Shown one piece after another: positions 1 to 64,000 of a stretch of 64,000 nucleotides of DNA. The notes under the pieces were generated by a model. That model saw only the letters and a list, made by a program, of their open reading frames with translations. It was not told the DNA's origin and made no database searches. Numbering within the stretch: position 1 is the stretch's first letter; each line of letters opens with the position of its first letter. Origin of the DNA: Pristiophorus japonicus (lineage: Eukaryota); contig NC_091979.1 in assembly GCF_044704955.1 (NCBI RefSeq), positions 228,656,001 to 228,720,000 of the forward strand. The letters are read 5' to 3'. The translations under genes and the position numbers were made by a program.

Positions 1-66
1 GTAATCCCACATCTATTACAGCCGATTAGAAGGCCTTACGCACACTTAGTAATTTACTTATATTAT

Positions 67-294
67 AAAAACAGAAAATGCTGGAAATGCTCAGGTGGTC
101 AGGGAGCATCTGTAAAGAGAGAAACAGAGATAACATTTCTGGTCGCTGACCTTTCTTCAGAGCAACATGAAAGGTCATCGACCTGAAACCTTAACTCTGT
201 TTCTCTCCTAACAGAGGCTCCCTGACCTGCTGAGTGTTTCCTGCATTTTCTGTTTCTGTTTCAGATTTCCAGCGTCCGCAGTATTTTGCTTTTG
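67..294. repeat. Palindromic repeat (Penelope/MER6-like); a partial copy lies at 44751-44836
   Basis: Arms of about 90 bp (67-160 and ~167-259) are imperfect reverse complements. Confidence 0.7.
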
Positions 295-1089
295 CATTCG
301 CAATTTAATAATGTTTGTTCATGCACTCAGTGCCCAGTCATAAGGTGTGAACTGGTGAGGAAGCAGAGCGGCTTCTGCCCGGAATATACGAAGCCCGTTA
401 GACGCTATAACCAGCAACGTTGCAAATTACATCAATGCAAATGATTATCGGTTGCAGTCCGCTGCAAGCGAGAGGGGACTCCACAACAAGACGCTCTATG
501 CCCCTTTTAAATGTGGCCGTTTGAGGTGATGGGGACTGCACTGGCTTCCCTAGGTACAAGAGGATATCGGTTCGTCAGAGGGCCTGGAATTTTTCTTTTA
601 GCCTTCTGTCTGCAATAATGGTTTTTCTTCAGGCCTGCTCTCAGTCCAGCATCAGACCCCGGGTCTCCAGGGAGGGAGTGTGCCACTGACACTGGCTCGC
701 GACAGCAGGTGTCGAGGACCCGCTGCCGGGAGGCTCAAACCCGACTCCGTGCATCAGGCAAACCCAGGTCCAAACCACGAGTGCACAGCAAGCGAGAGGA
801 GACCTCACATCGAGTGGTCCTGCATCTCGGCCTGTTGGTACAAAGGTGTGTTGCACAGTCAGGGTGCCGCTCTCCGCAGCCTGCCCCAACATCCGTGTCC
901 CGCCGCTCTTTCCTGCACCCACCGCACCAGGCCTCAACCACAAAGGCAGCCAATGTTCCCTCGTCTCCACTGTGTAACCGGCTCTGGGAAGTGCGCAAAG
1001 GCGGTGCACACCCCAGCCGTTTCTCTCAGTATTTACAGATGGCGCACTCGCAACATACCTGGCACTGGGACACTATCGGGAGGGAATGG

Positions 1090-2925
1090 GCGTCAGTCGT
1101 AGCTGAGTGGGCAGCACTCTCATCTCTTGAGTCATAAGATCGAGGGTTCAAGTCCCACTCCAGGGACTTGAGCACTAGATTTGAGGCGGATACTCCCATC
1201 GAGCGACACGCCGCCGGAGGGGCGGGACAGGGGGAGCGACGCGCCGCCGGAGGGGAGGGACAGGGGGAGCGACGCGCCGCCGGAGGGGAGGGACAGGGGG
1301 AGCGACGCAACGCCGGAGGGGAGGGACAGGGGGAGCGACGTGCCGCCGGAGGGGAGGGACAGGGGGAGCGACGCGCCGCCGGAGGGGTGGGACAGGGGGA
1401 GCGACGCGCCGCCGGAGGGGCGGGACAGGGGGAGCGCCGCGCCGCCGGAGGGGAGGGACAGGGGGAGCGCCGCGCCGCCGGAGGGGAGGGACAGGGGGAG
1501 CGCCGCGCCGCCGGAGGGGAGGGGAGGGACAGGGGGAGCGACACGCCGCCGGAGGGGAGGGACAGGGGGAGCGACACGCCGCCGGAGGGGAGGGACAGGG
1601 GGAGCGACACGCCGCCGGAGGGGAGGGACAGGGGGAGCGACACGCCGCCGGAGGGGAGGGACAGGGGGAGCGACACGCCGCCGGAGGGGAGGGACAGGGG
1701 GAGCGACACGCCGCCGGAGGGGAGGGACAGGGGGAGCGACACGCCGCCGGAGGGGAGGGACAGGGGGAGCGACACGCCGCCGGAGGGGAGGGACAGGGGG
1801 AGCGACACGCCGCCGGAGGGGAGGGACAGGGGGAGCGACACGCCGCCGGAGGGGAGGGACAGGGGGAGCGACACGCCGCCGGAGGGGAGGGACAGGGGGA
1901 GCGACACGCCGCCGGAGGGGAGGGACAGGGGGAGCGACACGCCGCCGGAGGGGAGGGACAGGGGGAGCGACACGCCGCCGGAGGGGAGGGACAGGGGGAG
2001 CGACACGTCGCCGGAGGGGAGGGACAGGGGGAGCGACACGCCGCCGGAGGGGAGGGACAGGGGGAGCGACACGCCGCCGGAGGGGAGGGACAGGGGGAGC
2101 GACACGCCGCCGGAGGGGAGGGACAGGGGGAGCGACACGCCGCCGGAGGGGAGGGACAGGGGGAGCGACACGCCGCCGGAGGGGAGGGACAGGGGGAGCG
2201 ACACGCCGCCGGAGGGGAGGGACAGGGGGAGCGACACGCCGCCGGAGGGGAGGGACAGGGGGAGCGACACGCCGCCGGAGGGGAGGGACAGGGGGAGCGC
2301 CGCAGCGCCGGAGGGGAGGGACAGGGGGAGCGACACGCCGCCGGAGGGGAGGGACAGGGGGAGCGACACGCCGCCGGAGGGGAGGGACAGGGGGAGCGCC
2401 GCAGCGCCGGAGGGGAGGGACAGGGGGAGCGACACGCCGCCGGAGGGGAGATACTGAGGGAGCGCCGCAGCGCCGGAGGGGAGGGACAGGGGGAGCGACA
2501 CGCCGCCGGAGGGGAGGGACGGGGGGAGCGACACGCCGCCGGAGGGGAGGGACAGGGGGAGCGACACGCCGCCGGAGGGGAGGGACAGGGGGAGCGACAC
2601 GCCGCCGGAGGGGAGGGACAGGGGGAGCGACACGCCGCCGGAGATGCCACCTTTTGGATGCGATGTTAAACCGAGGCCCCGTCTGCTCTCTCGTGGACGT
2701 AAAAGGCACGCTTCTAAAGAAGAACTTATCCTGGACCGATGTTTATCCCTCAACCAACATCACCAAAAAGAATTACATTGCTGTTTGTGGGAGCTTGCTG
2801 TATGCAAATTAGCTGCTGCGTTTCCTACATTACAACAGTTTGAAAGTATGTAATTGGCTGTAAAGCGCTTTGGGACGTCCTGAGGTTGTAAAAGGCACTA
2901 CAGAAATGGAAATCTTTCTTTCTTA
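1090..2925 (+). mobile_element. tRNA-derived DeuSINE-like SINE (SacSINE1-like) containing an internal minisatellite
   Basis: A/B-box head (GGTTCAAGTCCC at ~1145); Deu-like domain from 2641 (TAAACCGAGGCCCCGTCTG...TTGCTGTTTGTGGGAGCTTGC); TCTT tail. Confidence 0.8.
1201..2645 (+). repeat. 33-bp GC-rich minisatellite (about 43 copies)
   Basis: Unit GCCGCCGGAGGGGAGGGACAGGGGGAGCGACAC. Confidence 0.97.
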
Positions 2926-3045
2926 ACTACAGATTCAGACTGTATCTTGCTGTGTGTGGCGCCATTAGCGTTGACAGAATGTTACCGTGCACAGAAATCG
3001 TTACACACGCACGGACGTGTTGGTGAGCAGAGGTGAATCACTCAC

Positions 3046-3252
3046 ATGTGAGTAGGCAAAGGTCCCATCGCCCAGCTGAAAGGTGACGCCAGCTCCCTTG
3101 TGGTAGCACAGCACCGTGCATTCTGTCAGAATCTCACCGACCCCGTGCATGCTGGCCTGCTGCACCACAGCCCCAGGCTGCAGCAACTGGGGTCGCAGTG
3201 TCAAATGCACAGACTTCGAGTCCGGTTGCACGTACAGCACGCAGGCCTTCAC
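3046..3252 (-). CDS. PDCD11: PDCD11 coding exon 8 (VKACVLYVQP...GTFAYSH); gene continues beyond the window start
   Basis: 207 nt, cag/GTGAGT, in frame with exon 7. Confidence 0.9.
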
Positions 3253-3704
3253 CTGGAAGGGAAACACATTCCTTGCAGGTCATTGCGGACAGAACAGCAG
3301 CAACAAGGCATAAAATTCAGAAAATGCAGCAAATGCAATAATAGAATCAAATTCACGATAGAATCGCTCTCGATTGGGGACTGTGGGGTCCCCCAGTTAG
3401 ATCTATCCCAGTATATAATGCTGAGACCCTTTCCACTGGGGACTGTATGGGGTTTCCCAGTGATAATTATCCCTGTGTATAATTCTACACATGCCAGAGC
3501 AGCTTTTTGTTGAGACCCACTCTCCGGAATGCTGAGCTGATGCAGGCTGGTGTAAAAGTGAAGGTGATGGAGCAGGTATGATATAATGGCTTTTTATCCA
3601 AGGAGCCCATTGTCACATCGTTTGGGGAAGGCACAGGGGACAATCGCCGTGTGACTGAGCTCAGTAACTGGAACCCGAGTCTCTGCAGCCTTGGCATCAG
3701 TGCA

Positions 3705-3925
3705 TGTGTCTGTGTGTGTCGTGTCTGTGTGTGTGCATGTCGGCCTGTATCTGTGTGCGCGTGTGTCGGTGTGTATTGTCTGTGTGCGCGTCGGTGTGTG
3801 TTGACTGTGTGCGTGCGTGTCGGTGTGTGTTGTCTGTGTGCGCGTGTCGGTGTGTGTTGACTGTGTGCGTTTGTGTCGGTGTATGTTGTCTGTGTGCACG
3901 CTCGTGTCGGTGTGTGTTGTTTGCA
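3705..3925 (+). repeat. (TG)-rich compound microsatellite
   Basis: Repeating GTGTCGGTGTGTGTTG(A/T)CTGTGTGC units. Confidence 0.9.
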
Positions 3926-4340
3926 ATGAACATTCCCTCCAATAAAATCTGTGTCCAGAACTTTAATTCCTGACACAAGAGACAACGGCTTTGAGGTTGT
4001 CCCTTTCGCAGTATTTAAATCAATTCACGGTCACAATGACCTCCTGGAGCTCAGTTTTGATTGCCCTTCGGGGTCGGAGAGGAATTTCCCACAATATTTG
4101 GTTTGTTAACTCTCCCAGGAGAGGATTTGGCTGCTGGTGGGTGGGAGTACTGGGGGCGATAATGCTCAGTTGAATGGGATGGATTCAAGGGACCAGCTGG
4201 TCTTTTATCAATCAGTCTGGCTGGTGTGACCATTTGTATAATACCAGTTACAGTTCCCCGAGGGCTCATCGCCAGCTCCCGACGCCAATTTGTGAAGCAC
4301 CACGGAGTGTCTTGCTATATTAAAGGTTCCTCAAACTCAC

Positions 4341-4448
4341 CTGTTGACCCTGGCGGTAGGTCCCAACTTTCTGCGGGTCCAGGTGCATAAAATCCACAGA
4401 GCCCGACAAGCCGGAGAGGAACTGCAGAGCCAGGCCGCGGAAAGTCAC
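4341..4448 (-). CDS. PDCD11: PDCD11 coding exon 7 ([27 protein letters not shown]...)
   Basis: Manual translation; 108 nt, cag/GTGAGT; VDFMHLDP motif of vertebrate RRP5. Confidence 0.93.
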
Positions 4449-4531
4449 CTGCAATTAAATCAGCTTAAGAGTCGAACCAGGGAGCGGTCATCACAACACA
4501 AGCTCAAAGAAAGTCACTGCAGGCATGCGCC

Positions 4532-4995
4532 GAGAGAGGTCGGGCAGGGAGTGGTCAGACCTGGGCCTGCAGCCCAGTGCACACCCCGAGGGGTCAGAGG
4601 GAGAGAGGTCGGGCAGGGAGCGGTCAGACTTGGGCCTGCAGCCCAATGTACACCCAGAGGGGTCAGAGGGAGAGAGGTCGGGCAGGGAGAGTTCAGACAT
4701 GGGCCTGCAGCCCAGTGCGCACTCCGCGGGGTCAGAGGGAGAGAGGTCGGGCAGGGAGCGGTCAGACCTGGGCCTGCAGCCCAGTGTACACCCCGAGTGG
4801 CCGGAGCTAGAGAGAGAGATCAGGCACGGAGCGGTCAGACCTGGGCCTGCAGCCTAGTGCACACACCGAAGGGTCAGAGGGAGAGAGATCGGGCAGGGAG
4901 CGGTCAGACCTGGACCTGCTGTCCAGTGCACACCCCGAAGGGCCAGAGGGAGGGAGCAGGTCGGGCACGGAGCGGTCAATCCAGTGCACGCCCTC
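4532..4995 (+). repeat. About 69-bp tandem repeat (6-7 copies)
   Basis: GGGCAGGGAG recurs at 4542, 4611, 4680 and 4749. Confidence 0.9.
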
Positions 4996-6308
4996 TCAGC
5001 AACTGAGTGCAGTGCTTCATGAGAAGGTTCCTGTTACACAATTAGCAACGGTCACTCGCAGGCAGCCTCCCTCTGGCCAAATATTTGCGCCATGAAGTGT
5101 CCTGAGAAGAGTGAAGGAGGCTCGTGGTCAAAACTGTTCTGAAAGCAGGGTAGCCATTTCACAGAATCAGACAAATGTTGGTGCAGGTGGCGGCCATTTG
5201 GCGCAGCATGCCAGGCTCAATGCGAGCTCCCTCAGACTCATGTTAATCCATTTCCTTCTACCCTCCTCCTCTTTCCTTTTACACCTCCAGGACTAACCCG
5301 GAAATTCTGCCCCTTGTTAGTGATTCACCTATCTGTGGAAACAATCTTTCCCCATTTAACCTCAAACTCTTTCCTAATTTTAAATGTTAGATCATTTTTA
5401 ACCTTCACTCCTGCACTCAGTCCAAGCTCGTGTCCTTAATCGTGACTCTATCACATCCCTGGTACTGTCCTGCTGAGGGTGTCCCTCTTCCCATGCTTCA
5501 ATATCCTGGTTATAGTGGGATCCCCGAGGCTGCAGAGTGCTCCAACTGTGTCCTAACCTAACAGATTGATAATTATCCCCTTCACCGTACTCTAGAACTA
5601 GAAAGCTCAGGCAAAAAGATAACTCTTGAATTGCGCAGATATGAAACTGAAAGCAGAAAGCAGTGGGAGGTCAGGCACCACCCGAGATGGAAAAGGCTGG
5701 TTAGAGTCACCGCAACAGCTTTTCACTCAACTTCGGCTCTCCGCTCCAAGGTCACACGCAGATTGCTCACCCGGCTTAGTGCTCCTAGATAGGGACTGTG
5801 TCCAACTGGTTGGCTGCAAGGAGTTGATTCAAGGCCAGACTAATTATATGGGTCAGGAATACCCTGTGGTTACACTGTATTTACTACACACAACAGACCA
5901 TTCGGCCAAGCAGTCCATGACTGTTGATGCTCCACTCAAGCTTCCTCATCTCACCCTATCCTTTCATTCCTTTCTCCCTCACGTGTTTATTCAGCTTCCC
6001 CATAAAGGCATCTACACGATTCGCCTCAACCACTCCCTGTGGTAGCGAGCTCCACATTCTCACCACTCTCTGGGTAAAGATTCTTCTGAATTCCCGATCG
6101 GATTTATTAGTGAGCGTCATATATTGATGGCCCCCCCTAGTTTTGGAGAAGTGGTAACAAGTGGAAACATCTTCTCTAGATCTACTCTATCAAACCCCTT
6201 CATCATTGGCTTCCATCAGGTCACCCCTCAGCCTTCCCTTTGCTAGAGAAACGAGCCGCAGCCTGTTGACTCTTTGGGGAATGGGAGAGAAGATCTCAAT
6301 TGCTGCAC

Positions 6309-6490
6309 CTGGTGAACCTCAGCCCTCAGCACCAGCCCTGGGAGCAGGTTGCAGAGGTTCCATCTCTGATCTTCAGCTGCCGTCGCTGCAACCACGTCAG
6401 CCGGGCGGATCGAGAGCTGGACCACTCGCCCATCATTCTTCACCGACTCCACGAGAAAATGTAGGTACTGACCGACACGGAGAGGCAATC
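6309..6490 (-). CDS. PDCD11: PDCD11 coding exon 6 (LRVGQYLHFLVE...WNLCNLLPGLVL)
   Basis: 182 nt, phase 1-0; tag acceptor, weak GTGCAG donor. Confidence 0.9.
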
Positions 6491-6612
6491 CTAAGTGGGA
6501 GTAGAATACACCAGGGCCTCGGTTACAAGATACAAAAAAGGAAACACCAGAAATATGAGAGCAAGACAGTCAGCTGGAATATAAACTGCTCCTGGACCTG
6601 TCATTAAGCTAA

Positions 6613-8926
6613 GGGGGTGGGGGGGGGCGAGAGAGGGTGGGGGGGGGCGAGAGAGGGTGGGGGGGGCGAGAGAGGGTGGGGGGGGCGAGAGAGGGTGGGG
6701 GGGGCGAGAGAGGGTGGGGGGGGGCGAGAGAGGGTGGGGGGGGGGCGAGAGAGGGTGGGGGGGGGCGAGAGAGGGTGGGGGGGGGCGAGAGAGGGTGGGG
6801 GGGGGCGAGAGAGGGGTGGGGGGGGGCGAGAGAGGGTGGGGGGGGGCGAGAGAGGGTGGGGGGGGGCGAGAGAGGGTGGGGGGGGCGAGAGAGGGTGGGG
6901 GGGGGCGAGAGAGGGTGGGGGGGGGCGAGAGAGGGTGGGGGGGGGCGAGAGAGGGTGGGGGGGGGCGAGAGAGGGTGGGGGGGGGCGAGAGAGGGTGGGG
7001 GGGGGGCGAGAGAGGGTGGGGGGGGGGCGAGAGAGGGTGGGGGGGGGCGAGAGAGGGTGGGGGGGGGCGAGAGAGGGTGGGGGGGGGCGAGAGAGGGTGG
7101 GGGGGGGCGAGAGAGGGTGGGGGGGGCGAGAGAGGGTGGGGGGGGCGAGAGAGGGTGGGGGGGGGCGAGAGAGGGTGGGGGGGGCGAGAGAGGGTGGGGG
7201 GGGCGAGAGGGGGTGGGGGGGGGCGAGAGAGGGTGGGGGGGGCGAGAGAGGGTGGGGGGGGGCGAGAGAGGGTGGGGGGGGCGAGAGAGGGTGGGGGGGC
7301 GAGAGAGGGTGGGGGGGGCGAGAGAGGGTGGGGGGGCGAGAGAGGGTGGGGGGGCGAGAGAGGGTGGGGGGGGCGAGAGAGGGTGGGGGGGGCGAGAGAG
7401 AGGGTGGGGGGGGCGAGAGAGGGTGGGGGGGGCGAGAGAGGGTGGGGGGGGCGAGAGAGGGAGGGGGGGGGGCGAGAGAGGGTGGGGGGGGCGAGAGAGG
7501 GTGGGGGGGGGCGAGAGAGGGTGGGGGGGGGGCGAGAGAGGGTGGGGGGGGGCGAGGAGAGGGTGGGGGGGGGCGAGAGAGGGTGGGGGGGGGCGAGAGA
7601 GGGTGGGGGGGGCGAGAGAGGGGTGGGGGGCAGAGAGGGTGGGGGGCGAGAGAGGGTGGGGGGGGGCGAGAGAGGGTGGGGGGGGCGAGAGAGGGTGGGG
7701 GGGGGCGAGAGAGGGTGGGGGGGGGCGAGAGAGGGTGGGGGGGCGAGAGAGGGTGGGGGGGGCGAGAGAGGGTGGGGGGGGGCGAGAGAGGGTGGGGGGG
7801 GCAGAGAGGGTGGGGGGGGGGCGAGAGAGGGTGGGGGGGGGGCGAGAGAGGGTGGGGGGGGGCGAGAGAGGGTGGGGGGGGGCGAGAGAGGGTGGGGGGG
7901 GCGAGAGAGGGTGGGGGGGGGCGAGAGAGGGTGGGGGGGGCGAGAGAGGGTGGGGGGGGCGAGAGAGGGTGGGGGGGGCGAGAGAGGGTGGGGGGGGGCG
8001 AGAGAGGGTGGGGGGGGCGAGAGAGGGGGGGGGGGGCGAGAGAGGGTGGGGGGGGCGAGAGAGGGTGGGGGGGGCGAGAGAGGGTGGGGGGGGGCGAGAG
8101 AGGGTGGGGGGCGAGAGAGGGTGGGGGGGGCGAGAGAGGGTGGGGGGGGGCGAGAGAGGGTGGGGGGGGCGAGAGAGGGTGGGGGGGGGCGAAGAGAGGG
8201 TGGGGGGGGGCGAGAGAGGGTGGGGGGGGGCGAGAGAGGGTGGGGGGGGGCGAGAGAGGGTGGGGGGGGCGAGAGAGGGTGGGGGGGGGCGAGAGAGGTG
8301 GGGGGGGGCGAGAGAGGGTGGGGGGGGGGCGAGAGAGGGTGGGGGGGGGCGAGAGAGGGGTGGGGGGGGGCGAGAGAGGGTGGGGGGGGGCGAGAGAGGG
8401 TGGGGGGGCGAGAGAGGGTGGGGGGGGGCGAGAGAGGGTGGGGGGGGCGAGAGAGGGTGGGGGGGGCGAGAGAGGGTGGGGGGGGCGAGAGAGGGTGGGG
8501 GGGGGCGAGAGAGGGTGGGGGGGGCGAGAGAGGGTGGGGGGGGCAGAGAGGGTGGGGGGGGGCGAGAGAGGGTGGGGGGGGCGAGAGAGGGTGGGGGGGG
8601 CGAGAGAGGGTGGGGGGGGGCGAGAGAGGGTGGGGGGGGGGCGAGAGAGAGGGGGGGGGGGCGAGAGAGGGTGGGGGGGGCGAGAGAGGGTGGGGGGGCG
8701 AGAGAGGGTGGGGGGGGCGAGAGAGGGTGGGGGGGGCGAGAGAGGGTGGGGGGGGCGAGAGAGGGTGGGGGGGCGAGAGAGGGTGGGGGGGCGAGAGAGG
8801 GTGGGGGGGGCGAGAGAGGGTGGGGGGGGCGAGAGAGGGTGGGGGGGGCGAGAGAGGGTGGGGGGGGGCGAGAGAGGGTGGGGGGGGGCGAGAGAGGGTG
8901 GGGGGGGGCGAGAGAGGGTGGGGGTG
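6613..8926 (+). repeat. About 20-bp G-run minisatellite GCGAGAGAGGGT(G)n
   Basis: More than 100 copies with variable G-run length. Confidence 0.97.
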
Positions 8927-9092
8927 GCGTCGATCTGCAGGTGAGCCGATGTCATGGTTTAGAAATACAGGAATAGTTGGCCATCTGGGCTGTTGCTTTC
9001 CGCTCCATTGCACACTCTGACTGGCCCGCTGAGTGGGAAGTGTGGGTATAACGGTGAGGATTACCCCTGCGGTATTTCCCTCTGCGACTTAC

Positions 9093-9216
9093 CTCGGTTC
9101 CTGCTCTTGATGTGCTCCTGGGCCTTCTGTTGAGAGAGGAAGGCCTTGGTGGGTTTGACTCCAATATCGATCAGATACCCGTGGTCCTCCACACTGGACA
9201 CACAGCCCGAAAGCAG
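9093..9216 (-). CDS. PDCD11: PDCD11 coding exon 5 ([19 protein letters not shown]...)
   Basis: Manual translation gives the SVEDHGY motif; 124 nt, cag/GTAAGT. Not in the ORF track. Confidence 0.93.
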
Positions 9217-9547
9217 CTGAGGTTACAGAGAGGGAAGAGCAGCACTCAGTACACCATAGCAGGGAGCAGACTCAAGGCAACAGCGAACTGTATGCACAAT
9301 TACATCAATCTAAGACAGCCCTCTCTCTCCCCTCCATCCCTGGTACTGAGTGCCAGTGGAGTGACACCCAGGTAACAGGGAACTCCCAAGGAGATCGCTC
9401 GTTTACCTGGGGATGAGAAGTAGAAGAAAAGGCTGACAATAGGCCTTTAGATTTACATTTTGAAAGAATTCCTGGGAATTAAAACCAGGTATAAAAAGTC
9501 ACGGATGTGAGGAAAGGGAGAATTCCACGTAATTAAAAAAAGACACA

Positions 9548-10102
9548 GGGACCAAAATTGCCCCTTTCTTCAAGGCCTCTGGTCGCCGGTCGGTGCCACT
9601 GACGGCATTTGCTGTCGGTACCCTCTCTGTGGCTTGGCAGCACGACCGCCCTTAAAGGGGAAGTGGCACTGCCGGCAACGCCATGTTATTTTTTTTTGTT
9701 CATCAGCCGACTGCCAGGTCGGGCCGGCAATTATGGCCGTGGGTTCGGCCGGGCTGTCAACAGGCGTGCCAGCGTGCCATTCTTGGGTGCCAGGCCGCTA
9801 GCCCGGCTGAAACCTGAAACTCTCCCTTAGCGGTCCAGTGTTTGCCACTAAAGTGGCTGCAGAGTTCGCAGCGGCCCTCCCCTTTAACTGAAGGGGAGAG
9901 ACGTGACGCGCCAGCGCTATGATGTCACCAGCGCGGCCACTGATGCCTCGCAGCGTCAGTCACTCCTCCCCGATGATCAGGCCACTCCAAAAAATACCCC
10001 AAGTGCTGAATTTCTACGGAATGGCTGCCCCACGCATTGGGGCGGCCAAACTTCGAAAACGGTGGGTGCCCCTTGTTTTGGGCGGTGGGCAATTTCGGCC
10101 CC
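9548..10102. mobile_element. MITE-like TIR element
   Basis: GGGACCAAAATTGCCC ... GGGCAATTTCGGCCCC (14/16 match); flanks ACA/ACG. Confidence 0.6.
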
Positions 10103-10677
10103 ACGCTGTGTGGCAGAAAGTGGAGTTAAAAACCAATGCTGATAAATGATTTACAATTAACGCACCGTTTCCAGCTTTACCTTAACTTATACAAGTACTT
10201 CAATCTAGTATCGGAGAGAAGATACCCTACATATTCTTCCCCTCCCCACCCGAGATAACCTGCTCCCAAATTAAAGGGAGGGGTTTGAAGTTAAGTGAAA
10301 TGGATGAGTTTTGATTGCAATGGTCACAGTACATTTGCTTCCTGTCTGTAAAATAAAGCAGCTTAATAATTTGCATCTGGCCTCATCACACTAAAGTCAA
10401 TCCACGGCATGTGGGAAGGACACAATATCCAGTTCAGATCACAAGCGGGTCCTATTCTTACATGCTGGAGTTACACTATTAGATAATGGGCAGTATGAGC
10501 ACACTCCTGAACATACGACACTGGGAGCGCTTACGGCCGTGACCCAAGAGACTCCCTGCAGTGGACCCGAAGTTTGTAACAGACATGTTATTAGTTCTGG
10601 AATGTTGAGATGGGGGATGCATTTGGTGAAATGGTTTCCCTTGGATCAAGAGTGAGTGGGAATAACTAATCACTCAC

Positions 10678-10839
10678 CATTCCAGCTCGTAGTGCCCCCG
10701 CCGTCAGGGCCTTGTTCACATCCTTCGGGTTAATGGACAGTTTCAAGCTGTGGTGGCTGGCTTTCGTCTCTCCTAGCTCAGAGACAACACACCGCACAAC
10801 CATACCAGGGCTGTACAGGTCGGAGAGCACAGTCAGAAC
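10678..10839 (-). CDS. PDCD11: PDCD11 coding exon 4 (LSDLYSPGMVVRCVVS...LKLSINPKDVN)
   Basis: 162 nt, canonical splice sites, RRP5 S1 motif. Confidence 0.93.
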
Positions 10840-11812
10840 CTGCGATAGAACAGAACGGAACAGACCTGTGATCAGAGGCCCGACAGCAGAAAGCAGCACA
10901 AACATACCAGCCAAAACCTCGGCACCATTCACAAAGCTCAGGTCAGAAACTCCCTGTCCCCAAGGAATGACTCTAGTGTTCCACCTTGGAGCCGAGGCCA
11001 ACTATGGCGGTGACTGAGAGATATACAGTCTCCACCACTTACACCGGCAGTCCCCGCTTATAGCGGACAGCCACCTATAGCCAGCAAACGGCGCTCCCAT
11101 TTACCATAGGCACCAATCACAAGGCCGGCGGTGAAACCATATTAAGCCCAAAGACTATGTCCGCAGTTCAAGCAGTTGTTCCGCCTCGCCATTACCCGCA
11201 TTAGTTACTCTCTGCTGGCTAACAGAACCAATTAATTATCTCCCTCGCTGAAACAAAAACTTTTTCTTGAAGTTTAACTAAAGGAAATGACTTTAAAAAG
11301 CCTCTCTCTGCTGAGAGCCTTTCTGTAGAATGGACAGCACGGAAACAGGCCGTTCGGCCCAAAGGGTCAGTGCCCCTCCCACCCAACCTTTCCCCTCGCA
11401 AGTGGAAACATCTTCTCTACATCTAACCTATCAAACCCTTTCAACATTTTAAATGGTCTCCATCAGGTCACCCCTCAGCCTTCTCTTTTCTGGAGAAAGG
11501 AGCCCCAGCCTGTTAGCGAGCCCACGACACGTGGTGCAGACTGTAGCGAGAGGGCAGGACGCTGATTAACAGACACCTTTAGCCACAACGCTGTCAGAGG
11601 AGCCCCGTCACAGTTTCTTGGACTGGACCAGGACAGAACGGGGCTCAGTACAGATTCCCCCACCTGGCCTAGCCCCGACACGAACACATATGGCGGGAGA
11701 GTTAGACGTACCATGGGTGCTGGATACGCAGGACCCCCGCACTCCAGCAAGGAGGAGGACACGAGAAAAACCCACAAATAAAGGAAGAGCGGTGTAACAG
11801 GACCAGACTCAC

Positions 11813-11977
11813 CTCCGGCAGCTCCTCATTGACCTGCTCACTCAGCGACTTCGTAAACGCATCACTGATGTTGGTGAGACTCACGTAGCCAGTCAGCCCG
11901 TGGGGTAATCCGACGACAAGCTCAAAATCCGTCACTTCCTTCACACATCCGAGAAGGAGGGTCCCGACAGTCAGTTT
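11813..11977 (-). CDS. PDCD11: PDCD11 coding exon 3 (S1 domain, KLTVGTLLLGCVKEV...)
   Basis: 165 nt, cag/GTGAGT boundaries, S1-repeat sequence. Confidence 0.93.
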
Positions 11978-12104
11978 CTGGGGGTGGGGGGGAGGAGGGA
12001 AACAATTAACAAAATCCAGAACACACACTGTGGTGCCCCAGAGTTCACACACAAGAGATCAACTTCAATTTACACCAATGCGAGGCCACAAGCCAGACAT
12101 GGTA

Positions 12105-12350
12105 CTTCGGCCGAGCGGGGAAGGGGAAGGGAGGGGAGGGGAGGTGCATTCCCGCCAAATGGGGGAGGGAAGGGAAGGGCTGGGGAAGCACATTCCCGCC
12201 GAACGTGGAAGGGGCGGGCGAGGCGCACTCCCACCGAGTGGGGAAGGGGCAGGGCGGGGGAAGTGCACTCCGGCCGAGCGGGGGAACGGGAGGGGCGGGA
12301 AGAGGGAGGCGCACTCCCGCCGAGCGGGGGAAGCGAGGGGCGGGGCACAG
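12105..12350 (+). repeat. Degenerate ~40-bp G-rich tandem repeat
   Basis: Recurrent GCACTCCCGCCGAGCGGGG. Confidence 0.75.
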
Positions 12351-12439
12351 AAGGGCCGGCACGATTGGAGAGGACCAAGAGCCGATCTCACTGACGTACA
12401 CAAGATACCGCGTGGAACAGAATGAGTTAATCCGGAGCT

Positions 12440-13532
12440 CTGTTGCTTGGCAATATATTGGCCTGGATAGGGGATTGGCTAACTAACAGAAAACAGAATC
12501 GGGATAAATGGGGTATTTTCCGGTTGGCAAACTGTAACTAGTGGGGTGCCACAGGAATCGGTGCTGAAGCCTCAACTATTTACAATTTATATTAATCACT
12601 TGGATGAAGGACCGAGTTTGCTGATGATACAAAGATGGATAAGAAAGCAAGTTGTGAGGAGGACACAAAAAAATCTGCAAAGGCATATAAACAGGCCAAG
12701 TGAGTGGGCAAAAATTTGGCAGATGGAGTATAATGTAGCAAAATGTGAGGTTATCCACTTTGGCAGAAAAAATAGCAAAGCAAATTCTAATTTAAATGGA
12801 GAAAATTGCAAAGTGCTGGAGTACAGAGACACCTGGGGGTCCTTGTGCATGAAACACAAAATGATAGTATGCAGGTACAGCAAGTAATCAGGAAGGCAAA
12901 TGGAATGTTGGCCTTTATTGCAAGGGGATAGAGTATAAAATCAGACAAGTCCTGCTACAACTGTACAGGGTATTGGTGAGGCCACACCTAGAGTACTGCT
13001 TACAGTTTTAGTTTCCGTATTTAAGGAAGGATATACTTGTATTGGAGGCTGTTCAGAGAAGGTTCACTAGATTGATTCCGGAAATGAGGGGGGTTGACTG
13101 ATGAAGATTGGTTGGGCCTATACTCATTGGAATTCAGAAGAATGAGAGGTGATCTTATCGAAACATATAAGATAATGAGGGGGCTCGACAAGGTGGATGC
13201 AGAGAGGATATTTCCACTCAGGGGAAACTAAAACTAGGGGACATAGTCTCAGAATAAGGGGCCGCCCATTTAAAACTGAGATGGGGAGGAATTTCTTCTC
13301 TCAGAAGGTTGTAAATCTGTGGAATTCTCTGCCCCAGAGAGCTGTGGAGGCTGGGACATTGAATATATTTAAGGCGTAGACAGATTTTTGAGCGATAAGG
13401 GAATAAAGGGTTATGGGGAACGGGCGGGGAAGTGGAGCTGAGTCCATGATAGGATCAGCCATGATCTTATTAAATGGTGGAGCAGACTCGAGGGGACAAT
13501 GGCCTACTCCTTCTCCTATTTATTCTGTTCTT
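12440..13532 (+). mobile_element. CR1 LINE 3' fragment
   Basis: PQESVL..FADD..WQMEYN..KCEVIHFG; CR1 3'UTR. Confidence 0.9.
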
Positions 13533-14074
13533 AAACCACGACTGCAGCACAAAACGACCCAGGAATTGGCTGGGAAAAAGCAGGATAACGCATCCCTTCT
13601 TCAAGTAGGATAGCCTTTTTGTCTGATAACACTCCAGTGAAACTCGTTGGGATGTTTTACTATGTTATGGGTGCTATGTAAATGCAAGTTGTTGTTGTTG
13701 AGAATTGGGGCAAACACTCAAGAGGCTGTTTAAGGCATAGGTGAGGGACTGTGGGTTTGTGACGCAGAATGAGAGAGAGATGGGCTGAATCATCTGCACT
13801 GATCTTCGTCACCTGATCAAATCTCCCACACCCATACAATGAGTAGGAGGTAGGGTCTGGGGTCACTCACTCCCACCGGATGTCCCCCGGAATTCCAAAC
13901 TGGAGCTCCGGTCTGCACTCACCGGGACTGTCAGGAGGGGTGGCTGAACTCTGCACATTATGACTCAGGCGGGAGAGTTGCCAGCATACAGCTCCGAGTG
14001 CTGGTCACTGAGCACATCCTCCGATTACCCATGTGTACGGTCGCACACGCCCAGGTCCCACTCCACTCACATAC

Positions 14075-14212
14075 CTTGAAGGAGAGAATTTCAGCCCCTC
14101 TCAGCTGCTTCGCCTGCAAAGCTCGGCCTTTCTCTTTCCTCGGCTTTTTCGTCTTTTCAGGGTTCAATTCTTTCTTCCTTTTCCGTTTCTTACTTTCATC
14201 ATCATGGCACAC
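14075..14212 (-). CDS. PDCD11: PDCD11 coding exon 2 (Lys-rich, VCHDDESKK...EILSFK)
   Basis: 138 nt, AG/GT boundaries, phase 0-0, in frame with both neighbouring exons. Confidence 0.88.
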
Positions 14213-14449
14213 CTGTAGACAGGGCAGATACAACACAGAGTTAGGCAGAGTAACGCTCCCACTACACTGTCCCATCAAAAACTCCCAGGGCAGATACAGC
14301 ACGGGTTAGATACAGAGTAAAGCTCCCACTACACTGTCCCATCAAACACTCCCAGGGCAGGTACACCACAGGTTAGATACAGAGTAAAGCTCCCTCTACA
14401 TTGTCCCATCAAACATTCACAGGGCAGGTACAGCACGGGTTTGATACAG

Positions 14450-15040
14450 ACATGTACAGTAGACACCTCAAGCCGCTGGAGAAATGCCATCAACGATGTT
14501 TCCGCAAGATCCTACAAATCTCCTGGAAGGACAGACGCACCAACGTTCGTGTCCTCGTCCAGGCCAACATCCCCAGCATTGAAGCACTGACCACACTTGA
14601 TCAGCTCCGCTGAGCAGGCCACATTGTTCGCATGCCAGACACGAGACTCCCAAAGCCAGCGCTCGACTCGGAACTCCTTCACAGCAAACGAGCCAAAGGT
14701 GCGCAGAGGAAATGTTACAACGACACCCTCAAAGCCTCCCTGATAAAGTGCAACATCCCCACTGACACCTGGGAGACCCTGGTCAAAGAGGAGGAAGTGC
14801 ATCCGGGAGGGCGCTGAGCACCTCGAGTCTCATCGCCGAGAGCATGCAGAAATCAAGCACAGGCAGCAGAAAGAGCGTGTGGCAAGCCTGTCCCACCCAC
14901 CCCTTCCCTCAACAACTATCTGTCCCACTTGTGACAGGGACTGTGGTTCTCGTACTGGAATGTTCAGTAACCTAAGGATTCATTTTAAGAGTGGAAGCAA
15001 GCCTTCCTTGATTCCGAAGGACTGCCTATGATGATGATGA
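14450..15040 (+). mobile_element. RTE-clade LINE 3' fragment
   Basis: HQRCFRKILQISW, RMPDTRLPK, C-terminal Cys motif, (ATG)n tail. Confidence 0.85.
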
Positions 15041-15490
15041 AACAGAGTAAAGCTCCCTCTACACTGTCCCATCAAACACTCCCAGGGCAGGTACAGCACG
15101 GGTTAGATACAGAGTAAAGCTCCATCTGCACACTCCCTGATCCCTGAACGATGGAAAGTGGGATTATTATAACTGCAGGTATTTTGAGCAGTTGTGAAGG
15201 GTTGGTCTGAAAAATTACCCACTGAGCTCAAAGCATTAATTAATTCAATGGGGTGGGGGGTGGACCAACAGATCAGGAAATAGCTAAATAATCAAAGCCA
15301 GGCCCTGAGAGGGACTCTCAGACAACCCGCCCCTGAATACACCCGATGTCAGACAATGGGAACAACCTCTGAGAGTAACACATACTTTTATGTCCATTTC
15401 TAATTCCTCTCCAACATTAAAATATTTCTATTCATCTTCCAAGTTCCACTGCTGATTTCTCGCCGCATCCTCTCCCGCTTCAGTACTTAC

Positions 15491-15589
15491 TCCAAATAAG
15501 TTATCCTCTTCCACCCTCCTCTTATCCTTGCCCGCAGTGGCCTTTCTCTGTGCCCCGCCGCGAGGGAAGTCCTCCTCCACTGTGGCCAT
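15491..15589 (-). CDS. PDCD11: PDCD11 (RRP5 homolog) coding exon 1, MATVEEDFPRGG...EEDNLFG
   Basis: Matches the RRP5 N-terminus (EE.FPRGG...DNLF); acceptor AG at 15601-15600, GTAAGT donor. Confidence 0.93.
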
Positions 15590-16784
15590 TTTCACAAGCC
15601 TGGTGAGCAAGAAACAGCATTCAGATATTTCCTCATCACAAACAGCAGCTGCCTGGGGGCACGCGCATTTACTGAGATCAGGTGTAGGGCCCACGGTGCG
15701 GGGTGGCCGCAAGTTTGAAAGAATCGGGGAAAAAGTAGGTCAAGTAGTGGGGAGGTCACAGCAAGCTCGAGCGTTAAAAGTCTGGACATTGGGGAGTAAG
15801 GGAAGAGTGAGGAAGACGGGCCGAAGTTAGAGCCACAGACAGCATTTCCCCGATTTCAACACAGTGAAGAGAATGTGTGAGCTGAAGAAGGAAGAGGGGA
15901 CGGTTCCGGAGCAGTGACCATAATAGCATTAAGCAAATGAGTTTAAACAGAGAGATCAGTTGGTGACCGGAGACAGAAGGATGGCCCTTTAAGAACACTG
16001 CTGTGTCCACCCCTAGAGAGCATGACGAACCCAGAACACAGGTCGCAGCGTTCAAACTGCTGCACACCGTTCGGTAGCCATCCTGGTTTACCCAAAACAT
16101 GAATGTGAACAAACAATACTGCAAAGCAAAAAAGTGGGTTTGTGAAATTTGCATTCAGCACACTTTTACTTCAAACATCCCCCAGGTGAGAGCAAGCAAT
16201 CTGAGCTCTGCAACACTGGGGCGAGGTGCAGCTGGTCACAGGCCTGTCACTCGGGGATGGGAGCAGCCTGCAGGGATCAGCGAGAAACATGGCAGCAGGT
16301 GCATTGGCTGATTTAGGACATGGGCACCAATATAATCAGCACTGGCTGTACTGCATCTCCCACTGTCCAATAACAGACGATGCCAAACCAGTCTGCCTGA
16401 TCCCTTATACCTGGAGTGAAAGGGATGCACTCCATAACAAACAACACTTGTGTGATCCAAGCATGCACATATCATCTGGAGACTGTGCATGACAGAGATC
16501 ACCCAAAGTATGTCATAAACACCCATCTGCTGTACATTAAAAATAAACATTTATACTGCCTGGATTTCATACAGCAAGTTTCACCCAATATGTTTCAGAG
16601 CAACCCACAGGACTCCCAGGACAGGAACAGCACAGGGTTAGATACAGCGTAAAGCTCCCTCTACACTGTCCCATCAAACACTCCCAGGGCATGTACAGCA
16701 CAGGTTAGATACAGAGTAAAGTTCCCTCTACACTGTCCCATCAAACACTCCCAGGGCAGTCGCATCGCAGCACACTGAATCTTT

Positions 16785-17315
16785 GAAATTTACAGCATAG
16801 GAAGACATTGAGCCCATTGTGTCTGCGCTGATTGAAAAATAACTATCCAGCCAAATCCCACTGTCCAGCTCTTGGTCCGTAGCTCTGTAGGTTACGGCAC
16901 TTTAAGTGCACATTTAAGTACTTTTTAAATATGGTGAGGGTTTCTGCCTCTACCACCCTTTCAGGCAGCGAGTTCCAGACCTCCACCACCCTCTGGGTGA
17001 AGAAATTTCCCCTTATATCTCCTCTAAACCTCACCCCAATTACTTTATAAATCTCTGCTCCCTGGTTGTTGACCCCTCTGCTAAGGGAATCAGGTCCATC
17101 CTATCCACTCTATCCAGGCACCTCATAATTTTATACACCTCAATCGGGTCTCTCCTCAGCCTCCTCTGTTCTAAAGAAAACAACCCCAGCCTATCCAATC
17201 TTTCCTCACAACTAAAATTCTCAAGTCCTGGCAACATTCGTAAATCTCCTCTGCACCCTCTCCAGTGCAATCACATCTTTCCTGTAATGTGGTGACCAGA
17301 ATTGCACGCAGTACT
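16785..17315 (-). mobile_element. CR1 LINE 3' fragment
   Basis: YCVQFWSPHYRKDV, LGLFSLEQRRLR, FFTQRVV. Confidence 0.88.
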
Positions 17316-17532
17316 TAGGCTGGGCGGCCCACAGAGAGCTGTTCCCCCCCACCCCCGGCGGGCCCGGGACCCCGCACCAGGCCGGACTCCGGGCCTCTCT
17401 CTCTCTCTCTGCTCCCCCCGGGGCTCTCTCTCTGCTCCCCCCGGGGCCCTCATTCCAAACACTCTTCCCCCCCCCCCCCGGGCCCTCACTCTCCCCATCC
17501 CGGGCCCACATGGGTGTCTCCATGGCTCTCAC

Positions 17533-17572
17533 CTGCGGGCGGACGCGCGGCAGCAATTCCGCCACTGCCTCC
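17533..17572 (-). other. PDCD11: PDCD11 putative non-coding exon 1 (5' end approximate)
   Basis: CAG|GTGAGA donor at 17533/17532 in the CpG island, just downstream of an NRF1-like motif. The first coding exon has an acceptor 10 nt before its ATG, so an upstream exon is required. Confidence 0.6.
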
Positions 17573-17935
17573 ACGCATGCGCACTCACCACAGCCGCCCG
17601 TCCCCAGCCCTCCGGCGGCGGCCAATCACTGTCGAGTTTTGCTTTGATCGATTTCGGTGTTGTGCAATGGGAAGGGAGGCAGATGACAGACTTGGTCCAA
17701 TCAGTGATCAGTGAGGAATCACACCCTCGCCAACCAATGGATGGTGAGAACCGCTGCTGATATCACGTATGGTTTATCCAATGGGTGTTGAGATGGGTTG
17801 ATGCTTGCTTTGATTGACATCGCTATTGACCAATGGGCGGTGAGAGCTGACGACGTAATGCGGCGGGGTGAAAATGTCACTTGAGTGACGGTAATTTGGA
17901 CCAATGGGCGGAGGTTGTGCGCAGTAGTTCCGGCA
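17573..17935. promoter_or_regulatory. Bidirectional CpG-island promoter of PDCD11 and ATP5MK
   Basis: CCAAT boxes near 17621, 17697, 17734, 17778, 17830 and 17901; NRF1-like ACGCATGCGCA at 17573-17583; ETS-like TTCCGG near 17928; divergent first-exon donors on both sides. Confidence 0.75.
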
Positions 17936-17989
17936 CCGGCCCTTGTGGAAGTCGGGCCTCTGAAGGACGTTGGGAGCGGCGGAGTGAAG
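17920..17989 (+). other. ATP5MK: ATP5MK putative non-coding exon 1 (5' end approximate)
   Basis: AAG|GTGAGA donor at 17989/17990 within the CpG island; a possible alternative donor lies at 18140/18141. Confidence 0.55.
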
Positions 17990-18409
17990 GTGAGAGAGGC
18001 TGGGGGTTACTGAGTCTCCGGGTTGGAGAGCGGCAGCCGCATTGGGCTCCGGAGCCGGCTTGGATTGTCCTCCTTGAGGGGAGGGTCCCGAGGCCGCTCT
18101 CCTCCGGGGGGCGCGCTCCGGGGCTGGGGGTGATTTTCAGGTGAGAGGGGGACCTGGAGCCGGGAGCGGTGGCCAAGCTGAGGCCTTGCTGTTACAATGG
18201 GAAATGTCCACGTAAACATGTCACGCTGCAGCTGCACCCTCCCACAGATGGGACGCTGCAGCTGCACCCTCCCACAGATGGGGCGCTGTGGCAGGAGGCG
18301 TTTCCCAGTGTAAATCGCAACCTGCCAAACTATAATGACAAGAGTGGTGGGAGGTTTGTGCAGATTTTATATTTGGCCTTTATTGTCAGTGTGGAGACAT
18401 TTATTTAGT

Positions 18410-20240
18410 AAAGACTTGTATTTCTATAGTGCCTTTAACGACCACCTTAAGTCCCAAAGTGCTTTCCAGCCAATTAAGTATATATCAGTGACTTGGAGTT
18501 GAATGTTGGGGGTATGATTAAGAAGTTTGCAGATGACTCTAAAATAGGCTGTGTGGTTGACAATGAAGAAGAAAGCTGTGGACTGCAGGAAGATATCAAT
18601 GGACTGGTCAGGTGGGCAGAACAGTGGCAAATGGAATTCACTCTGGAGAAGTGTGAGGTAATGCATTTGTGGAGGTCTAACAAGGCAAGGGAATACACGA
18701 TAAATGGTATGACACTGAAAAGTGTAGAGGAACAAAGAGACTTTGGAGTACAGGTCCACAGATCCCTGAAATAGCAGGCCAGGTTATGAAGGCATTTAGA
18801 ATACTTGCCTTTATTAGTTGAGGCATGGAATACAAGATCGAAGAGGTTATGCTTGAACTGTATAAAACACTGGTTAGGCCACAGCTGGAGTACACTGTGC
18901 AGTTCTGGTCACCACATTACAAGAAAGATGTGATTGCAGAAGAGATTTACAAGAATGTTGCCTGGACTGGATCATTTTGGCCATGAGGAAAGATTAGAGA
19001 TGCTGGGTCTGTTTTCTTTGGAACAGAGATGGCTGAGGGGAGACCTGATTGAGGTGTATAAAATTATGAGTAGCCTGGATAGAGTGGATAGGAAGGACGT
19101 GTTTCCCTTGGCAGAAAGCCTCACAACATTAAAAAAATACTTGGATGGGCACTTGAAGTGCTGTAACCACAGGGCAACGGACCAAGAGCTGGAAGGTGGG
19201 ATTAGGCTGGATAGCTCTTGGTCAGCCAGCGTGGGCAGAATGGGCCGAAATGGCCTCCTTCCCTGCTGTAAATTTCTGATTTTATGAAGTACTTTTTGAA
19301 CTGTAGTCACTGTTAATGTTATCATCATCATAGGTGGTCCCTCATAGAGGATGACTTGCTTCCACACCAAAAAGGAATGGGTTCACTGGTGTTTTGATGA
19401 AGGACTTAATATTCCAGGATCTGAACTACATGTTGAAGGGTGGAAGATGCCTGTGTGGATTTTTTTAATGTGCGGTGACCATTGCACACCAGCCACCACA
19501 CGGGCTTGACAGAGCTAGGTCTTAGTCCAGTGGCAAGGATTAACCAAGACGACCGGAGACCAGCTCTGCTGCACGGACCTCGTGCGCGCACTCATTGCAG
19601 TATGGGCTGGCCCGTGCTGCCCCTGGGACCTCTGCTCTTCAGGGCCCCAAATTCACACCTCTCCTGGGCCCCGATCACGTCGCACTGCAATCTCTCGCCG
19701 CTCCTCCGCCCCGACCTCGCCACTCCAGCTGTACCTGCCTGCACTCCAATAAGCGACCTGGATTTGGGTGAAGTCAAAGCCAGTCGTCCTCTTCACAGCC
19801 GACACCCTCCTGCACCAGCACGCGCTGCTCCCTACAGTGGCATGTCGCCGCACGTTGCTCCCTGTAATGGCCCCGGCCTGCAGGAAACGCGACACCCAAT
19901 TTGCGCACAGCAAGCTCCTTCAAACAGCAATGTGATAATGATTAATCTGTTTTAGTGGTGTTGATTGAGGGATAAATATTGGCCCCAGGACACCGGGGAG
20001 AACTCCCCTGCTCCTCTTTGTAATAGTACATTGGCATCTTTTACGTCCACCTGAGGGCAGACTGGGCCTCGGTTTAATGTCTTATCTGAAAGATGACACC
20101 TCAGACAGTGCAGCACTTCCTCAGCATTGCATTGGGAGTGTCAGCCTAGATGTTTGTTCTCAAGTCTCTGGAGTGGGACTCGAACCCAGAACCTACTGAC
20201 TCAGGTGAGATTGCTGCCCACTGAGCCACAGCTGTCACTG
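18410..20240 (-). mobile_element. DeuSINE-like SINE interrupted by a CR1 fragment (+, ~18480-19283) and an RTE-tailed element (-, ~19320-19870)
   Basis: SINE tail at 18410-18480 resumes at ~19285 and ~19880; tRNA-like head near 20170-20240; CR1 RT motifs in between. Confidence 0.8.
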
Positions 20241-20654
20241 CTCCTGTGAGCTTGAGGCTGGTCGCTGTGCAGCTCTGATGCCCCAGTATCCTGCGCTGCT
20301 GTCTGTTGTGACTCTGAATAAGGGAGTTGATGGGGATCTCGGGGCAAATTCAGGATTGAAACGCTTGGTTGGTCTGCAGTGAGTGCTGCTCTCTACTTGC
20401 TCCGAATCGCCCCTTTAAACAATCTGGAGGTGGTTGACTTGCTATATCGGCGTACTGAAACTGAAGCCGTCTGATTCCAACAAGGTCTTGTCGAGATTGG
20501 AAGCGAGGCCTGAGGTTTTCGAGCCCTGTCTGATAGCGCTGCACTGAGGCTGTGTTCCCATGGGTTGCATGGTCAGACTGTGGTGCCTGGACATGTGTGT
20601 TTCAGGGATTGTTGTAACTTGTTCTGTTTCCCTCTACAGTTTCTGTTAGTGAGA

Positions 20655-20741
20655 ATGGCAGGTCACGATGCTGGCACCCAGCACCAGTTCACTGGCTTCC
20701 AGAAGTACTTCAATGCCTACTCCATCACAGGCAGGAGGAAT
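20655..20741 (+). CDS. ATP5MK: ATP synthase membrane subunit K (USMG5/DAPIT), coding exon 1, MAGHDAGTQHQFTGFQKYFNAYSITGRRN
   Basis: Characteristic QFTG..KYFN.Y..TGR.N motif; acceptor ends at 20639, GTAAGT donor. Confidence 0.95.
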
Positions 20742-21406
20742 GTAAGTACAACTACCGGGGAGATTGCTGATAGCAGTGTGGAACTCTCTCCCATAGAAAG
20801 CAGTAGATGGTAGCTCAATTAATAATTATAAATCTGAGATTGATAGATTTTTTACTTGCCAAGAGTATTGGGAATACGGAGCCAAAGCGTGTGGATGGAG
20901 TTAGGTCACAGATCAGCCGCGATCTCATTGAATGGGGAACAGGCTCGAGGGGCTGAATGGCCTCCTGTTCCTGTGAGGGGGATGGGGACACCTCAGAGCA
21001 AAGGATGTACTTGCATTTATATAGCATTTTATCACATCCTTGGGACACCAAAATAATTCACAGCCAATCAATTACTTTTGAAATGTAGTCACTGTTGGGC
21101 GACAAGCCCAGGGGCAACCAGTCCTCAAAACCCACCAGTTCGGCCTTATCGTTGTTTATATTTCTTTATTGCCTGGGCCTTGAGGTTTGGAAAGGGCTGT
21201 TCTGAGCGCTCTTGCCTCATTGCTGAATCAATCCTGCCCATATCAGCAGCCCGAGATATCTGGCAATTACTGGGAACAGGGATCGAAACTTCACAGGTGG
21301 TCCCTGGGGTTCCACCGATAACAAAACCATTGGATATCCCTGGAACACAGTATCTGGCTGTTTCTTAAATGAAGGGGAGGAAAGAAAGAATCGATGACCA
21401 GCTCAC

Positions 21407-21544
21407 CTTGATAGTGTTGTGTCTCAACGTACTGATAATTCTCCGATCATCGTACTGTAGACAGTACACTCCTTTACTGGCCTCGCTGTGACAAGGAATC
21501 CGCTGTAAACTCTGCTTCCCACAACACCAGTTCCACTCGATTGT
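21407..21544 (-). pseudogene. Orphan single-exon fragment of beta-TrCP (BTRC/FBXW11 family)
   Basis: Translates to [46 protein letters not shown], close to recalled beta-Tr[48 protein letters not shown]. Donor GTGAGC intact; acceptor reads ctg instead of cag. Confidence 0.85.
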
Positions 21545-21709
21545 CAGAAGCAAAACGTTAGAGAATTGGATCGACAGTCAGGCTCCCACCCTTTCCAACA
21601 CAATTACGCTTGGATAAAGAAAGACTTGCATTTATATAGCGCCTTTCACGGACTCTGTACATTCCAAAGTGATTTTACTGCCATTGATGTACATTTGAAG
21701 TGTAATGTA

Positions 21710-22050
21710 TTCATCATCATCATAGGCGGTCCGTTGTATCTAGGATGACTTGCTTCCATGCCAAAAAAGGATGCGTTCACAGGTGTTTCAATGAAGGACC
21801 TAATATTCCAGGTCCCGAACTGCATGTTGAAGGGTGGAAGATGCCTATGCGTGGATTTTTTTTAACGTGTGGTGGCCGTTGCACACCAGCCACCGCAAGG
21901 GCTTGAAAGAGCTTGGTTTTGGTCCAGTGGCAAGGATTAACCAAGATGACTGGAGACCAGCTCTGCTACACGGACCTAGTGCGCACACATATAGCAGTGT
22001 GGGCTGGCTCGTGCTGCCCCTGGGCCCTCTCCTCTCCTGGGCCCCGATCG
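21710..22050 (-). mobile_element. RTE-tailed non-autonomous element (other copies at ~19320-19870 and ~44950-45290)
   Basis: (CAT)n tail plus TGACTTGCTTCCA RTE 3' end joined to a shared non-coding body. Confidence 0.7.
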
Positions 22051-22622
22051 TGTCGCTCCAGGATCAGAGATGGCCTTTTCTGCAATTGACACGGTTGGAA
22101 TAGTGAAGCCACGAAGCAACTGGTATGTTGGCCATTATTGCAGCGGGGTTAGAGTACAAGAGTAAGGAGCAACGTTCCCGCGCTGCTCTGTCGGACCCGC
22201 GTGCCCGGCACTAAAAGGATTCAAGGGAAATGGGGATCAGGCAGGAAAGTGGAGTTGAGGTCGAAGATCAACCATGATATTGAATGGCGGAGTAGGCCCG
22301 AGGGGCCATATGGCCGACTCCTGCTCCCATTTCTTAAAGAGCCTCTCAGCATCTACCCTGTCAAGCCCTCTAAGAATTTTATGTTTCAATGAGATCGCCT
22401 CTTTGTTCTAAACTCCGGAGAATATAGGCACATTCTAGGCAATCTGAGTTCAGAGTGATATTAGCGCTTGCTCTGTCTGAGTGATGCGAGCTCGCGCTCT
22501 CTTTCTCCACCTGTCTGTGTCTCTCCCCAGGTGTATCTCTATCGCAGAGAGACCTGGGGAAAGAGGTGGACAATGAGCTGGTTCCTGTCCTCCTGATTAA
22601 CGTGCTCCCTCTCTGTTTACAG

Positions 22623-22721
22623 TATGTGCTGGCAACATATGCCGGGATTGCCTCTATTCTCTTGTACTTCAAACTGAGACCCAAGAAGACGACACCTCCA
22701 GCAATCACGGGACAGAAATGA
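22623..22721 (+). CDS. ATP5MK: ATP5MK coding exon 2, YVLATYAGIASILLYFKLRPKKTTPPAITGQK*
   Basis: Manual translation: TM segment with VLATY...LYFKLR.KKT; total protein 61 aa; donor at 22727/22728. Confidence 0.95.
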   Translation, partial: YVLATYAGIASILLYFKLRPKKTTPPAITGQK

Positions 22722-23011
22722 CGTGTGGTGAGGAATCCAGGTTTTTATTCAGTGCTGTACCTGCCCTGGGTGTGTTTGCTGGGACATTGTAGAGGGAGCT
22801 TTATTCTGTATCTGACCCATGCTTGATACCGCTACTTTGTTTGAAAATTGGAGGGTGTTCTATTCCGATCAGATGTCTGTCACCTGTGGTTACAAAATAA
22901 TTATTTGTTTAGGTGAAGAATGTCATTGGTTTGAGTTCCTGAACTTTACCATAAGGTCCATCCTTGTGGTAATCTGAAGTCTGATTGTGTCTTTTTGATT
23001 TTTTATTTCAG

Positions 23012-23130
23012 AGTGCAGGTGATGAGGACTAGCGTGTGGAGTTCTTGTGGAACCTGTACAATTGTGTCCCTATAGTGATGTAATATAAGTTATCAGCCTT
23101 CACAAATAAAGCTTGTGGGAATCCACAATG
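23012..23130 (+). other. ATP5MK: ATP5MK 3'UTR exon with AATAAA at 23105-23110 (second AATAAA at 23355)
   Basis: Strong T-rich acceptor (ttttatttcag) ending at 23011, followed by a poly(A) signal. Confidence 0.7.
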
Positions 23131-23659
23131 GCAGTGTTTTATTTTTGAGTGGAACCTGCCTCGAACCTGTACAGGAGCAGTAACACTGTGCCCCACACAC
23201 ACACAGTCAGAACTCTCCCCACGCAACAATTTCCGTGCATTCTTTAATCGTAGGTAAGGCTTATGGTTAAGTTCACGTTACAGTGCATGTCCATCATAAC
23301 TTTTTGCTCTTTTCAGTTTCAGTAAGAAAAATATTGTAAAAGCACAACCTGATCAATAAAAAGCAACTTTCCAGCCCTGGGCCTCCCAGTCCAGTTATTT
23401 CCCCCTTGCAGTGTGTGGCACTTTGTACTGAGCCCGAATCTAATCCAGGCCATGTGCAGTGCTGCGCTTCCGTCAGCTGTTGTTTACCCACGCGAGGAGC
23501 TACTCAGCTATTGCTATTGTGCTGGTGTTCTGGGACTGAATGTGCAAAGCTGCACACCGATATAACCCAAGACTATGGCCATTGCTTTTTATTGCACTGC
23601 ACTTCAGGAATCTTGCCAGTGTTTTTTGTATTGAACCTGTGTAATGTGTAGAAAGTAGT

Positions 23660-24400
23660 TACCAAAAGGTAGGTTTTAAGGACCACCTTTAAAGGTGCAG
23701 AGGTTTCGGCAGGGAATTCAAGCTTGGGGAAACGGCAGCCAATGGTGGGGTGAAGGAACCTAAGAAGAATTAGGAGCAGGCTAATCTTTGACCTCAACTT
23801 TCTTGTCCGATCCCCATATCCCTTGATTAACCCTAAAGTCCAAAAATCAATCTCTGCCTTGAATATACTCAATGACTGAGCCTCCACAGCCCTTTGGGGT
23901 AGAGAATTCCAGAGATTCAGTGAAGAAATTTCTTCCCAGTCATAAATGGCCAACCCCCCTTATCTTGAGACTGTGCTCTCTAATCCTACTCTCCAGCCAG
24001 GGGAAACAACCTATCTACCCTGTTATACCCCCTCAGAATCTTGTATATTTCATTTCTCATTCCTCTGAACTCGAGAGTAGAGGCCCAATCTCTCCTAATG
24101 GGACAGACAATCCTCTCGAAGTGCAAAAGGCCAGAGATCTGAGGGTTGTAGGGCCGATGGAGGTTAAAGATCGGGAGGGGAAAGGCCATGAAGGGATTTT
24201 AACACGAGGATATAGTTTTTAAAATCTAGGTGTTGTCGGACTGGGGGCCAATGTAGGTCAGGCATGATGGGTGAATGAGACTTGGTACGAATTAGCATAC
24301 AGGCAGCAGAGTTTTGGATGCGCTTTAGTTTAGAGAGGGTGGAAGATGCGTGGTTGGCTAGGAGTGCATTGGAATAGTTGAGCCTAGAGGTAGCAAAAAT
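23660..24400 (-). mobile_element. L2 fragment interrupted by a CR1 3' fragment
   Basis: L2-like segments at 23670-23760 and 24120-24400; CR1 LWNSLPQRAVEA at 23770-24110. Confidence 0.7.
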
Positions 24401-24949
24401 ATGAATTTACATCAGTGACACTCCCCACATGCACGGGAACAAACCTTCAGGCACCCTGGGCTGATTTGCTGAGCAGTGCCAGACACACAGGTTTGTCAGT
24501 AAGTGCGGATGTTTGGCGATGGATGTAGTTCGAACCCTGTCCTTCAACCTCTGCCACCATGGAGGGTTTCTGAGCCTCTCGCAGGATGTGAGGGTCTTGT
24601 GATAAATCAGGCAGACTCAGCCTCACTGCTCCTACCTGAGGGGTGCACTAAATTAACTCTGAACTGGCAGACTCAGATCCCCTGCTGGTAACAGACCTGT
24701 ACAACGGGAGTGAGCACTGACTGGATCGAAGCCAGTACAAATATCATTCTGTGCTGTCCTATTTCTGGGAAAAAGGTCAAGTCTCTGAATCCCTTGGGTT
24801 TGATAGCTATGCTTTTAAACTCAGACAGTCTCTACCCGCTCTGGTTAGAGGGAGTCGGTGCACACTGTACAGACAATCGATGCTTTGTGAGGGGAATATT
24901 TTCTTTCTGCTGCAAATAAATCACAGGTTACCATAACTCATTTTAGGGT

Positions 24950-24955
24950 TTTATT
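24950..24955 (-). terminator. TAF5: Likely TAF5 poly(A) signal AATAAA
   Basis: AATAAA on the - strand about 390 nt after the stop codon. Confidence 0.6.
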
Positions 24956-25340
24956 GTAAACTTGAAAAAATACAGAAACAGGAATGATCCCGTTCATTCC
25001 TTATGTAAATGTCCCAGTGCGACAATGTGTCGCAAATATGGCAGCGGGTGAGTCACCTCCGGAGGCAGGAGGGGGGGAATACGAGAATGTCACGGATACC
25101 GTGAAAATAGCTGCATCCTCCGTTGTTTGTGGTGGTAACCGGAGATGGCAAAAGACAGGAGAGACTTGGGTTCTTTATCCTGGCGAATATGAGCGGGAGG
25201 AGGCTGCGGGGGGCCGCAAGCGGGAGCCCGTCACGGCAGGCTGTACGCTCCAGCAGCAGGTAGCGCTGGGTGAAGTTCAGGCCGATGAGCAGGGGGCTCC
25301 GGGGGGGGGGGGGGGGGAAAGAAGAGGGGAGGGGGCGCCA

Positions 25341-25558
25341 TCACTGCGGGTTGTATGCCCCCGCGGCCAGCAGCAGGTTGCGGCGGGTGAAGTGCAGGCC
25401 TATGACCGGTGTGGATTTGGTCATGTAGGAGCCCAGCAGCAGCTCCTGAGAGTTGTCGGGCAGGTTGATGTGCCCAGTGGCAGTGCTGAAATCGTCCGTC
25501 TCCAGGTCCTCAAAGGCTTTCACTGTGTCCCACATTCTGACTGTGTGATCCATGGAAC
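25341..25558 (-). CDS. TAF5: TAF5 coding exon 10 (C-terminus ...LHFTRRNLLLAAGAYNPQ*)
   Basis: 218 nt to TGA; exon lengths sum to 2235 nt, in frame. Confidence 0.96.
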
Positions 25559-25679
25559 CTGAAACACAACAAAGCAGAGAACGGTCAGGACTCCCAGGCT
25601 GAAAAACCCTAGCTTCTCCAACAGACACCGAGCGTCTCCCGCATTCAACTCAAAGACAATGATATCCGGGCAGGTTAAA

Positions 25680-27410
25680 ACAAAAAAAACCTTGCATTTT
25701 TATAGTGCCTTTCACAGCTAATGATGTACTTTTTGAACTGTAGTCAATATAGTAAGGTTGGAAACATGGCGGTCTATCTGCACACAGCAAGATCCCTTAA
25801 ACATCAATGTGATAATGGCTAGATAATCCGTTTTAGAGATGTTGGTTGAGGGTCCAGAACAGCGGGGCTAACTCCCCTGCTCTTCGAGATATTGCCATGG
25901 GATCTTTTACGTCCACCTGAGAGAGCAGACATGGCCTCAGTTTAACGTATCATCCGAAAGACGGCCCCTCCAACAGTACCCTTTCACATTATTCAATAGT
26001 TTCTGCTCATTGTTTCTCTGCTATTAATGGTTGCCTTGAATTTCAGCCTGGATTTTGTGCTCAAGTCTGTGGAGCGGGACTTGAACCTAGTCAGACCAAA
26101 CTCAGTGGTGGGAAAATTATTAGAAAAAATCTTGAGGGACAGGATAAATCTTCTTTTGGAAAGACATGCATTTGTCAAGAGAAGGTCATGTCTGACTATG
26201 TTGATTCAATTTTTCGAGGAGGTAACCAGGAGGATCAGTGAGGGCAGTGCGCATGATGTAGTGTATATGGATTTTAGCAAAGCTTTCGATAAGGTCCCAC
26301 ATGGCAGACTGGTCACAAAAGTAAAAGCCCATGGGATTCAGGGCAAAGTGACAAGTTGAATCCAAAATTGGCTGAGGTAGGAAGCAAAGGGTAATGGTTG
26401 ATGGGTGTTTTTGTGACTTGAAGACTGTATCCAGTAGAGTTCTGCAGGGCTCAGTACTGGGTCCCTTACTTTTTGTGGTATATATCAATGACTTGGGACT
26501 TGAATGTTGGGTATGATTAAGAAGTTTGCAGATGACATTAAAATAGGCTGTGTGGTTGATAATGAAGAAGAAAGCTGCGGATTACAGGAAGATATCAATG
26601 GACTGGTCAGGTGGGCGGAACAGTGGCAAATGGAATTCAATCCGGATAAGTGTGAGGTAATGCATTTGTGGAGGTCTAACAAGGCAAGGGAATACACATT
26701 AAATGGTGCGACACTGAAAAGCATAGAGGAACAAACGAACCTTGGAGTGCAGGTCCACAGATCCTTAAAGTACTAGGCCAGGCAGATAAAGTGGTTAAGA
26801 AGGCATATGGAATACAAGAGCAAGGAGGTTATACTTTAGCTGTGGCCTAACTAGTGTTTTATACAGTTCGAGTACTGCGTGCAGTTCTGGTCACCACATT
26901 ACAGGAAAGTTGTGATTGCACTGGAGAGGGTACAGAGGAGATTTACAAGAATGTTGTCTGGACTGGAGAATTTTGGCTATGAGGAAAGATTAGATAGGTT
27001 GGGTCTGTTTTCTTTGGAAAAGAGGAGGCTGAGGGAAGACCTGATTGAAGTGTATAAAATTATGAGGGGCCTGTATAGAGTGGATGGGAAGGACCCGTTT
27101 CCCTTGGCAGAGGGGTCAACAACCAGGGGACGTAGATTTAAAGTAATTGGGGGCAGGTTTAGAGGAGATATGAGGGGAATTTCTTCACCCAGAGGGTTGT
27201 GGTGGTCTGGAACTCACTGCCTGAAAGGGTGGTAGAGGCAGAAACCCTCACCACATTTAAAAAGTACTTTGATGCGCACTTGAAGTGCCGTAACCTGCAG
27301 GGCTACGGACCGAGAGCTGGAAAGTGGGATTAGGCTGGATAGCTGTTGTTGGCCAGCGTGGACACGATGGGCCGAAATGGCCTCCTTCCGTGCTGTAAAT
27401 TTCTATGATA
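25680..27410. mobile_element. DeuSINE-like SINE (-, 25680-26085) followed by a CR1 RT/3' fragment (+, 26085-27410)
   Basis: SINE central domain (GCCATGGGATCTTTTACGTCCACCTGAGAG); CR1 YMDFSKAFDKVPH and FADD. Confidence 0.85.
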
Positions 27411-27908
27411 AACTCAGGGGTTCGATTCCTGGTTATGTCGGATATGGAACAAAACTGGCCGACGTATAAACACTGGTAGGATGTTGAACTGGATAGGCAA
27501 AACAGTCGACTAAGTCAGGGGAAGTGCAGTGTATGGGTTATATTATTGGATTAGTAATCCACAAAATGGGTGTTTAACGCCCACCAGGGAAGTTTGAGAA
27601 TTAAGTTTAAAAAAAAATCAGGAAAAGTAAAAGTGAAGCTGTCGTAAAATCCCAATTGGGTCTTTTAGGGAAGGAATTCTGCCGTCCTTACCTGGTCTGG
27701 GCCTATATGTGACTCCAGTCCCACACCAAGTTGCTTACCTCTTAACTGCCCTCTAGAGTTGACACTTGATTTGTATCAACCGCTACCAGCGGTTCAAGAA
27801 GAAAGCCCACTATCACCTTCTCAGCGCCATTAGGGCATTAAATGCCAGTGACAAGAAAGAATTAGAAAAATTCTGCCTTTTCCCCACTCCATAAACGCTC
27901 AATCTCAC

Positions 27909-28086
27909 CAGAGGCTAAAATCTCCCCATCTCGGCTGAACTTCAGTGCGTAGACCGTGTCGGTGTGACCTTTCAGCTCGCCCACGAGCAGCCCGTGCCCA
28001 ATATCCCAGAGCAGAACCCGCCCGTCTGTAGCACCGGAAGCCAGGTATCTGCCATTGGGAGAGAACACCAGCGAATGGATCGGCCC
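27909..28086 (-). CDS. TAF5: TAF5 coding exon 9 (WD40)
   Basis: GPIHSLVFSPNGRYLASGATDGRVLLWDIGHG...FSRDGEILAS; 178 nt; preceded by a 107-nt intron. Confidence 0.96.
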
Positions 28087-28193
28087 CTGGTTGGAATAAA
28101 CGAAAGGGACATTAACACGCCGGCCTGTTTCAGCAGGGATGTGGGAGTGTGTTTATGGGGCTCACCAGCAGCCACCTGCACAGGGCCTCGTAC

Positions 28194-28371
28194 CTTGTGT
28201 CCCGTGAGGATTCGCACGCAGTTGCCATTTAGAACATCCCATAGCCGGATGGTCCTGTCTGCCGATCCCGTCACCACGTAATTCGAGTTGGGGTGAAATC
28301 TGGTGCAAGTGACATCAGAGAGGTGACCAGAGAATATCCGCAGGGGCTGGTAGTGGTCAGTCACCCAAAGC
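28194..28371 (-). CDS. TAF5: TAF5 coding exon 8 (WD40)
   Basis: LWVTDHYQPLRIFSGHLSDV...FHPNSNYVVTGSADRTIRLWD; 178 nt. Confidence 0.96.
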
Positions 28372-29639
28372 CTGAAGAATGGAATGGCCCAGACTGTTAC
28401 TTAAATACGGCTGCATCCTACTGACGACCCGTGGGCGATTCCAACTCACTCACTACATGTGGTGCCGCTCCCACTGCATTTCTGGTCCGAGGGGCACACC
28501 GTACTGCAAGTGCATCTGTGCACAGCTCAGCACCCACTGCCAGAAGTAGATGCAGATCCTTTAGAAAGGCTCAGACAAAAGTGACTGATGGGGGTGGGTC
28601 CAAGGTAGAATAATGGAGTAAAAATTCCGATGTCCCGGGCCCGTACAAAGTTTCTACGGCCCTGGGAAGGCAGCGGAAAAGCCGGTTTTCAGCAGGCAAT
28701 GCGCATGCACTGAAAACCGGCTTTTCCGATCTGTTGTAGACATCTTGGGAGCGAGGACGACACATCGGGAGCGAGGACATTTGTCAGGGCAAGATTGCGG
28801 GATTTACCCATATCTTGCCCAGCAAATGTCCTCAAAAATCTTGCGCCTGAAAAAGCAGGCGCATAGCCTACTTTTATAGGCGCGTGTTTTAAAACACATA
28901 CAAACAATTGTAAAATAAAATTATAAACATAGTTTACTGTTAAAAACCCTTCCCACTACGGTAAATTTATTTTTAACCATAATTAAAAAAACTTTTTAAA
29001 AATCGGGAAAATATTTTATTTTTGAGACATAACTTTAATTTCAATTCATTTTAAATATGCGTGGTCTGTTTTTTATTTTTTATTAATTTGTGTGTTTGGT
29101 TTTGTTCCCATTAATAGCACAGAACTCGTAGTTACGCGCGTCTCAGTGCTATTAATGGGAACCTGCGAAATACCTACCTGATTAGCTGAGCAGCCACACG
29201 TGACTGCACCTTCTGCGTGGGAACCTGGAGGACGGGAGCGTGCTTCGCAGCGCGGGAAGAGAAGGCCTCCCCCATTGGAATCCAGGGCGCCTCCCAGACC
29301 ACCAGGTACTTTCGTAAAAAATCTCCAGCAAGGAGGCAATTGCCTGCGGGAAGACCCCCAGAGAAATTTCTGGGCCATTCAGACATGGACTGTGGCGGGG
29401 GGCAGAAGCGGACTGATGGGATAACCAGATGCTCGGGGGAACGGGACTGATGGTTGAATGGCTGTGTCTCACCCTGGACTTTGATCTTATGCCACATGGT
29501 AGCAGGCAGTGAATGAATTCCTCATCAGACATCATTCCAGGAAAGCCCCCATATTACATGCCCTATTCAAAGCCGCACCCTCCAGTTTGCAAAGTATTAA
29601 CCCCCTTATATCATGTATACATCAATTCGACCATTGGAA

Positions 29640-30640
29640 TATTACAACTTGTATTTATATAGCGCATTTAACATAGTGAAACGTCTCAAGGCTCTTCACA
29701 GGAGTATTATGCCATAAAAATTTGATACCGAGACGCACAAGTAGAAATTAGCAGAGGGTTTGGTCAAAGAGGTATGTTTTAAGGAGCGTCTTGAAGGAGG
29801 AAAGAGGGGTGGAGAGGTTTAGGCAGGGAGTTCCAGAGCTTGGAGCCCAGACAACAGAAGGCAGAGCCACCAATGGTTGAGCGATTATAATCAGGAATGC
29901 TCAGGAGGGCAGAATTAGAGGAGCGCAGACATCTCGGGGGGGCGGGGTTTGTGGGGCTGGAGGAGAGTACAGAGATGGGGAGGGACGAGATCATGGAGCG
30001 ATTTAAGAATAAGGATAAATTTGAAACTGAGGTGTTGCTTAACGGAAGCCAATGTATGTCAGTGAGCACAGGGGTGATGGGTGAGCGGGACTTGTTTCGA
30101 GTTAGGACACGGGCAGCCGAGTTTTGAATCACCTCTAGTTTATGTAGGGTAGAACGTGGGAGGCCAGCCAGGAGTGTGTTGGAATAGTAAAGTCTAGAGG
30201 GCTTCAGCAGCAGATGAGCTGAGGCAAGAGCGGAGACAGGCGATCTTACGGAGGTGGAAATAGGCGGTCTTAGTTATGTTGCGGATAAGTGGTCGAAAGC
30301 TCATTTCAGGGTCAAATATGACACCAAGGTTGTGAACAGTTTGATTCAATCAGTCTCAGAGGTTGGGGAGAGAGATAGAGTCAGTGGCTAGGGAACGGGG
30401 TTTGTGGCAGGGACCGAAAACAATGGCTTCAATCTTCCAGATATTCAATTATAGAAAATTTCTGCTCATCCAGAACTGGATGTCGGACAAACAGTCTGAC
30501 AATTTAGAGACTGTGGAGGGGTCGAGAGAAGTGGTGGAGAGTTAGAGCTGGGTTTCTTCAGCATACATGTGGGAACTGCCGCTGTGTTTCCAGATGATGT
30601 CGCCAAGGGCAACATGTAGATGAGAAATAAGAGGGGGCCA
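29640..30640 (-). mobile_element. L2 LINE 3' fragment
   Basis: IQNSAARVLT..ITPVL..HWLP and GGSAF..GSKLWNSLP. Confidence 0.85.
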
Positions 30641-30669
30641 ATTAATACAAAAATAATGAAGTTACATTG

Positions 30670-31225
30670 AACTGCGAGTTTTGGTCTTCTCATTTAAGGA
30701 GGAATATACTTGCATTAGAGGCAGTTCAGAGAACGTTCACTTGGTTGATTCCTGAGATGAAGGGGTTGACTTATGAAGAAAGGTTGAGCAGGTTGGGCCT
30801 ACACCCATTGGAGTTTAGAAGAGAGGATATCTTATTGAAACTTAAGATTCTGAGGGGGCTCGACAGGGTAGGTGCAGAGAGGATATTTCCACCCCTGAGG
30901 GAATCTAGAACTAGGGTACATAGTTCATAGTTTCAGAATAAGGGGCCGCCCATTTAAAAGTGAGATGAGGAAGAATTTCTTCTCAGAGGGTTGTAAATAA
31001 ATCTGTGGAATTCTCTGCCCCAGAGAGCTGTGGAGGCTGAGTCATTGAATATATTTAAAGGTGGAGATAGACAGATTTTTCAATGATAAGGGAGTCAAGG
31101 GTTATGGGGAGCGGGCAGGGAAGTGGAGTTGAGTCCATGATAAGATCAACGATGATCTTATTAAATGGCGCAGCAGGCTCAAGGGGCCAAATAACCGACT
31201 CCTGCTCCTATTTCTTATGTTCTTA
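30670..31225 (+). mobile_element. CR1 LINE 3' fragment
   Basis: FWS..LEAVQR..YEERLSRLGL; CR1 3'UTR. Confidence 0.85.
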
Positions 31226-31323
31226 ACTGTCAAGCCGTGACCCTGCCCTCACCCACGCCGTGACCCTGCCCTCACCCACACCGTGACTATGCCCTCGCCG
31301 TGACCCCGCCCTCACACACTCAC

Positions 31324-31488
31324 CGTGCCACTCGGTCGTGCCCCCCCGAGATGAAGTAGTAGCCGTACGGGGAGAACTGCGTGTCCCATACCGGGTAGTT
31401 GTGCCCTTTGTAGCCCACCAGACAGGTGAAGGTTTGCAGACTCCACAGTCTCACCGTCCCATCCTCCGAGCTGGACAGTAGGTAATTC
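31324..31488 (-). CDS. TAF5: TAF5 coding exon 7 (WD40)
   Basis: NYLLSSSEDGTVRLWSLQTFTCLVGYKGHNYPVWD...GGHDRVAR; 165 nt. Confidence 0.96.
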
Positions 31489-31654
31489 CTGAGGAGGAGA
31501 GAGTGGAGAAACATCAAACGTGGTTCCTCCTCACTGTTCCCATCAAGTCCAATTGCAGTCGTCTTAACCGATAAGGGGTTATGGGGAACGGGCAGGGAAG
31601 TGGACACAGTTACAATAGAAGGTGTTAAGTGGTTTCCCAGGAGCTGCTCCTCAC

Positions 31655-31784
31655 CTGTCGGGACTGAAGCTGGTCCCGTACACTGGGCCGCCGTGTCCCA
31701 GTAACATTTTAAACTCGCACGCAGTCTTCTCGTCCATTATCCTCTCCAGCACATCTTCCGACTCCTTGTCGATTAAACTGAGAT
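31655..31784 (-). CDS. TAF5: TAF5 coding exon 6
   Basis: Manual translation DLSLIDKESEDVLERIMDEKTA...GHGGPVYGTSFSPDR; 130 nt. Confidence 0.95.
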
Positions 31785-33100
31785 CTGGAGGGGAGAGAAA
31801 GCGCTCAGTGAGATCGCTGCCTCCGCCCCGGGCTGCGACACATCTCCCATGTCTCAGTTGCTCCCCGACGGGAGCAGGAACTATATATTAGAAAATACAC
31901 ATCTCCCGTAGCCTGTTCCAAGAGGCGGGAATGTCCTTGACCGTCCTGGGCTGCAACACCAGACCGGTCATGTGTGTCGGGGAGATGCACAAGGCTGCAC
32001 GGCGCGCTATCCATCCCCAAGGGGTGCGGGGATCCCAGAGAACCGGCACGCAGTTTGTATGAAGCACTCCCGGTCAGCACTGCTGCTCACTCAGGGTTTG
32101 TCAGGATTCACAATCCCAAGGATGGAGGGTACACCCAGGCACACTGCGGCGACGGGACACAGGTCTGCACCTACAATCTCAGCCCCTGAACTCAGTCATA
32201 TACTGAGGCCAGCGGCAAATCACCGCAGGGTGGGGTGGGGGATAAAACACAACAGGCTCATTGACGGGGCCTTTCACTTGCTGCCAGGGAGCTGCGATAA
32301 CCCCCACTCCCAGTAACATTCTCTCGCCTGCTGTTGCTGGTCAGGGGGCAGCACCAAATGTTGGCAGGAACCAACTACACCTGCAACTTATTTCACACAT
32401 AGCGTTGTTCTGATCTGGAACGCACTCTCTTAAAGGGTGATGGATCAGGTTCCATAGGTGCTTTCAAAAGGCAATTGGACATGTACCTGAAGAGAAGTCA
32501 TTTGCAGGTTATTGGTACTGAGCTGGGGCGGGACCGGGCTGGGGCGGGGGGTGGAGCGGGAGCGAGCTTGGGGGGGGGGGGAGGGGGGAGGGGAAACAGG
32601 ACCAAGCCGGGGCGGGACCGAGCCGTGGCAGGGGGTGGGGGGGCAGGGCCGAGCTGGGCAACTGTTGCAAAGATCTGGCACAGGCACGATGGGCTGAGTG
32701 CTCTCCTTCTGTACTGCGCGATTCTATTCTAACGAGCCTGATAGTGGAGGCCCAGAGGCAGTTTGCGCAGGTCTGCTGAAGGACAATGAAGGGCAGGAGG
32801 GCCGTAAACAGTCTCCAGTCCGTGGGCCAATGCTCCCTCTAATTTGTATTTGGGTGTGTGGCCCCTTTGGGGGCGCAGTTTTCCAATTGAAAAGCCGGGG
32901 TCTGCCTGGGACCTCCGGACAGCCGCACAGCTCAACAGGAACAGTGCCATGGGTCACGTCCGGCCCGGCACATTTGCGTTAACACAAGTGCCTGATCCCC
33001 AACTCCCCGACACACCTACCCACCCCCCACTTCGACATGCCCACGTTCCTGTCCAATACCCCGGCGGGTGGCCCGATGCTCCAGGGCCGAGCAGCGTTAC

Positions 33101-33221
33101 CTGTTGCCCCTTTGACGCTCCGCAGCTTCTTCGGCGTGGCACTCCACACCCTCACGGTGGAATCAGCGAACCCTCCCGCTATCAGACCAGAATCGTCTGT
33201 GAAATCAACCGCAGTGAGACC
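33101..33221 (-). CDS. TAF5: TAF5 coding exon 5 (WD40)
   Basis: Manual translation GLTAVDFTDDSGLIAGGFADSTVRVWSATPKKLRSVK; 121 nt. Confidence 0.95.
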
Positions 33222-33579
33222 CTGGACCAGTACAGAAAGGGGGGGAAATGCAGATTACAAACCCAGCACAACAAGACAGCATTTCTGAAGAATGTGTCAC
33301 GAAAACATCAATGGTGCGCGCAGTGTTCCAGCTGTAGCCAAACCAAGGCCCTGTACAAATTCAACAGCACTTCCTTGCTTTTACATTCAACACCTCTATG
33401 TACAGACCTCAATCCCACTTAACTTCTTTATGGCCTTATCTACCTGCACTCTCCCCTTCAACAATCTGTGTACCTACAGTCCCTCGATCTCTCTCTTCCT
33501 TCACTAGATTAGCAATCTTACCATTTAAGGGTCCATTCTTTTCACGGTTCATTTTTCAAAATATATGACCTCACATTTC

Positions 33580-33950
33580 AGTGTCAGCTGTGGCTCAGCG
33601 GGCATCACTCTCGCCTCAGAAGCACAAAAAATACAGGCCGACACTCCAGTGCAGTACTGAGGGAGTGTTGCACTGTCGGAGGTTAAACCGAGCCCCATCT
33701 GCCCTCTCAGGTGGATGTAAAAGATCCCATGGCACTATTCGAAGAGCAGCAGCGGAGTTATTCCCGGTGTCCTTGGGCCAATATTTATCCCTCAACCAAC
33801 ATAACAAAACAGTTTATCTGGAGCTTGCGGAGCGCAATTTGGCTGCTGCGTTTCCCACATTACAACAGTGACTACACTCCTGGCTGTAAAGCGCTTTGAG
33901 ACGTCCGGTGGTCATGAATGGTGCTATATAAATGCAAGTGTTTCTGCTTT
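33580..33950 (+). mobile_element. DeuSINE-like SINE
   Basis: Same head, central domain (AAAGATCCCATGGCACTATT) and tail as the other copies. Confidence 0.8.
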
Positions 33951-33997
33951 CATTTCTCTACAGGCTGCAGCACGTCACTGCGCAGTACATCACTAAC

Positions 33998-34133
33998 CTG
34001 GTAGGCGTTGAGGAAGGTGTAAAAGCAGATGGAGGGCAGGCAGTCTGGGCCAAGCTTCACCCTCTTCGTGGCTTCCTTCATTATCAATATCTTGTCCAGT
34101 TTGTCGGAATCTTTCAGCTCAGGAAGCGGAATT
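33998..34133 (-). CDS. TAF5: TAF5 coding exon 4
   Basis: IPLPELKDSDKLDK...LPSICFYTFLNAYQ; 136 nt. Confidence 0.95.
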
Positions 34134-34534
34134 CTGCGGGTGGGAATGAAAGATGAAAGTACAATCCAGACACTATTCTCAATCCGGCAGTGTCTAGTGG
34201 GCATGGACAAACAACACAAAACAACTCCTAATCTGGCAATCTCACTCAAGGGAGCGCTATTAACCTGCTGTACCTGCCCTGGGAGTGTTATGATAGGACA
34301 GTGTAGAGGGAGCTTTACTCTCTATCTAACCCGTGCTGTACCTACCCTGGGAGTGTTTGATGGGGCAGTGTAGAGGGAGCTTTACTCTGTATCCAGCCCG
34401 TGCTGTACCCACCCTGGGAATACTGATTTAGTAGAAATACGTTCACATCCTGGTAAGTACCTCCTCCATCAAACATGAGAAACTTTTATTACAAAATACA
34501 CCCTGATTAAACGATTAAAGTTTTCAATAATTCA

Positions 34535-35950
34535 GTACCAAACAAGAATTTGCCAGGACTGGAGAATTTTAGCCATGCGGAAAGATTGGATAGGCTGGGT
34601 TTGTTTTCTTTGGCAGAGGAGGCTGAGAGGAGACTTTATTGAGGTATATAAAATTATGATGGGCCTAGATAGAGTGGATAGAAAGGAACTGTTTCCCTTA
34701 ACAGAGGGGTCAATAACCAGGGGACATAGATTTAAAGTAGTTGGTAGAAGGATTAGAGCGGAGATGAGAGGAAAACAATTCACCAGAGTGGTGTGGGTCT
34801 GGGGCTCACTGCCTGAAAGGTGGTAGAGGCAGAAACCTTCACCACATTTAAAAAGTACTTGGATGTGCACTTAAAGTGCCGTAACCTACAGAGCTACGGA
34901 CCGAGAGCTGGAAAGTGGGATTAGGCCGGATAGCTCTTGGTGGCCGGCGCGGACATGACGGGCCGAATGGCCTTCTTCTGTGCTGTAAATCTTTATGCTT
35001 CCGTGATACGATGAAGGAGCAAAATTCAGCGTTCTACGGTGTGACAGGCAGTCTCGACCTTCGCCCCCTGGTCAGTCAAGGTGATATCAATGGATAATAA
35101 TGAGTGCAAAGAATATGCTTAAATCAGAGGTAAATACTGGGCAGTGCTGCCAATTGCTGCACCACGAGAAACTGCAGCACCAACACAGGGTGTCGAGCAC
35201 AGGGGCCAAAATGTCCACCTACTAGCAGTGCCACTTCACATCCCATTTCTGACAGTGTCAACTGGGCCCCGCACCTCAGAAGAGATATATCGGCCTCGGA
35301 GGGGGGTGCAGTGCCGATTCACCAGAATGATACCCGGGCTAAAAGGGTTAAATTATGAGGACAGGTTGCCTAGATTAGGCTCGTATTCCCTCGAGTTTAG
35401 AAGATTGAGGGGCGATCTGATCGAGGTGTTTAACATATCAAAAGGATTTGATTAGGGTTGATGCAGAGAAACTATTTCCTCTGGTGGGAAGCCCAGAACA
35501 AGAGGGGGGGGGGGGGGGGGAAAGAACCTTAAAATTAGAGCCAGGCCGTTCAGGGGTAATGTCAGGAAGCACTTCTTCACATAAAGGTGGTGGAAATCTG
35601 GAACTCTCTCTCTCAAAAGGCTGTGGATGCTGGGGGTGAATTGGAGCTTTGAAGTCTGAGGTCGATAGATAGTTGTTGGGTAAGGGTATCGAGGGATATG
35701 GAGCAAAGGCGGTTACATGGAGAGAGGTACAGATCAGCCATGGTCTAATTGAATGGTGGAATAGGCTCGAAGGGCTGAATGGCCTCCTGCTCCTGTGTAA
35801 CAGGCTCGAAGGGCTGAATGGCCTCCTCCTGCTCCTGTGTAACAGGCTTGAGGGGCCGAATGGCCGCCTCCTGTTCCTGTGTAACAGGCCCGAGGGGCTG
35901 AATGGGCCTCCTCCTGTTCCTATGTAACAGGCTCGAGGGGCTCCTGTTCC
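34535..35950 (+). mobile_element. Two CR1 3' fragments (34535-35000 and 35280-35950)
   Basis: RRLRGD.IEV.K motifs; CR1 3'UTRs. Confidence 0.8.
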
Positions 35951-36229
35951 AATGTACACAGCTGATGCTGGGTGATATTTTAAAAACACACTATCTCAAA
36001 CAATATTTTAAAATTGCCATTTAACTGCCAGCAATAATTGGTGAGGACAGAGTTCGGCTGCTGAGTGTCGAAGTTATTCAACAGTTCGACACGGCTCCAG
36101 TGCACCGGAATTACTGTGATTGAGATTGGGGTGGAGGGGGGGGGGGGGGGAAGGAGGAGAGAGAGAGGAGGAGGGGGGGTGTAGTGGTGCAGTGCTGCCT
36201 CACTCCCTGGTTCTGCGGAGAGGCTGCTG

Positions 36230-37447
36230 TGATAAGAACATAATAGAAGCAGGAGTCAGCCACCTGGCCCCTCGAGCCTGTTCCGCCATTTAATAAGATC
36301 ATGGCTGATCTGATCGTGGGCTCAGCTCCACTTCCCTGCCTGCTCCCCATGACACTTCACTCCCTTATCGATCAAAAATCTGTCTATCTCTGCCTTAAAT
36401 ATATTCAATGACCCAGCCTCCACAGCTCTCTGGGGCAGAGAATTCCATAGATTTACAACCCTCAGAGAAGAAATTCCTCCTCATCTTAGTTTTAAATGGG
36501 AGACCCCTTATTCTTAAACTATGCCCCCTAGTTCTAGATTCCCCGAGGGGAAATATCCTCTCTGCATCTACCTAGTCGAGCCCCCTCGATATGTTTCAAT
36601 AAGATCACCTCTCATTCTTCTAAACTCCAATGAGTATAGGCCGAACCTGCTCAAACTTTCTTCATAAGGCAACCCCTTATCTCAGAAATCAACCGAGTGA
36701 ACCTTCTCTGAACTGCCTCCAATGCAAGAATATCCTTTCTGAAATACGGAGACCAAAACTCCAGGTGTGGCCTCACCAATACCCTGTACAGTTGTAGCAG
36801 GACTTCTCTGCTTTTATACTCCATCTCCCTTGCAATAAAGGCCAACATTCCATTTGTCTTCCAGATTACTTGCTGTACCTGCATACTAACTTGGAGCGAC
36901 AGGTCACGGTGAGGGCATGAATCCCCATCGTGTACTTACTGCCAGGAACTCCTTGTCGCTGCCATTACTGACACTGAATAAATTTAAAGACAGAAATAGA
37001 CAGATTCTTAAATGATAAGGGGATAAGGGGTTATGGGGAGCGAGCGGGAAAGTGGAGCTGAGTCCATGATCAGATCAGATCAACATTGATCTTATTGAAT
37101 GGCGGAGCAGGTTCGAGGGGCCGTATGGTCTACTCCTGTTCCTGTTTCTTATGTTCTTATGTACAAGGACCCCCCAGGTCCCCCTGTACCGCAGCACTTT
37201 GCAATTTTTCTCCATTTAAATTATAATTTTCTTTTTTTATTTTCCTGCCAAAGTGGATAACCTCACATTTTCCCACATTATACTCCATCTGCCAAATTTT
37301 TGCCACTCACTTAGCCTGTCTATATCCCTTTGCAGATTTTTTGTGTCCTCCTCACAACTTGCTTTCCCACCCATCTTTGTATCATCTGCAAACTTGGCTA
37401 CGTTACATTCAGTCCCTTCATCCAAGTCATTAATATAGATTGTAAAT
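36230..37447 (-). mobile_element. CR1 fragments (mainly - strand, with a + strand 3'UTR piece at ~36960-37160)
   Basis: [14 protein letters not shown] and LVRPHLE..RRFTRLI. Confidence 0.85.
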
Positions 37448-37586
37448 AGATGAGGAGAAGCGGAGAGGAGGATGTAACGGTGCCGTGCTGTCTCACTCAC
37501 CTGTTCTGCGGCGGGGCCGGTGTGATTGAGATGGGGGGGGGGGGCGGGGGATGGGGGATGTAGTGGTGCCGCGCTGCCTCACTCAC

Positions 37587-37750
37587 CGGTTCTGCAGAGG
37601 GGCGTTGGGGTCCTGCTTCTTGCTCTTTGCGCCCAGGCTGTCCTTCTTCGGCTTTTTCTTCTTTGGTTTTCCTTCCTCGTTCTCTCCTTCCTCGTCCTCG
37701 TCGTCGAGGGGCAACTCGATCTCTGGCTCCTTCAGCAGCCCGAAGAACAC
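37587..37750 (-). CDS. TAF5: TAF5 coding exon 3
   Basis: VFFGLLKEPEIELPLDDEDEEGENEEGKPKKKKPKKD...DPNAP; 164 nt. Confidence 0.95.
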
Positions 37751-38454
37751 CTGCCGCGATTTCACCAAGTTAGTTGAGCCCACGGGTCCGACCAACCCAC
37801 CCAGAATTACAGACCCTCTGCCACTTTGCTCACATGGCCGTACTTCCTGTGTGCGCCTGGACAGCAAGTGGCGGCAGGCTATCCAACCATAGAAGACATC
37901 ATCCTGTCCTCACCAGAAGATCTCTCTCGCACTTGTAAGCACACGCACGTGCGCACTCAAAACACTGAGCAGCGGGTTCAGGAGCTGCGACTCTGGCTAA
38001 TCTGGTTAATACCGAACCCACGGGCACTGATGCCAATGCTGATCCCAATTTCCTCTACACTGATTGGGAATCAAACCAGGATCCCTCTTTGTCTGTATGG
38101 CTCGGTTATTCTTTGATTGTGACTGGCAAATCAGACAGCGAACATTTAACAGAATCTACAGAGCACAGTAAGTGAGAGCAGTGCATCTTCAGTGTCCCAA
38201 AGCCTGGCTGATCTTCTCCCAGCTCAATATTGCTCTGTATCCAAAGCGGCGCTCCTGCTAATTTTGCCCTTCAAGAAAAGCATCAAGAGCTCTGAGGGCC
38301 TGTGCAATGGGCTTGTGCCTTGGTTGCCATTATCACAAGGCTGCCAATATGCTTTAAGGGGGAGGGGCAGGGGGTGGAATTACACTTAAGCTAACACACT
38401 GTTTGTGTGATGCTCTTAATCCATCCCCTCAAACTGATCCCTCCACTGCCATCT

Positions 38455-38765
38455 GCAGTGACAGTACTGTACCCTGCAGTACTGTACCCCAGTGTTATAC
38501 AGTGACAGACCTGTACCCTGCAGTACTGTACCCCAGTGTTATACAGTGACAGTACTGTACCCTGCAGTACTGTACCCCAGTGTTATAGTGACAGACCTGT
38601 ACCCACCAGTACTGTACCCCAGTGTTATACAGTGACAGACCTGTACCCTGCAGTACTGTACCCCAGTGTTATACAGTGACAGACCTGTACACAACAGTAC
38701 TGTACCCCAGTGTTATACAGTGACAGACCTGAGTACTGTACCCAAGTGATATTATAGTGACAGAC
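38455..38765 (+). repeat. About 44-bp tandem repeat
   Basis: Unit CAGTGACAGACCTGTACCCTGCAGTACTGTACCCCAGTGTTATA. Confidence 0.9.
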
Positions 38766-38889
38766 TATTCTAGCCCCATCATCGAGCCAACCATTCCTAA
38801 GAAGCAAGCGGGCTTCTGAAGCGGCCATAACAACAAAAACAACTTGAATTTAAAGGGTAACTGCTGCCACCAAGTGGTAGCTTTAACAA

Positions 38890-39066
38890 TCCCGATTCCC
38901 GCAGTGAATGAGAGACGGGCGTCCGGGGCTAACCCTGACTGGGGGACAGGGGTCCAGAGCTAACCCTGATCCTGCAGTGAATGGGGGACGGGGGTCCAGC
39001 GCTAACCCTGATCCCGCAGTGAATGGGGGACGGGGGTCTGGGCTAACCCTGATCCCGCAGTGAATG
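38890..39066 (+). repeat. About 42-bp tandem repeat next to the TAF5 exon 2 donor
   Basis: Recurrent GCTAACCCTGATCCCGCAGTGAATGGGGGACGGGGGTC. Confidence 0.85.
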
Positions 39067-39085
39067 AGTGTTCCCTACTCCGTAC

Positions 39086-39401
39086 CTTTGTTTTATTTGC
39101 CTCTCTCTTGGCTTCTCCCGCCATGCCACCGGATGTGACCTCAATCTGCTGCTTGCTCCTGGGCATGCCGTCGAAGACATCGATGAACAGGTGCTCCTGC
39201 ACGATGTTCCAGATCTGGTTGTTGTGCCGCTCCTGCAGGTGACGCTTCAGGCACTGGTACGAGTCGCGGGAGATGCGGAGCACGAACTTGCTGGTGCGGA
39301 AATCCAGCACCGTCTCGTTGCCCTGCATGTGTTCCTTCTTCGACAGCCGAGCCAGCACACGCAGGTCGTCATGGTAATAACCCTCCTGGTCCCCGTGATA
39401 C
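39086..39401 (-). CDS. TAF5: TAF5 coding exon 2
   Basis: YHGDQEGYYHDDLRVL...FVLRISRDSYQ...AKREANKTK; 316 nt, AG/GT. Confidence 0.95.
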
Positions 39402-39509
39402 CTGCAACACAACACACAGCTTTAGTCAGTGACCAACTGTACCGCAACATGGGGCAACGCAACGTAACCTCGCCCAGACAGTCCTGTGCCATGCGTATAC
39501 CAATATTTA

Positions 39510-40020
39510 ACAAAAACTTGCATTTATATAGCGCCTTTAACATAGTGAAACGTCCCAAGGTGCTTCACAGGAGTGTTATGCGATAAAAATGATACCGAGC
39601 CACATAAGTAGAAATTAGGGCAGGTGAGTGGTAGGTTTTAAGGAGCGTCTTGAAGGAGAAAAGAGAGGTAGAGAGGCGGAGAGGGTTACGGAGGGAGTTC
39701 CAGAGCTTGGGGCCCAGGCAACAGAAGGCACGGCCACCAATAGTTGAACGATTATAATCTGGGATGCTCAAGAGGGCAGAATTAGAGGAGCGCAGACATC
39801 TCTGGAGGTTGTGGGGCTGGAGGAGATTACAGAGATAGGGAGGCGTGAGGCCATGGAGGGATTTGAAAACAAGGATGAGAATTTTAAAATCGAGGCATTG
39901 CTTAACCGGGGGCCAATGTAGGTCAGTGAGTACAGGGGGTGATGGGTGAGCAGGAATTGGTGCGAGTTAGGACACAGGGCAGCCAAGTTTTGGGTCACCT
40001 CTAGTTTACGTAGGGTAGGG
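39510..40020 (-). mobile_element. L2 LINE 3' fragment
   Basis: GGRAFCCLGPKLWNSL..FKTLLKT; tail shared with the SINEs. Confidence 0.85.
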
Positions 40021-40879
40021 TAGGGTGTGCGGGGCCAGCCAGTCACGGCCACATTTGCACTGTAACTCTCCAACATCCAGTCCACTCACTATTCCCTCAT
40101 CAACCCCATTGTACAACCCTAATAAACATAAAGAAAATGGACTCCTAAACCTGCATTCTCCCCCTTCACCAACAGCAGGAGCTCCCCATTCCCATGGCCC
40201 ACACTGGGCCCATGATCGGGACACAGCCCCCCCAATCCCGGTCCCTATTTGGAAAGAAATAAAATCAGGTCGCTGTGAGACACAACATCTCGGGCTCCGC
40301 TCGGTGTGGGAACGAAGATGCTTTTAGAGGTGGGAGTGGGTCCAGTGTGGACGTGGTAACGACATGCAGACAGGGCTTTGTATGGTTACAGCACTGGACC
40401 AGCAACCCAGAGCTCCCACGGTCAAATCCCACTAGGGCACGCTGGGAAACTAAATGCAACAAAACATTAAAGCTGCAGGATTGTTGTAAAAACCTAACTG
40501 GTTCATTGAGGAACCTGCCACCCCGACCAGGTAGATGCTGAATGCCCTCGAAAGTGACCAGGGCCACTCGAGTGGCCAATAAGGGTTGGACCTGCCAGAG
40601 CTGCCTACATCACAAGAACAAAAATGATGCTCATTAGCTGAAGTGCGAGATTTAAACGCAGTATCAGAACAATATTCATCGAGGAAATTGATGTTTAATC
40701 ACGGTGAGTCGGTGTGAAGTGAGGCGCTGACTGATTAAATTCTGTCACATGCACACTTCACAAGAATTGTGCTCGCCCCCCTCCCCAACTCAGTTTCCAT
40801 GCGTGTTTATATTATGGGATGTATAAAACCGGTGAATAAATGAATTACAATTCCCTCAGTCACTTGTTCAAGCGTCACG

Positions 40880-42372
40880 GAAAAGAGGCTGGAGGGGGGG
40901 GGTGGGGGGGAAGAGAGGCTGGAGGGGGGGGGTGGGGGGAGAAAGAGAGGCTGGGGGGGGGGGGAAGAGAGACTGCTGGGGGGGGGGGAGAGAGACTGGG
41001 GGGGGGGGGAAAGAGAGACTGGGGGGGGGGGGGAAAGAGAGGCTGGGGGGGGGGGGGAAAGAGAGGCTGGGGGGGGGGGGGAAAGAGAGGCTGGGGGGGG
41101 GGGGGAAAGAGAGGCTGGGGGGGGGGGGGAAAGAGAGGCTGGGGGGGGGAAGAGAGGCTGGGGGGGGGAAGAGAGGCTGGGGGGGGAAGAGAGGCTGGGG
41201 GGGGGAAGAGAGGCTGGGGGGGGGAAGAGAGGCTGGGGGGGGGAAGAGAGGCTGGGGGGGGAAGAGAGGCTGGGGGGGGGGAAGAGAGGCTGGGGGGGGG
41301 AAGAGAGGCTGGGGGGGGGAAGAGAGGCTGGGGGGGGGAAGAGGGGCTGGGGGGGGGGAAGAGAGGGGCTGGGGGGGGGGAAGAGAGGGGCTGGGGGGGG
41401 GGAAGAGAGGGGCTGGGGGGGGAAGAGAGGGGCTGGGGGGGGGAAGAGAGGGGCTGGGGGGGGGGAAGAGAGGGGCTGGGGGGGGGGAAGAGAGGGGCTG
41501 GGGGGGGAAGAGGAGGGGCTGGGGGGGGTAAGAGAGGGGCTGGGGGGGGGAAGAGAGGGGCTGGGGGGGGGGGAAGAGAGGGGCTGGTGGGGGGAAGAGA
41601 GGGGCTGGGGGGGGGGAAGAGAGGGGCTGGGGGGGGGAAGAGAGGGGCTGGGGGGGGGAAGAGAGGGGCTGGGGGGGGGAAGAGAGGGGCTGGGGGGGGG
41701 GGAAGAGAGGGGCTGGGGGGGGGAAGAGAGGGGCTGGGGGGGGGAAGAGAGGGGCTGGGGGGGGGAAGAGAGGGGCTGGGGGGGGAAGAGAGGGGCTGGG
41801 GGGGGAAGAGAGGGGCTGGGGGGGGGGGAAGAGAGGGGCTGGGGGGGGGGGGGAGAGAAGGGGCTGGGGGGGGGAAGAGAGGGGCTGGGGGGGGGGAGAG
41901 AGGGGCTGGGGGGGGAAGAGAGGGGCTGGGGGGGGGAAGAGAGGGGCTGGGGGGGGGAAAGAGGCTGGGGGGAAGAGAGGGGCTGGGGGGGGGAANNNNN
42001 NNNNNNNNNNNNNNNNNNNNNNNNNNNNNNNNNNNNNNNNNNNNNNNNNNNNNNNNNNNNNNNNNNNNNNNNNNNNNNNNNNNNNNNNNNNNNNNNNNNN
42101 NNNNNNNNNNNNNNNNNNNNNNNNNNNNNNNNNNNNNNNNNNNNNNNNNNNNNNNNNNNNNNNNNNNNNNNNNNNNNNNNNNNNNNNNNNNNNNNAGGGG
42201 GGGGGAGAGGCGGTGGGGGGAGGGGGGGGAGAGGCGGTGGGGAGAGTGGCGCTGGGGGGAGGGGGAGAGGCGCTGTGGGTGGGGGGGGAGAGGCGCTGTG
42301 GGTGGGGGGGGAGAGGCTCTAGGGGTGGGGGGGGAGGGGGGAGGGGAGGGGGGGGGAGGGGGAGGGGGGGTA
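40880..42372 (+). repeat. G-run minisatellite AAGAGAGG(GG)CT(G)n spanning an assembly gap (N 41996-42195)
   Basis: Directly visible; 200 Ns. Confidence 0.95.
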
Positions 42373-43454
42373 AGGCACTTTGGCTGGGGGAGGCATGCAC
42401 TTGAATCTTGGGATGCGAAGTTCCAGTGACACATTCCGGTGAAACTTCAGGGTGTAGCCTATCCTCCAAGTGGACCAATCAGAAACTAAGGATGGAGCAT
42501 GTTGGCCATTTTGGCAGTACAAATAAACGCGTCCTTTTATTATATAAACCCCTCACTTATAGAAGAATTGCCGTGCCTCCCTCTGTCTACCAGCTGTTTA
42601 AATATTGATGTTCCATATTATTTTATATTAATTATATGAGCCCCTCACTTGTTGAGGAAGTTCCGAGCCTCCTTCTCATGCTCACTGTGCCCCAGCTCCG
42701 TGAGATGTCTATATATTATATATTGTATTATCAGCCCTCACTTGTGGAAGAAGTGGGGCGCCTTCCTCTGTAAACCAGCTCTGCCAGATGTCTGTCTAAT
42801 ATGAGATAGGTGTTATATTATGGACCCTCACTTGTGGAAGAAGTGGCGTCTCCCTCTCGTACTCAGTGTTCCAGCTGTGACATGTCTAGATACTGATGTT
42901 ATATATTGTTATATTACATGATTTGAGGTAAGTGGGATTAAACTGGATAACCTCTTGTTGGCTGGCTCAGATACGATGGTAAATACTTCAGGGAATCAAA
43001 TACGGCCAGTGATCTCCTGGACGGGTTGGAGAGGAATTTTCCCAGATTTTTTTCCCCCCGTTGGCCTGGGTTTTTTATCTGTTTTTTTGCCTCTCCCAGA
43101 AGATCGCACTGGGGTGGAGTGTAAAATGTTGTGATGCATGGTGTGTCGCAATTGTGTGGGATGGACTTGTTGGGCTGGATGCTCTCTGCCTTTCACCCAT
43201 TGTTCATAGGTTTACATGCAACCTTCAGGGCTGCTGACCGAAGGCCATGTGGCTCTTTGTTGGCAGGCGCGGACACGATGGACTGAAATGGCTCCCTTCT
43301 GCGCTGTAAATTGCTATGTTTTCTATATTGTTATGACATTATTTGATGTTATATATTGCTATATTGTGATTTGCTATACCCGGTCTGACCGATGCTCACT
43401 TGTGACAGAAGTTACACCTCCCTCATGCCCAGTGCTCCAGCTCTCCCAGATGTC

Positions 43455-43875
43455 TATATACTGACGTTATATATTGTTATGACATGATTTGATATATATT
43501 GTTACATTAGATTTTGATATAACTATATATATATTACATGATTTGATCTTGTATATTCTATTATACATGATTTGATGCTACATATTAACATTTGATGTTA
43601 TATGTTGTTATAATGCCATGATTTGATGCTATATATTGTTATATGCCCTGAGTTAATGCTTTATATTGCTAAATACCATGATTTGATGTTATATGCCTTA
43701 ATTTGATGCTATATGCCATAATTTGATGCTATATGCCATGATTTGATGCTATATGCCATGATTTGATGCTATATATTACTATATTCCATGATTTGATGCT
43801 ATATATTACTATATGCCGAGTTGATGCTATATATTGCTATATGCCAGGATTTGATGCTATATATTGCTATATACC
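43455..43875 (+). repeat. AT-rich 20-30-bp tandem repeat (ATGCCATGATTTGATGCTATATATTG)
   Basis: Directly visible, abutting the TAF5 exon 1 donor. Confidence 0.85.
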
Positions 43876-43885
43876 CGGTGCTGAC

Positions 43886-44514
43886 CTGTGGAAGAAGTGG
43901 CGCGCCTCCCGCTCATGCTGGTTGTACACCAGCTCCAGGTACAGGTGCACGAACACCGGGTACAGCAGGGTGGACAGCTCGGCCTTGAAGGCGTCGAGCG
44001 CCGCCTCGATGAACGCCTTGAGGCCGCTGTAGTACTCGTCGTAGAGGCTCGGGTCGCCCTGGTTGCTGTAGGCCGACAGTACCGAGCTGACGTCGGGCTG
44101 GTGCACAGAGTCCGAGCCGCGCTGGCCAGCCGCCCGCAGCAGCGACTCCTCCAGCGCCTCCTGCACGTTGGCCTCCTTGCGCAGGATCTCCTCGGCCTCC
44201 TTGAAGTGGTTCTTCTTGAGGAACTGCAGCACGGCCAGCAGCGTCTGTCGGTCGGTGAGGCCGGGCCCTGGGGCCGGCGCTGAGGCCGGGGCCTGGCCCG
44301 GGGAGGGAGCGGGGACCGCGGCCGGGGCCGGGGCCGCCACAGGCACCGCAACAGGCCGGCTGGGCTCCGGTGGGCTCTCGCTCGGCTCCGTCTTGGGCAC
44401 CAGGGTCGGGGAGGGGGTAGGGGACGGGCTGGGCCCCGGGGAAGGGGCTGGAACCGGGCCCGCGGTCGGGGAAGGGCCCGAGACCTCGCTCGGCGGCTCC
44501 GGCAGCGCCGCCAT
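43886..44514 (-). CDS. TAF5: TAF5 coding exon 1 (MAALPEPP..., LisH and NTD2 start)
   Basis: DRQTLLAVLQFL, QPDVSSVLSAY, LYPVFVHLYLELVYNQHE motifs; 629 nt; CpG island; donor AG|GTCAG. Confidence 0.93.
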
Positions 44515-44650
44515 TTTCAGCAGCCGCCTGGTGCGCTTTGCGACACCCGCCGCCCTTAGTAAACAGCGCGCCGTTCCGCCATACGGCAATGCTGGTAGAG
44601 CTCGCTCACAACTTCGCAACGCTTCGGGCAAAATCTGCTTTACGGATTTG
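44507..44650 (-). promoter_or_regulatory. TAF5: TAF5 CpG promoter/5'UTR with YY1-like AAAATGGCGG overlapping the ATG
   Basis: GCCGCCATTTT on the + strand at about 44508-44518; CpG-rich context. Confidence 0.55.
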
Positions 44651-45371
44651 TCACCTTTTAAAGGGACAGGCCTCTTGTTCAGGGTGGGCATATGTCAGAG
44701 TGAGGCCATTCAGCCCATCTTCATTCGTCCATCCAGGACAACCCCAAACTAAAGCAATATACTGCGGATATTGGAATCTGGAATAAAAACAGAAAATGCT
44801 GGAAATCTCAGACAGTCAGGCAGCATCTGTGGAGAGGCACCCTAAACTACCCACACTGCAAGTTGTGTCTCAGTGTGTGCGGATAACCCCACACATCACA
44901 CCGGGATAGGGAATCCCCATAAATCACATGGATAGGGAATCCCCATCCACACATCATCATCATCATCATCATCATAAGCGGTCCATCAAAGCGAGGATGA
45001 TTTGCTTCCACGTCAAAAAAAGGCTGAGTTCACAGGGGTTTCGAAAGAAGAACCCGAACTACATCCTCAAGGGTGGAAGATGCCTATGCGTGTATTTTTT
45101 TAATGTGTGATGGCTGTTGCACACTAGCCACCACACGGGCTTGACAGAACTAGGTCTTGGTCCAGTGGCAAGGATTACCCAAGACAAATAGAGACCCAGT
45201 GTGCACACATATCGCAGTGTGGGCTGGTCCGTGCTGCACCTGGGCCCCAACTCAAGCCTCTCCAGGGCCCCGATCACATCGCTCCACAGACAGGGATAGG
45301 GAACTCCATACATTACACAGGGATAGGGAATCCCCACACATCACACAGAGATAGGGAATCCCCACACATCG

Positions 45372-46647
45372 GTACAAGTCAGCATGGATTTATGAAAGGG
45401 AATTCATGCTTGACAAATCTTCTAGAATTTTTTGACGATGTAACTAGTAGAGTGGACAAGGGAGAACCAGTGGATGTGGTGTATTTGGACTTTCAAAAGG
45501 CTTTTGACAAAGTCCCACACAAGAGATTAGTGTGCAAAATTAAAGCACGTGGTATTGGGGGTAATGTATTGACATGGATAGAGAACTGGTTGGCAGACAG
45601 GAAGCAAAGGTCCTTTTCAGAATGTCAGGCAGTGACTAGTGGGGTACTGCAAGGTTCAGTGCTGGGATCCCAGCTATTTACAATAAACATTAATAATTTG
45701 GATGAAGGAATTGAATGTAATATCTCCAAGTTTGCAGATGACACTAAGCTGGGTGGCAGTGTGAGCTGTGAGGAGGATGCTAAGAGGCTGCAGGGTGACT
45801 TGGACAGGTTAGGTGAGTGGGCAAATGAATGGCAGATGCAGTATAATGCAGATAAATGTGAGGTTATCCACTTTGGTGGCAAAAACAGGAAGGCAGATTA
45901 TTATCTGAATGGTGACAGATTAGGAAAACAGGAAATGCAACGAGACCTGGGTGTCATGGTACATCAGTCATTGAAAGTTGGCATGCAGGTACAGCAGGCA
46001 GTGAAGAAGGCAAATGGCATGTTGGCCTTCATAGCGAGAGGATTTGAGTATAGGAGCAGGGAGGTCTTACTGCAGTTGTACAGGGCCTTGGTGAGGCCAC
46101 ACCTTGAATATTGTGTACAGTTTTGGTCTCCTAATCTGAGGAAGGACGTTCTTGCTATTGAGGGATTGCAGTGAAGGTTCACCAGAGTGATTCCCGGGAT
46201 GGCAGGACTGACATATGAAGAAAAACTGGATCGACTAGGCTTATATTCACTGGAATTTAGAAGAATGAGAGGGGACCTCATAGAAACATATAAAATTCTG
46301 ACGGGATTGGACAGGTTAGGTGCAGGAAGAATGCTCCCGATGTTGGGGAAGTCCAGAACCAGGGGTCACAGTCTAAGGCTAAGGATAAGACCGAGATAAG
46401 AAATTTCTTCACTCAGAGAATTGTGAACCTGTGGAATTCTCTACCACAGAAAGTTGTTGAGGCCAGTTCGTTCGATATATTCAAAAGGGAGTTAGATGCG
46501 GCCCTTACGGCTAAAGGGGTATGGAGAGAAAGCAGGAATGGGGTACTGAAGTTGCATGATCAGCCATGATCATATTGAATGGTGGTGCAGGCTCGAAGGG
46601 CTGAATGGCCTACTCCTGCAACCATTTTCTATGTTTCTATGTTTCTA
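45372..46647 (+). mobile_element. CR1 LINE 3' fragment (RT and 3'UTR)
   Basis: RT motifs including FADD; TTTCTATG repeat tail. Confidence 0.93.
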
Positions 46648-47355
46648 TCACACAGGGATAGGGAATCCTCACATATCACACAGGGACAGAGAACTCCATA
46701 CATCACACAGGGATAGAGAAATCCATACATCACACAGGGATAGAGAATCCCATCCACACAAAGGGATAGTAAACCCCAACAGAGCACAGAGGGATATGAA
46801 CCCCAGTACATCATATAAGGATAGGAACCACGATACCGCACAATCTGTAACCTCATCGTTCCGCACATCCCTAACTGCTTGCCCCACCTGTGACACTGAT
46901 GGTCTGACCACTTTGGGGAATGATTGATCTGCTAAGATGTCACTGAGCTTTGCGTAAGAGAAAATAGAAATTAATTTACAGAAAGTTAGGATTTCATTGA
47001 TCTCCCAAGGTTACTGGTGTTGGTTTTCAGTGATAACTAAATGAAAACATGTCACTTAGGAAAGAAAAATATATTCATTAGTGATAACTGGTGGCATGTT
47101 GCTAAATGGTGTTAATAATTAACTCATCACAATAATGTTTAAACAAATGTTCCCTGTCGCCCACTAACTCAATCCTGCTCCCCGGCCACTGTCTCAGGCT
47201 GAATCAGAATGTTCAGACGCTCACTAAGACTGCCTATTTCCACCTCCGTAACATCGCCCATTTCCTCCCCTACCTCAACCCAACTCCATATCCTCTCCTT
47301 CAGTAGGGCTGCTGACTTCCACCCCCATAATATGACCCACCTCTGCCGCTACATT

Positions 47356-50300
47356 AGCACATACACAACAATTCCAATTTTAGTATATCTGTAAAGCATG
47401 CACTTCCATGTTCCGCCACCAGGGAGCTCATCCTGAAGTTCCAAGGGATCCCAGCAGCCATTGGGAGCACTGTATAATAAGCCGGCCCCTAAGGCCTGAT
47501 CCTCACTCTGGAGTGTCTTATGAAAGACTGAGGTCACTGTTACTTTAATCTCCCTGTGTGCAGCCTCATCTGTGTTAGGAACACAATAACTGGCGACGAG
47601 AATACGAATCCAACGTAAAGATACAGCAAACTGTGGGCATCCTGGAGAAATTCTCGGAGGGTGAGGACTGGGAAGCCTATGTCAAATGGCTAGACAAGTA
47701 CTTTGTAGCCAACGAGCTGGACAGAGAAGGAAGCGCTGCAAAAAGGAGAGCGGTCCTCCTCACAGTCTGCGGGGCACCAACCTACAGCCTCATGAAGAAT
47801 CTTCTGGCTCCGGTGAAACCCACAGATAAGTCGTATGAGGAGCTGTATACACTGGATCGGGAGCATCTTAACCCGAGGGAGAGCGTGCTGATGGCGAGGT
47901 ATCGGTTCTACACATGCCAGCGATCTGCAGGTCAGGAAGTGGCGAGCTATGTTGCTGAGCTAAGGCGACTAGCAGGACAATGTGAGTTTGATGGATAACT
48001 GGAGCAAATGCTCAGAGACTTTTTTGTATGGGGCATTGGCCACGAGACTATCCTATGAAAACTTTTGACTGTAGAGACACCGACCCTCAGTAAGGCCATT
48101 GCGATAGCACAGACGTTTATGTCCACCAGTGATAACACCAAACAAATCTCTCAGCACACAAGTGCTAGCAATGTTCATAAATTAACTGGAACTGTGTTTG
48201 CGAGCAGAAATGTACAGGGCAGAACTCACGAGTCTGCAACTGCCAGCAGGCCTCAGGTGACCCAGATGAATCAGAGTCCCCAACAAAGGATGAATGCAAG
48301 GCAATTCACACCTTGTTGGCGTTGTGGAGGCTTCCATTCAGCCTATTCATGCCGCTTCAAAGGGTATGTTTGCAAGAGCTGTGGAACAATGGGGCACCTC
48401 CAACGAGCTTGCAGATGAGCTGCAAGCTCTGCAAAACCTGCTAACCACCACGTGGCAAAGGAAGATCAGTCCATGGTGGATCAAAGCAATTTTGAGCCTC
48501 AGAGAGAGGAGGCAGATGCTGAAGTACACTGGGTACACACATTTTTGACGAAATGTCCACCTATAATGCTAAACGTAAAATTGAATGGCTTACCCGTAGC
48601 CATGAAACTGGACACTGGCGCTAGCCAATCCATCATGAGTAAAAAGATATTTGAGAGACTGTGGTGCAACAAGGCATTCAGATCAGCCCTGAGCCTCATC
48701 CACACAAAACTGAGACCGTACACCAAAGAGCTTATCACTGTCCTGGGCAGCGCCATGGTCAAGGTCACTTACGAGGGCACGTTGCACGAACTGCCACTTG
48801 GGATTGTCCCGGGCGATGGCCCCACACTGCTTAGAAGGAGCTGGCTGGGCAAAATCCGTTGCAACTGGGATGACATCCGAGTGCTATCATATGTCGATGA
48901 GGCCTCATGTACCCAGGTTCTTAACAAATTTCCTTCCCTTTTTGAGCCAGGCATTGGAAACTTTTCCGGGGCGAAAGTGCGGATCCACTTGGTCCCAGAG
49001 GCACGACCCATTCACCACAAGGCGCAAGCGGTAACTCACATGATGAGGGAGAGAGTGGAAATCGAGCTGGTTGGCTGCAACGCGAGGGCATCATTTCCCG
49101 AGTGGAATTCAGCAAGTGGGCCAGCCCGATTGTTCCAATACTCAAAAGTGATGGCACGGTCAGGATTTGCGGTGATAATAAGTAACTATAACCATTTCTC
49201 GCTACAGGACCAATACCCACTACCTAAGGCAGACGACCTATTTGCGACGCTGACAGGAGGCAAGACATTCACCAAGCTCGACCTGACTTCGGCCTACATG
49301 ATGCAGGAGCTGGAGGAGTCTTCGAAGGGCCTCACCTGCATCAACACGCACAAGGGACTGTTCATCTACAACAGATGCCCGTTTGAAATTTGGTCGGCTG
49401 CAGCGATCTTCCAGAGAAACACGGAGAGCCTACTCAAGTCGGTACCACGCATGGTGGTTTTTCAGGACGACATATTGGTCACGGGTCAGGACAACGTCGA
49501 GCACCTACAAAACCTGGAGGAGGTCCTCCAGTGACTGGATCGTGAAGGGCTGCAGCTGAAGAGGTCGAAATGTGTCTTCATGGCAACAGAAGTGGAGTTT
49601 TTGGGTAGAAAGTTCGTGGCGGACGGCATTCGGCCCACAGACGCCAAGACAGAGGCTATCAGGAATGCGCCCAGGCCACAAAACGTCACAGAGCTGCTGT
49701 CATTCCTGGGACTCCTCAACTATTTTGGTAACTTTCTACCGGGGTTAAGCACCCTTTTAGAGCCCCTACATGTGTTATTGTGCAAAGGTGAGAACTGGGT
49801 ATGGGGAAAACACCAAGTAATTGCTTTTGAGAAAGCCAGAAACATTTTATGCTCCAACAAGCTGCTTGTATTGTATAACCCGTGTAAAAGACTTGTGCGA
49901 GCACGTAATGCGTCGTTGTATGGAGTTGGGTGTGTATTACAACAAGTTAGCGCTGTGGGGAAGTTGCAACCTGTCGACCATGCCTCCAGGAGCTTGTCTA
50001 AGGCCGAGAGGGCCGACAACATGATTGAGAAAGAGGCATTAGCGTGTGTGTTCGGGGTAAAGAAAATGCATCAGTACCTGTTTGGCCTCAAATTTGAGCT
50101 GGAAACCGATCACAAGCCCCTCACATCCCTGTTCGCCAAAAACAAGGGGATAAATACTAATGCCTCTGCCCGCATACAAAGGTGGGCACTCACGCTATCA
50201 GTGTATAACTAAACCATCCGCCACAGGCCAGGCACCGAGAACTGTGCGGATGCTCTCAGTCAGCTACCATTGCCCACCACGGGGGTGGAAATTGCGCAGC

Positions 50301-51987
50301 CTGCAAACTTGTTGATGGTGGCGCAGCCCACAGACTTGTTGATCGTCATGGAAGTGTTTGAAAATGATAAATCACCTGTCACGGCCCACCAGATTAGGAC
50401 TTGGACCAGCCAAGATCCTCTGCTGTCCCAAGTAAAAAACTGTGTACTACATGGGAGTTGGGCCAGCATCCCCGTTGAAATGCAAGAGCCAATCAAGCCA
50501 TTCCAGCGGCAAAAGGACGAGCTGTCCATTCAGGCAGACTGCCTGTTGTGGGGTAACCGTGTAGTGCTACCAAAAAAGGGCAGGGAGACGTTCATCTTGG
50601 ATCTCCACAGCACACACCCGGGTATAGTAATGATGAAAGCGATAGCCAGATCCCACGTGTGGTGGCCCGGTATAATGACTCTGACTTAGAGTACTGTGTA
50701 TGGCAATGCAGCGTATGTGCTCAGTTGAGCAACGCGCCCAGAGAGGCACCACTAAGTTTGTGGTCCTGGCCCTCCAGACCATGGTCGAGGATCCATGGCG
50801 GCTATGCGGGCCCGTTTCTCGGTAAAATGTTCCTGGTGGTGGTGGATGCTTTTTCAAAATGGATTGAATGTGAAATAATATCGGGAAGCACCGCCACCGC
50901 CACCATTGAAAGCCTGAGGGCCATTATTGCCACCCACGGCCTGCCTGACATACTGGTCAGTGACAACGAGCCATGTTTCACCAGTGCCGAATTTAAAGAA
51001 TTCATGACCCGCAATGGGATCAAACATGTCACCTTGGCCCCGTTTAAACCAGCCTCCAATGGGCAGGCAGAGCGGGCAGTACAAACCATCAAACAGAGCC
51101 TTAAACGAGTTACAAAAGGCTCACTCCAAACCCGCCTGTCCCAAGTACTGCTCAGCTACCGCACGAGACCCCACTCACTCACAGGGGTGCCCCTGGCTGA
51201 GCTACTCATGAAAAGGGCACTTAAAACCAGACTCTCGCTGGTCCACCCCAACCTGCATGATCAGGTAGAGAGCAGGCGGCAGCAACAAAATGTAAACGAT
51301 GGTCGCGCCACTGTGTCACGGGAAATTGATCTGAATGACCCTGTGTATGTGCTAAACTATGGACATGGCACCAAGTGGATCATGGGCACGGTGATAGCTA
51401 AAGAAGGGAATAGGGTGTTTGTAGTCAAACTAGACAATGAACAAATTTGCAGAAAGCACCTGGACCAAACGTGGCTGCGGTTCACAGACTGCCCTGAACA
51501 ACCCACAGCAGACACCACCTTTTTTGAGCCCACAACACACACCCAAAGGATCAACGACACCATGCCGGACCAGGAGATCAAACTCATCACGCCCAACAGC
51601 CCAGCAAGGCCAGGCTCACCTAGCAGCCCTACAGGGCCAACAACACACCAGAACAGACATTTGTACCGAGGCGGTCCACCAGGGAAAGAAAGGCTCCTGA
51701 CCGTCTCACCTTGTAAATAGTTTTCACTTTGACTTTGGGGGGGGGGGGAGTAATGTTGTGTATCTGTAAAGTATGCACTCCCATGTTCCGCCACCAGGGA
51801 GCTCATCCGCTGAAGTCCCAAGGGATCCCACCATCCCTTGGGAGCACTGTATATAAGCCGGCCCCTAAGGCCTGTTCCTCACTCTGGAGTGTCTTATTAA
51901 AGACTGAGGTCACTGTTACTTTAACCTCCCTGTGTGCAGTCTCATCTGTGTTAGGAACACAATAGGAATGATACAGAGAAGATTAGC
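47356..51987 (+). pseudogene. U6 snRNA fragment (about nt 15-55) split by the Gypsy insertion
   Basis: AGCAC plus inverted ATATACTAAAATTGGAA on the left and GGAATGATACAGAGAAGATTAGC on the right rebuild the U6 core, including the ACAGAGA box. Confidence 0.85.
47361..51964 (+). mobile_element. Full-length degenerate Ty3/Gypsy LTR retrotransposon (about 210-bp LTRs at ~47379-47588 and 51754-51964)
   Basis: PBS TGGCGACGAG at 47591 (tRNA-Ser-like); gag with CCHC knuckles, protease LDTGA, RT FQDD, RNase H, then integrase; G-run PPT; stops and frameshifts; LTRs about 94-95% identical by eye. Confidence 0.95.
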
Positions 51988-52339
51988 CCATCAGCTGCTG
52001 AAGCCCTCATCCATCACCTCTAGACTTGACTATTCCAATACTCCCCTGGCCAGCCTCCCATGTTCCACCCTGTATACTTGAGCTCATCCAAAACTCTGCT
52101 GCCCATGTCCTAGCTCGCACAAAGTCCCATTCAACCATCACCCCCTGTGCTCACTGACCTACTTCCAGTCCGGTAACGCCATGATTTAAAATTCTCTTCC
52201 TCATGTTCAAATCTCTCCACGGCCTCGCCCCTCCCAATCGCTGTAACCTCCTCCAGTCCCACAACCCCAACCCCCAAACTCTGACTCCAGCATCTTGTGC
52301 TTCATCCCAACCCCTCCCTTCACCCTAGCACTGGCAACT

Positions 52340-52935
52340 GTATGGCTCAGAGACGTGGACCATGTACATTACACACCTCAAATCGCTGGAGAAATACCAC
52401 CAACAATGTCTCCACAAGATCCTGCAAATCCCCTGGAATCAGGCCAACATCCCCAGCATCGAAGCACTGACCACACTCGACCAGCTCTGTTGGGCGGGCC
52501 ACATTGTTCGCATGCCTGACACAAGACTCCTAAAGCAAGCGCTATACTTGGAACTCCTACATGGCAAGCGAGCCTCAGGTGGGCAGAGGAAATGTATCAA
52601 AGATACCCTCAAAGCCTCTCTGATAAAGTGCAACATCTCCACCGACACCTGGGAGTCCCTGACCAAAGACCGCCCTAAGTGGAGGAAGAGCATCCGGGAG
52701 GATGCTGAGCAACTCGAGTCTCATCGCCGAGTACATGCAGAAAGCAAGCACAGGCAGCAGAAGGAGCGTGTGGCAAACCAGACTCCCCACCCATCCTTTC
52801 CCTCAACCACTGTGTGCCCCACCTGTGACAGAGACTGTAATTCCTGTATTGGACTGTACAGTCACCTGAGAACTCACTTTTCGAGTGGAAGCAAGTCTTG
52901 ATTCCTCGATTTCGAGAGACTGCCTGCGATGATAC
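52340..52935 (+). mobile_element. RTE-clade LINE 3' fragment
   Basis: WAGHIVRMPDTRL..CPTCDRDC..GLYSHLRTH. Confidence 0.87.
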
Positions 52936-53208
52936 TGGCAACGAGTCTTCAGCCAACTAGATGGAGCTGCTGAGTGCCATGTTGCTGTTATTTTACCTCC
53001 CCACCCCCCCACCCCCATGCCCTGTCCTAGTTGGGTGGAGGGGTGGGAGGGGTTAAAATCTGGGCTTTAATTGGCCCAGGCTGGTATTTTATGGTTTTTT
53101 CCCCCCCAATATCTTTTGACCTTGTGGGAACGAGGGAGTGAAGTGCCTGGATCCTGTGTTTGGCATTCCCCAGAGTACAGCTGTGCCCTTCACACGTTGT
53201 GGGGATTC

Positions 53209-53263
53209 TATAAAGAGCAGCTGTGAGCAGGACTGGACACACCTGTGACGGAGCGTGTGAGAG
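53209..53263 (+). promoter_or_regulatory. TATA box and putative short non-coding first exon of an unidentified gene
   Basis: TATAAA at 53209-53214; GAG|GTGAGT donor at 53263/53264; CAGCTG E-boxes nearby; unique sequence between repeats. Confidence 0.45.
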
Positions 53264-54551
53264 GTGAGTCACTGTGTCTAATGCTTCGTTCCTTACCGGC
53301 AACATTTGCCACTTCTGCCCATGGCTTAAAGACAGTTACCTTTAAATTCCTAATTGAGGAGATCGGTGTCGGCTTGAGTTCCACAGTCAGAACAGCACCA
53401 CTGGCAGGAGGAGTGCGAACCAGAGGACACAGAATGAAAGTGTTGACAAAAGAACCAGAGGGGGAGATGCGGAAAACGCAGCGAGTTATTGTGATCTGGA
53501 ATGCGCTGCCTGAAAGGGCGGTGGGAGCAGATTCAATAGTAACTTTCAAAAAGCAATTGTGTATACATACTTGAAAATAAAACATTTTCAGGGCTATGGG
53601 GAAAGAGCGGGGGAGTGGGACTGATTGGATAACTCTACCAGAGAGCTGGCACAAGCATGATGGGCTGAATGGCCTCTTTCAGTGCTGTATCATGTTTGGA
53701 TTCTAAGACTTGGAAAGAATGTGAGAGAGAACGAGGCCATTAGAGAAGTAGAGATTAGTGGACAACTAGCATGGGTTTTACAAGCCTGAAGATTTTTTTC
53801 TGTTCAGACTCTCTGGATTGCCTGCTGTGTTGTCTGCCCGGTGCCAGGGTTAAGGACGTCTCCTTTGGGCTGGAGAGAAACTTGGAGTGGGAGGGAGAAG
53901 ATCCAGTTGTCATGGTCCATGTGGGTACCAACGACATAGGTAGGACAAAGAAAGAGGTTCTGCTGAGGGTGTATGAGCAGCTAGGGGCTAAATTAAACAG
54001 CAGAACCACAAAAATAATAATCTCTGGATTATTACCTGAGCCAGGAGCAGGTTTGCCTAGGGTAAATAGGATCAGAGAGATGAATCTGTGGCTCAAAGAC
54101 TGGTGTGGGAGGAATGGCCTTCAATTCATAGGGCACTGGCACCAATACTGTGTTAAGAGTGAGCTGTTCCATGGGACGGACTTCACTTGAATCAGGCTGG
54201 GATCAGTGTGTGTGTGTGTGGTTGGGGGGAACCAGAGTGTGACAGGAAGGGACAGAGCATATACACATAAGACAAAATTAAAAGCTCTGTATCTGAATGC
54301 ACGCAGCATTCATAACAAGATAGATGAGTTGACGGCACAAATAGAAATAAATGGGTATGATCTGATAGCCAATACAGAGTTGTGGTTGCAAGGTGACCAA
54401 GGCTGGGAATTGAATATTCAGGGGTATTTGCCATTTCGTAAGGTTAGGCAGAAAGGAAAAGGAGGTGGGGTAACTCTATTAATAAAGGATGAGATCAGTG
54501 TAGTAGTGAGAAATGATATTGGCTCAGAAGATCAAGATGTAGAATCACTTT

Positions 54552-57500
54552 TGTAAAGTCCTTACTCTACAGTATGAAACCACACGAGTTGTGTACAGAC
54601 CTCCAAACAGTAGTAGTGATGTTGGGGAGGGCATCAAACAGGAAATTAGGGGTGCATGCAAAAGGTGCAGAGGTTATCATGGGTGACTTTAATATGCATA
54701 TAGATTGGGCAAACCAAACTGGAAGCAATACGGTGGAGGAGGATTTCCTGGAGTGCATAAGGGATGGTTTTCTAGACCAATATGTCGAGGAACCAACTAG
54801 GGGGGAGGTCATCTTAGACTGGGTGTTGTGTAATGAAAGAAGATTAATTAGCAATCTCGTTGTGCGAGGCTCCTTGGGAAAGAGTGACCATAATATGGTG
54901 GAATTCTACATTAGGATGGAGAATGAAACAGTTAATTCAGAGACCATGGTGCAGAACTTAAAGAAGGGTAACTTTGAAGGTATGAGGCGTGAATTGGCTA
55001 GGATAGATTGGCGAATGATACTTAAGGGGTTGACTGTGGATGGGCAATGGCAGACATTTAGAGACCGCATTGATGAACTACAACAATTGTATATCCTTGT
55101 CTGGCGTAAAAATAAAAAAGGGAAGGTGGCTCAACCATGGCTATCAAGGGAAATCAGGGATAGTATTAAAGCCAAGGAAGTGGCATACAAATTGGCCAGA
55201 AATAGCAGTGAACCCGGGGACTGGGAGAAATTTAGAATTCAGCAGAGGAGGACAAAGGGTTTGATTAGGGCAGGGAAAATAGAGTACGAGAGGAAGCTTG
55301 CAGGGAACATTAAGACGGACTGCAAACGTTTCTATAGATATGTAAAGAGAAAAAGGTTAGTAAAGACAAATGTAGGTCCTCTGCAGTCAGAATCAGGGGA
55401 AGTCATAACAGGGAACAAAGAAATGGCAGACCAATTGAACAAGTACTTTGGTTCGGTATTCACTAAGGAGGACACAAACAACCTTCCGGATATAAAAGGG
55501 GTCAGAGGGTCTAGTAAGAAGGAGGAACTGAGGGAAATTCTTATTAGTCGGGAAATTGTGTTGGGGAAATTGATGGGATTGAAGGCCGATAAATCCCCAG
55601 GGCTTGATGGACTGCATCCCAGAGTACTTAAGGAGGTGGCCTTGGAAATAGCGGATGCATTAACAGTCATTTTCCAACATTCCATAGACTCTGGATCAGT
55701 TCCTATGGAGTGGAGGGTAGCCAATGTAACCCCACTTTTTAAAAAAGGAGGGAGAGAGAAAACAGGGAATTATAGACCGGTCAGCCGAACATCGGTAGTG
55801 GGTAAAATGATGGAATCAATTATTAAGGATGTCATAGCAGCGCATTTGGAAAGAGGTGACATGATAGGTCCAAGTCAGCATGGATTTGTGAAAGGAAAAT
55901 CATGCTTGACAAATCTTCTGGAATTTTTTGAGGATGTTTCCAGTAGAGTGGACAAGGGAGAACCAGTTGATGTGGTGTATTTGGACTTTCAGAAGGCTTT
56001 CGACAAGGTCCCAAACAAGAGATTAATGTGCAAAGTTAAAGCACATGGGATTGGGGGTAGTGTGCTGACGTGTATTGAGAACTGGTTGTCCGACAGGAAA
56101 CAAAGAGTAGGAGTAAATGGGTACTTTTCAGAATGGCAGGCAGTGACTAGTGGGGTACCACAAGGTTCTGTGCTGGGGCCCCAGCTGTTTCATTTTACAT
56201 TAATGATTTAGACGAGGGGATTAAATGTAGTATCTCCAAATTTGCGGATGACACTAAGTTGGGTGGCAGTGTGAGCTGCGAGGAGGATGCTATGAGGCTG
56301 CAGAGTGACTTGGATAGGTTAGGTGACTGGGCAAATGCATGGCAGATGAAGTATAATGTGGATAAATGTGAGGTTATCCACTTTGGTGGTAAAAACAGAG
56401 AGACAGACTATTATCTGAATGGTGACAGATTAGGAAAAGGGGAGGTGCAACGAGACCTGGGTGTCATGGTACATCAGCCATTGAAGGTTGGCATGCAGGT
56501 ACAGCAGGCGGTTAAGAAAGCAAATGGCATGTTGGCCTTCATAGCAAGGGGATTTGAGTACAGGGGCAGGGAGGTGTTACTACAGTTGTACAGGGCCTTG
56601 GTGAGGCCACACCTGGAGTATTGTGTACAGTTTTGGTCTCCTAACTTGAGGAAGGACATTCTTGCTATTGAGGGAGTGCAGCGAAGGTTCACCAGACTGA
56701 TTCCCGGGATGGCAGGACTGACATATCAAGAAAGACTGGATCAACTGGGCTTGTATTCACTGGAGTTCAGAAGAATGAGAGGGGATCTCAAAGAAACGTT
56801 TAAAATTCTGATTAGTTTAGACAGGTTAGATGCAGGAAAAATGTTCCAAATGTTGGTAAGTCCAGAACCAGGGGTCACAGTCTAAGGATAAGGGGTAAGC
56901 CATTTAGGACCGAGATGAGGAGAAACTTCTTCACCCAGAGAGTGGTGAACCTGTGGAATTCTCTACCACAGAAAGTTGTTGAGGCCAATTCACTAAATAT
57001 ATTCAAAAAGGAGTTAGATGTAGTCTTTACTACTAGGGGGATCAAGGGGTATGGCGAGAAAGCAGGAATGGGGTACTGAAGTTGCATGTTCAGCCATGAA
57101 CTCATTGAATGGTGGTGCAGGCACGAAAGGCCGAATGGCCTACTCCTGCACTTATTTTCTATGTCTATGTCTATGGACCCACTGAACCTCGGCGTCCATC
57201 GATTTGCCCCAAATCATCCTGCCTCAAAGAACCCTCTTCTGGTCCATCCGCCTCATATATTAGTCTGGTTGCAGACTTCCTGCACATTCGAGCTAAGTGG
57301 CCACTGAGATTGCAGTTCCTGCAGGCAAACTGTTGAAATCTGCAAGATCTAGCTGAGTGTTTTCCCCCACACTCCAGCATAAGTTAAAGTTTCCATTGTT
57401 GGGAACAAAGGGACTATGGCCAGGCATTCCGTGCTGACTGTCCCTTTGACTGCTCTTAATTACCCTATTAGTGGGTGTCAATGGCCCCATCCCGGGCCGC

Positions 57501-58476
57501 ATTGTTCACTGTGATGGCGTGAATGTCCGTTCAGCCTGCCATTGTCTCTTTTGAAGTCCTACTCTGGGATCTATTGCTGCCTGGGGAGTGTCGGACTGCC
57601 CCTGCCTGCCTGCGGGGCTCTGAGTCACATTGATGTTGACTACCTGATCCCTCGCCGTGTTAGAGGCAGAATTGCGCGCGTGTGTTATTTTCGTCTCTTC
57701 CTCCCCCGCCCTGAAAGTTTGAGCTATCAACGCCACTGCTTCCAAGGTCAAATCCTTGGTCTCAATTAATTTGCGGAAAATTCCCGCATGACCGATGCCC
57801 TCAATAAAGAAGTCCCTTAGCATCTCCCCCCTGCAGGGGTCTGTGAACTTAGAGGCTGGCCAAACGCCGGAGGTCCGCTGCTCTGTCCTTCACGACGTTG
57901 GTGGGTGTAGAATCTGTGTCGGGCCATATGTATGCTACTTGCCGGTTTGAGGTGCTCCCCGATCAATTTGCTAAGTTCTTCAAAGGTTTTGTCCGCCGGC
58001 TTTTCGGGTGCTAGTAAGTCCTTCATGAGCGCGTAAGTCTTTGGTCCGCAGATGGTCAAAAGATGAGCCCTTTGCTTGTCAGCTGCTGCATCCCCCAGCC
58101 ATTCTTTCGTAACAAAGCTTTGCTGAAGCCTCTCGACAAAATCGTCCCAGTCTTCCCCCAACACAGTACCGTTCCTCTGTGCTACCGGTGGTCATTCTCG
58201 TGGGTCGTGAATTCCCATTTCTCATCGCCAATGTAAAGTCATTCCTCTACAGTATGAAACCACACGAGGCACATTCTGGGGACCAGGTCACTCTGTGACC
58301 TTAACGCTTTATTCACAGGAATCCAAAGACAATGACCCTGCGTGGGACCTCCCTTTTTATACTTGTGTGATCAGGTAAGGACTGTCTCCTAAGTTCACCC
58401 CTTGTGGTCAAGGTGTGCATCTAGGTTGAGTGTATACAGTAATACGTGGTGTTACATTGTGGTTACATACATGACA
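54552..58476 (-). mobile_element. Second Gypsy-type LTR element (5' LTR 58232-58476, gag 57175-58200, 37-bp remnant of the 3' LTR at 54552-54588)
   Basis: TG...CA LTR; PBS TGGCGATGAG; gag (GEDWDDFVERL..., CCHC); 5-bp TSD ACTTT at 54547-54551 and 58477-58481. Confidence 0.9.
54589..57174 (+). mobile_element. CR1 LINE 'B' (5'-truncated, near-complete ORF2) inside the LTR element
   Basis: GDFN, SDH, YRPVS, QHGF, YLDFQKAFDKV and GVPQGSVLGP motifs; 3' (CTATGT)n tail at about 57160-57174. Confidence 0.93.
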
Positions 58477-60469
58477 ACTTTGGGTGGAGATAAGAAATAA
58501 TAAGGGAAATAAGTCACCGGTGGGCGTAGTCTACAGGCCCCCAAACTGTTGCACACTGTTGGACAGAGTATAAATCAAGAAATAATGGAGGCTTGTAAGA
58601 AAGGTACGGCAATAATCATGGGCGATTTTAAACTTCATATTGATTGGACAAATCAAATTGGCAAAGGTAGCATTGAGGAAGAGTTCATAGAGTGTATGTG
58701 GCATGGTTTCTTGGAACAATACATTGTGGAACCAACAGGGAGAAGGATATTTTAGATCTGGTAATATGTAAGGAGTCTGGATTAATTAATGATCTTGTAC
58801 TGAAGGATCCTCTTGGAAAGTGTGATCATAACATGGTAGAATTTCAAATTCAGTTTGAGGGTGAGAAAACTAGGTCTGAAACTAGTGTCCTGAACTTAAA
58901 TAAAGGCAATTACAAAGGTATGAAAGGAGAGTTGGTTAAAGTGGACTGGGAAAATACATTTCAGGGCAAGACTGTAGAAAAGCAAAGAAAACTCTCAGCA
59001 AAGATTTATTCCAGTGAGAAAGAAAGACTCTAAGAGAAGGATGAACCCTCCGTGACTAACTAAGGAAATAAAGGATGGTATCAAATTGCAAACAAAGACA
59101 TACAATGTTGCGAAGGACAGTGGGAGGCCAGAGGATTGGGAAATTTTAGAAATCTGCAAAGGACAAGTAAAAAAAATGATAGAGAGAAGATAGCATATGA
59201 GAGTAAACTAGCAAAAAATGTAAAAACAGATAAGTATTTAAAAAGGAAGAGAGTAGCTAAAGTAAACATTGGTCCCTTAGAGGATGAGACTGGGGAATTA
59301 ATAATGGGAGACTTTGAACAAATATTTTATATCGGTCTTCACAGTAGAAGACACTAAAAACATCCCAATAATTGATAATCAAGGAGCGATTGGGGGGGGG
59401 GGTACTTAAAACAATCAATTAGAGAAAAAGTACTAGGCAAACTAATGGGAATAAGGCGGACAAGGTCCCTGGACCCGATGGCCTGCATCCTAGGGTCTTA
59501 AAAGAAGTGGCTGCAGAGATAGTGGATGCATTGGTTGTAATCTACCAAAATTCTCTGAATTCTGAAGAGGTCCCAGCGGACTGGAAAACCGCAAATGTAA
59601 CGTCCCTATTTAAAAAAGGAGGCAGACAAAAAGCAGGAAACTATAGTCCAGTTAGCCTAACATTTGTCATTGGGAAAATGCTGGAGTCCATCATTAAGGA
59701 AGTAGTAGCAGGACATTTAGAAAAACATAATGCCGTCAAGCAGAGTCAGCATGGTTTTATGAAAGGGAAATCACGTTTGACAAATTTGCTGGAGTTCTTT
59801 GTGGATGTAACGAGCAGAGTGGATAAAGGGGAACCAGTGGATGTGGTGTATTTGGATTTCCAGAAGGCATTCAATAAGGTGCCACGTAAAAGGTTACTAC
59901 ACAAGATAAGAGCTCATGGGGTTGGGGGTAATATATTAGCATGGATAGTGGATTGGCTAACTAACAGAAAACAGAGAGTCTGGATAAATGGGTGATTTTC
60001 CAGTTGGCAAACGGTAACTAATGGGGTGCTGCAGGGATCGGTGCTGGGTCCTCAACTATTTACAATTTATATTAATGACTTGGATGAAGGGACCGAGTGT
60101 AATGTAGCCAAGTTTGCTGATGATACATAGATGGGTGGGAAAACAAATTATGAGGAGGACACAAAAAATCTGCAAAGGGATATAGACAGGCTAAGTGAGT
60201 GGGCAAAAAGTTGGCAGATGGACTATAATGTGGGAAAATGTGAGGTTATCCACTTTGGTAGGAAAAATAAAAAAGCTAATTATTTGCAATTGCAAAGTGC
60301 TGCAGTGCAGAGGGACCTGGAGGTCCTTGTGCATGAAACACAAAAAGTTAGTATGCAGGTACAGCCCGAAAATGTTGATAAAAGAAAGCTGATGTTCGGT
60401 TTCCCAGCGGGGCAGTGTCGGTCTCTGAGGTTCCAGCTCCCAGCCCGCTGGGCTCTATTTCTCTTTCAG

Positions 60470-60518
60470 ATGCTGAGGCTGTGGATTCCGGTCGCCTTCC
60501 TCCTCACCTGGGCCAATG
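60470..60518 (+). CDS. Putative signal-peptide exon MLRLWIPVAFLLTWAN(G) of an unidentified secreted or membrane protein
   Basis: tttctctttcag|ATG ... AATG|GTAAGG: strong acceptor directly before ATG, 49 nt, phase-1 donor, hydrophobic leader. Confidence 0.6.
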
Positions 60519-60764
60519 GTAAGGAGCCAGCACACCTTTCAGCAAGGATTGGTTGCTTTGTGTGGAGATGGTCGAGGTGAAAGTTATCAGCTCCTTCCAC
60601 GGCAGGCACGGGTGGTTCCGGCACTGGATCAAATCCCACCGGGGCAAGATGGAACATTCAGTTCAATAAATCTGCTCATGTAGGCGGCACCAGCAAAGTG
60701 ACCGTGAAAAGTACTCGATTATTGTAAAAACCCAATAACTTCCTGATATCCTGCTGGTTTACTG

Positions 60765-61090
60765 AACTCCCTCTACACTGTCCCATCAAATACTCCCAGG
60801 GCAGGTACAGCACGGGGTTAGATACAGAATAAAGCTCCCTCTACACTGTCCCATCAAATACTCCCAGGGCAGGTACAGCACGGGGTTAGATACAGAATAA
60901 AGTTCCCTCTACACTGTCCCATCAAATACTCCCAGGGCAGGTGTAGCACGGGTTAGATAGAGAGTAAAGCTCCCTCTACACTGTCCCATCAAACACTCCC
61001 AGGGCAGGTACAGCAAGGGGTTAGATACAGAGTAAAGCTCCCTCTACACTGTCCCATCAAACACTTCCAAGGCAAGTATAGCATGGGTTA
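60765..61090 (+). repeat. 67/68-bp dispersed tandem repeat (also at 14220-14450, 15040-15130, 16610-16760, and - strand at 22750-22820 and 34265-34420)
   Basis: Unit ACTCCCAGGGCAGGTACAGCACGGGTTAGATACAGAGTAAAGCTCCCTCTACACTGTCCCATCAAAC. Confidence 0.93.
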
Positions 61091-61209
61091 ACATGGGGGT
61101 AACACAGGCTGATATATTATTACAGATATTGTGATACAGGAAAAGCATCCAAGTTGTACCACCGTGACTAAAAATGATACTATATCATGTGACTCATTCT
61201 AGTAATATT

Positions 61210-63561
61210 GGGCCCAAGTTTCCACATGATTTGCGCCTGATTTTTAGGAGCAACTGGTGGAGAACGGACTATCTTAGAAATTGCAATTCTCCACATTTTC
61301 TTTTCTGCAGTTCTAGTCAGTTAGAACAGTTTCACTTTGGAACAGAATTTTTTCTTCAAAAGGGGGCGTGTCCGGCCACTGACACTTGATTTCAAATTTT
61401 CCACAGTGAAAACGTACTCCAAACTAACTTAGAATGGAGCAAGTGAAGATTTTTGTAGAACTGAAAACAATAAAAAATCAGGCGCATGTTAGAAATTAGG
61501 CGTCCAGAACAAGGTGGGGGGGGGAAGGGAAGTCATTAAATTCTATAATAAATCCTTATTTATACTTCTACAAATATTATACAAATAAATCCAACCTGAA
61601 TAAACATTTATAAGCAAAGAAAAGATTAAATAAACCATCTTCCTACCTGTGTGAAAGTGCTTCAGCCAGGGAGAATGCTGCAGGAAGCCTCACAAGTTGA
61701 GGCAGCCGTTCGTTCCCGCGGGGGGGGGGGGAGGAGGAAGCCGTTCGTTCCCGCGGGGGGGGGGGGGGGGGGAGGAGGAAGCCGTTCATTCCCGTGTGGG
61801 GGGGGGGGGAGGAGGCAGCCGTTTGTTCCCGCGGGGGGGGGGGGGAGGAGGAAGCCGTTCGTTCCCGCGGGGGGGGGGGGGAGGAGGAAGCCGTTCGTTC
61901 CCGCGGGGGGGGGGGGGGAGGAGGCAGCCGTTTGTTCCCGCGGGGGGGGGGGGGGGGAGGAGGAAGCCGTTCGTTCCCGTGTGGGGGGGGGGGAGGAGGA
62001 AGCCGTTCGTTCCCGCGGGGGGGGGGGGGGGAGGAGGCAGCCGTTTGTTCCCGCGGGGGGGGGGGGGAGGAGGAAGCCGTTCGTTCCCGCGGGGGGGGGG
62101 GGGAGGAGGAAGCCGTTCGTTCCCGCGGGGGGGGGGGGGGGAGGAGGCAGCCGTTTGTTCCCGCGGGGGGGGGGGAGGAGGAAGCCGTTCGTTCCCGTGT
62201 GGGGGGGGGGAGGAGGCAGCCGTTTGTTCCCGCGGGGGGGGGGGGGGAGGAGGAAGCCGTTCGTTCCTGCGGGGGGGGGGGGAGGAGGAAGCCGTTCGTT
62301 CCCGCGGGGGGGGGGGAGGAGGAAGCCGTTCGTTCCCGCGGGGGGGGGGGAGGAGGCAGCCGTTTGTTCCCGCGGGGGGGGGGGAGGAGGAAGCCGTTCG
62401 TTCCCGCGGGGGGGGGGGGGAGGAGGAAGCCGTTCGTTCCTGCGGGGGGGGGGGGGGAGGAGGAAGCCGTTCGTTCCCGCGGGGGGGGGGGAGGAGGAAG
62501 CCGTTTGTTCCCGCGGGGGGGGGGGGGGGGGAGGAGGAAGCCGTTCGTTCCCGCGGGGGGGGGGGGGGGAGGAAGCCGTTCGTTCCCGTGTGGGGGGGGG
62601 GAGGAGGCAGCCGTTTGTTCCCGCGGGGGGGGGGGGGGAGGAGGCAGCCGTTTGTTCCCGCGGGGGGGGGGGAGGAGGAAGCCGTTCGTTCCCGTGTGGG
62701 GGGGGGGAGGAGGCAGCCGTTTGTTCCCGCGGGGGGGGGGGGGGGAGGAGGAAGCCGTTCGTTCCCGCGGGGGGGGGGGAGGAGGAAGCCGTTCGTTCCC
62801 GCGGGGGGGGGGGAGGAGGCAGCCGTTTGTTCCCGCGGGGGGGGGGGGGGGAGGAAGCCGTTCGTTCCCGCGGGGGGGGGGGGAGGAGGCAGCCGTTTGT
62901 TCCCGCGGGGGGGGGGGAGGAGGAAGCCGTTCGTTCCCGGGGGGGGGGGAGGAGGAAGCCGTTCCCGCGGGGGGGGGGGGGGGGAGGGAGTGCGGGCCCG
63001 ACCGACCGACCGAACGCAGCGGGGGGGAGGAAGCCGTTCCAGACGGTGGGCGGGGGGGGGGAAGGAGACAGTGAGAAGGCTGCAGGAAGCCTCACAAGTT
63101 CAGCAGCCATTCCCCGACAGCAGGGGGGAGGGGAGGCCGTCAGGAAACGACTGCCTCAACTTTCTGAGGCTTCCTGCAGCCTTCTCACTGCTGCAAGAAG
63201 CCTCAGTGCTGATGGCAATGTGCTTTTATTAAAAAATGTTCAAAAATTAAACAGTTACAAAGAACTATAAAAATGGCCGAGTGCCAATGTTTCCTTCACA
63301 CTGCGCGTGCGCGAACGCTCCAATGCACACGCGCAGGGTTGCCGGCAGGAAAAAAACTAATTTAAATGGTACCCGCCCCCTCCCACTTACAAAATCGGCA
63401 CGAGTGGTAGGCTCCGCCCCCCTGGGCACCGCGCCAAGCAGACATGGAGCTGCAGGGCGTTCCAGAATCGCGCGTTTTTTTTCCGCCGCCGTTTTCGGCG
63501 CGAAAAACGGGCGCCCAGCTCAGAGGGGCACCCATTTTTTATTGTGTGGAAACTTGGGGCC
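61210..63561. mobile_element. Non-autonomous TIR element (PIF/Harbinger-like) with an internal minisatellite
   Basis: TIRs GGGCCCAAGTTTCCACA / TGTGGAAACTTGGGGCC; ATT on both flanks; no transposase ORF. Confidence 0.7.
61703..62985 (+). repeat. About 35-bp G-run minisatellite AGGAGGAAGCCGTTCGTTCCCGC(G)n
   Basis: Directly visible. Confidence 0.96.
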
Positions 63562-63579
63562 ATTGTGCCATGCGACATA

Positions 63580-64000
63580 GAATGTAGGTATACTGCAGCC
63601 TGTGACAGACTGTAGGTATACTGCAGCCTGAGACATGGACTGTAGGTATACTGCAGCCTGCGACACAGACTGTAGGTATACTGCAGCCTGCGACACGGAT
63701 TGTAGGTATACTGCAGCCTGCGACACAGACTGTAGGTATACTGCAGCCTGCGACACAGACTGTAGGTATACTGCAGCCTGCGACACAGACTGTAGGTATA
63801 CTGCAGCCTGCGACACAGACTGTAGGTATACTGCAGCCTGCGACACGGACTGTAGGTATACTGCAGCCTGCGACACAGACTGTAGGTATACTGCAGCCTG
63901 TGACATGGACTGTAGGTATACTGCAGCCTGCGACAGACTGTAGGTATACTGCAGCCTGTGACATGGACTGTAGGTATACTGCAGCCTGCGACACAGACTG
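63580..64000 (+). repeat. 30-bp tandem repeat GACTGTAGGTATACTGCAGCCTGCGACACA, running off the window end
   Basis: At least 14 near-perfect copies. Confidence 0.96.

What the first reader, a model, noticed from the sequence alone, without database searches (positions are those of the whole stretch)
47356..51987. Gypsy retrotransposon inserted in a U6 snRNA fragment, with its TSD hidden by a 28-bp micro-inversion
Seen: the 3' LTR is followed by GGAAT-GATACAGAGAAGATTAGC, the U6 core. The 5' junction looks broken, but reverse-complementing 47361-47388 gives ATATACTAAAATT-GGAAT-TGTTGTGTAT. That restores U6 (AGCAC-ATATACTAAAATTGGAA), a perfect 5-bp TSD (GGAAT) and an LTR start identical to the 3' LTR (TGTTGTGTATCTGTAAAG). 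The inverted block has near-inverted ends (ATATAC/GTGTAT), consistent with template switching at a hairpin. The unit lies between two halves of an L2 fragment (~47215-47290 and ~51990-52320). Known: Dada transposons and Utopia/Keno retroelements target snRNA genes, and Ty3 targets Pol III genes. Inference: hitting a ~40-bp U6 piece may be chance, or may point to an undescribed U6-targeting vertebrate Gypsy family.
Basis: partly seen in the sequence, partly recalled or inferred. Interest (0 to 1): 0.78.

Follow-up and report, generated by a model that had tools for sequence, protein, structure and literature searches.

The report
Retrotransposon inside a dead U6 fragment
An old, broken jumping gene landed in a 41-base dead scrap of the U6 splicing-RNA gene and one of its ends was later flipped by a tiny inversion; other copies of the same element sit in varied DNA, so this looks like an ordinary chance hit, not a U6-seeking element.

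Summary
A decayed Ty3/Gypsy element (211-bp LTRs about 5% diverged; protease-RT-RNase H-integrase order) sits in U6 nt 15-55, a 40/41 match to human U6. It has a perfect 5-bp duplication of U6 nt 33-37. Read on the other strand, 47361-47388 gives 13 U6 bases, the duplication and the first 10 LTR bases.

Targeting is not supported. In public contigs of one sample, the family is very abundant. Its LTR ends run into diverse DNA: 145 records at the 3' end (agreement 0.35) and 127 at the 5' end (0.49, as expected for random flanks). Simulation excludes U6 in 10% or more of those junctions but not a few percent. Both copies of the duplication carry the same C-to-T change at a U6 CpG, so the target was probably already a decayed pseudogene. 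It is cut at both ends and lies inside a LINE. Known Pol III-targeting Gypsy elements insert beside genes, not at +33 to +37.

Caveats: the read tool drops human-like contigs and collapses identical ones, which could hide U6-flanked copies. No contig covered the junction, so the inversion is unverified. Best reading: nested insertions plus a known kind of micro-inversion.

The parts
47150..47285 (+). Left half of an old LINE fragment (L2-type by recalled protein motif), with an internal deletion
   Evidence: Aligns to the copy at 29880-30420 (minus strand): 47223-47285, extended left to about 47150 across a gap
47277..47285 (+). Left copy of a degenerate 6-9 bp duplication of LINE sequence around the whole insert (right copy 51985-51993)
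   Evidence: Both halves align to reference positions 30212-30220; sequences side by side; LINE contigs of organisms B and C leave the window at 47276-47282 (table 7)
47283..47355 (.). Unidentified stretch of about 70 bp between the LINE half and U6; probably a piece of another low-copy repeat
   Evidence: No match in the window beyond 12-mers; contigs of organism B cover 47280-47330 and 47286-47330, and one runs 47240-47307 across the LINE junction (table 8)
47356..47360 (+). U6 nt 15-19, not inverted
47361..47388 (-). Micro-inversion (22-28 bp) holding U6 nt 20-32, the left target duplication (47371-47375) and the first 10 LTR bases (47361-47370)
47389..47588 (+). Remainder of the 5' LTR
   Evidence: 10 substitutions in 199 aligned bases against the 3' LTR, K2P 0.052; alignment
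47591..47600 (+). Primer-binding site; a tRNA-Ser(GCU) match is recalled, not tested
   Evidence: Position directly behind the 5' LTR
47621..48418 (+). gag, broken by in-frame stops; PNMA-like capsid and zinc knuckle, both below Pfam cut-offs
48419..51720 (+). pol in pieces (stops and frame changes): aspartyl protease, RT, RNase H, integrase zinc domain, integrase core; no chromodomain; no env-sized frame
   Evidence: relatives
51737..51753 (+). Polypurine tract and short spacer before the 3' LTR
   Evidence: the same kind of tract precedes LTR starts in X1 contigs (table 7)
51754..51964 (+). 3' LTR, 211 bp, TG...TA ends
51965..51969 (+). Right target duplication GGAAT (U6 nt 33-37 with C37 to T)
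51970..51987 (+). U6 nt 38-55; its last 3 bases are shared with the right LINE half (microhomology)
51985..52320 (+). Right half of the LINE fragment

Best explanation
Four ordinary events stacked at one site. (1) An old LINE fragment was broken by an insert made of about 70 bp of other DNA and a U6 piece (nt 15-55). Most likely a LINE reverse transcriptase primed internally on U6 RNA through 3-5 bases of complementarity to the target (a tailless, 3'-truncated snRNA retrocopy), stopped in the 5' stem-loop and picked up another template, leaving a 6-9 bp duplication. (2) The dead U6 piece lost its CpG (C37 to T). (3) A copy of a very abundant Gypsy family with no U6 specificity integrated there with a 5-bp duplication. 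The family may weakly prefer G...C 5-mers, which the intact U6 site would fit. (4) Later a 22-28 bp micro-inversion between 6-bp imperfect inverted repeats flipped the 5' junction, by replication template switching or microhomology-mediated repair. The copy then decayed. Shown: the anatomy, the duplication, the LTR divergence, the diversity of other flanks. Inferred: the order of events 1-2-3, how the U6 piece got there, the mechanism of the inversion, the weak site preference.
For: Diverse flanks: X1, 145 records with loose ends behind 47588, median 255 letters, agreement 0.35, A/T-rich consensus; X4, 127 records before 47386, agreement 0.49, against 0.47-0.49 expected for 7 fixed plus 23 random letters. 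A U6 share of 10% among the 145 gives P 0.009-0.04, and 15% gives P under 0.001. No strand-change joint among the 15 rows of table 5 or the 12 rows of table 5c that were shown, although joints with sides of 20-28 letters were reported. Both duplication copies have T where U6 has C37; only the right one is in a CpG now, so one change before insertion is the simplest account; CpG observed/expected in the window is 0.51. The U6 piece is cut at both ends and lies in a LINE, while vertebrate snRNA promoters lie upstream of the gene (PMC4494074, passage). 3'-truncated snRNA retrocopies with junction complementarity made up 65% of the snRNA copies analysed in Doucet et al. (PMC4476161 section 8). Microinversions of 17-33 nt flanked by short, often imperfect inverted repeats are described (PMC8755829 abstract and section 6). 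No chromodomain in the integrase tail.
Against: A 41-bp target is small, so a chance hit is a priori rare per insertion. The read tool silently drops contigs that match human DNA, U6 is near-identical to human U6, and identical junctions collapse into few contigs, so U6-flanked copies could be hidden. The 3'-flank consensus matches U6 at 8 of 11 A/T columns (P about 0.05-0.10 with no U6 flanks; 0 of 7 G/C columns), so a share of 0-5% cannot be told from zero. All flank data come from one sample that may not be the window's species or individual (47291-47358 is uncovered in X1). Table 7 showed 24 rows and left out 340. The LINE duplication is degenerate (1-3 mismatches).
Confidence: 0.85

Rival explanations
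1. Partial preference: the family inserts widely but favours the U6 site (nt 33-37), as Pokey favours 28S rDNA while also inserting elsewhere. This copy is one such hit in a pseudogene.
For: The hit itself. The filter and contig collapse could hide U6 junctions. Slight, non-significant excess of consensus matches to U6 (likelihood about 2-2.5 times higher at 2-3% than at 0). The consensus 3' flank begins with G and has C at position 5, like intact U6 nt 33-37.
Against: G1 and C5 are explained by a general target bias, since none of the 7 G/C columns after the duplication follows U6. The target was already mutated and promoterless. No LTR-U6 junction among the 3 distinct metagenome loci that matched the junction pattern, all plain U6 genes, a weak test.
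Confidence: 0.07
2. Strict U6-targeting vertebrate Gypsy family (Dada-U6-like specificity, or Ty3-like tethering to the Pol III machinery).
For: Clean insertion inside U6 sequence with a perfect duplication.
Against: At least 145 and 127 junction records with non-U6, near-random flanks. The published threshold of more than 20% of flanks (PMC4494074 section 6) is not met among visible junctions. Pol III-targeting Gypsy elements insert at the start site or 1-33 bp outside the gene (PMC5911963 passages). Dada-U6 uses nt 65-70 (PMC3706591).
Confidence: 0.02
3. The Gypsy-in-U6 arrangement is real but the 28-bp inversion is an assembly or polishing error.
For: No contig spans the inverted junction in 4 of 4 runs laid.
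Against: Size and flanking imperfect inverted repeats fit real microinversions (0.6% of 28-mers have such ends; PMC8755829). The missing cover is explained by the filter or a different individual or species. Base-level assembly errors of this form are uncommon (own knowledge).
Confidence: 0.06

Closest known systems
Metazoan Ty3/Gypsy LTR retrotransposons with 'K02A2.6-like' integrases (Mag-type by recall)
   Same: LTR-PBS-gag-pol(PR-RT-RH-IN)-PPT-LTR, 5-bp duplication. Best integrase hit is a hagfish Gypsy integrase-like protein, 61% identical over 74% of the query; named relatives are K02A2.6-like proteins of fish, acorn worm, feather star and sea anemone at 41-49%.
   Different: No tree was built, so the clade name is not tested. 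The LTRs end in TA rather than CA here, and so do most of the family in organism A (table 3).
Dada-U6 DNA transposons (Kojima and Jurka 2013, PMC3706591; PMC8869645)
   Same: A DDE-type element found inside U6 sequence, with a short duplication.
   Different: Dada is a DNA transposon, duplicates 6 bp at U6 nt 65-70 and is mostly found in U6 genes. This is an LTR retrotransposon at nt 33-37 of a dead fragment, and its family has diverse flanks.
Ty3, Tj1, DGLT-A, Skipper-2 (Pol III-targeting Gypsy elements; PMC5911963)
   Same: Ty3/Gypsy superfamily; a Pol III gene sequence at the site.
   Different: These insert at the transcription start site or just outside tRNA genes. This one lies 33-37 nt inside a truncated retrocopy with no sign of U6 gene context.
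3'-truncated (tailless, Group III) snRNA retrocopies and U6-LINE chimeras (Doucet et al. 2015, PMC4476161)
   Same: 3'-truncated U6 piece, no A tail, short complementarity to the target at the 3' junction, short duplication.
   Different: Here the piece also appears 5'-truncated and is joined to about 70 bp of other DNA; the paper covers mammals and a few other tetrapods, and puts 5'-truncated plus 3'-truncated cases without clear duplication to manual check.
Microinversions flanked by short inverted repeats (PMC8755829; PMC5453318 seen as listing only)
   Same: 17-33 nt, exact reverse complement, flanked by 3-7 nt imperfect inverted repeats.
   Different: No difference in kind; here it happens to straddle an LTR-host junction, which dates it after the integration.

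Membership tests
Ty3/Gypsy LTR retrotransposon | Two direct LTRs with PBS and polypurine tract | tested here: met
Ty3/Gypsy LTR retrotransposon | pol order protease, RT, RNase H, integrase (integrase last) | tested here: met
   Pfam on six frames' pieces
Ty3/Gypsy LTR retrotransposon | 4-6 bp target duplication | tested here: met
   5 of 5 bases identical once the inverted block is read on the minus strand
Ty3/Gypsy LTR retrotransposon | Canonical TG...CA termini | tested here: not met
   Both LTRs end in TA; C at 47587 in only 16% (X1) and 9% (X4) of summed depth. Not a strict requirement of the superfamily (own knowledge).
Mag clade | RT or integrase groups with Mag elements in a tree | not tested
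   Only database names and a recalled primer-site type; no reference elements were on hand; the paper search for the primer-site motif found it in none of the 10 papers listed
U6-targeting element (Dada-U6-like specificity) | More than 20% of flanks are the target (criterion of PMC4494074) | tested here: not met
   Among 145 visible 3' junction records, 10% or more is excluded; the human-like filter and contig collapse limit the test
U6-targeting element (Dada-U6-like specificity) | Several independent copies at the same nucleotide of U6 | tested here: inconclusive
   One copy only; none in metagenome or viral contigs; no host genome held
Ty3-like Pol III tethering | Insertion at or just upstream of the start site of an intact Pol III gene | tested here: not met
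   Site is nt 33-37 of a fragment inside a LINE
Chromovirus-type targeting | Chromodomain at the integrase C-terminus | tested here: not met
   Only a weak Agenet (SH3-like fold) match, E 0.03, below cut-off
Tailless (Group III) snRNA retrocopy | 3' truncation with complementarity to the target at the junction, no A tail | tested here: met
   Ends at nt 55; 3 bases shared with the LINE half, 4 of 5 with the reference LINE
Tailless (Group III) snRNA retrocopy | Clear target duplication directly around the snRNA piece, intact 5' end | tested here: inconclusive
   Degenerate 6-9 bp duplication around U6 plus 70 bp; likeness to U6 nt 1-14 to the left of 47356 is marginal (4.9% of 7,971 random sites score as well)
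L2 LINE (the interrupted repeat) | Placement of the ORF2 in the L2 clade | not tested
   The repeat nature is shown and the translation resembles a recalled L2 ORF2 C-terminal motif; no library of repeats was available
Microinversion with flanking inverted repeats | Exact reverse complement, 17-33 nt, flanked by short inverted repeats | tested here: met
Microinversion with flanking inverted repeats | Present in reads, or differing from an orthologous site | not testable with these tools
   No contig spans the junction; one read-laying run per session

The most novel reading that the evidence does not exclude
This abundant vertebrate Gypsy family inserts widely but has a real, repeated preference for U6 nt 33-37 (a few percent of copies, hidden here by the human-like filter and contig collapse). 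It would be, as far as my searches reach, an undescribed case of an LTR retrotransposon that favours a site inside an snRNA gene.
Probability: 0.07. Interest if true: 0.7.

Novelty: new member of a known kind. Interest (0 to 1): 0.2.

Why it matters
As it stands it is a tidy piece of genome archaeology. Four events can be ordered at one site, and it shows that a 28-bp inversion can hide a target duplication and an LTR end from LTR-finding software, so intact old elements get missed or mis-bounded. It does not open a new mechanism. If a genome-wide count did show a U6 site preference, it would matter: site-specific insertion inside snRNA genes is described for non-LTR elements and Dada DNA transposons, and my three searches on it listed no title or abstract opening that describes it for an LTR retrotransposon.

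Tried and rejected
No whole genome is held, so copies could not be collected directly. No second copy of the LTR in the window (self-BLAST); no tRNA; no other U6 match among the 8 Rfam matches up to E 5. Viral contigs: the two LTR-end patterns each gave 1 locus, both with only 19-20 matching bases and no further LTR likeness; the U6 core pattern gave 6 loci, of which the 4 scanned had no Rfam U6 match and the other 2 showed the same context as three of those; the integrase found no relative. Metagenomes: the LTR-end-plus-U6 pattern gave 4 rows, 3 distinct loci, all ordinary U6 genes of other eukaryotes without an LTR. Organisms B and C (X5, X6) hold only the LINE and, for B, the 70-bp stretch; they have no depth on the LTR. 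The lack of cover at 47342-47358 in all four runs says nothing, given the filter. Summed contig depth was not used as a copy number. The idea that the U6 piece reaches the true 5' end in decayed form is marginal. A stable hairpin as cause of the inversion is rejected. Earlier scan notes: nothing by sequence or by place; nothing for the 8-word search; the 3-word search gave U6 retrocopies inside Gypsy elements in another genome, the reverse arrangement. No structure prediction was run, as it would not decide targeting. Papers seen: PMC8869645, PMC3706591, PMC5911963, PMC4457786 as passages; PMC4476161 as passages and section 8; PMC8755829 as abstract and section 6; PMC4494074 as passages and section 6; all others as search listings. 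No supplements were read; the flank tables of the Dada and Utopia papers, and Repbase entries, which I could not search, may bear on novelty.
Full report
What was checked. The 3' LTR runs 51754-51964 and is followed by GGAAT (51965-51969) and 18 bases of U6 (51970-51987). The 5' LTR matches it from 47389 to 47588 with 10 substitutions in 199 aligned bases and 3 gap columns, K2P distance 0.052. The reverse complement of 47361-47388, compared piece by piece, ends in 10 bases identical to the 3' LTR start, preceded by 5 bases identical to the right duplication, preceded by 13 bases that continue 47356-47360 as U6. Against human U6 as printed in PMC4457786 Table 1 (passage only, compared by eye), the flanks are nt 15-55, 40 of 41 identical, and the duplication is nt 33-37. 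Chance cannot give 28 such bases at exactly this junction. Rfam sees only the right flank (22.3 bits, E 0.038, below the gathering score of 44).

The element. Pfam finds aspartyl protease, RT, RNase H, integrase zinc domain and integrase core in that order in four of six element frames scanned. Gag gives weak PNMA-like and zinc-knuckle matches below cut-off. Gag and pol are broken into pieces by stops and frame changes. A primer site follows the 5' LTR and a purine tract precedes the 3' LTR. The integrase has 610 relatives at E 0.001 or better among 1,937 candidates, 120 listed; the best is a hagfish Gypsy integrase-like protein at 61%, and most other named ones are K02A2.6-like proteins of fish and marine invertebrates. 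The integrase tail has no chromodomain match, only a weak Agenet match (E 0.03). I call it Mag-type and the host a cartilaginous-fish-like vertebrate from recall of the primer site and the LINE repeats; neither was tested.

The site. The element and its U6 flanks lie in an older LINE fragment. Both halves align to another copy in the window, and they overlap on it by 9 positions (30212-30220). LINE contigs of other organisms leave the window at 47276-47282. So the insert that broke the LINE runs from about 47283 to 51984, with a degenerate 6-9 bp duplication. Without the Gypsy element, that insert is about 70 bp of unidentified DNA plus the U6 piece, whose last 3 bases are shared with the LINE. 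This fits a 3'-truncated snRNA retrocopy primed on the target, the commonest class (65%) among the copies analysed by Doucet et al. (PMC4476161 section 8); the extra 70 bp would need a template switch or filler DNA, which is inference. Whether the 14 bases left of 47356 are a decayed U6 5' end is undecided (4.9% of 7,971 random sites score as well). The 70-bp stretch is also found in contigs of organism B, one of which crosses the LINE junction (table 8), so this junction may be old or repeated.

Test of targeting. No genome is held, so I used public contigs. Six runs hold part of the stretch; I laid four of them, X1 and X4 (organism A, one sample), X5 and X6, on 47240-47720. In organism A the LTR and gag start are very abundant: 19,864 records laid in X1 (1,497 only partly) and 12,304 in X4 (1,135 only partly). 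At the LTR 3' end (47588), 145 X1 records run on into other DNA, median 255 letters, with an A/T-rich consensus and agreement 0.35; random flanks give 0.30-0.33. At the LTR start (47386), 127 X4 records give agreement 0.49, against 0.47-0.49 for 7 fixed and 23 random letters; the 130 X1 records there (0.50) are mixed with purine-tract junctions. The matching X4 row for 47588 was not among the 24 rows shown; 340 were left out. Over the 18 columns after the duplication, the 3' consensus matches U6 at 8 of 11 A/T columns and 0 of 7 G/C columns. Simulation gives P 0.009-0.04 for a 10% U6 share and under 0.001 for 15%, while 0-5% cannot be told apart (similar). The published working threshold for a target-specific family is more than 20% of flanks (PMC4494074 section 6). 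No strand-change joint, which a non-inverted U6-LTR junction would give, appears among the rows of tables 5 and 5c that were shown. The limits are real. The tool drops contigs that match human DNA, and U6 does. Identical junctions collapse into few contigs. Only junction contigs with enough LTR are laid. And the sample may not be the window's species. What stands is that the family has well over a hundred different non-U6 junctions.

Independent arguments. Both copies of the duplication have T where U6 has C37. In U6 that C is in a CpG; after insertion only the right copy would be. One deamination before insertion explains both, so the target was probably already a dead, methylated copy (inference; CpG observed/expected 0.51 in the window). 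The piece is cut at both ends and embedded in a LINE, and vertebrate snRNA promoters lie upstream of the gene (PMC4494074 passage), so there is nothing for Ty3-like tethering. Gypsy elements that target Pol III genes insert at the start site or 1-33 bp outside (PMC5911963 passages). Dada-U6 uses nt 65-70 with a 6-bp duplication (PMC3706591 passages). A metagenome scan for an LTR-end-plus-U6 junction gave 3 distinct loci, all plain U6 genes, which is weak evidence. One detail may make the site a little more likely than random: the 3' flank consensus starts with G and has C at position 5 in an otherwise almost all-A/T string, and the X4 5' flank consensus ends in C. A G wins a random column in 1-7% of cases, so a weak G...C target bias is plausible. 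The mutated site fits it at the G only.

The inversion. It spans host DNA, the duplication and the LTR start, so it came after integration. Its ends pair at 5 of 6 positions (0.6% of 63,745 28-mers do), the outer three bases are self-complementary so the true length is 22-28 bp, and the hairpin has almost no stability. Human-chimpanzee microinversions are 17-33 nt, exact, and always flanked by inverted repeats of 3-75 nt, 34 of 59 imperfect; the authors discuss template switching and propose microhomology-mediated break-induced replication for short imperfect repeats (PMC8755829 abstract and section 6). This case fits that class, and the mechanism cannot be chosen from one event. It could not be checked in reads: no listed piece spans the junction, and 47342-47358 has essentially no depth in any run.

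Novelty and verdict. Three paper searches on Gypsy or LTR elements and snRNA targets listed Dada, Utopia, Keno and SINEU but no LTR retrotransposon that targets U6 internally; I read listings, not all texts, and Repbase was not available. Earlier scan notes show U6 retrocopies landing inside Gypsy elements of another genome (unchecked), a reminder that U6 pieces and Gypsy DNA meet by chance in repeat-rich genomes. The finding is real and well read, but it is best explained as nested ordinary events (0.85). A partial U6 preference remains possible (0.07), strict targeting is very unlikely (0.02), and an assembly error of the inversion is possible (0.06). Interest 0.2.

Noticed in passing
window 47587 and 51963 (LTR 3' ends): Both LTRs end in TA, not CA, and in organism A the C form is only 16% (X1) and 9% (X4) of summed depth at this position: an abundant Gypsy family with mostly TG...TA termini.
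   Followed up: partly
window 47476-47477 and 47661-47674: Loose ends with high agreement (0.72-0.99) show that a related subfamily in organism A has a different middle LTR segment and a different gag start (table 7).
   Followed up: no
window 47591 joined to 47386 (X1 contig): One contig joins an LTR end to an LTR start with 11 letters between (table 5c): a tandem LTR-LTR junction in some copy.
   Followed up: no
window 47283-47355: Unidentified 70-bp stretch that is also in two to four contigs of organism B and at low depth in X4; one B contig carries the same LINE junction, a handle for finding the orthologous site.
   Followed up: partly
window 50294-50346: A 26-bp direct repeat at 27-bp spacing inside pol, between RNase H and integrase: an in-frame 9-codon duplication.
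   Followed up: no
window 1201-2643, 4532-4978, 6612-8929, 40879-42370, 61699-63071, 63571-64000: Several long tandem arrays (about 66-, 69-, 20-, 36- and 60-bp periods by self-BLAST offsets); 6612-8929 and 40879-42370 are about 79% alike; a 200-N gap lies at 41996-42195 inside the latter.
   Followed up: no
window 52329-52933 and 14451-15035: 3' end of another LINE with a C-terminal C2H2-like finger (weak Pfam match), two copies 78% alike, directly right of the interrupted LINE.
   Followed up: partly
L008 1-1220 and L009 1-1056: Metagenome contigs with clusters of divergent U6 genes, some at about 142-bp spacing, mixed with short tandem repeats; two U6 variants in one cluster.
   Followed up: no

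Follow-up and report, generated by a model that had tools for sequence, protein, structure and literature searches.

At positions 60470..60518 of the plus strand, the 64,000-nt stretch of DNA analysed here (the window) almost certainly carries the exon that encodes the signal peptide of a pancreatic-lipase-family protein, P0001, of a squalomorph shark, with Pristiophorus japonicus as the most likely species. This protein belongs to one of two elasmobranch groups of pancreatic lipases, referred to below as clade A, for which the best reading of the sequences is that of a convergent pancreatic pseudo-lipase. In its full form, a scenario to which we assign an even chance, elasmobranchs would possess a secreted pancreatic pseudo-lipase of their own, derived from an ancient paralog whose sturgeon counterpart has remained canonical; its pocket block at position 178 would be the one also acquired by placental PLRP1, and the catalytic serine would subsequently have been lost twice.

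The exon lies behind the acceptor TTTCAG|ATG, with the ATG at 60470 as the first codon after the splice site; it is 49 nt long, reads MLRLWIPVAFLLTWAN followed by a single G, and ends in phase 1 at a GTAAGG donor (60519), exactly as the initial annotation had described. The window has three YAG|ATG exons of 40–61 nt that end at a phase-1 GTRAG donor; of these candidates, the one at 60470 possesses the best pyrimidine tract (12/14, versus 2 and 6), and no other is hydrophobic (mean over 8 residues of 2.33, versus ~1.0). When the in-frame sequence surrounding the exon was used as a query, a single protein was retrieved, with an E-value (0.52) that is weak because the query is short: P0001, a 469 aa-long protein of Pristiophorus japonicus named 'inactive pancreatic lipase-related protein 1-like' in UniRef, which starts with the residues of the exon (16/16 identical). 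Residue 17 of P0001 is an Ala, as fits a codon G+CN split by a phase-1 intron, and the mature lipase N-terminus follows next; the mature chains in the PDB align from residue 17–18, as expected for a cleaved signal peptide on a phase-1 exon of its own. The leader is also conserved in other species, a check proposed together with the exon itself: it is present in 9 of the 12 clade A models, in which 7–16 of the 16 residues are identical (11/16 at most between other sharks and the sawshark exon). In two ortholog models, those of Pristis and Hemiscyllium, translation runs on from the intron into the exon as LFQ|M, as it does in the window, and the acceptor directly preceding the ATG is therefore conserved. 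The three models without the leader exon (P0010, P0014 and P0015) have unrelated N-termini, probably reflecting mis-predicted starts. Downstream, intron 2 runs from 60519 to the end of the window at 64000 (plus strand; >3.48 kb, filled with tandem repeats), exon 3 onward lying beyond the window; a motif scan found no lipase exon downstream of the leader within the window, and in a tblastn search of orthologs against the window the leader was the only hit below an E-value of 0.2 among the matches listed (5 orthologs).

P0001 is composed of a Lipase domain (PF00151; E-value 6.7e-129) and a PLAT domain (PF01477; 1.7e-16). It matches pancreatic lipases with E-values of 1e-150 to 1e-175, versus 1e-59 to 1e-61 for lipoprotein lipase, and its relatives in the PDB are rat PLRP2 and dog PLRP1 (~1e-174). 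The catalytic triad is present (S170/D193/H280) and aligns with Ser169/Asp193/His280 of the human pancreatic lipase precursor (PMC3886669). All six canonical cysteine disulfide pairs are found, and the disulfide-closed lid is full-length (C254–C278), with no deletion relative to the bony-vertebrate rows. The AlphaFold model (pLDDT of 76, below 50 at residues 224–274 and low at 197–201) is uninformative on the active site.

About 7 kb upstream of the leader, the window holds a TATA box (TATAAA, 53209..53214, plus strand) and, 50 nt past its end, a donor GAG|GTGAGT with the first intron base at 53264 and no ATG in between; both had been noticed in the initial annotation and were found exactly there. 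The corresponding non-coding exon 1 would span 53238..53263 (plus strand, ~25–30 nt), with its 5' end placed from the position of the TATA box and its 3' end at the donor. On both strands of the 64 kb, only one TATA(A/T)A box, that at 53209, has a GTRAG donor within the next 130 nt and no intervening ATG, and the stretch around this pair (52934–53484) is among the few that are not repeated. Immediately upstream, at 53178..53196 (plus strand), is a putative bipartite PTF1-like site, probably a pancreatic acinar promoter element, in which an E-box (CAGCTG) and an RBPJ-type box (TTCACACG) are separated by a 5-nt spacer; it ends 13 nt upstream of the TATA box, and its TC-box departs from TTTCCC at 2 of 6 bases. 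CAGCTG-N5-TTCACACG has a single match on both strands of the 64 kb (mean of 0.0 over 30 simulations), the pattern having been composed after the site was seen, and a relaxed version has 2 matches versus 2.6 expected. A further candidate RBPJ-type site, TGTGGGAA, lies upstream at 53123..53130 (plus strand); its pattern is frequent (16 matches in the window versus 12.4 expected), and a match by itself is weak. PTF1 sites, described for acinar enzyme promoters (PMC2586380 and PMC9545688), combine an E-box with a TC-box at a distance of one or two helical turns; a 5-nt spacing of the two boxes is given in bioRxiv 10.1101/2020.12.02.409003. Genes of the PNLIP/PNLIPRP1 type follow a 13-exon plan in which the leader exon comes after a separate first exon (PMC8287333). 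According to PMC4362833, the catshark pancreas expresses Pnliprp1, Pnliprp2, colipase and Ptf1a; to judge by the names, the catshark 'Pnliprp1' transcript would be a clade A member, and no lipase rows are present in two supplement files of that paper.

Very probably, then, a PTF1 (Ptf1a/E-protein/RBPJ) site and the TATA box at 53178–53214 drive acinar transcription from ~53238, a very short non-coding exon is joined to the ATG exon across a 7.2-kb transposon nest, and the product is secreted into the pancreatic juice; from the sequence we infer, with the same considerable confidence, the use of exon 1 and of the PTF1-like promoter, and predict the splice 53263->60470. An improbable alternative is that the gene is right and its true first exon and promoter lie elsewhere, the TATA box and donor at 53209–53264 being incidental. 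The ortholog models of Amblyraja (a skate) and Mobula (a devil ray) bear on this question, as their overextended N-termini resemble the promoter region 53109–53263 read across frames, the Amblyraja model (P0012) joining its homologous-looking extension straight onto the leader. When these extensions were scored as DNA profiles against 824 bins, that of 53109–53263 ranked 3 (Amblyraja) and 1 (Mobula), and its score was reached by 3/1000 and 1/1000 shuffled queries, respectively, in a targeted, post hoc test for which the bin was picked after inspection. Over the whole window, DNA-level similarity is not significant, since 16/100 and 15/100 shuffles equalled or exceeded the top score, and 5 of the 7 other model extensions do not lead to this site, which favours a promoter at another location. 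With amino-acid frameshift alignment over the whole window, the Amblyraja extension scored 44 at the promoter versus a shuffled best of 47.6, and the highest score of the Mobula extension, 65 (no shuffle control), fell at 53237. Set against the elsewhere-promoter reading are the targeted test and the uniqueness of the TATA/donor pair, in non-repeated sequence and adjoining the PTF1-like site. As to the nature of the gene, the initial annotation had proposed a hidden, lineage-restricted, tissue-specific gene for a secreted or surface protein, such leader exons being typical of secreted and Ig-superfamily genes. The 49-nt phase-1 leader exon and the fact that the gene is not PCGF6 agree with this, and a secreted, tissue-specific gene does start here, with a phase-1 exon for the signal peptide and, ahead of it, a probable non-coding exon, P0001 being of the pancreatic lipase family. 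The remainder we consider practically dismissed by the 16/16 identity to an annotated lipase-family protein: P0001 carries Lipase and PLAT domains rather than those of the Ig superfamily, and 708 proteins related to it (E≤1e-100) are found throughout jawed vertebrates. The gene itself is already known from databases (UniRef), and the leader exon is an ordinary find as a 'hidden gene'.

Intron 1 (53264..60469, plus strand; 7,206 nt) is almost entirely transposon-derived, with ~104 nt of unique sequence before the acceptor. Pfam matches, LTRs and a target duplication bear out the earlier reading of this 7-kb intron as a CR1/LTR nest and resolve it into three levels, an outer CR1 containing an LTR element that itself contains an inner CR1. 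The outer CR1-type LINE (53600..60365, plus strand, limits approximate; Pfam Lipase_GDSL_2 and RVT_1) encodes an SGNH/GDSL esterase in ORF1 (53759–54190), and its ORF2 resumes at 58477 with the frame unbroken across the insertion. The LTR retrotransposon remnant that splits ORF2 (54552..58476, minus strand) has TG...CA ends and is flanked by a 5-bp target duplication (ACTTT at 54547–54551 and 58477–58481); its right LTR occupies 58232–58476, the left one is cut at 54588, and the two match over 37 nt at 94.6%. A gag-like frame judged by eye (57817–58191) has no Pfam match. The inner CR1-type LINE (54588..57176, plus strand, 3' end approximate; Exo_endo_phos_2 and RVT_1) ends in a microsatellite tail. 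The Pfam GDSL-lipase match at 53759–54187 was rejected as a part of the lipase gene, as it corresponds to ORF1 of the CR1 element; CR1 ORF1 encodes an esterase, and its occurrence inside intron 1 of a lipase gene is a coincidence that could mislead annotation.

Elsewhere in the window, exons of PDCD11/RRP5 (Pfam S1_RRP5) and the TAF5 gene (Pfam TFIID_NTD2 and WD40) are found on the minus strand. Between them, a short plus-strand exon behind a clean acceptor (~22623–22721) resembles the C-terminal half of ATP5MK (USMG5/DAPIT), a putative assignment made by motif. The succession PDCD11, ATP5MK, TAF5 is also that of human 10q24, where PCGF6 is divergent from TAF5. A six-frame scan of the window with a RING-finger pattern detected no PCGF6-like exon, in agreement with the initial annotation. 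The lipase gene thus occupies the place of PCGF6, and the presumed human synteny is broken at 44516–53209, the divergent neighbour of TAF5 being a pancreatic lipase paralog. Between TAF5 and the lipase promoter lies a near-full-length Gypsy-type LTR retrotransposon (47383–51964), the LTRs of which (47383–47588 and 51758–51964) match at 93%; it has protease, reverse transcriptase and integrase matches, frames broken by stops, and a TATA-like motif of its own in each LTR. Long G-rich tandem arrays occupy introns at ~1150–2700, 6600–8950, 40850–42400 and 61700–63000, with a 200-base N gap inside one array near 42 kb, and an array of short period lies at the window end (63570–64000).

Two family searches, in which the best 120 of 708 and the best 120 of 841 matches were examined, reveal two elasmobranch paralogs among the matches listed, namely clade A and clade B (12 clusters each). 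Clade A clusters, formed at 90%, were each judged by their representative, and the clade B analyses used 11 of the 12 clusters, one short isoform being omitted. The 11 other clade A proteins are 71–83% identical to P0001, those of clade B ~53–55%. Both paralogs are on the same chromosome-length contig in 6/6 species for which both are listed with contig data, and they are probably adjacent. An unrooted tree of 53 of 152 proteins, built from the mature part without the trait columns and without fused or unnamed records, supports clade A at 100/100 and places a sturgeon lipase (P0016, Acipenser oxyrinchus) as its sister (100/99), with clade B grouping with an elephant-shark lipase and mammalian PLRP1 nesting inside mammals; a mixture model on 31 rows recovers the same topology (clade A with sturgeon, PLRP1 within mammals). 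A purely chondrichthyan duplication giving rise to A and B was rejected (A + B constraint, p-AU 0.008, one model), and no holocephalan clade A member was found among the matches listed. The tree, unrooted and thinly sampled, suggests several ancient jawed-vertebrate pancreatic lipase lineages with differential loss: A and sturgeon; B, elephant shark and one lungfish copy; coelacanth/bichir/gar; and tetrapod/teleost (P0016–P0020, P0069, P0073, P0083, P0126, P0142 and P0148). Clade A is nearly as conserved as clade B, the N-domain identities between the same species being 0.73–0.85 for A versus 0.79–0.87 for B (8 pairs).

Position 178 is bulky in all clade A proteins (Ile in P0001, Val in the 11 others), a beta-branched residue at this site being a hallmark of mammalian PLRP1 (DPVEA is visible in 1RP1). 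Among the best 120 of 708 matches, DP[VI] is restricted to the 12 clade A and 6 mammalian PLRP1-type sequences. Ser152 is replaced by Gly in 6/12 clade A proteins, those of 5 batoids and of Heptranchias (one record), and within the same 120 matches, 5 rows of which escaped the Ser pattern, the Gly152 form is seen in these six only. Two changes on the tree are needed for Ser152, and two for the bulky residue at 178. The complete Ser-Asp-His triad is retained in six shark proteins, P0001 included. Throughout clade A (12/12), Asp176 and His263 are kept, D79 and R256 are both replaced, and the lid residues N240/S243/D247 as well as Q368 and K399 are retained (colipase-facing and lid positions from Table 2 of PMC7094207). 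The beta-5 (HGYLE) and beta-9 loops are altered in a conserved manner, and an extra Cys238 is present in 12/12, versus 1/41 other rows; a new clade-A-specific C130–C238 disulfide was considered and dropped, C130 being also present in 10 bony-vertebrate rows. Clade B is canonical at Ser152, A178, D79 and R256 in 11/11, and the sturgeon sister P0016 keeps Ser152, Ala178, Pro180 and D79, which indicates that the pocket narrowing arose in elasmobranchs. Two marsupial sisters of placental PLRP1 (P0120 and P0151) have Ala178 and Ser180, and Val178 appears to be a placental change.

Compared with mammalian PLRP1 (dog, 1RP1), clade A is alike in its two-domain fold, full lid, bulky residue 178, Asp/Asn at position 403 (Asp in P0001, Asn also in mammalian PLRP1), intact triad in the Ser-bearing shark forms, leader exon predicted to follow a separate first exon, and probable acinar expression. 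It is unlike mammalian PLRP1 in not being orthologous, in its altered beta-5/beta-9 loops, replaced D79/R256 pair and Cys238, and in having Pro180 in P0001 and 11/12 members in all instead of Ala (the Heterodontus protein has a V-E-A motif); moreover, no loss of the catalytic Ser was seen in the mammalian PLRP1 rows, versus the 6/12 of clade A. P0001 likewise shares the fold, triad positions, six disulfide pairs, lid and K399/Q368 with classical PNLIP (human 1LPA), from which it differs by Ile178 and Asp403 in place of Ala178 and Tyr403. Clade B ('PLRP2-like', including smooth-hound SmDL and the elephant-shark lipase) is of the same family and 53% identical to A in the same species, and the sturgeon protein is 60% identical; unlike clade A, both have a canonical site. 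SmDL, which from its forward primer would belong to clade B, is an active serine lipase according to PMC7094207.

On balance, the sequences lean towards a clade A product that is catalytically dead or weak and would modulate fat digestion via colipase or the lipid interface. A beta-branched residue at 178 would narrow the acyl pocket as in mammalian PLRP1; selection on catalysis might then have lapsed, the nucleophile changing from Ser to Gly twice (in batoids and in Heptranchias), while fold, lid and colipase-facing residues would have stayed conserved. The protein would most likely tune fat digestion by binding colipase or by taking up the lipid/bile-salt interface, as a competitor of the clade B lipase, thus acting like PLRP1 but with an independent origin. 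Val178 and Ala180 reportedly inactivate PLRP1 (work ascribed to Roussel, 1998); as P0001 keeps the triad and Pro180, its presumed inactivity would depend on Ile178 and on this mutagenesis. The retention of Asp176 and His263 throughout clade A likewise speaks against a dead enzyme. PMC6386725 describes PLRP1 as a competitor for colipase whose own activity is not detectable. PMC7094207 describes the smooth-hound lipase as active yet colipase-independent, with Asn at position 403 held responsible and Tyr tied to colipase binding, and notes that a stingray lipase is colipase-dependent; the Asp/Asn of clade A at this position and the colipase independence in smooth-hound weaken the idea of competition for colipase.

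The chief rival, possible if clearly less probable, is that clade A proteins retaining Ser152, P0001 among them, are active lipases of altered specificity (acting, for example, on wax esters, phospholipids or ether lipids), or that they are the colipase-dependent lipase postulated for smooth-hound, only the Gly forms being dead. The complete triads of the six Ser-bearing shark proteins and the prevalence of Pro180 speak for such activity, the conserved beta-9/beta-5 loop changes can signal new substrates, and a second, colipase-dependent lipase of the shark pancreas is suggested in PMC7094207. Two observations argue against an active enzyme: one-to-one orthologs twice lost the nucleophile yet stayed conserved, and DP[VI] is confined to clade A and the mammalian PLRP1-type sequences among the best 120 of 708 matches. 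That the P0001 gene is instead a true ortholog of mammalian PNLIPRP1, and the inactive lineage as old as jawed vertebrates, is very improbable. The bulky residue 178, the database name and the V-E-A motif of Heterodontus are what the two have in common, but clade A plus mammalian PLRP1 as one clade is rejected (p-AU 0.00046) with the trait columns excluded from the tree, and mammalian PLRP1 lies among mammalian lipases, next to marsupial sisters with Ala178.

No description of an independent origin of clade A, or of its Ser loss, was found in the literature searched, the coverage of which excludes most subscription journals. The names 'PLRP1-like', 'PLRP2-like' and 'triacylglycerol lipase-like' carried by the 12 clade A orthologs track neither orthology nor activity. 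The role of mammalian PLRP1, a colipase competitor lost in herbivores according to PMC6386725, has so far rested on one lineage. An independent elasmobranch pseudo-lipase, of which some orthologs have the Ser and others have lost it, and whose sturgeon sister has a canonical site, would offer a natural series on the purpose of inactive lipases. If the proposed reading is true, nature would have repeated PLRP1 independently in clade A, and in carnivorous vertebrates selection would repeatedly have favoured a dead lipase that modulates fat digestion.
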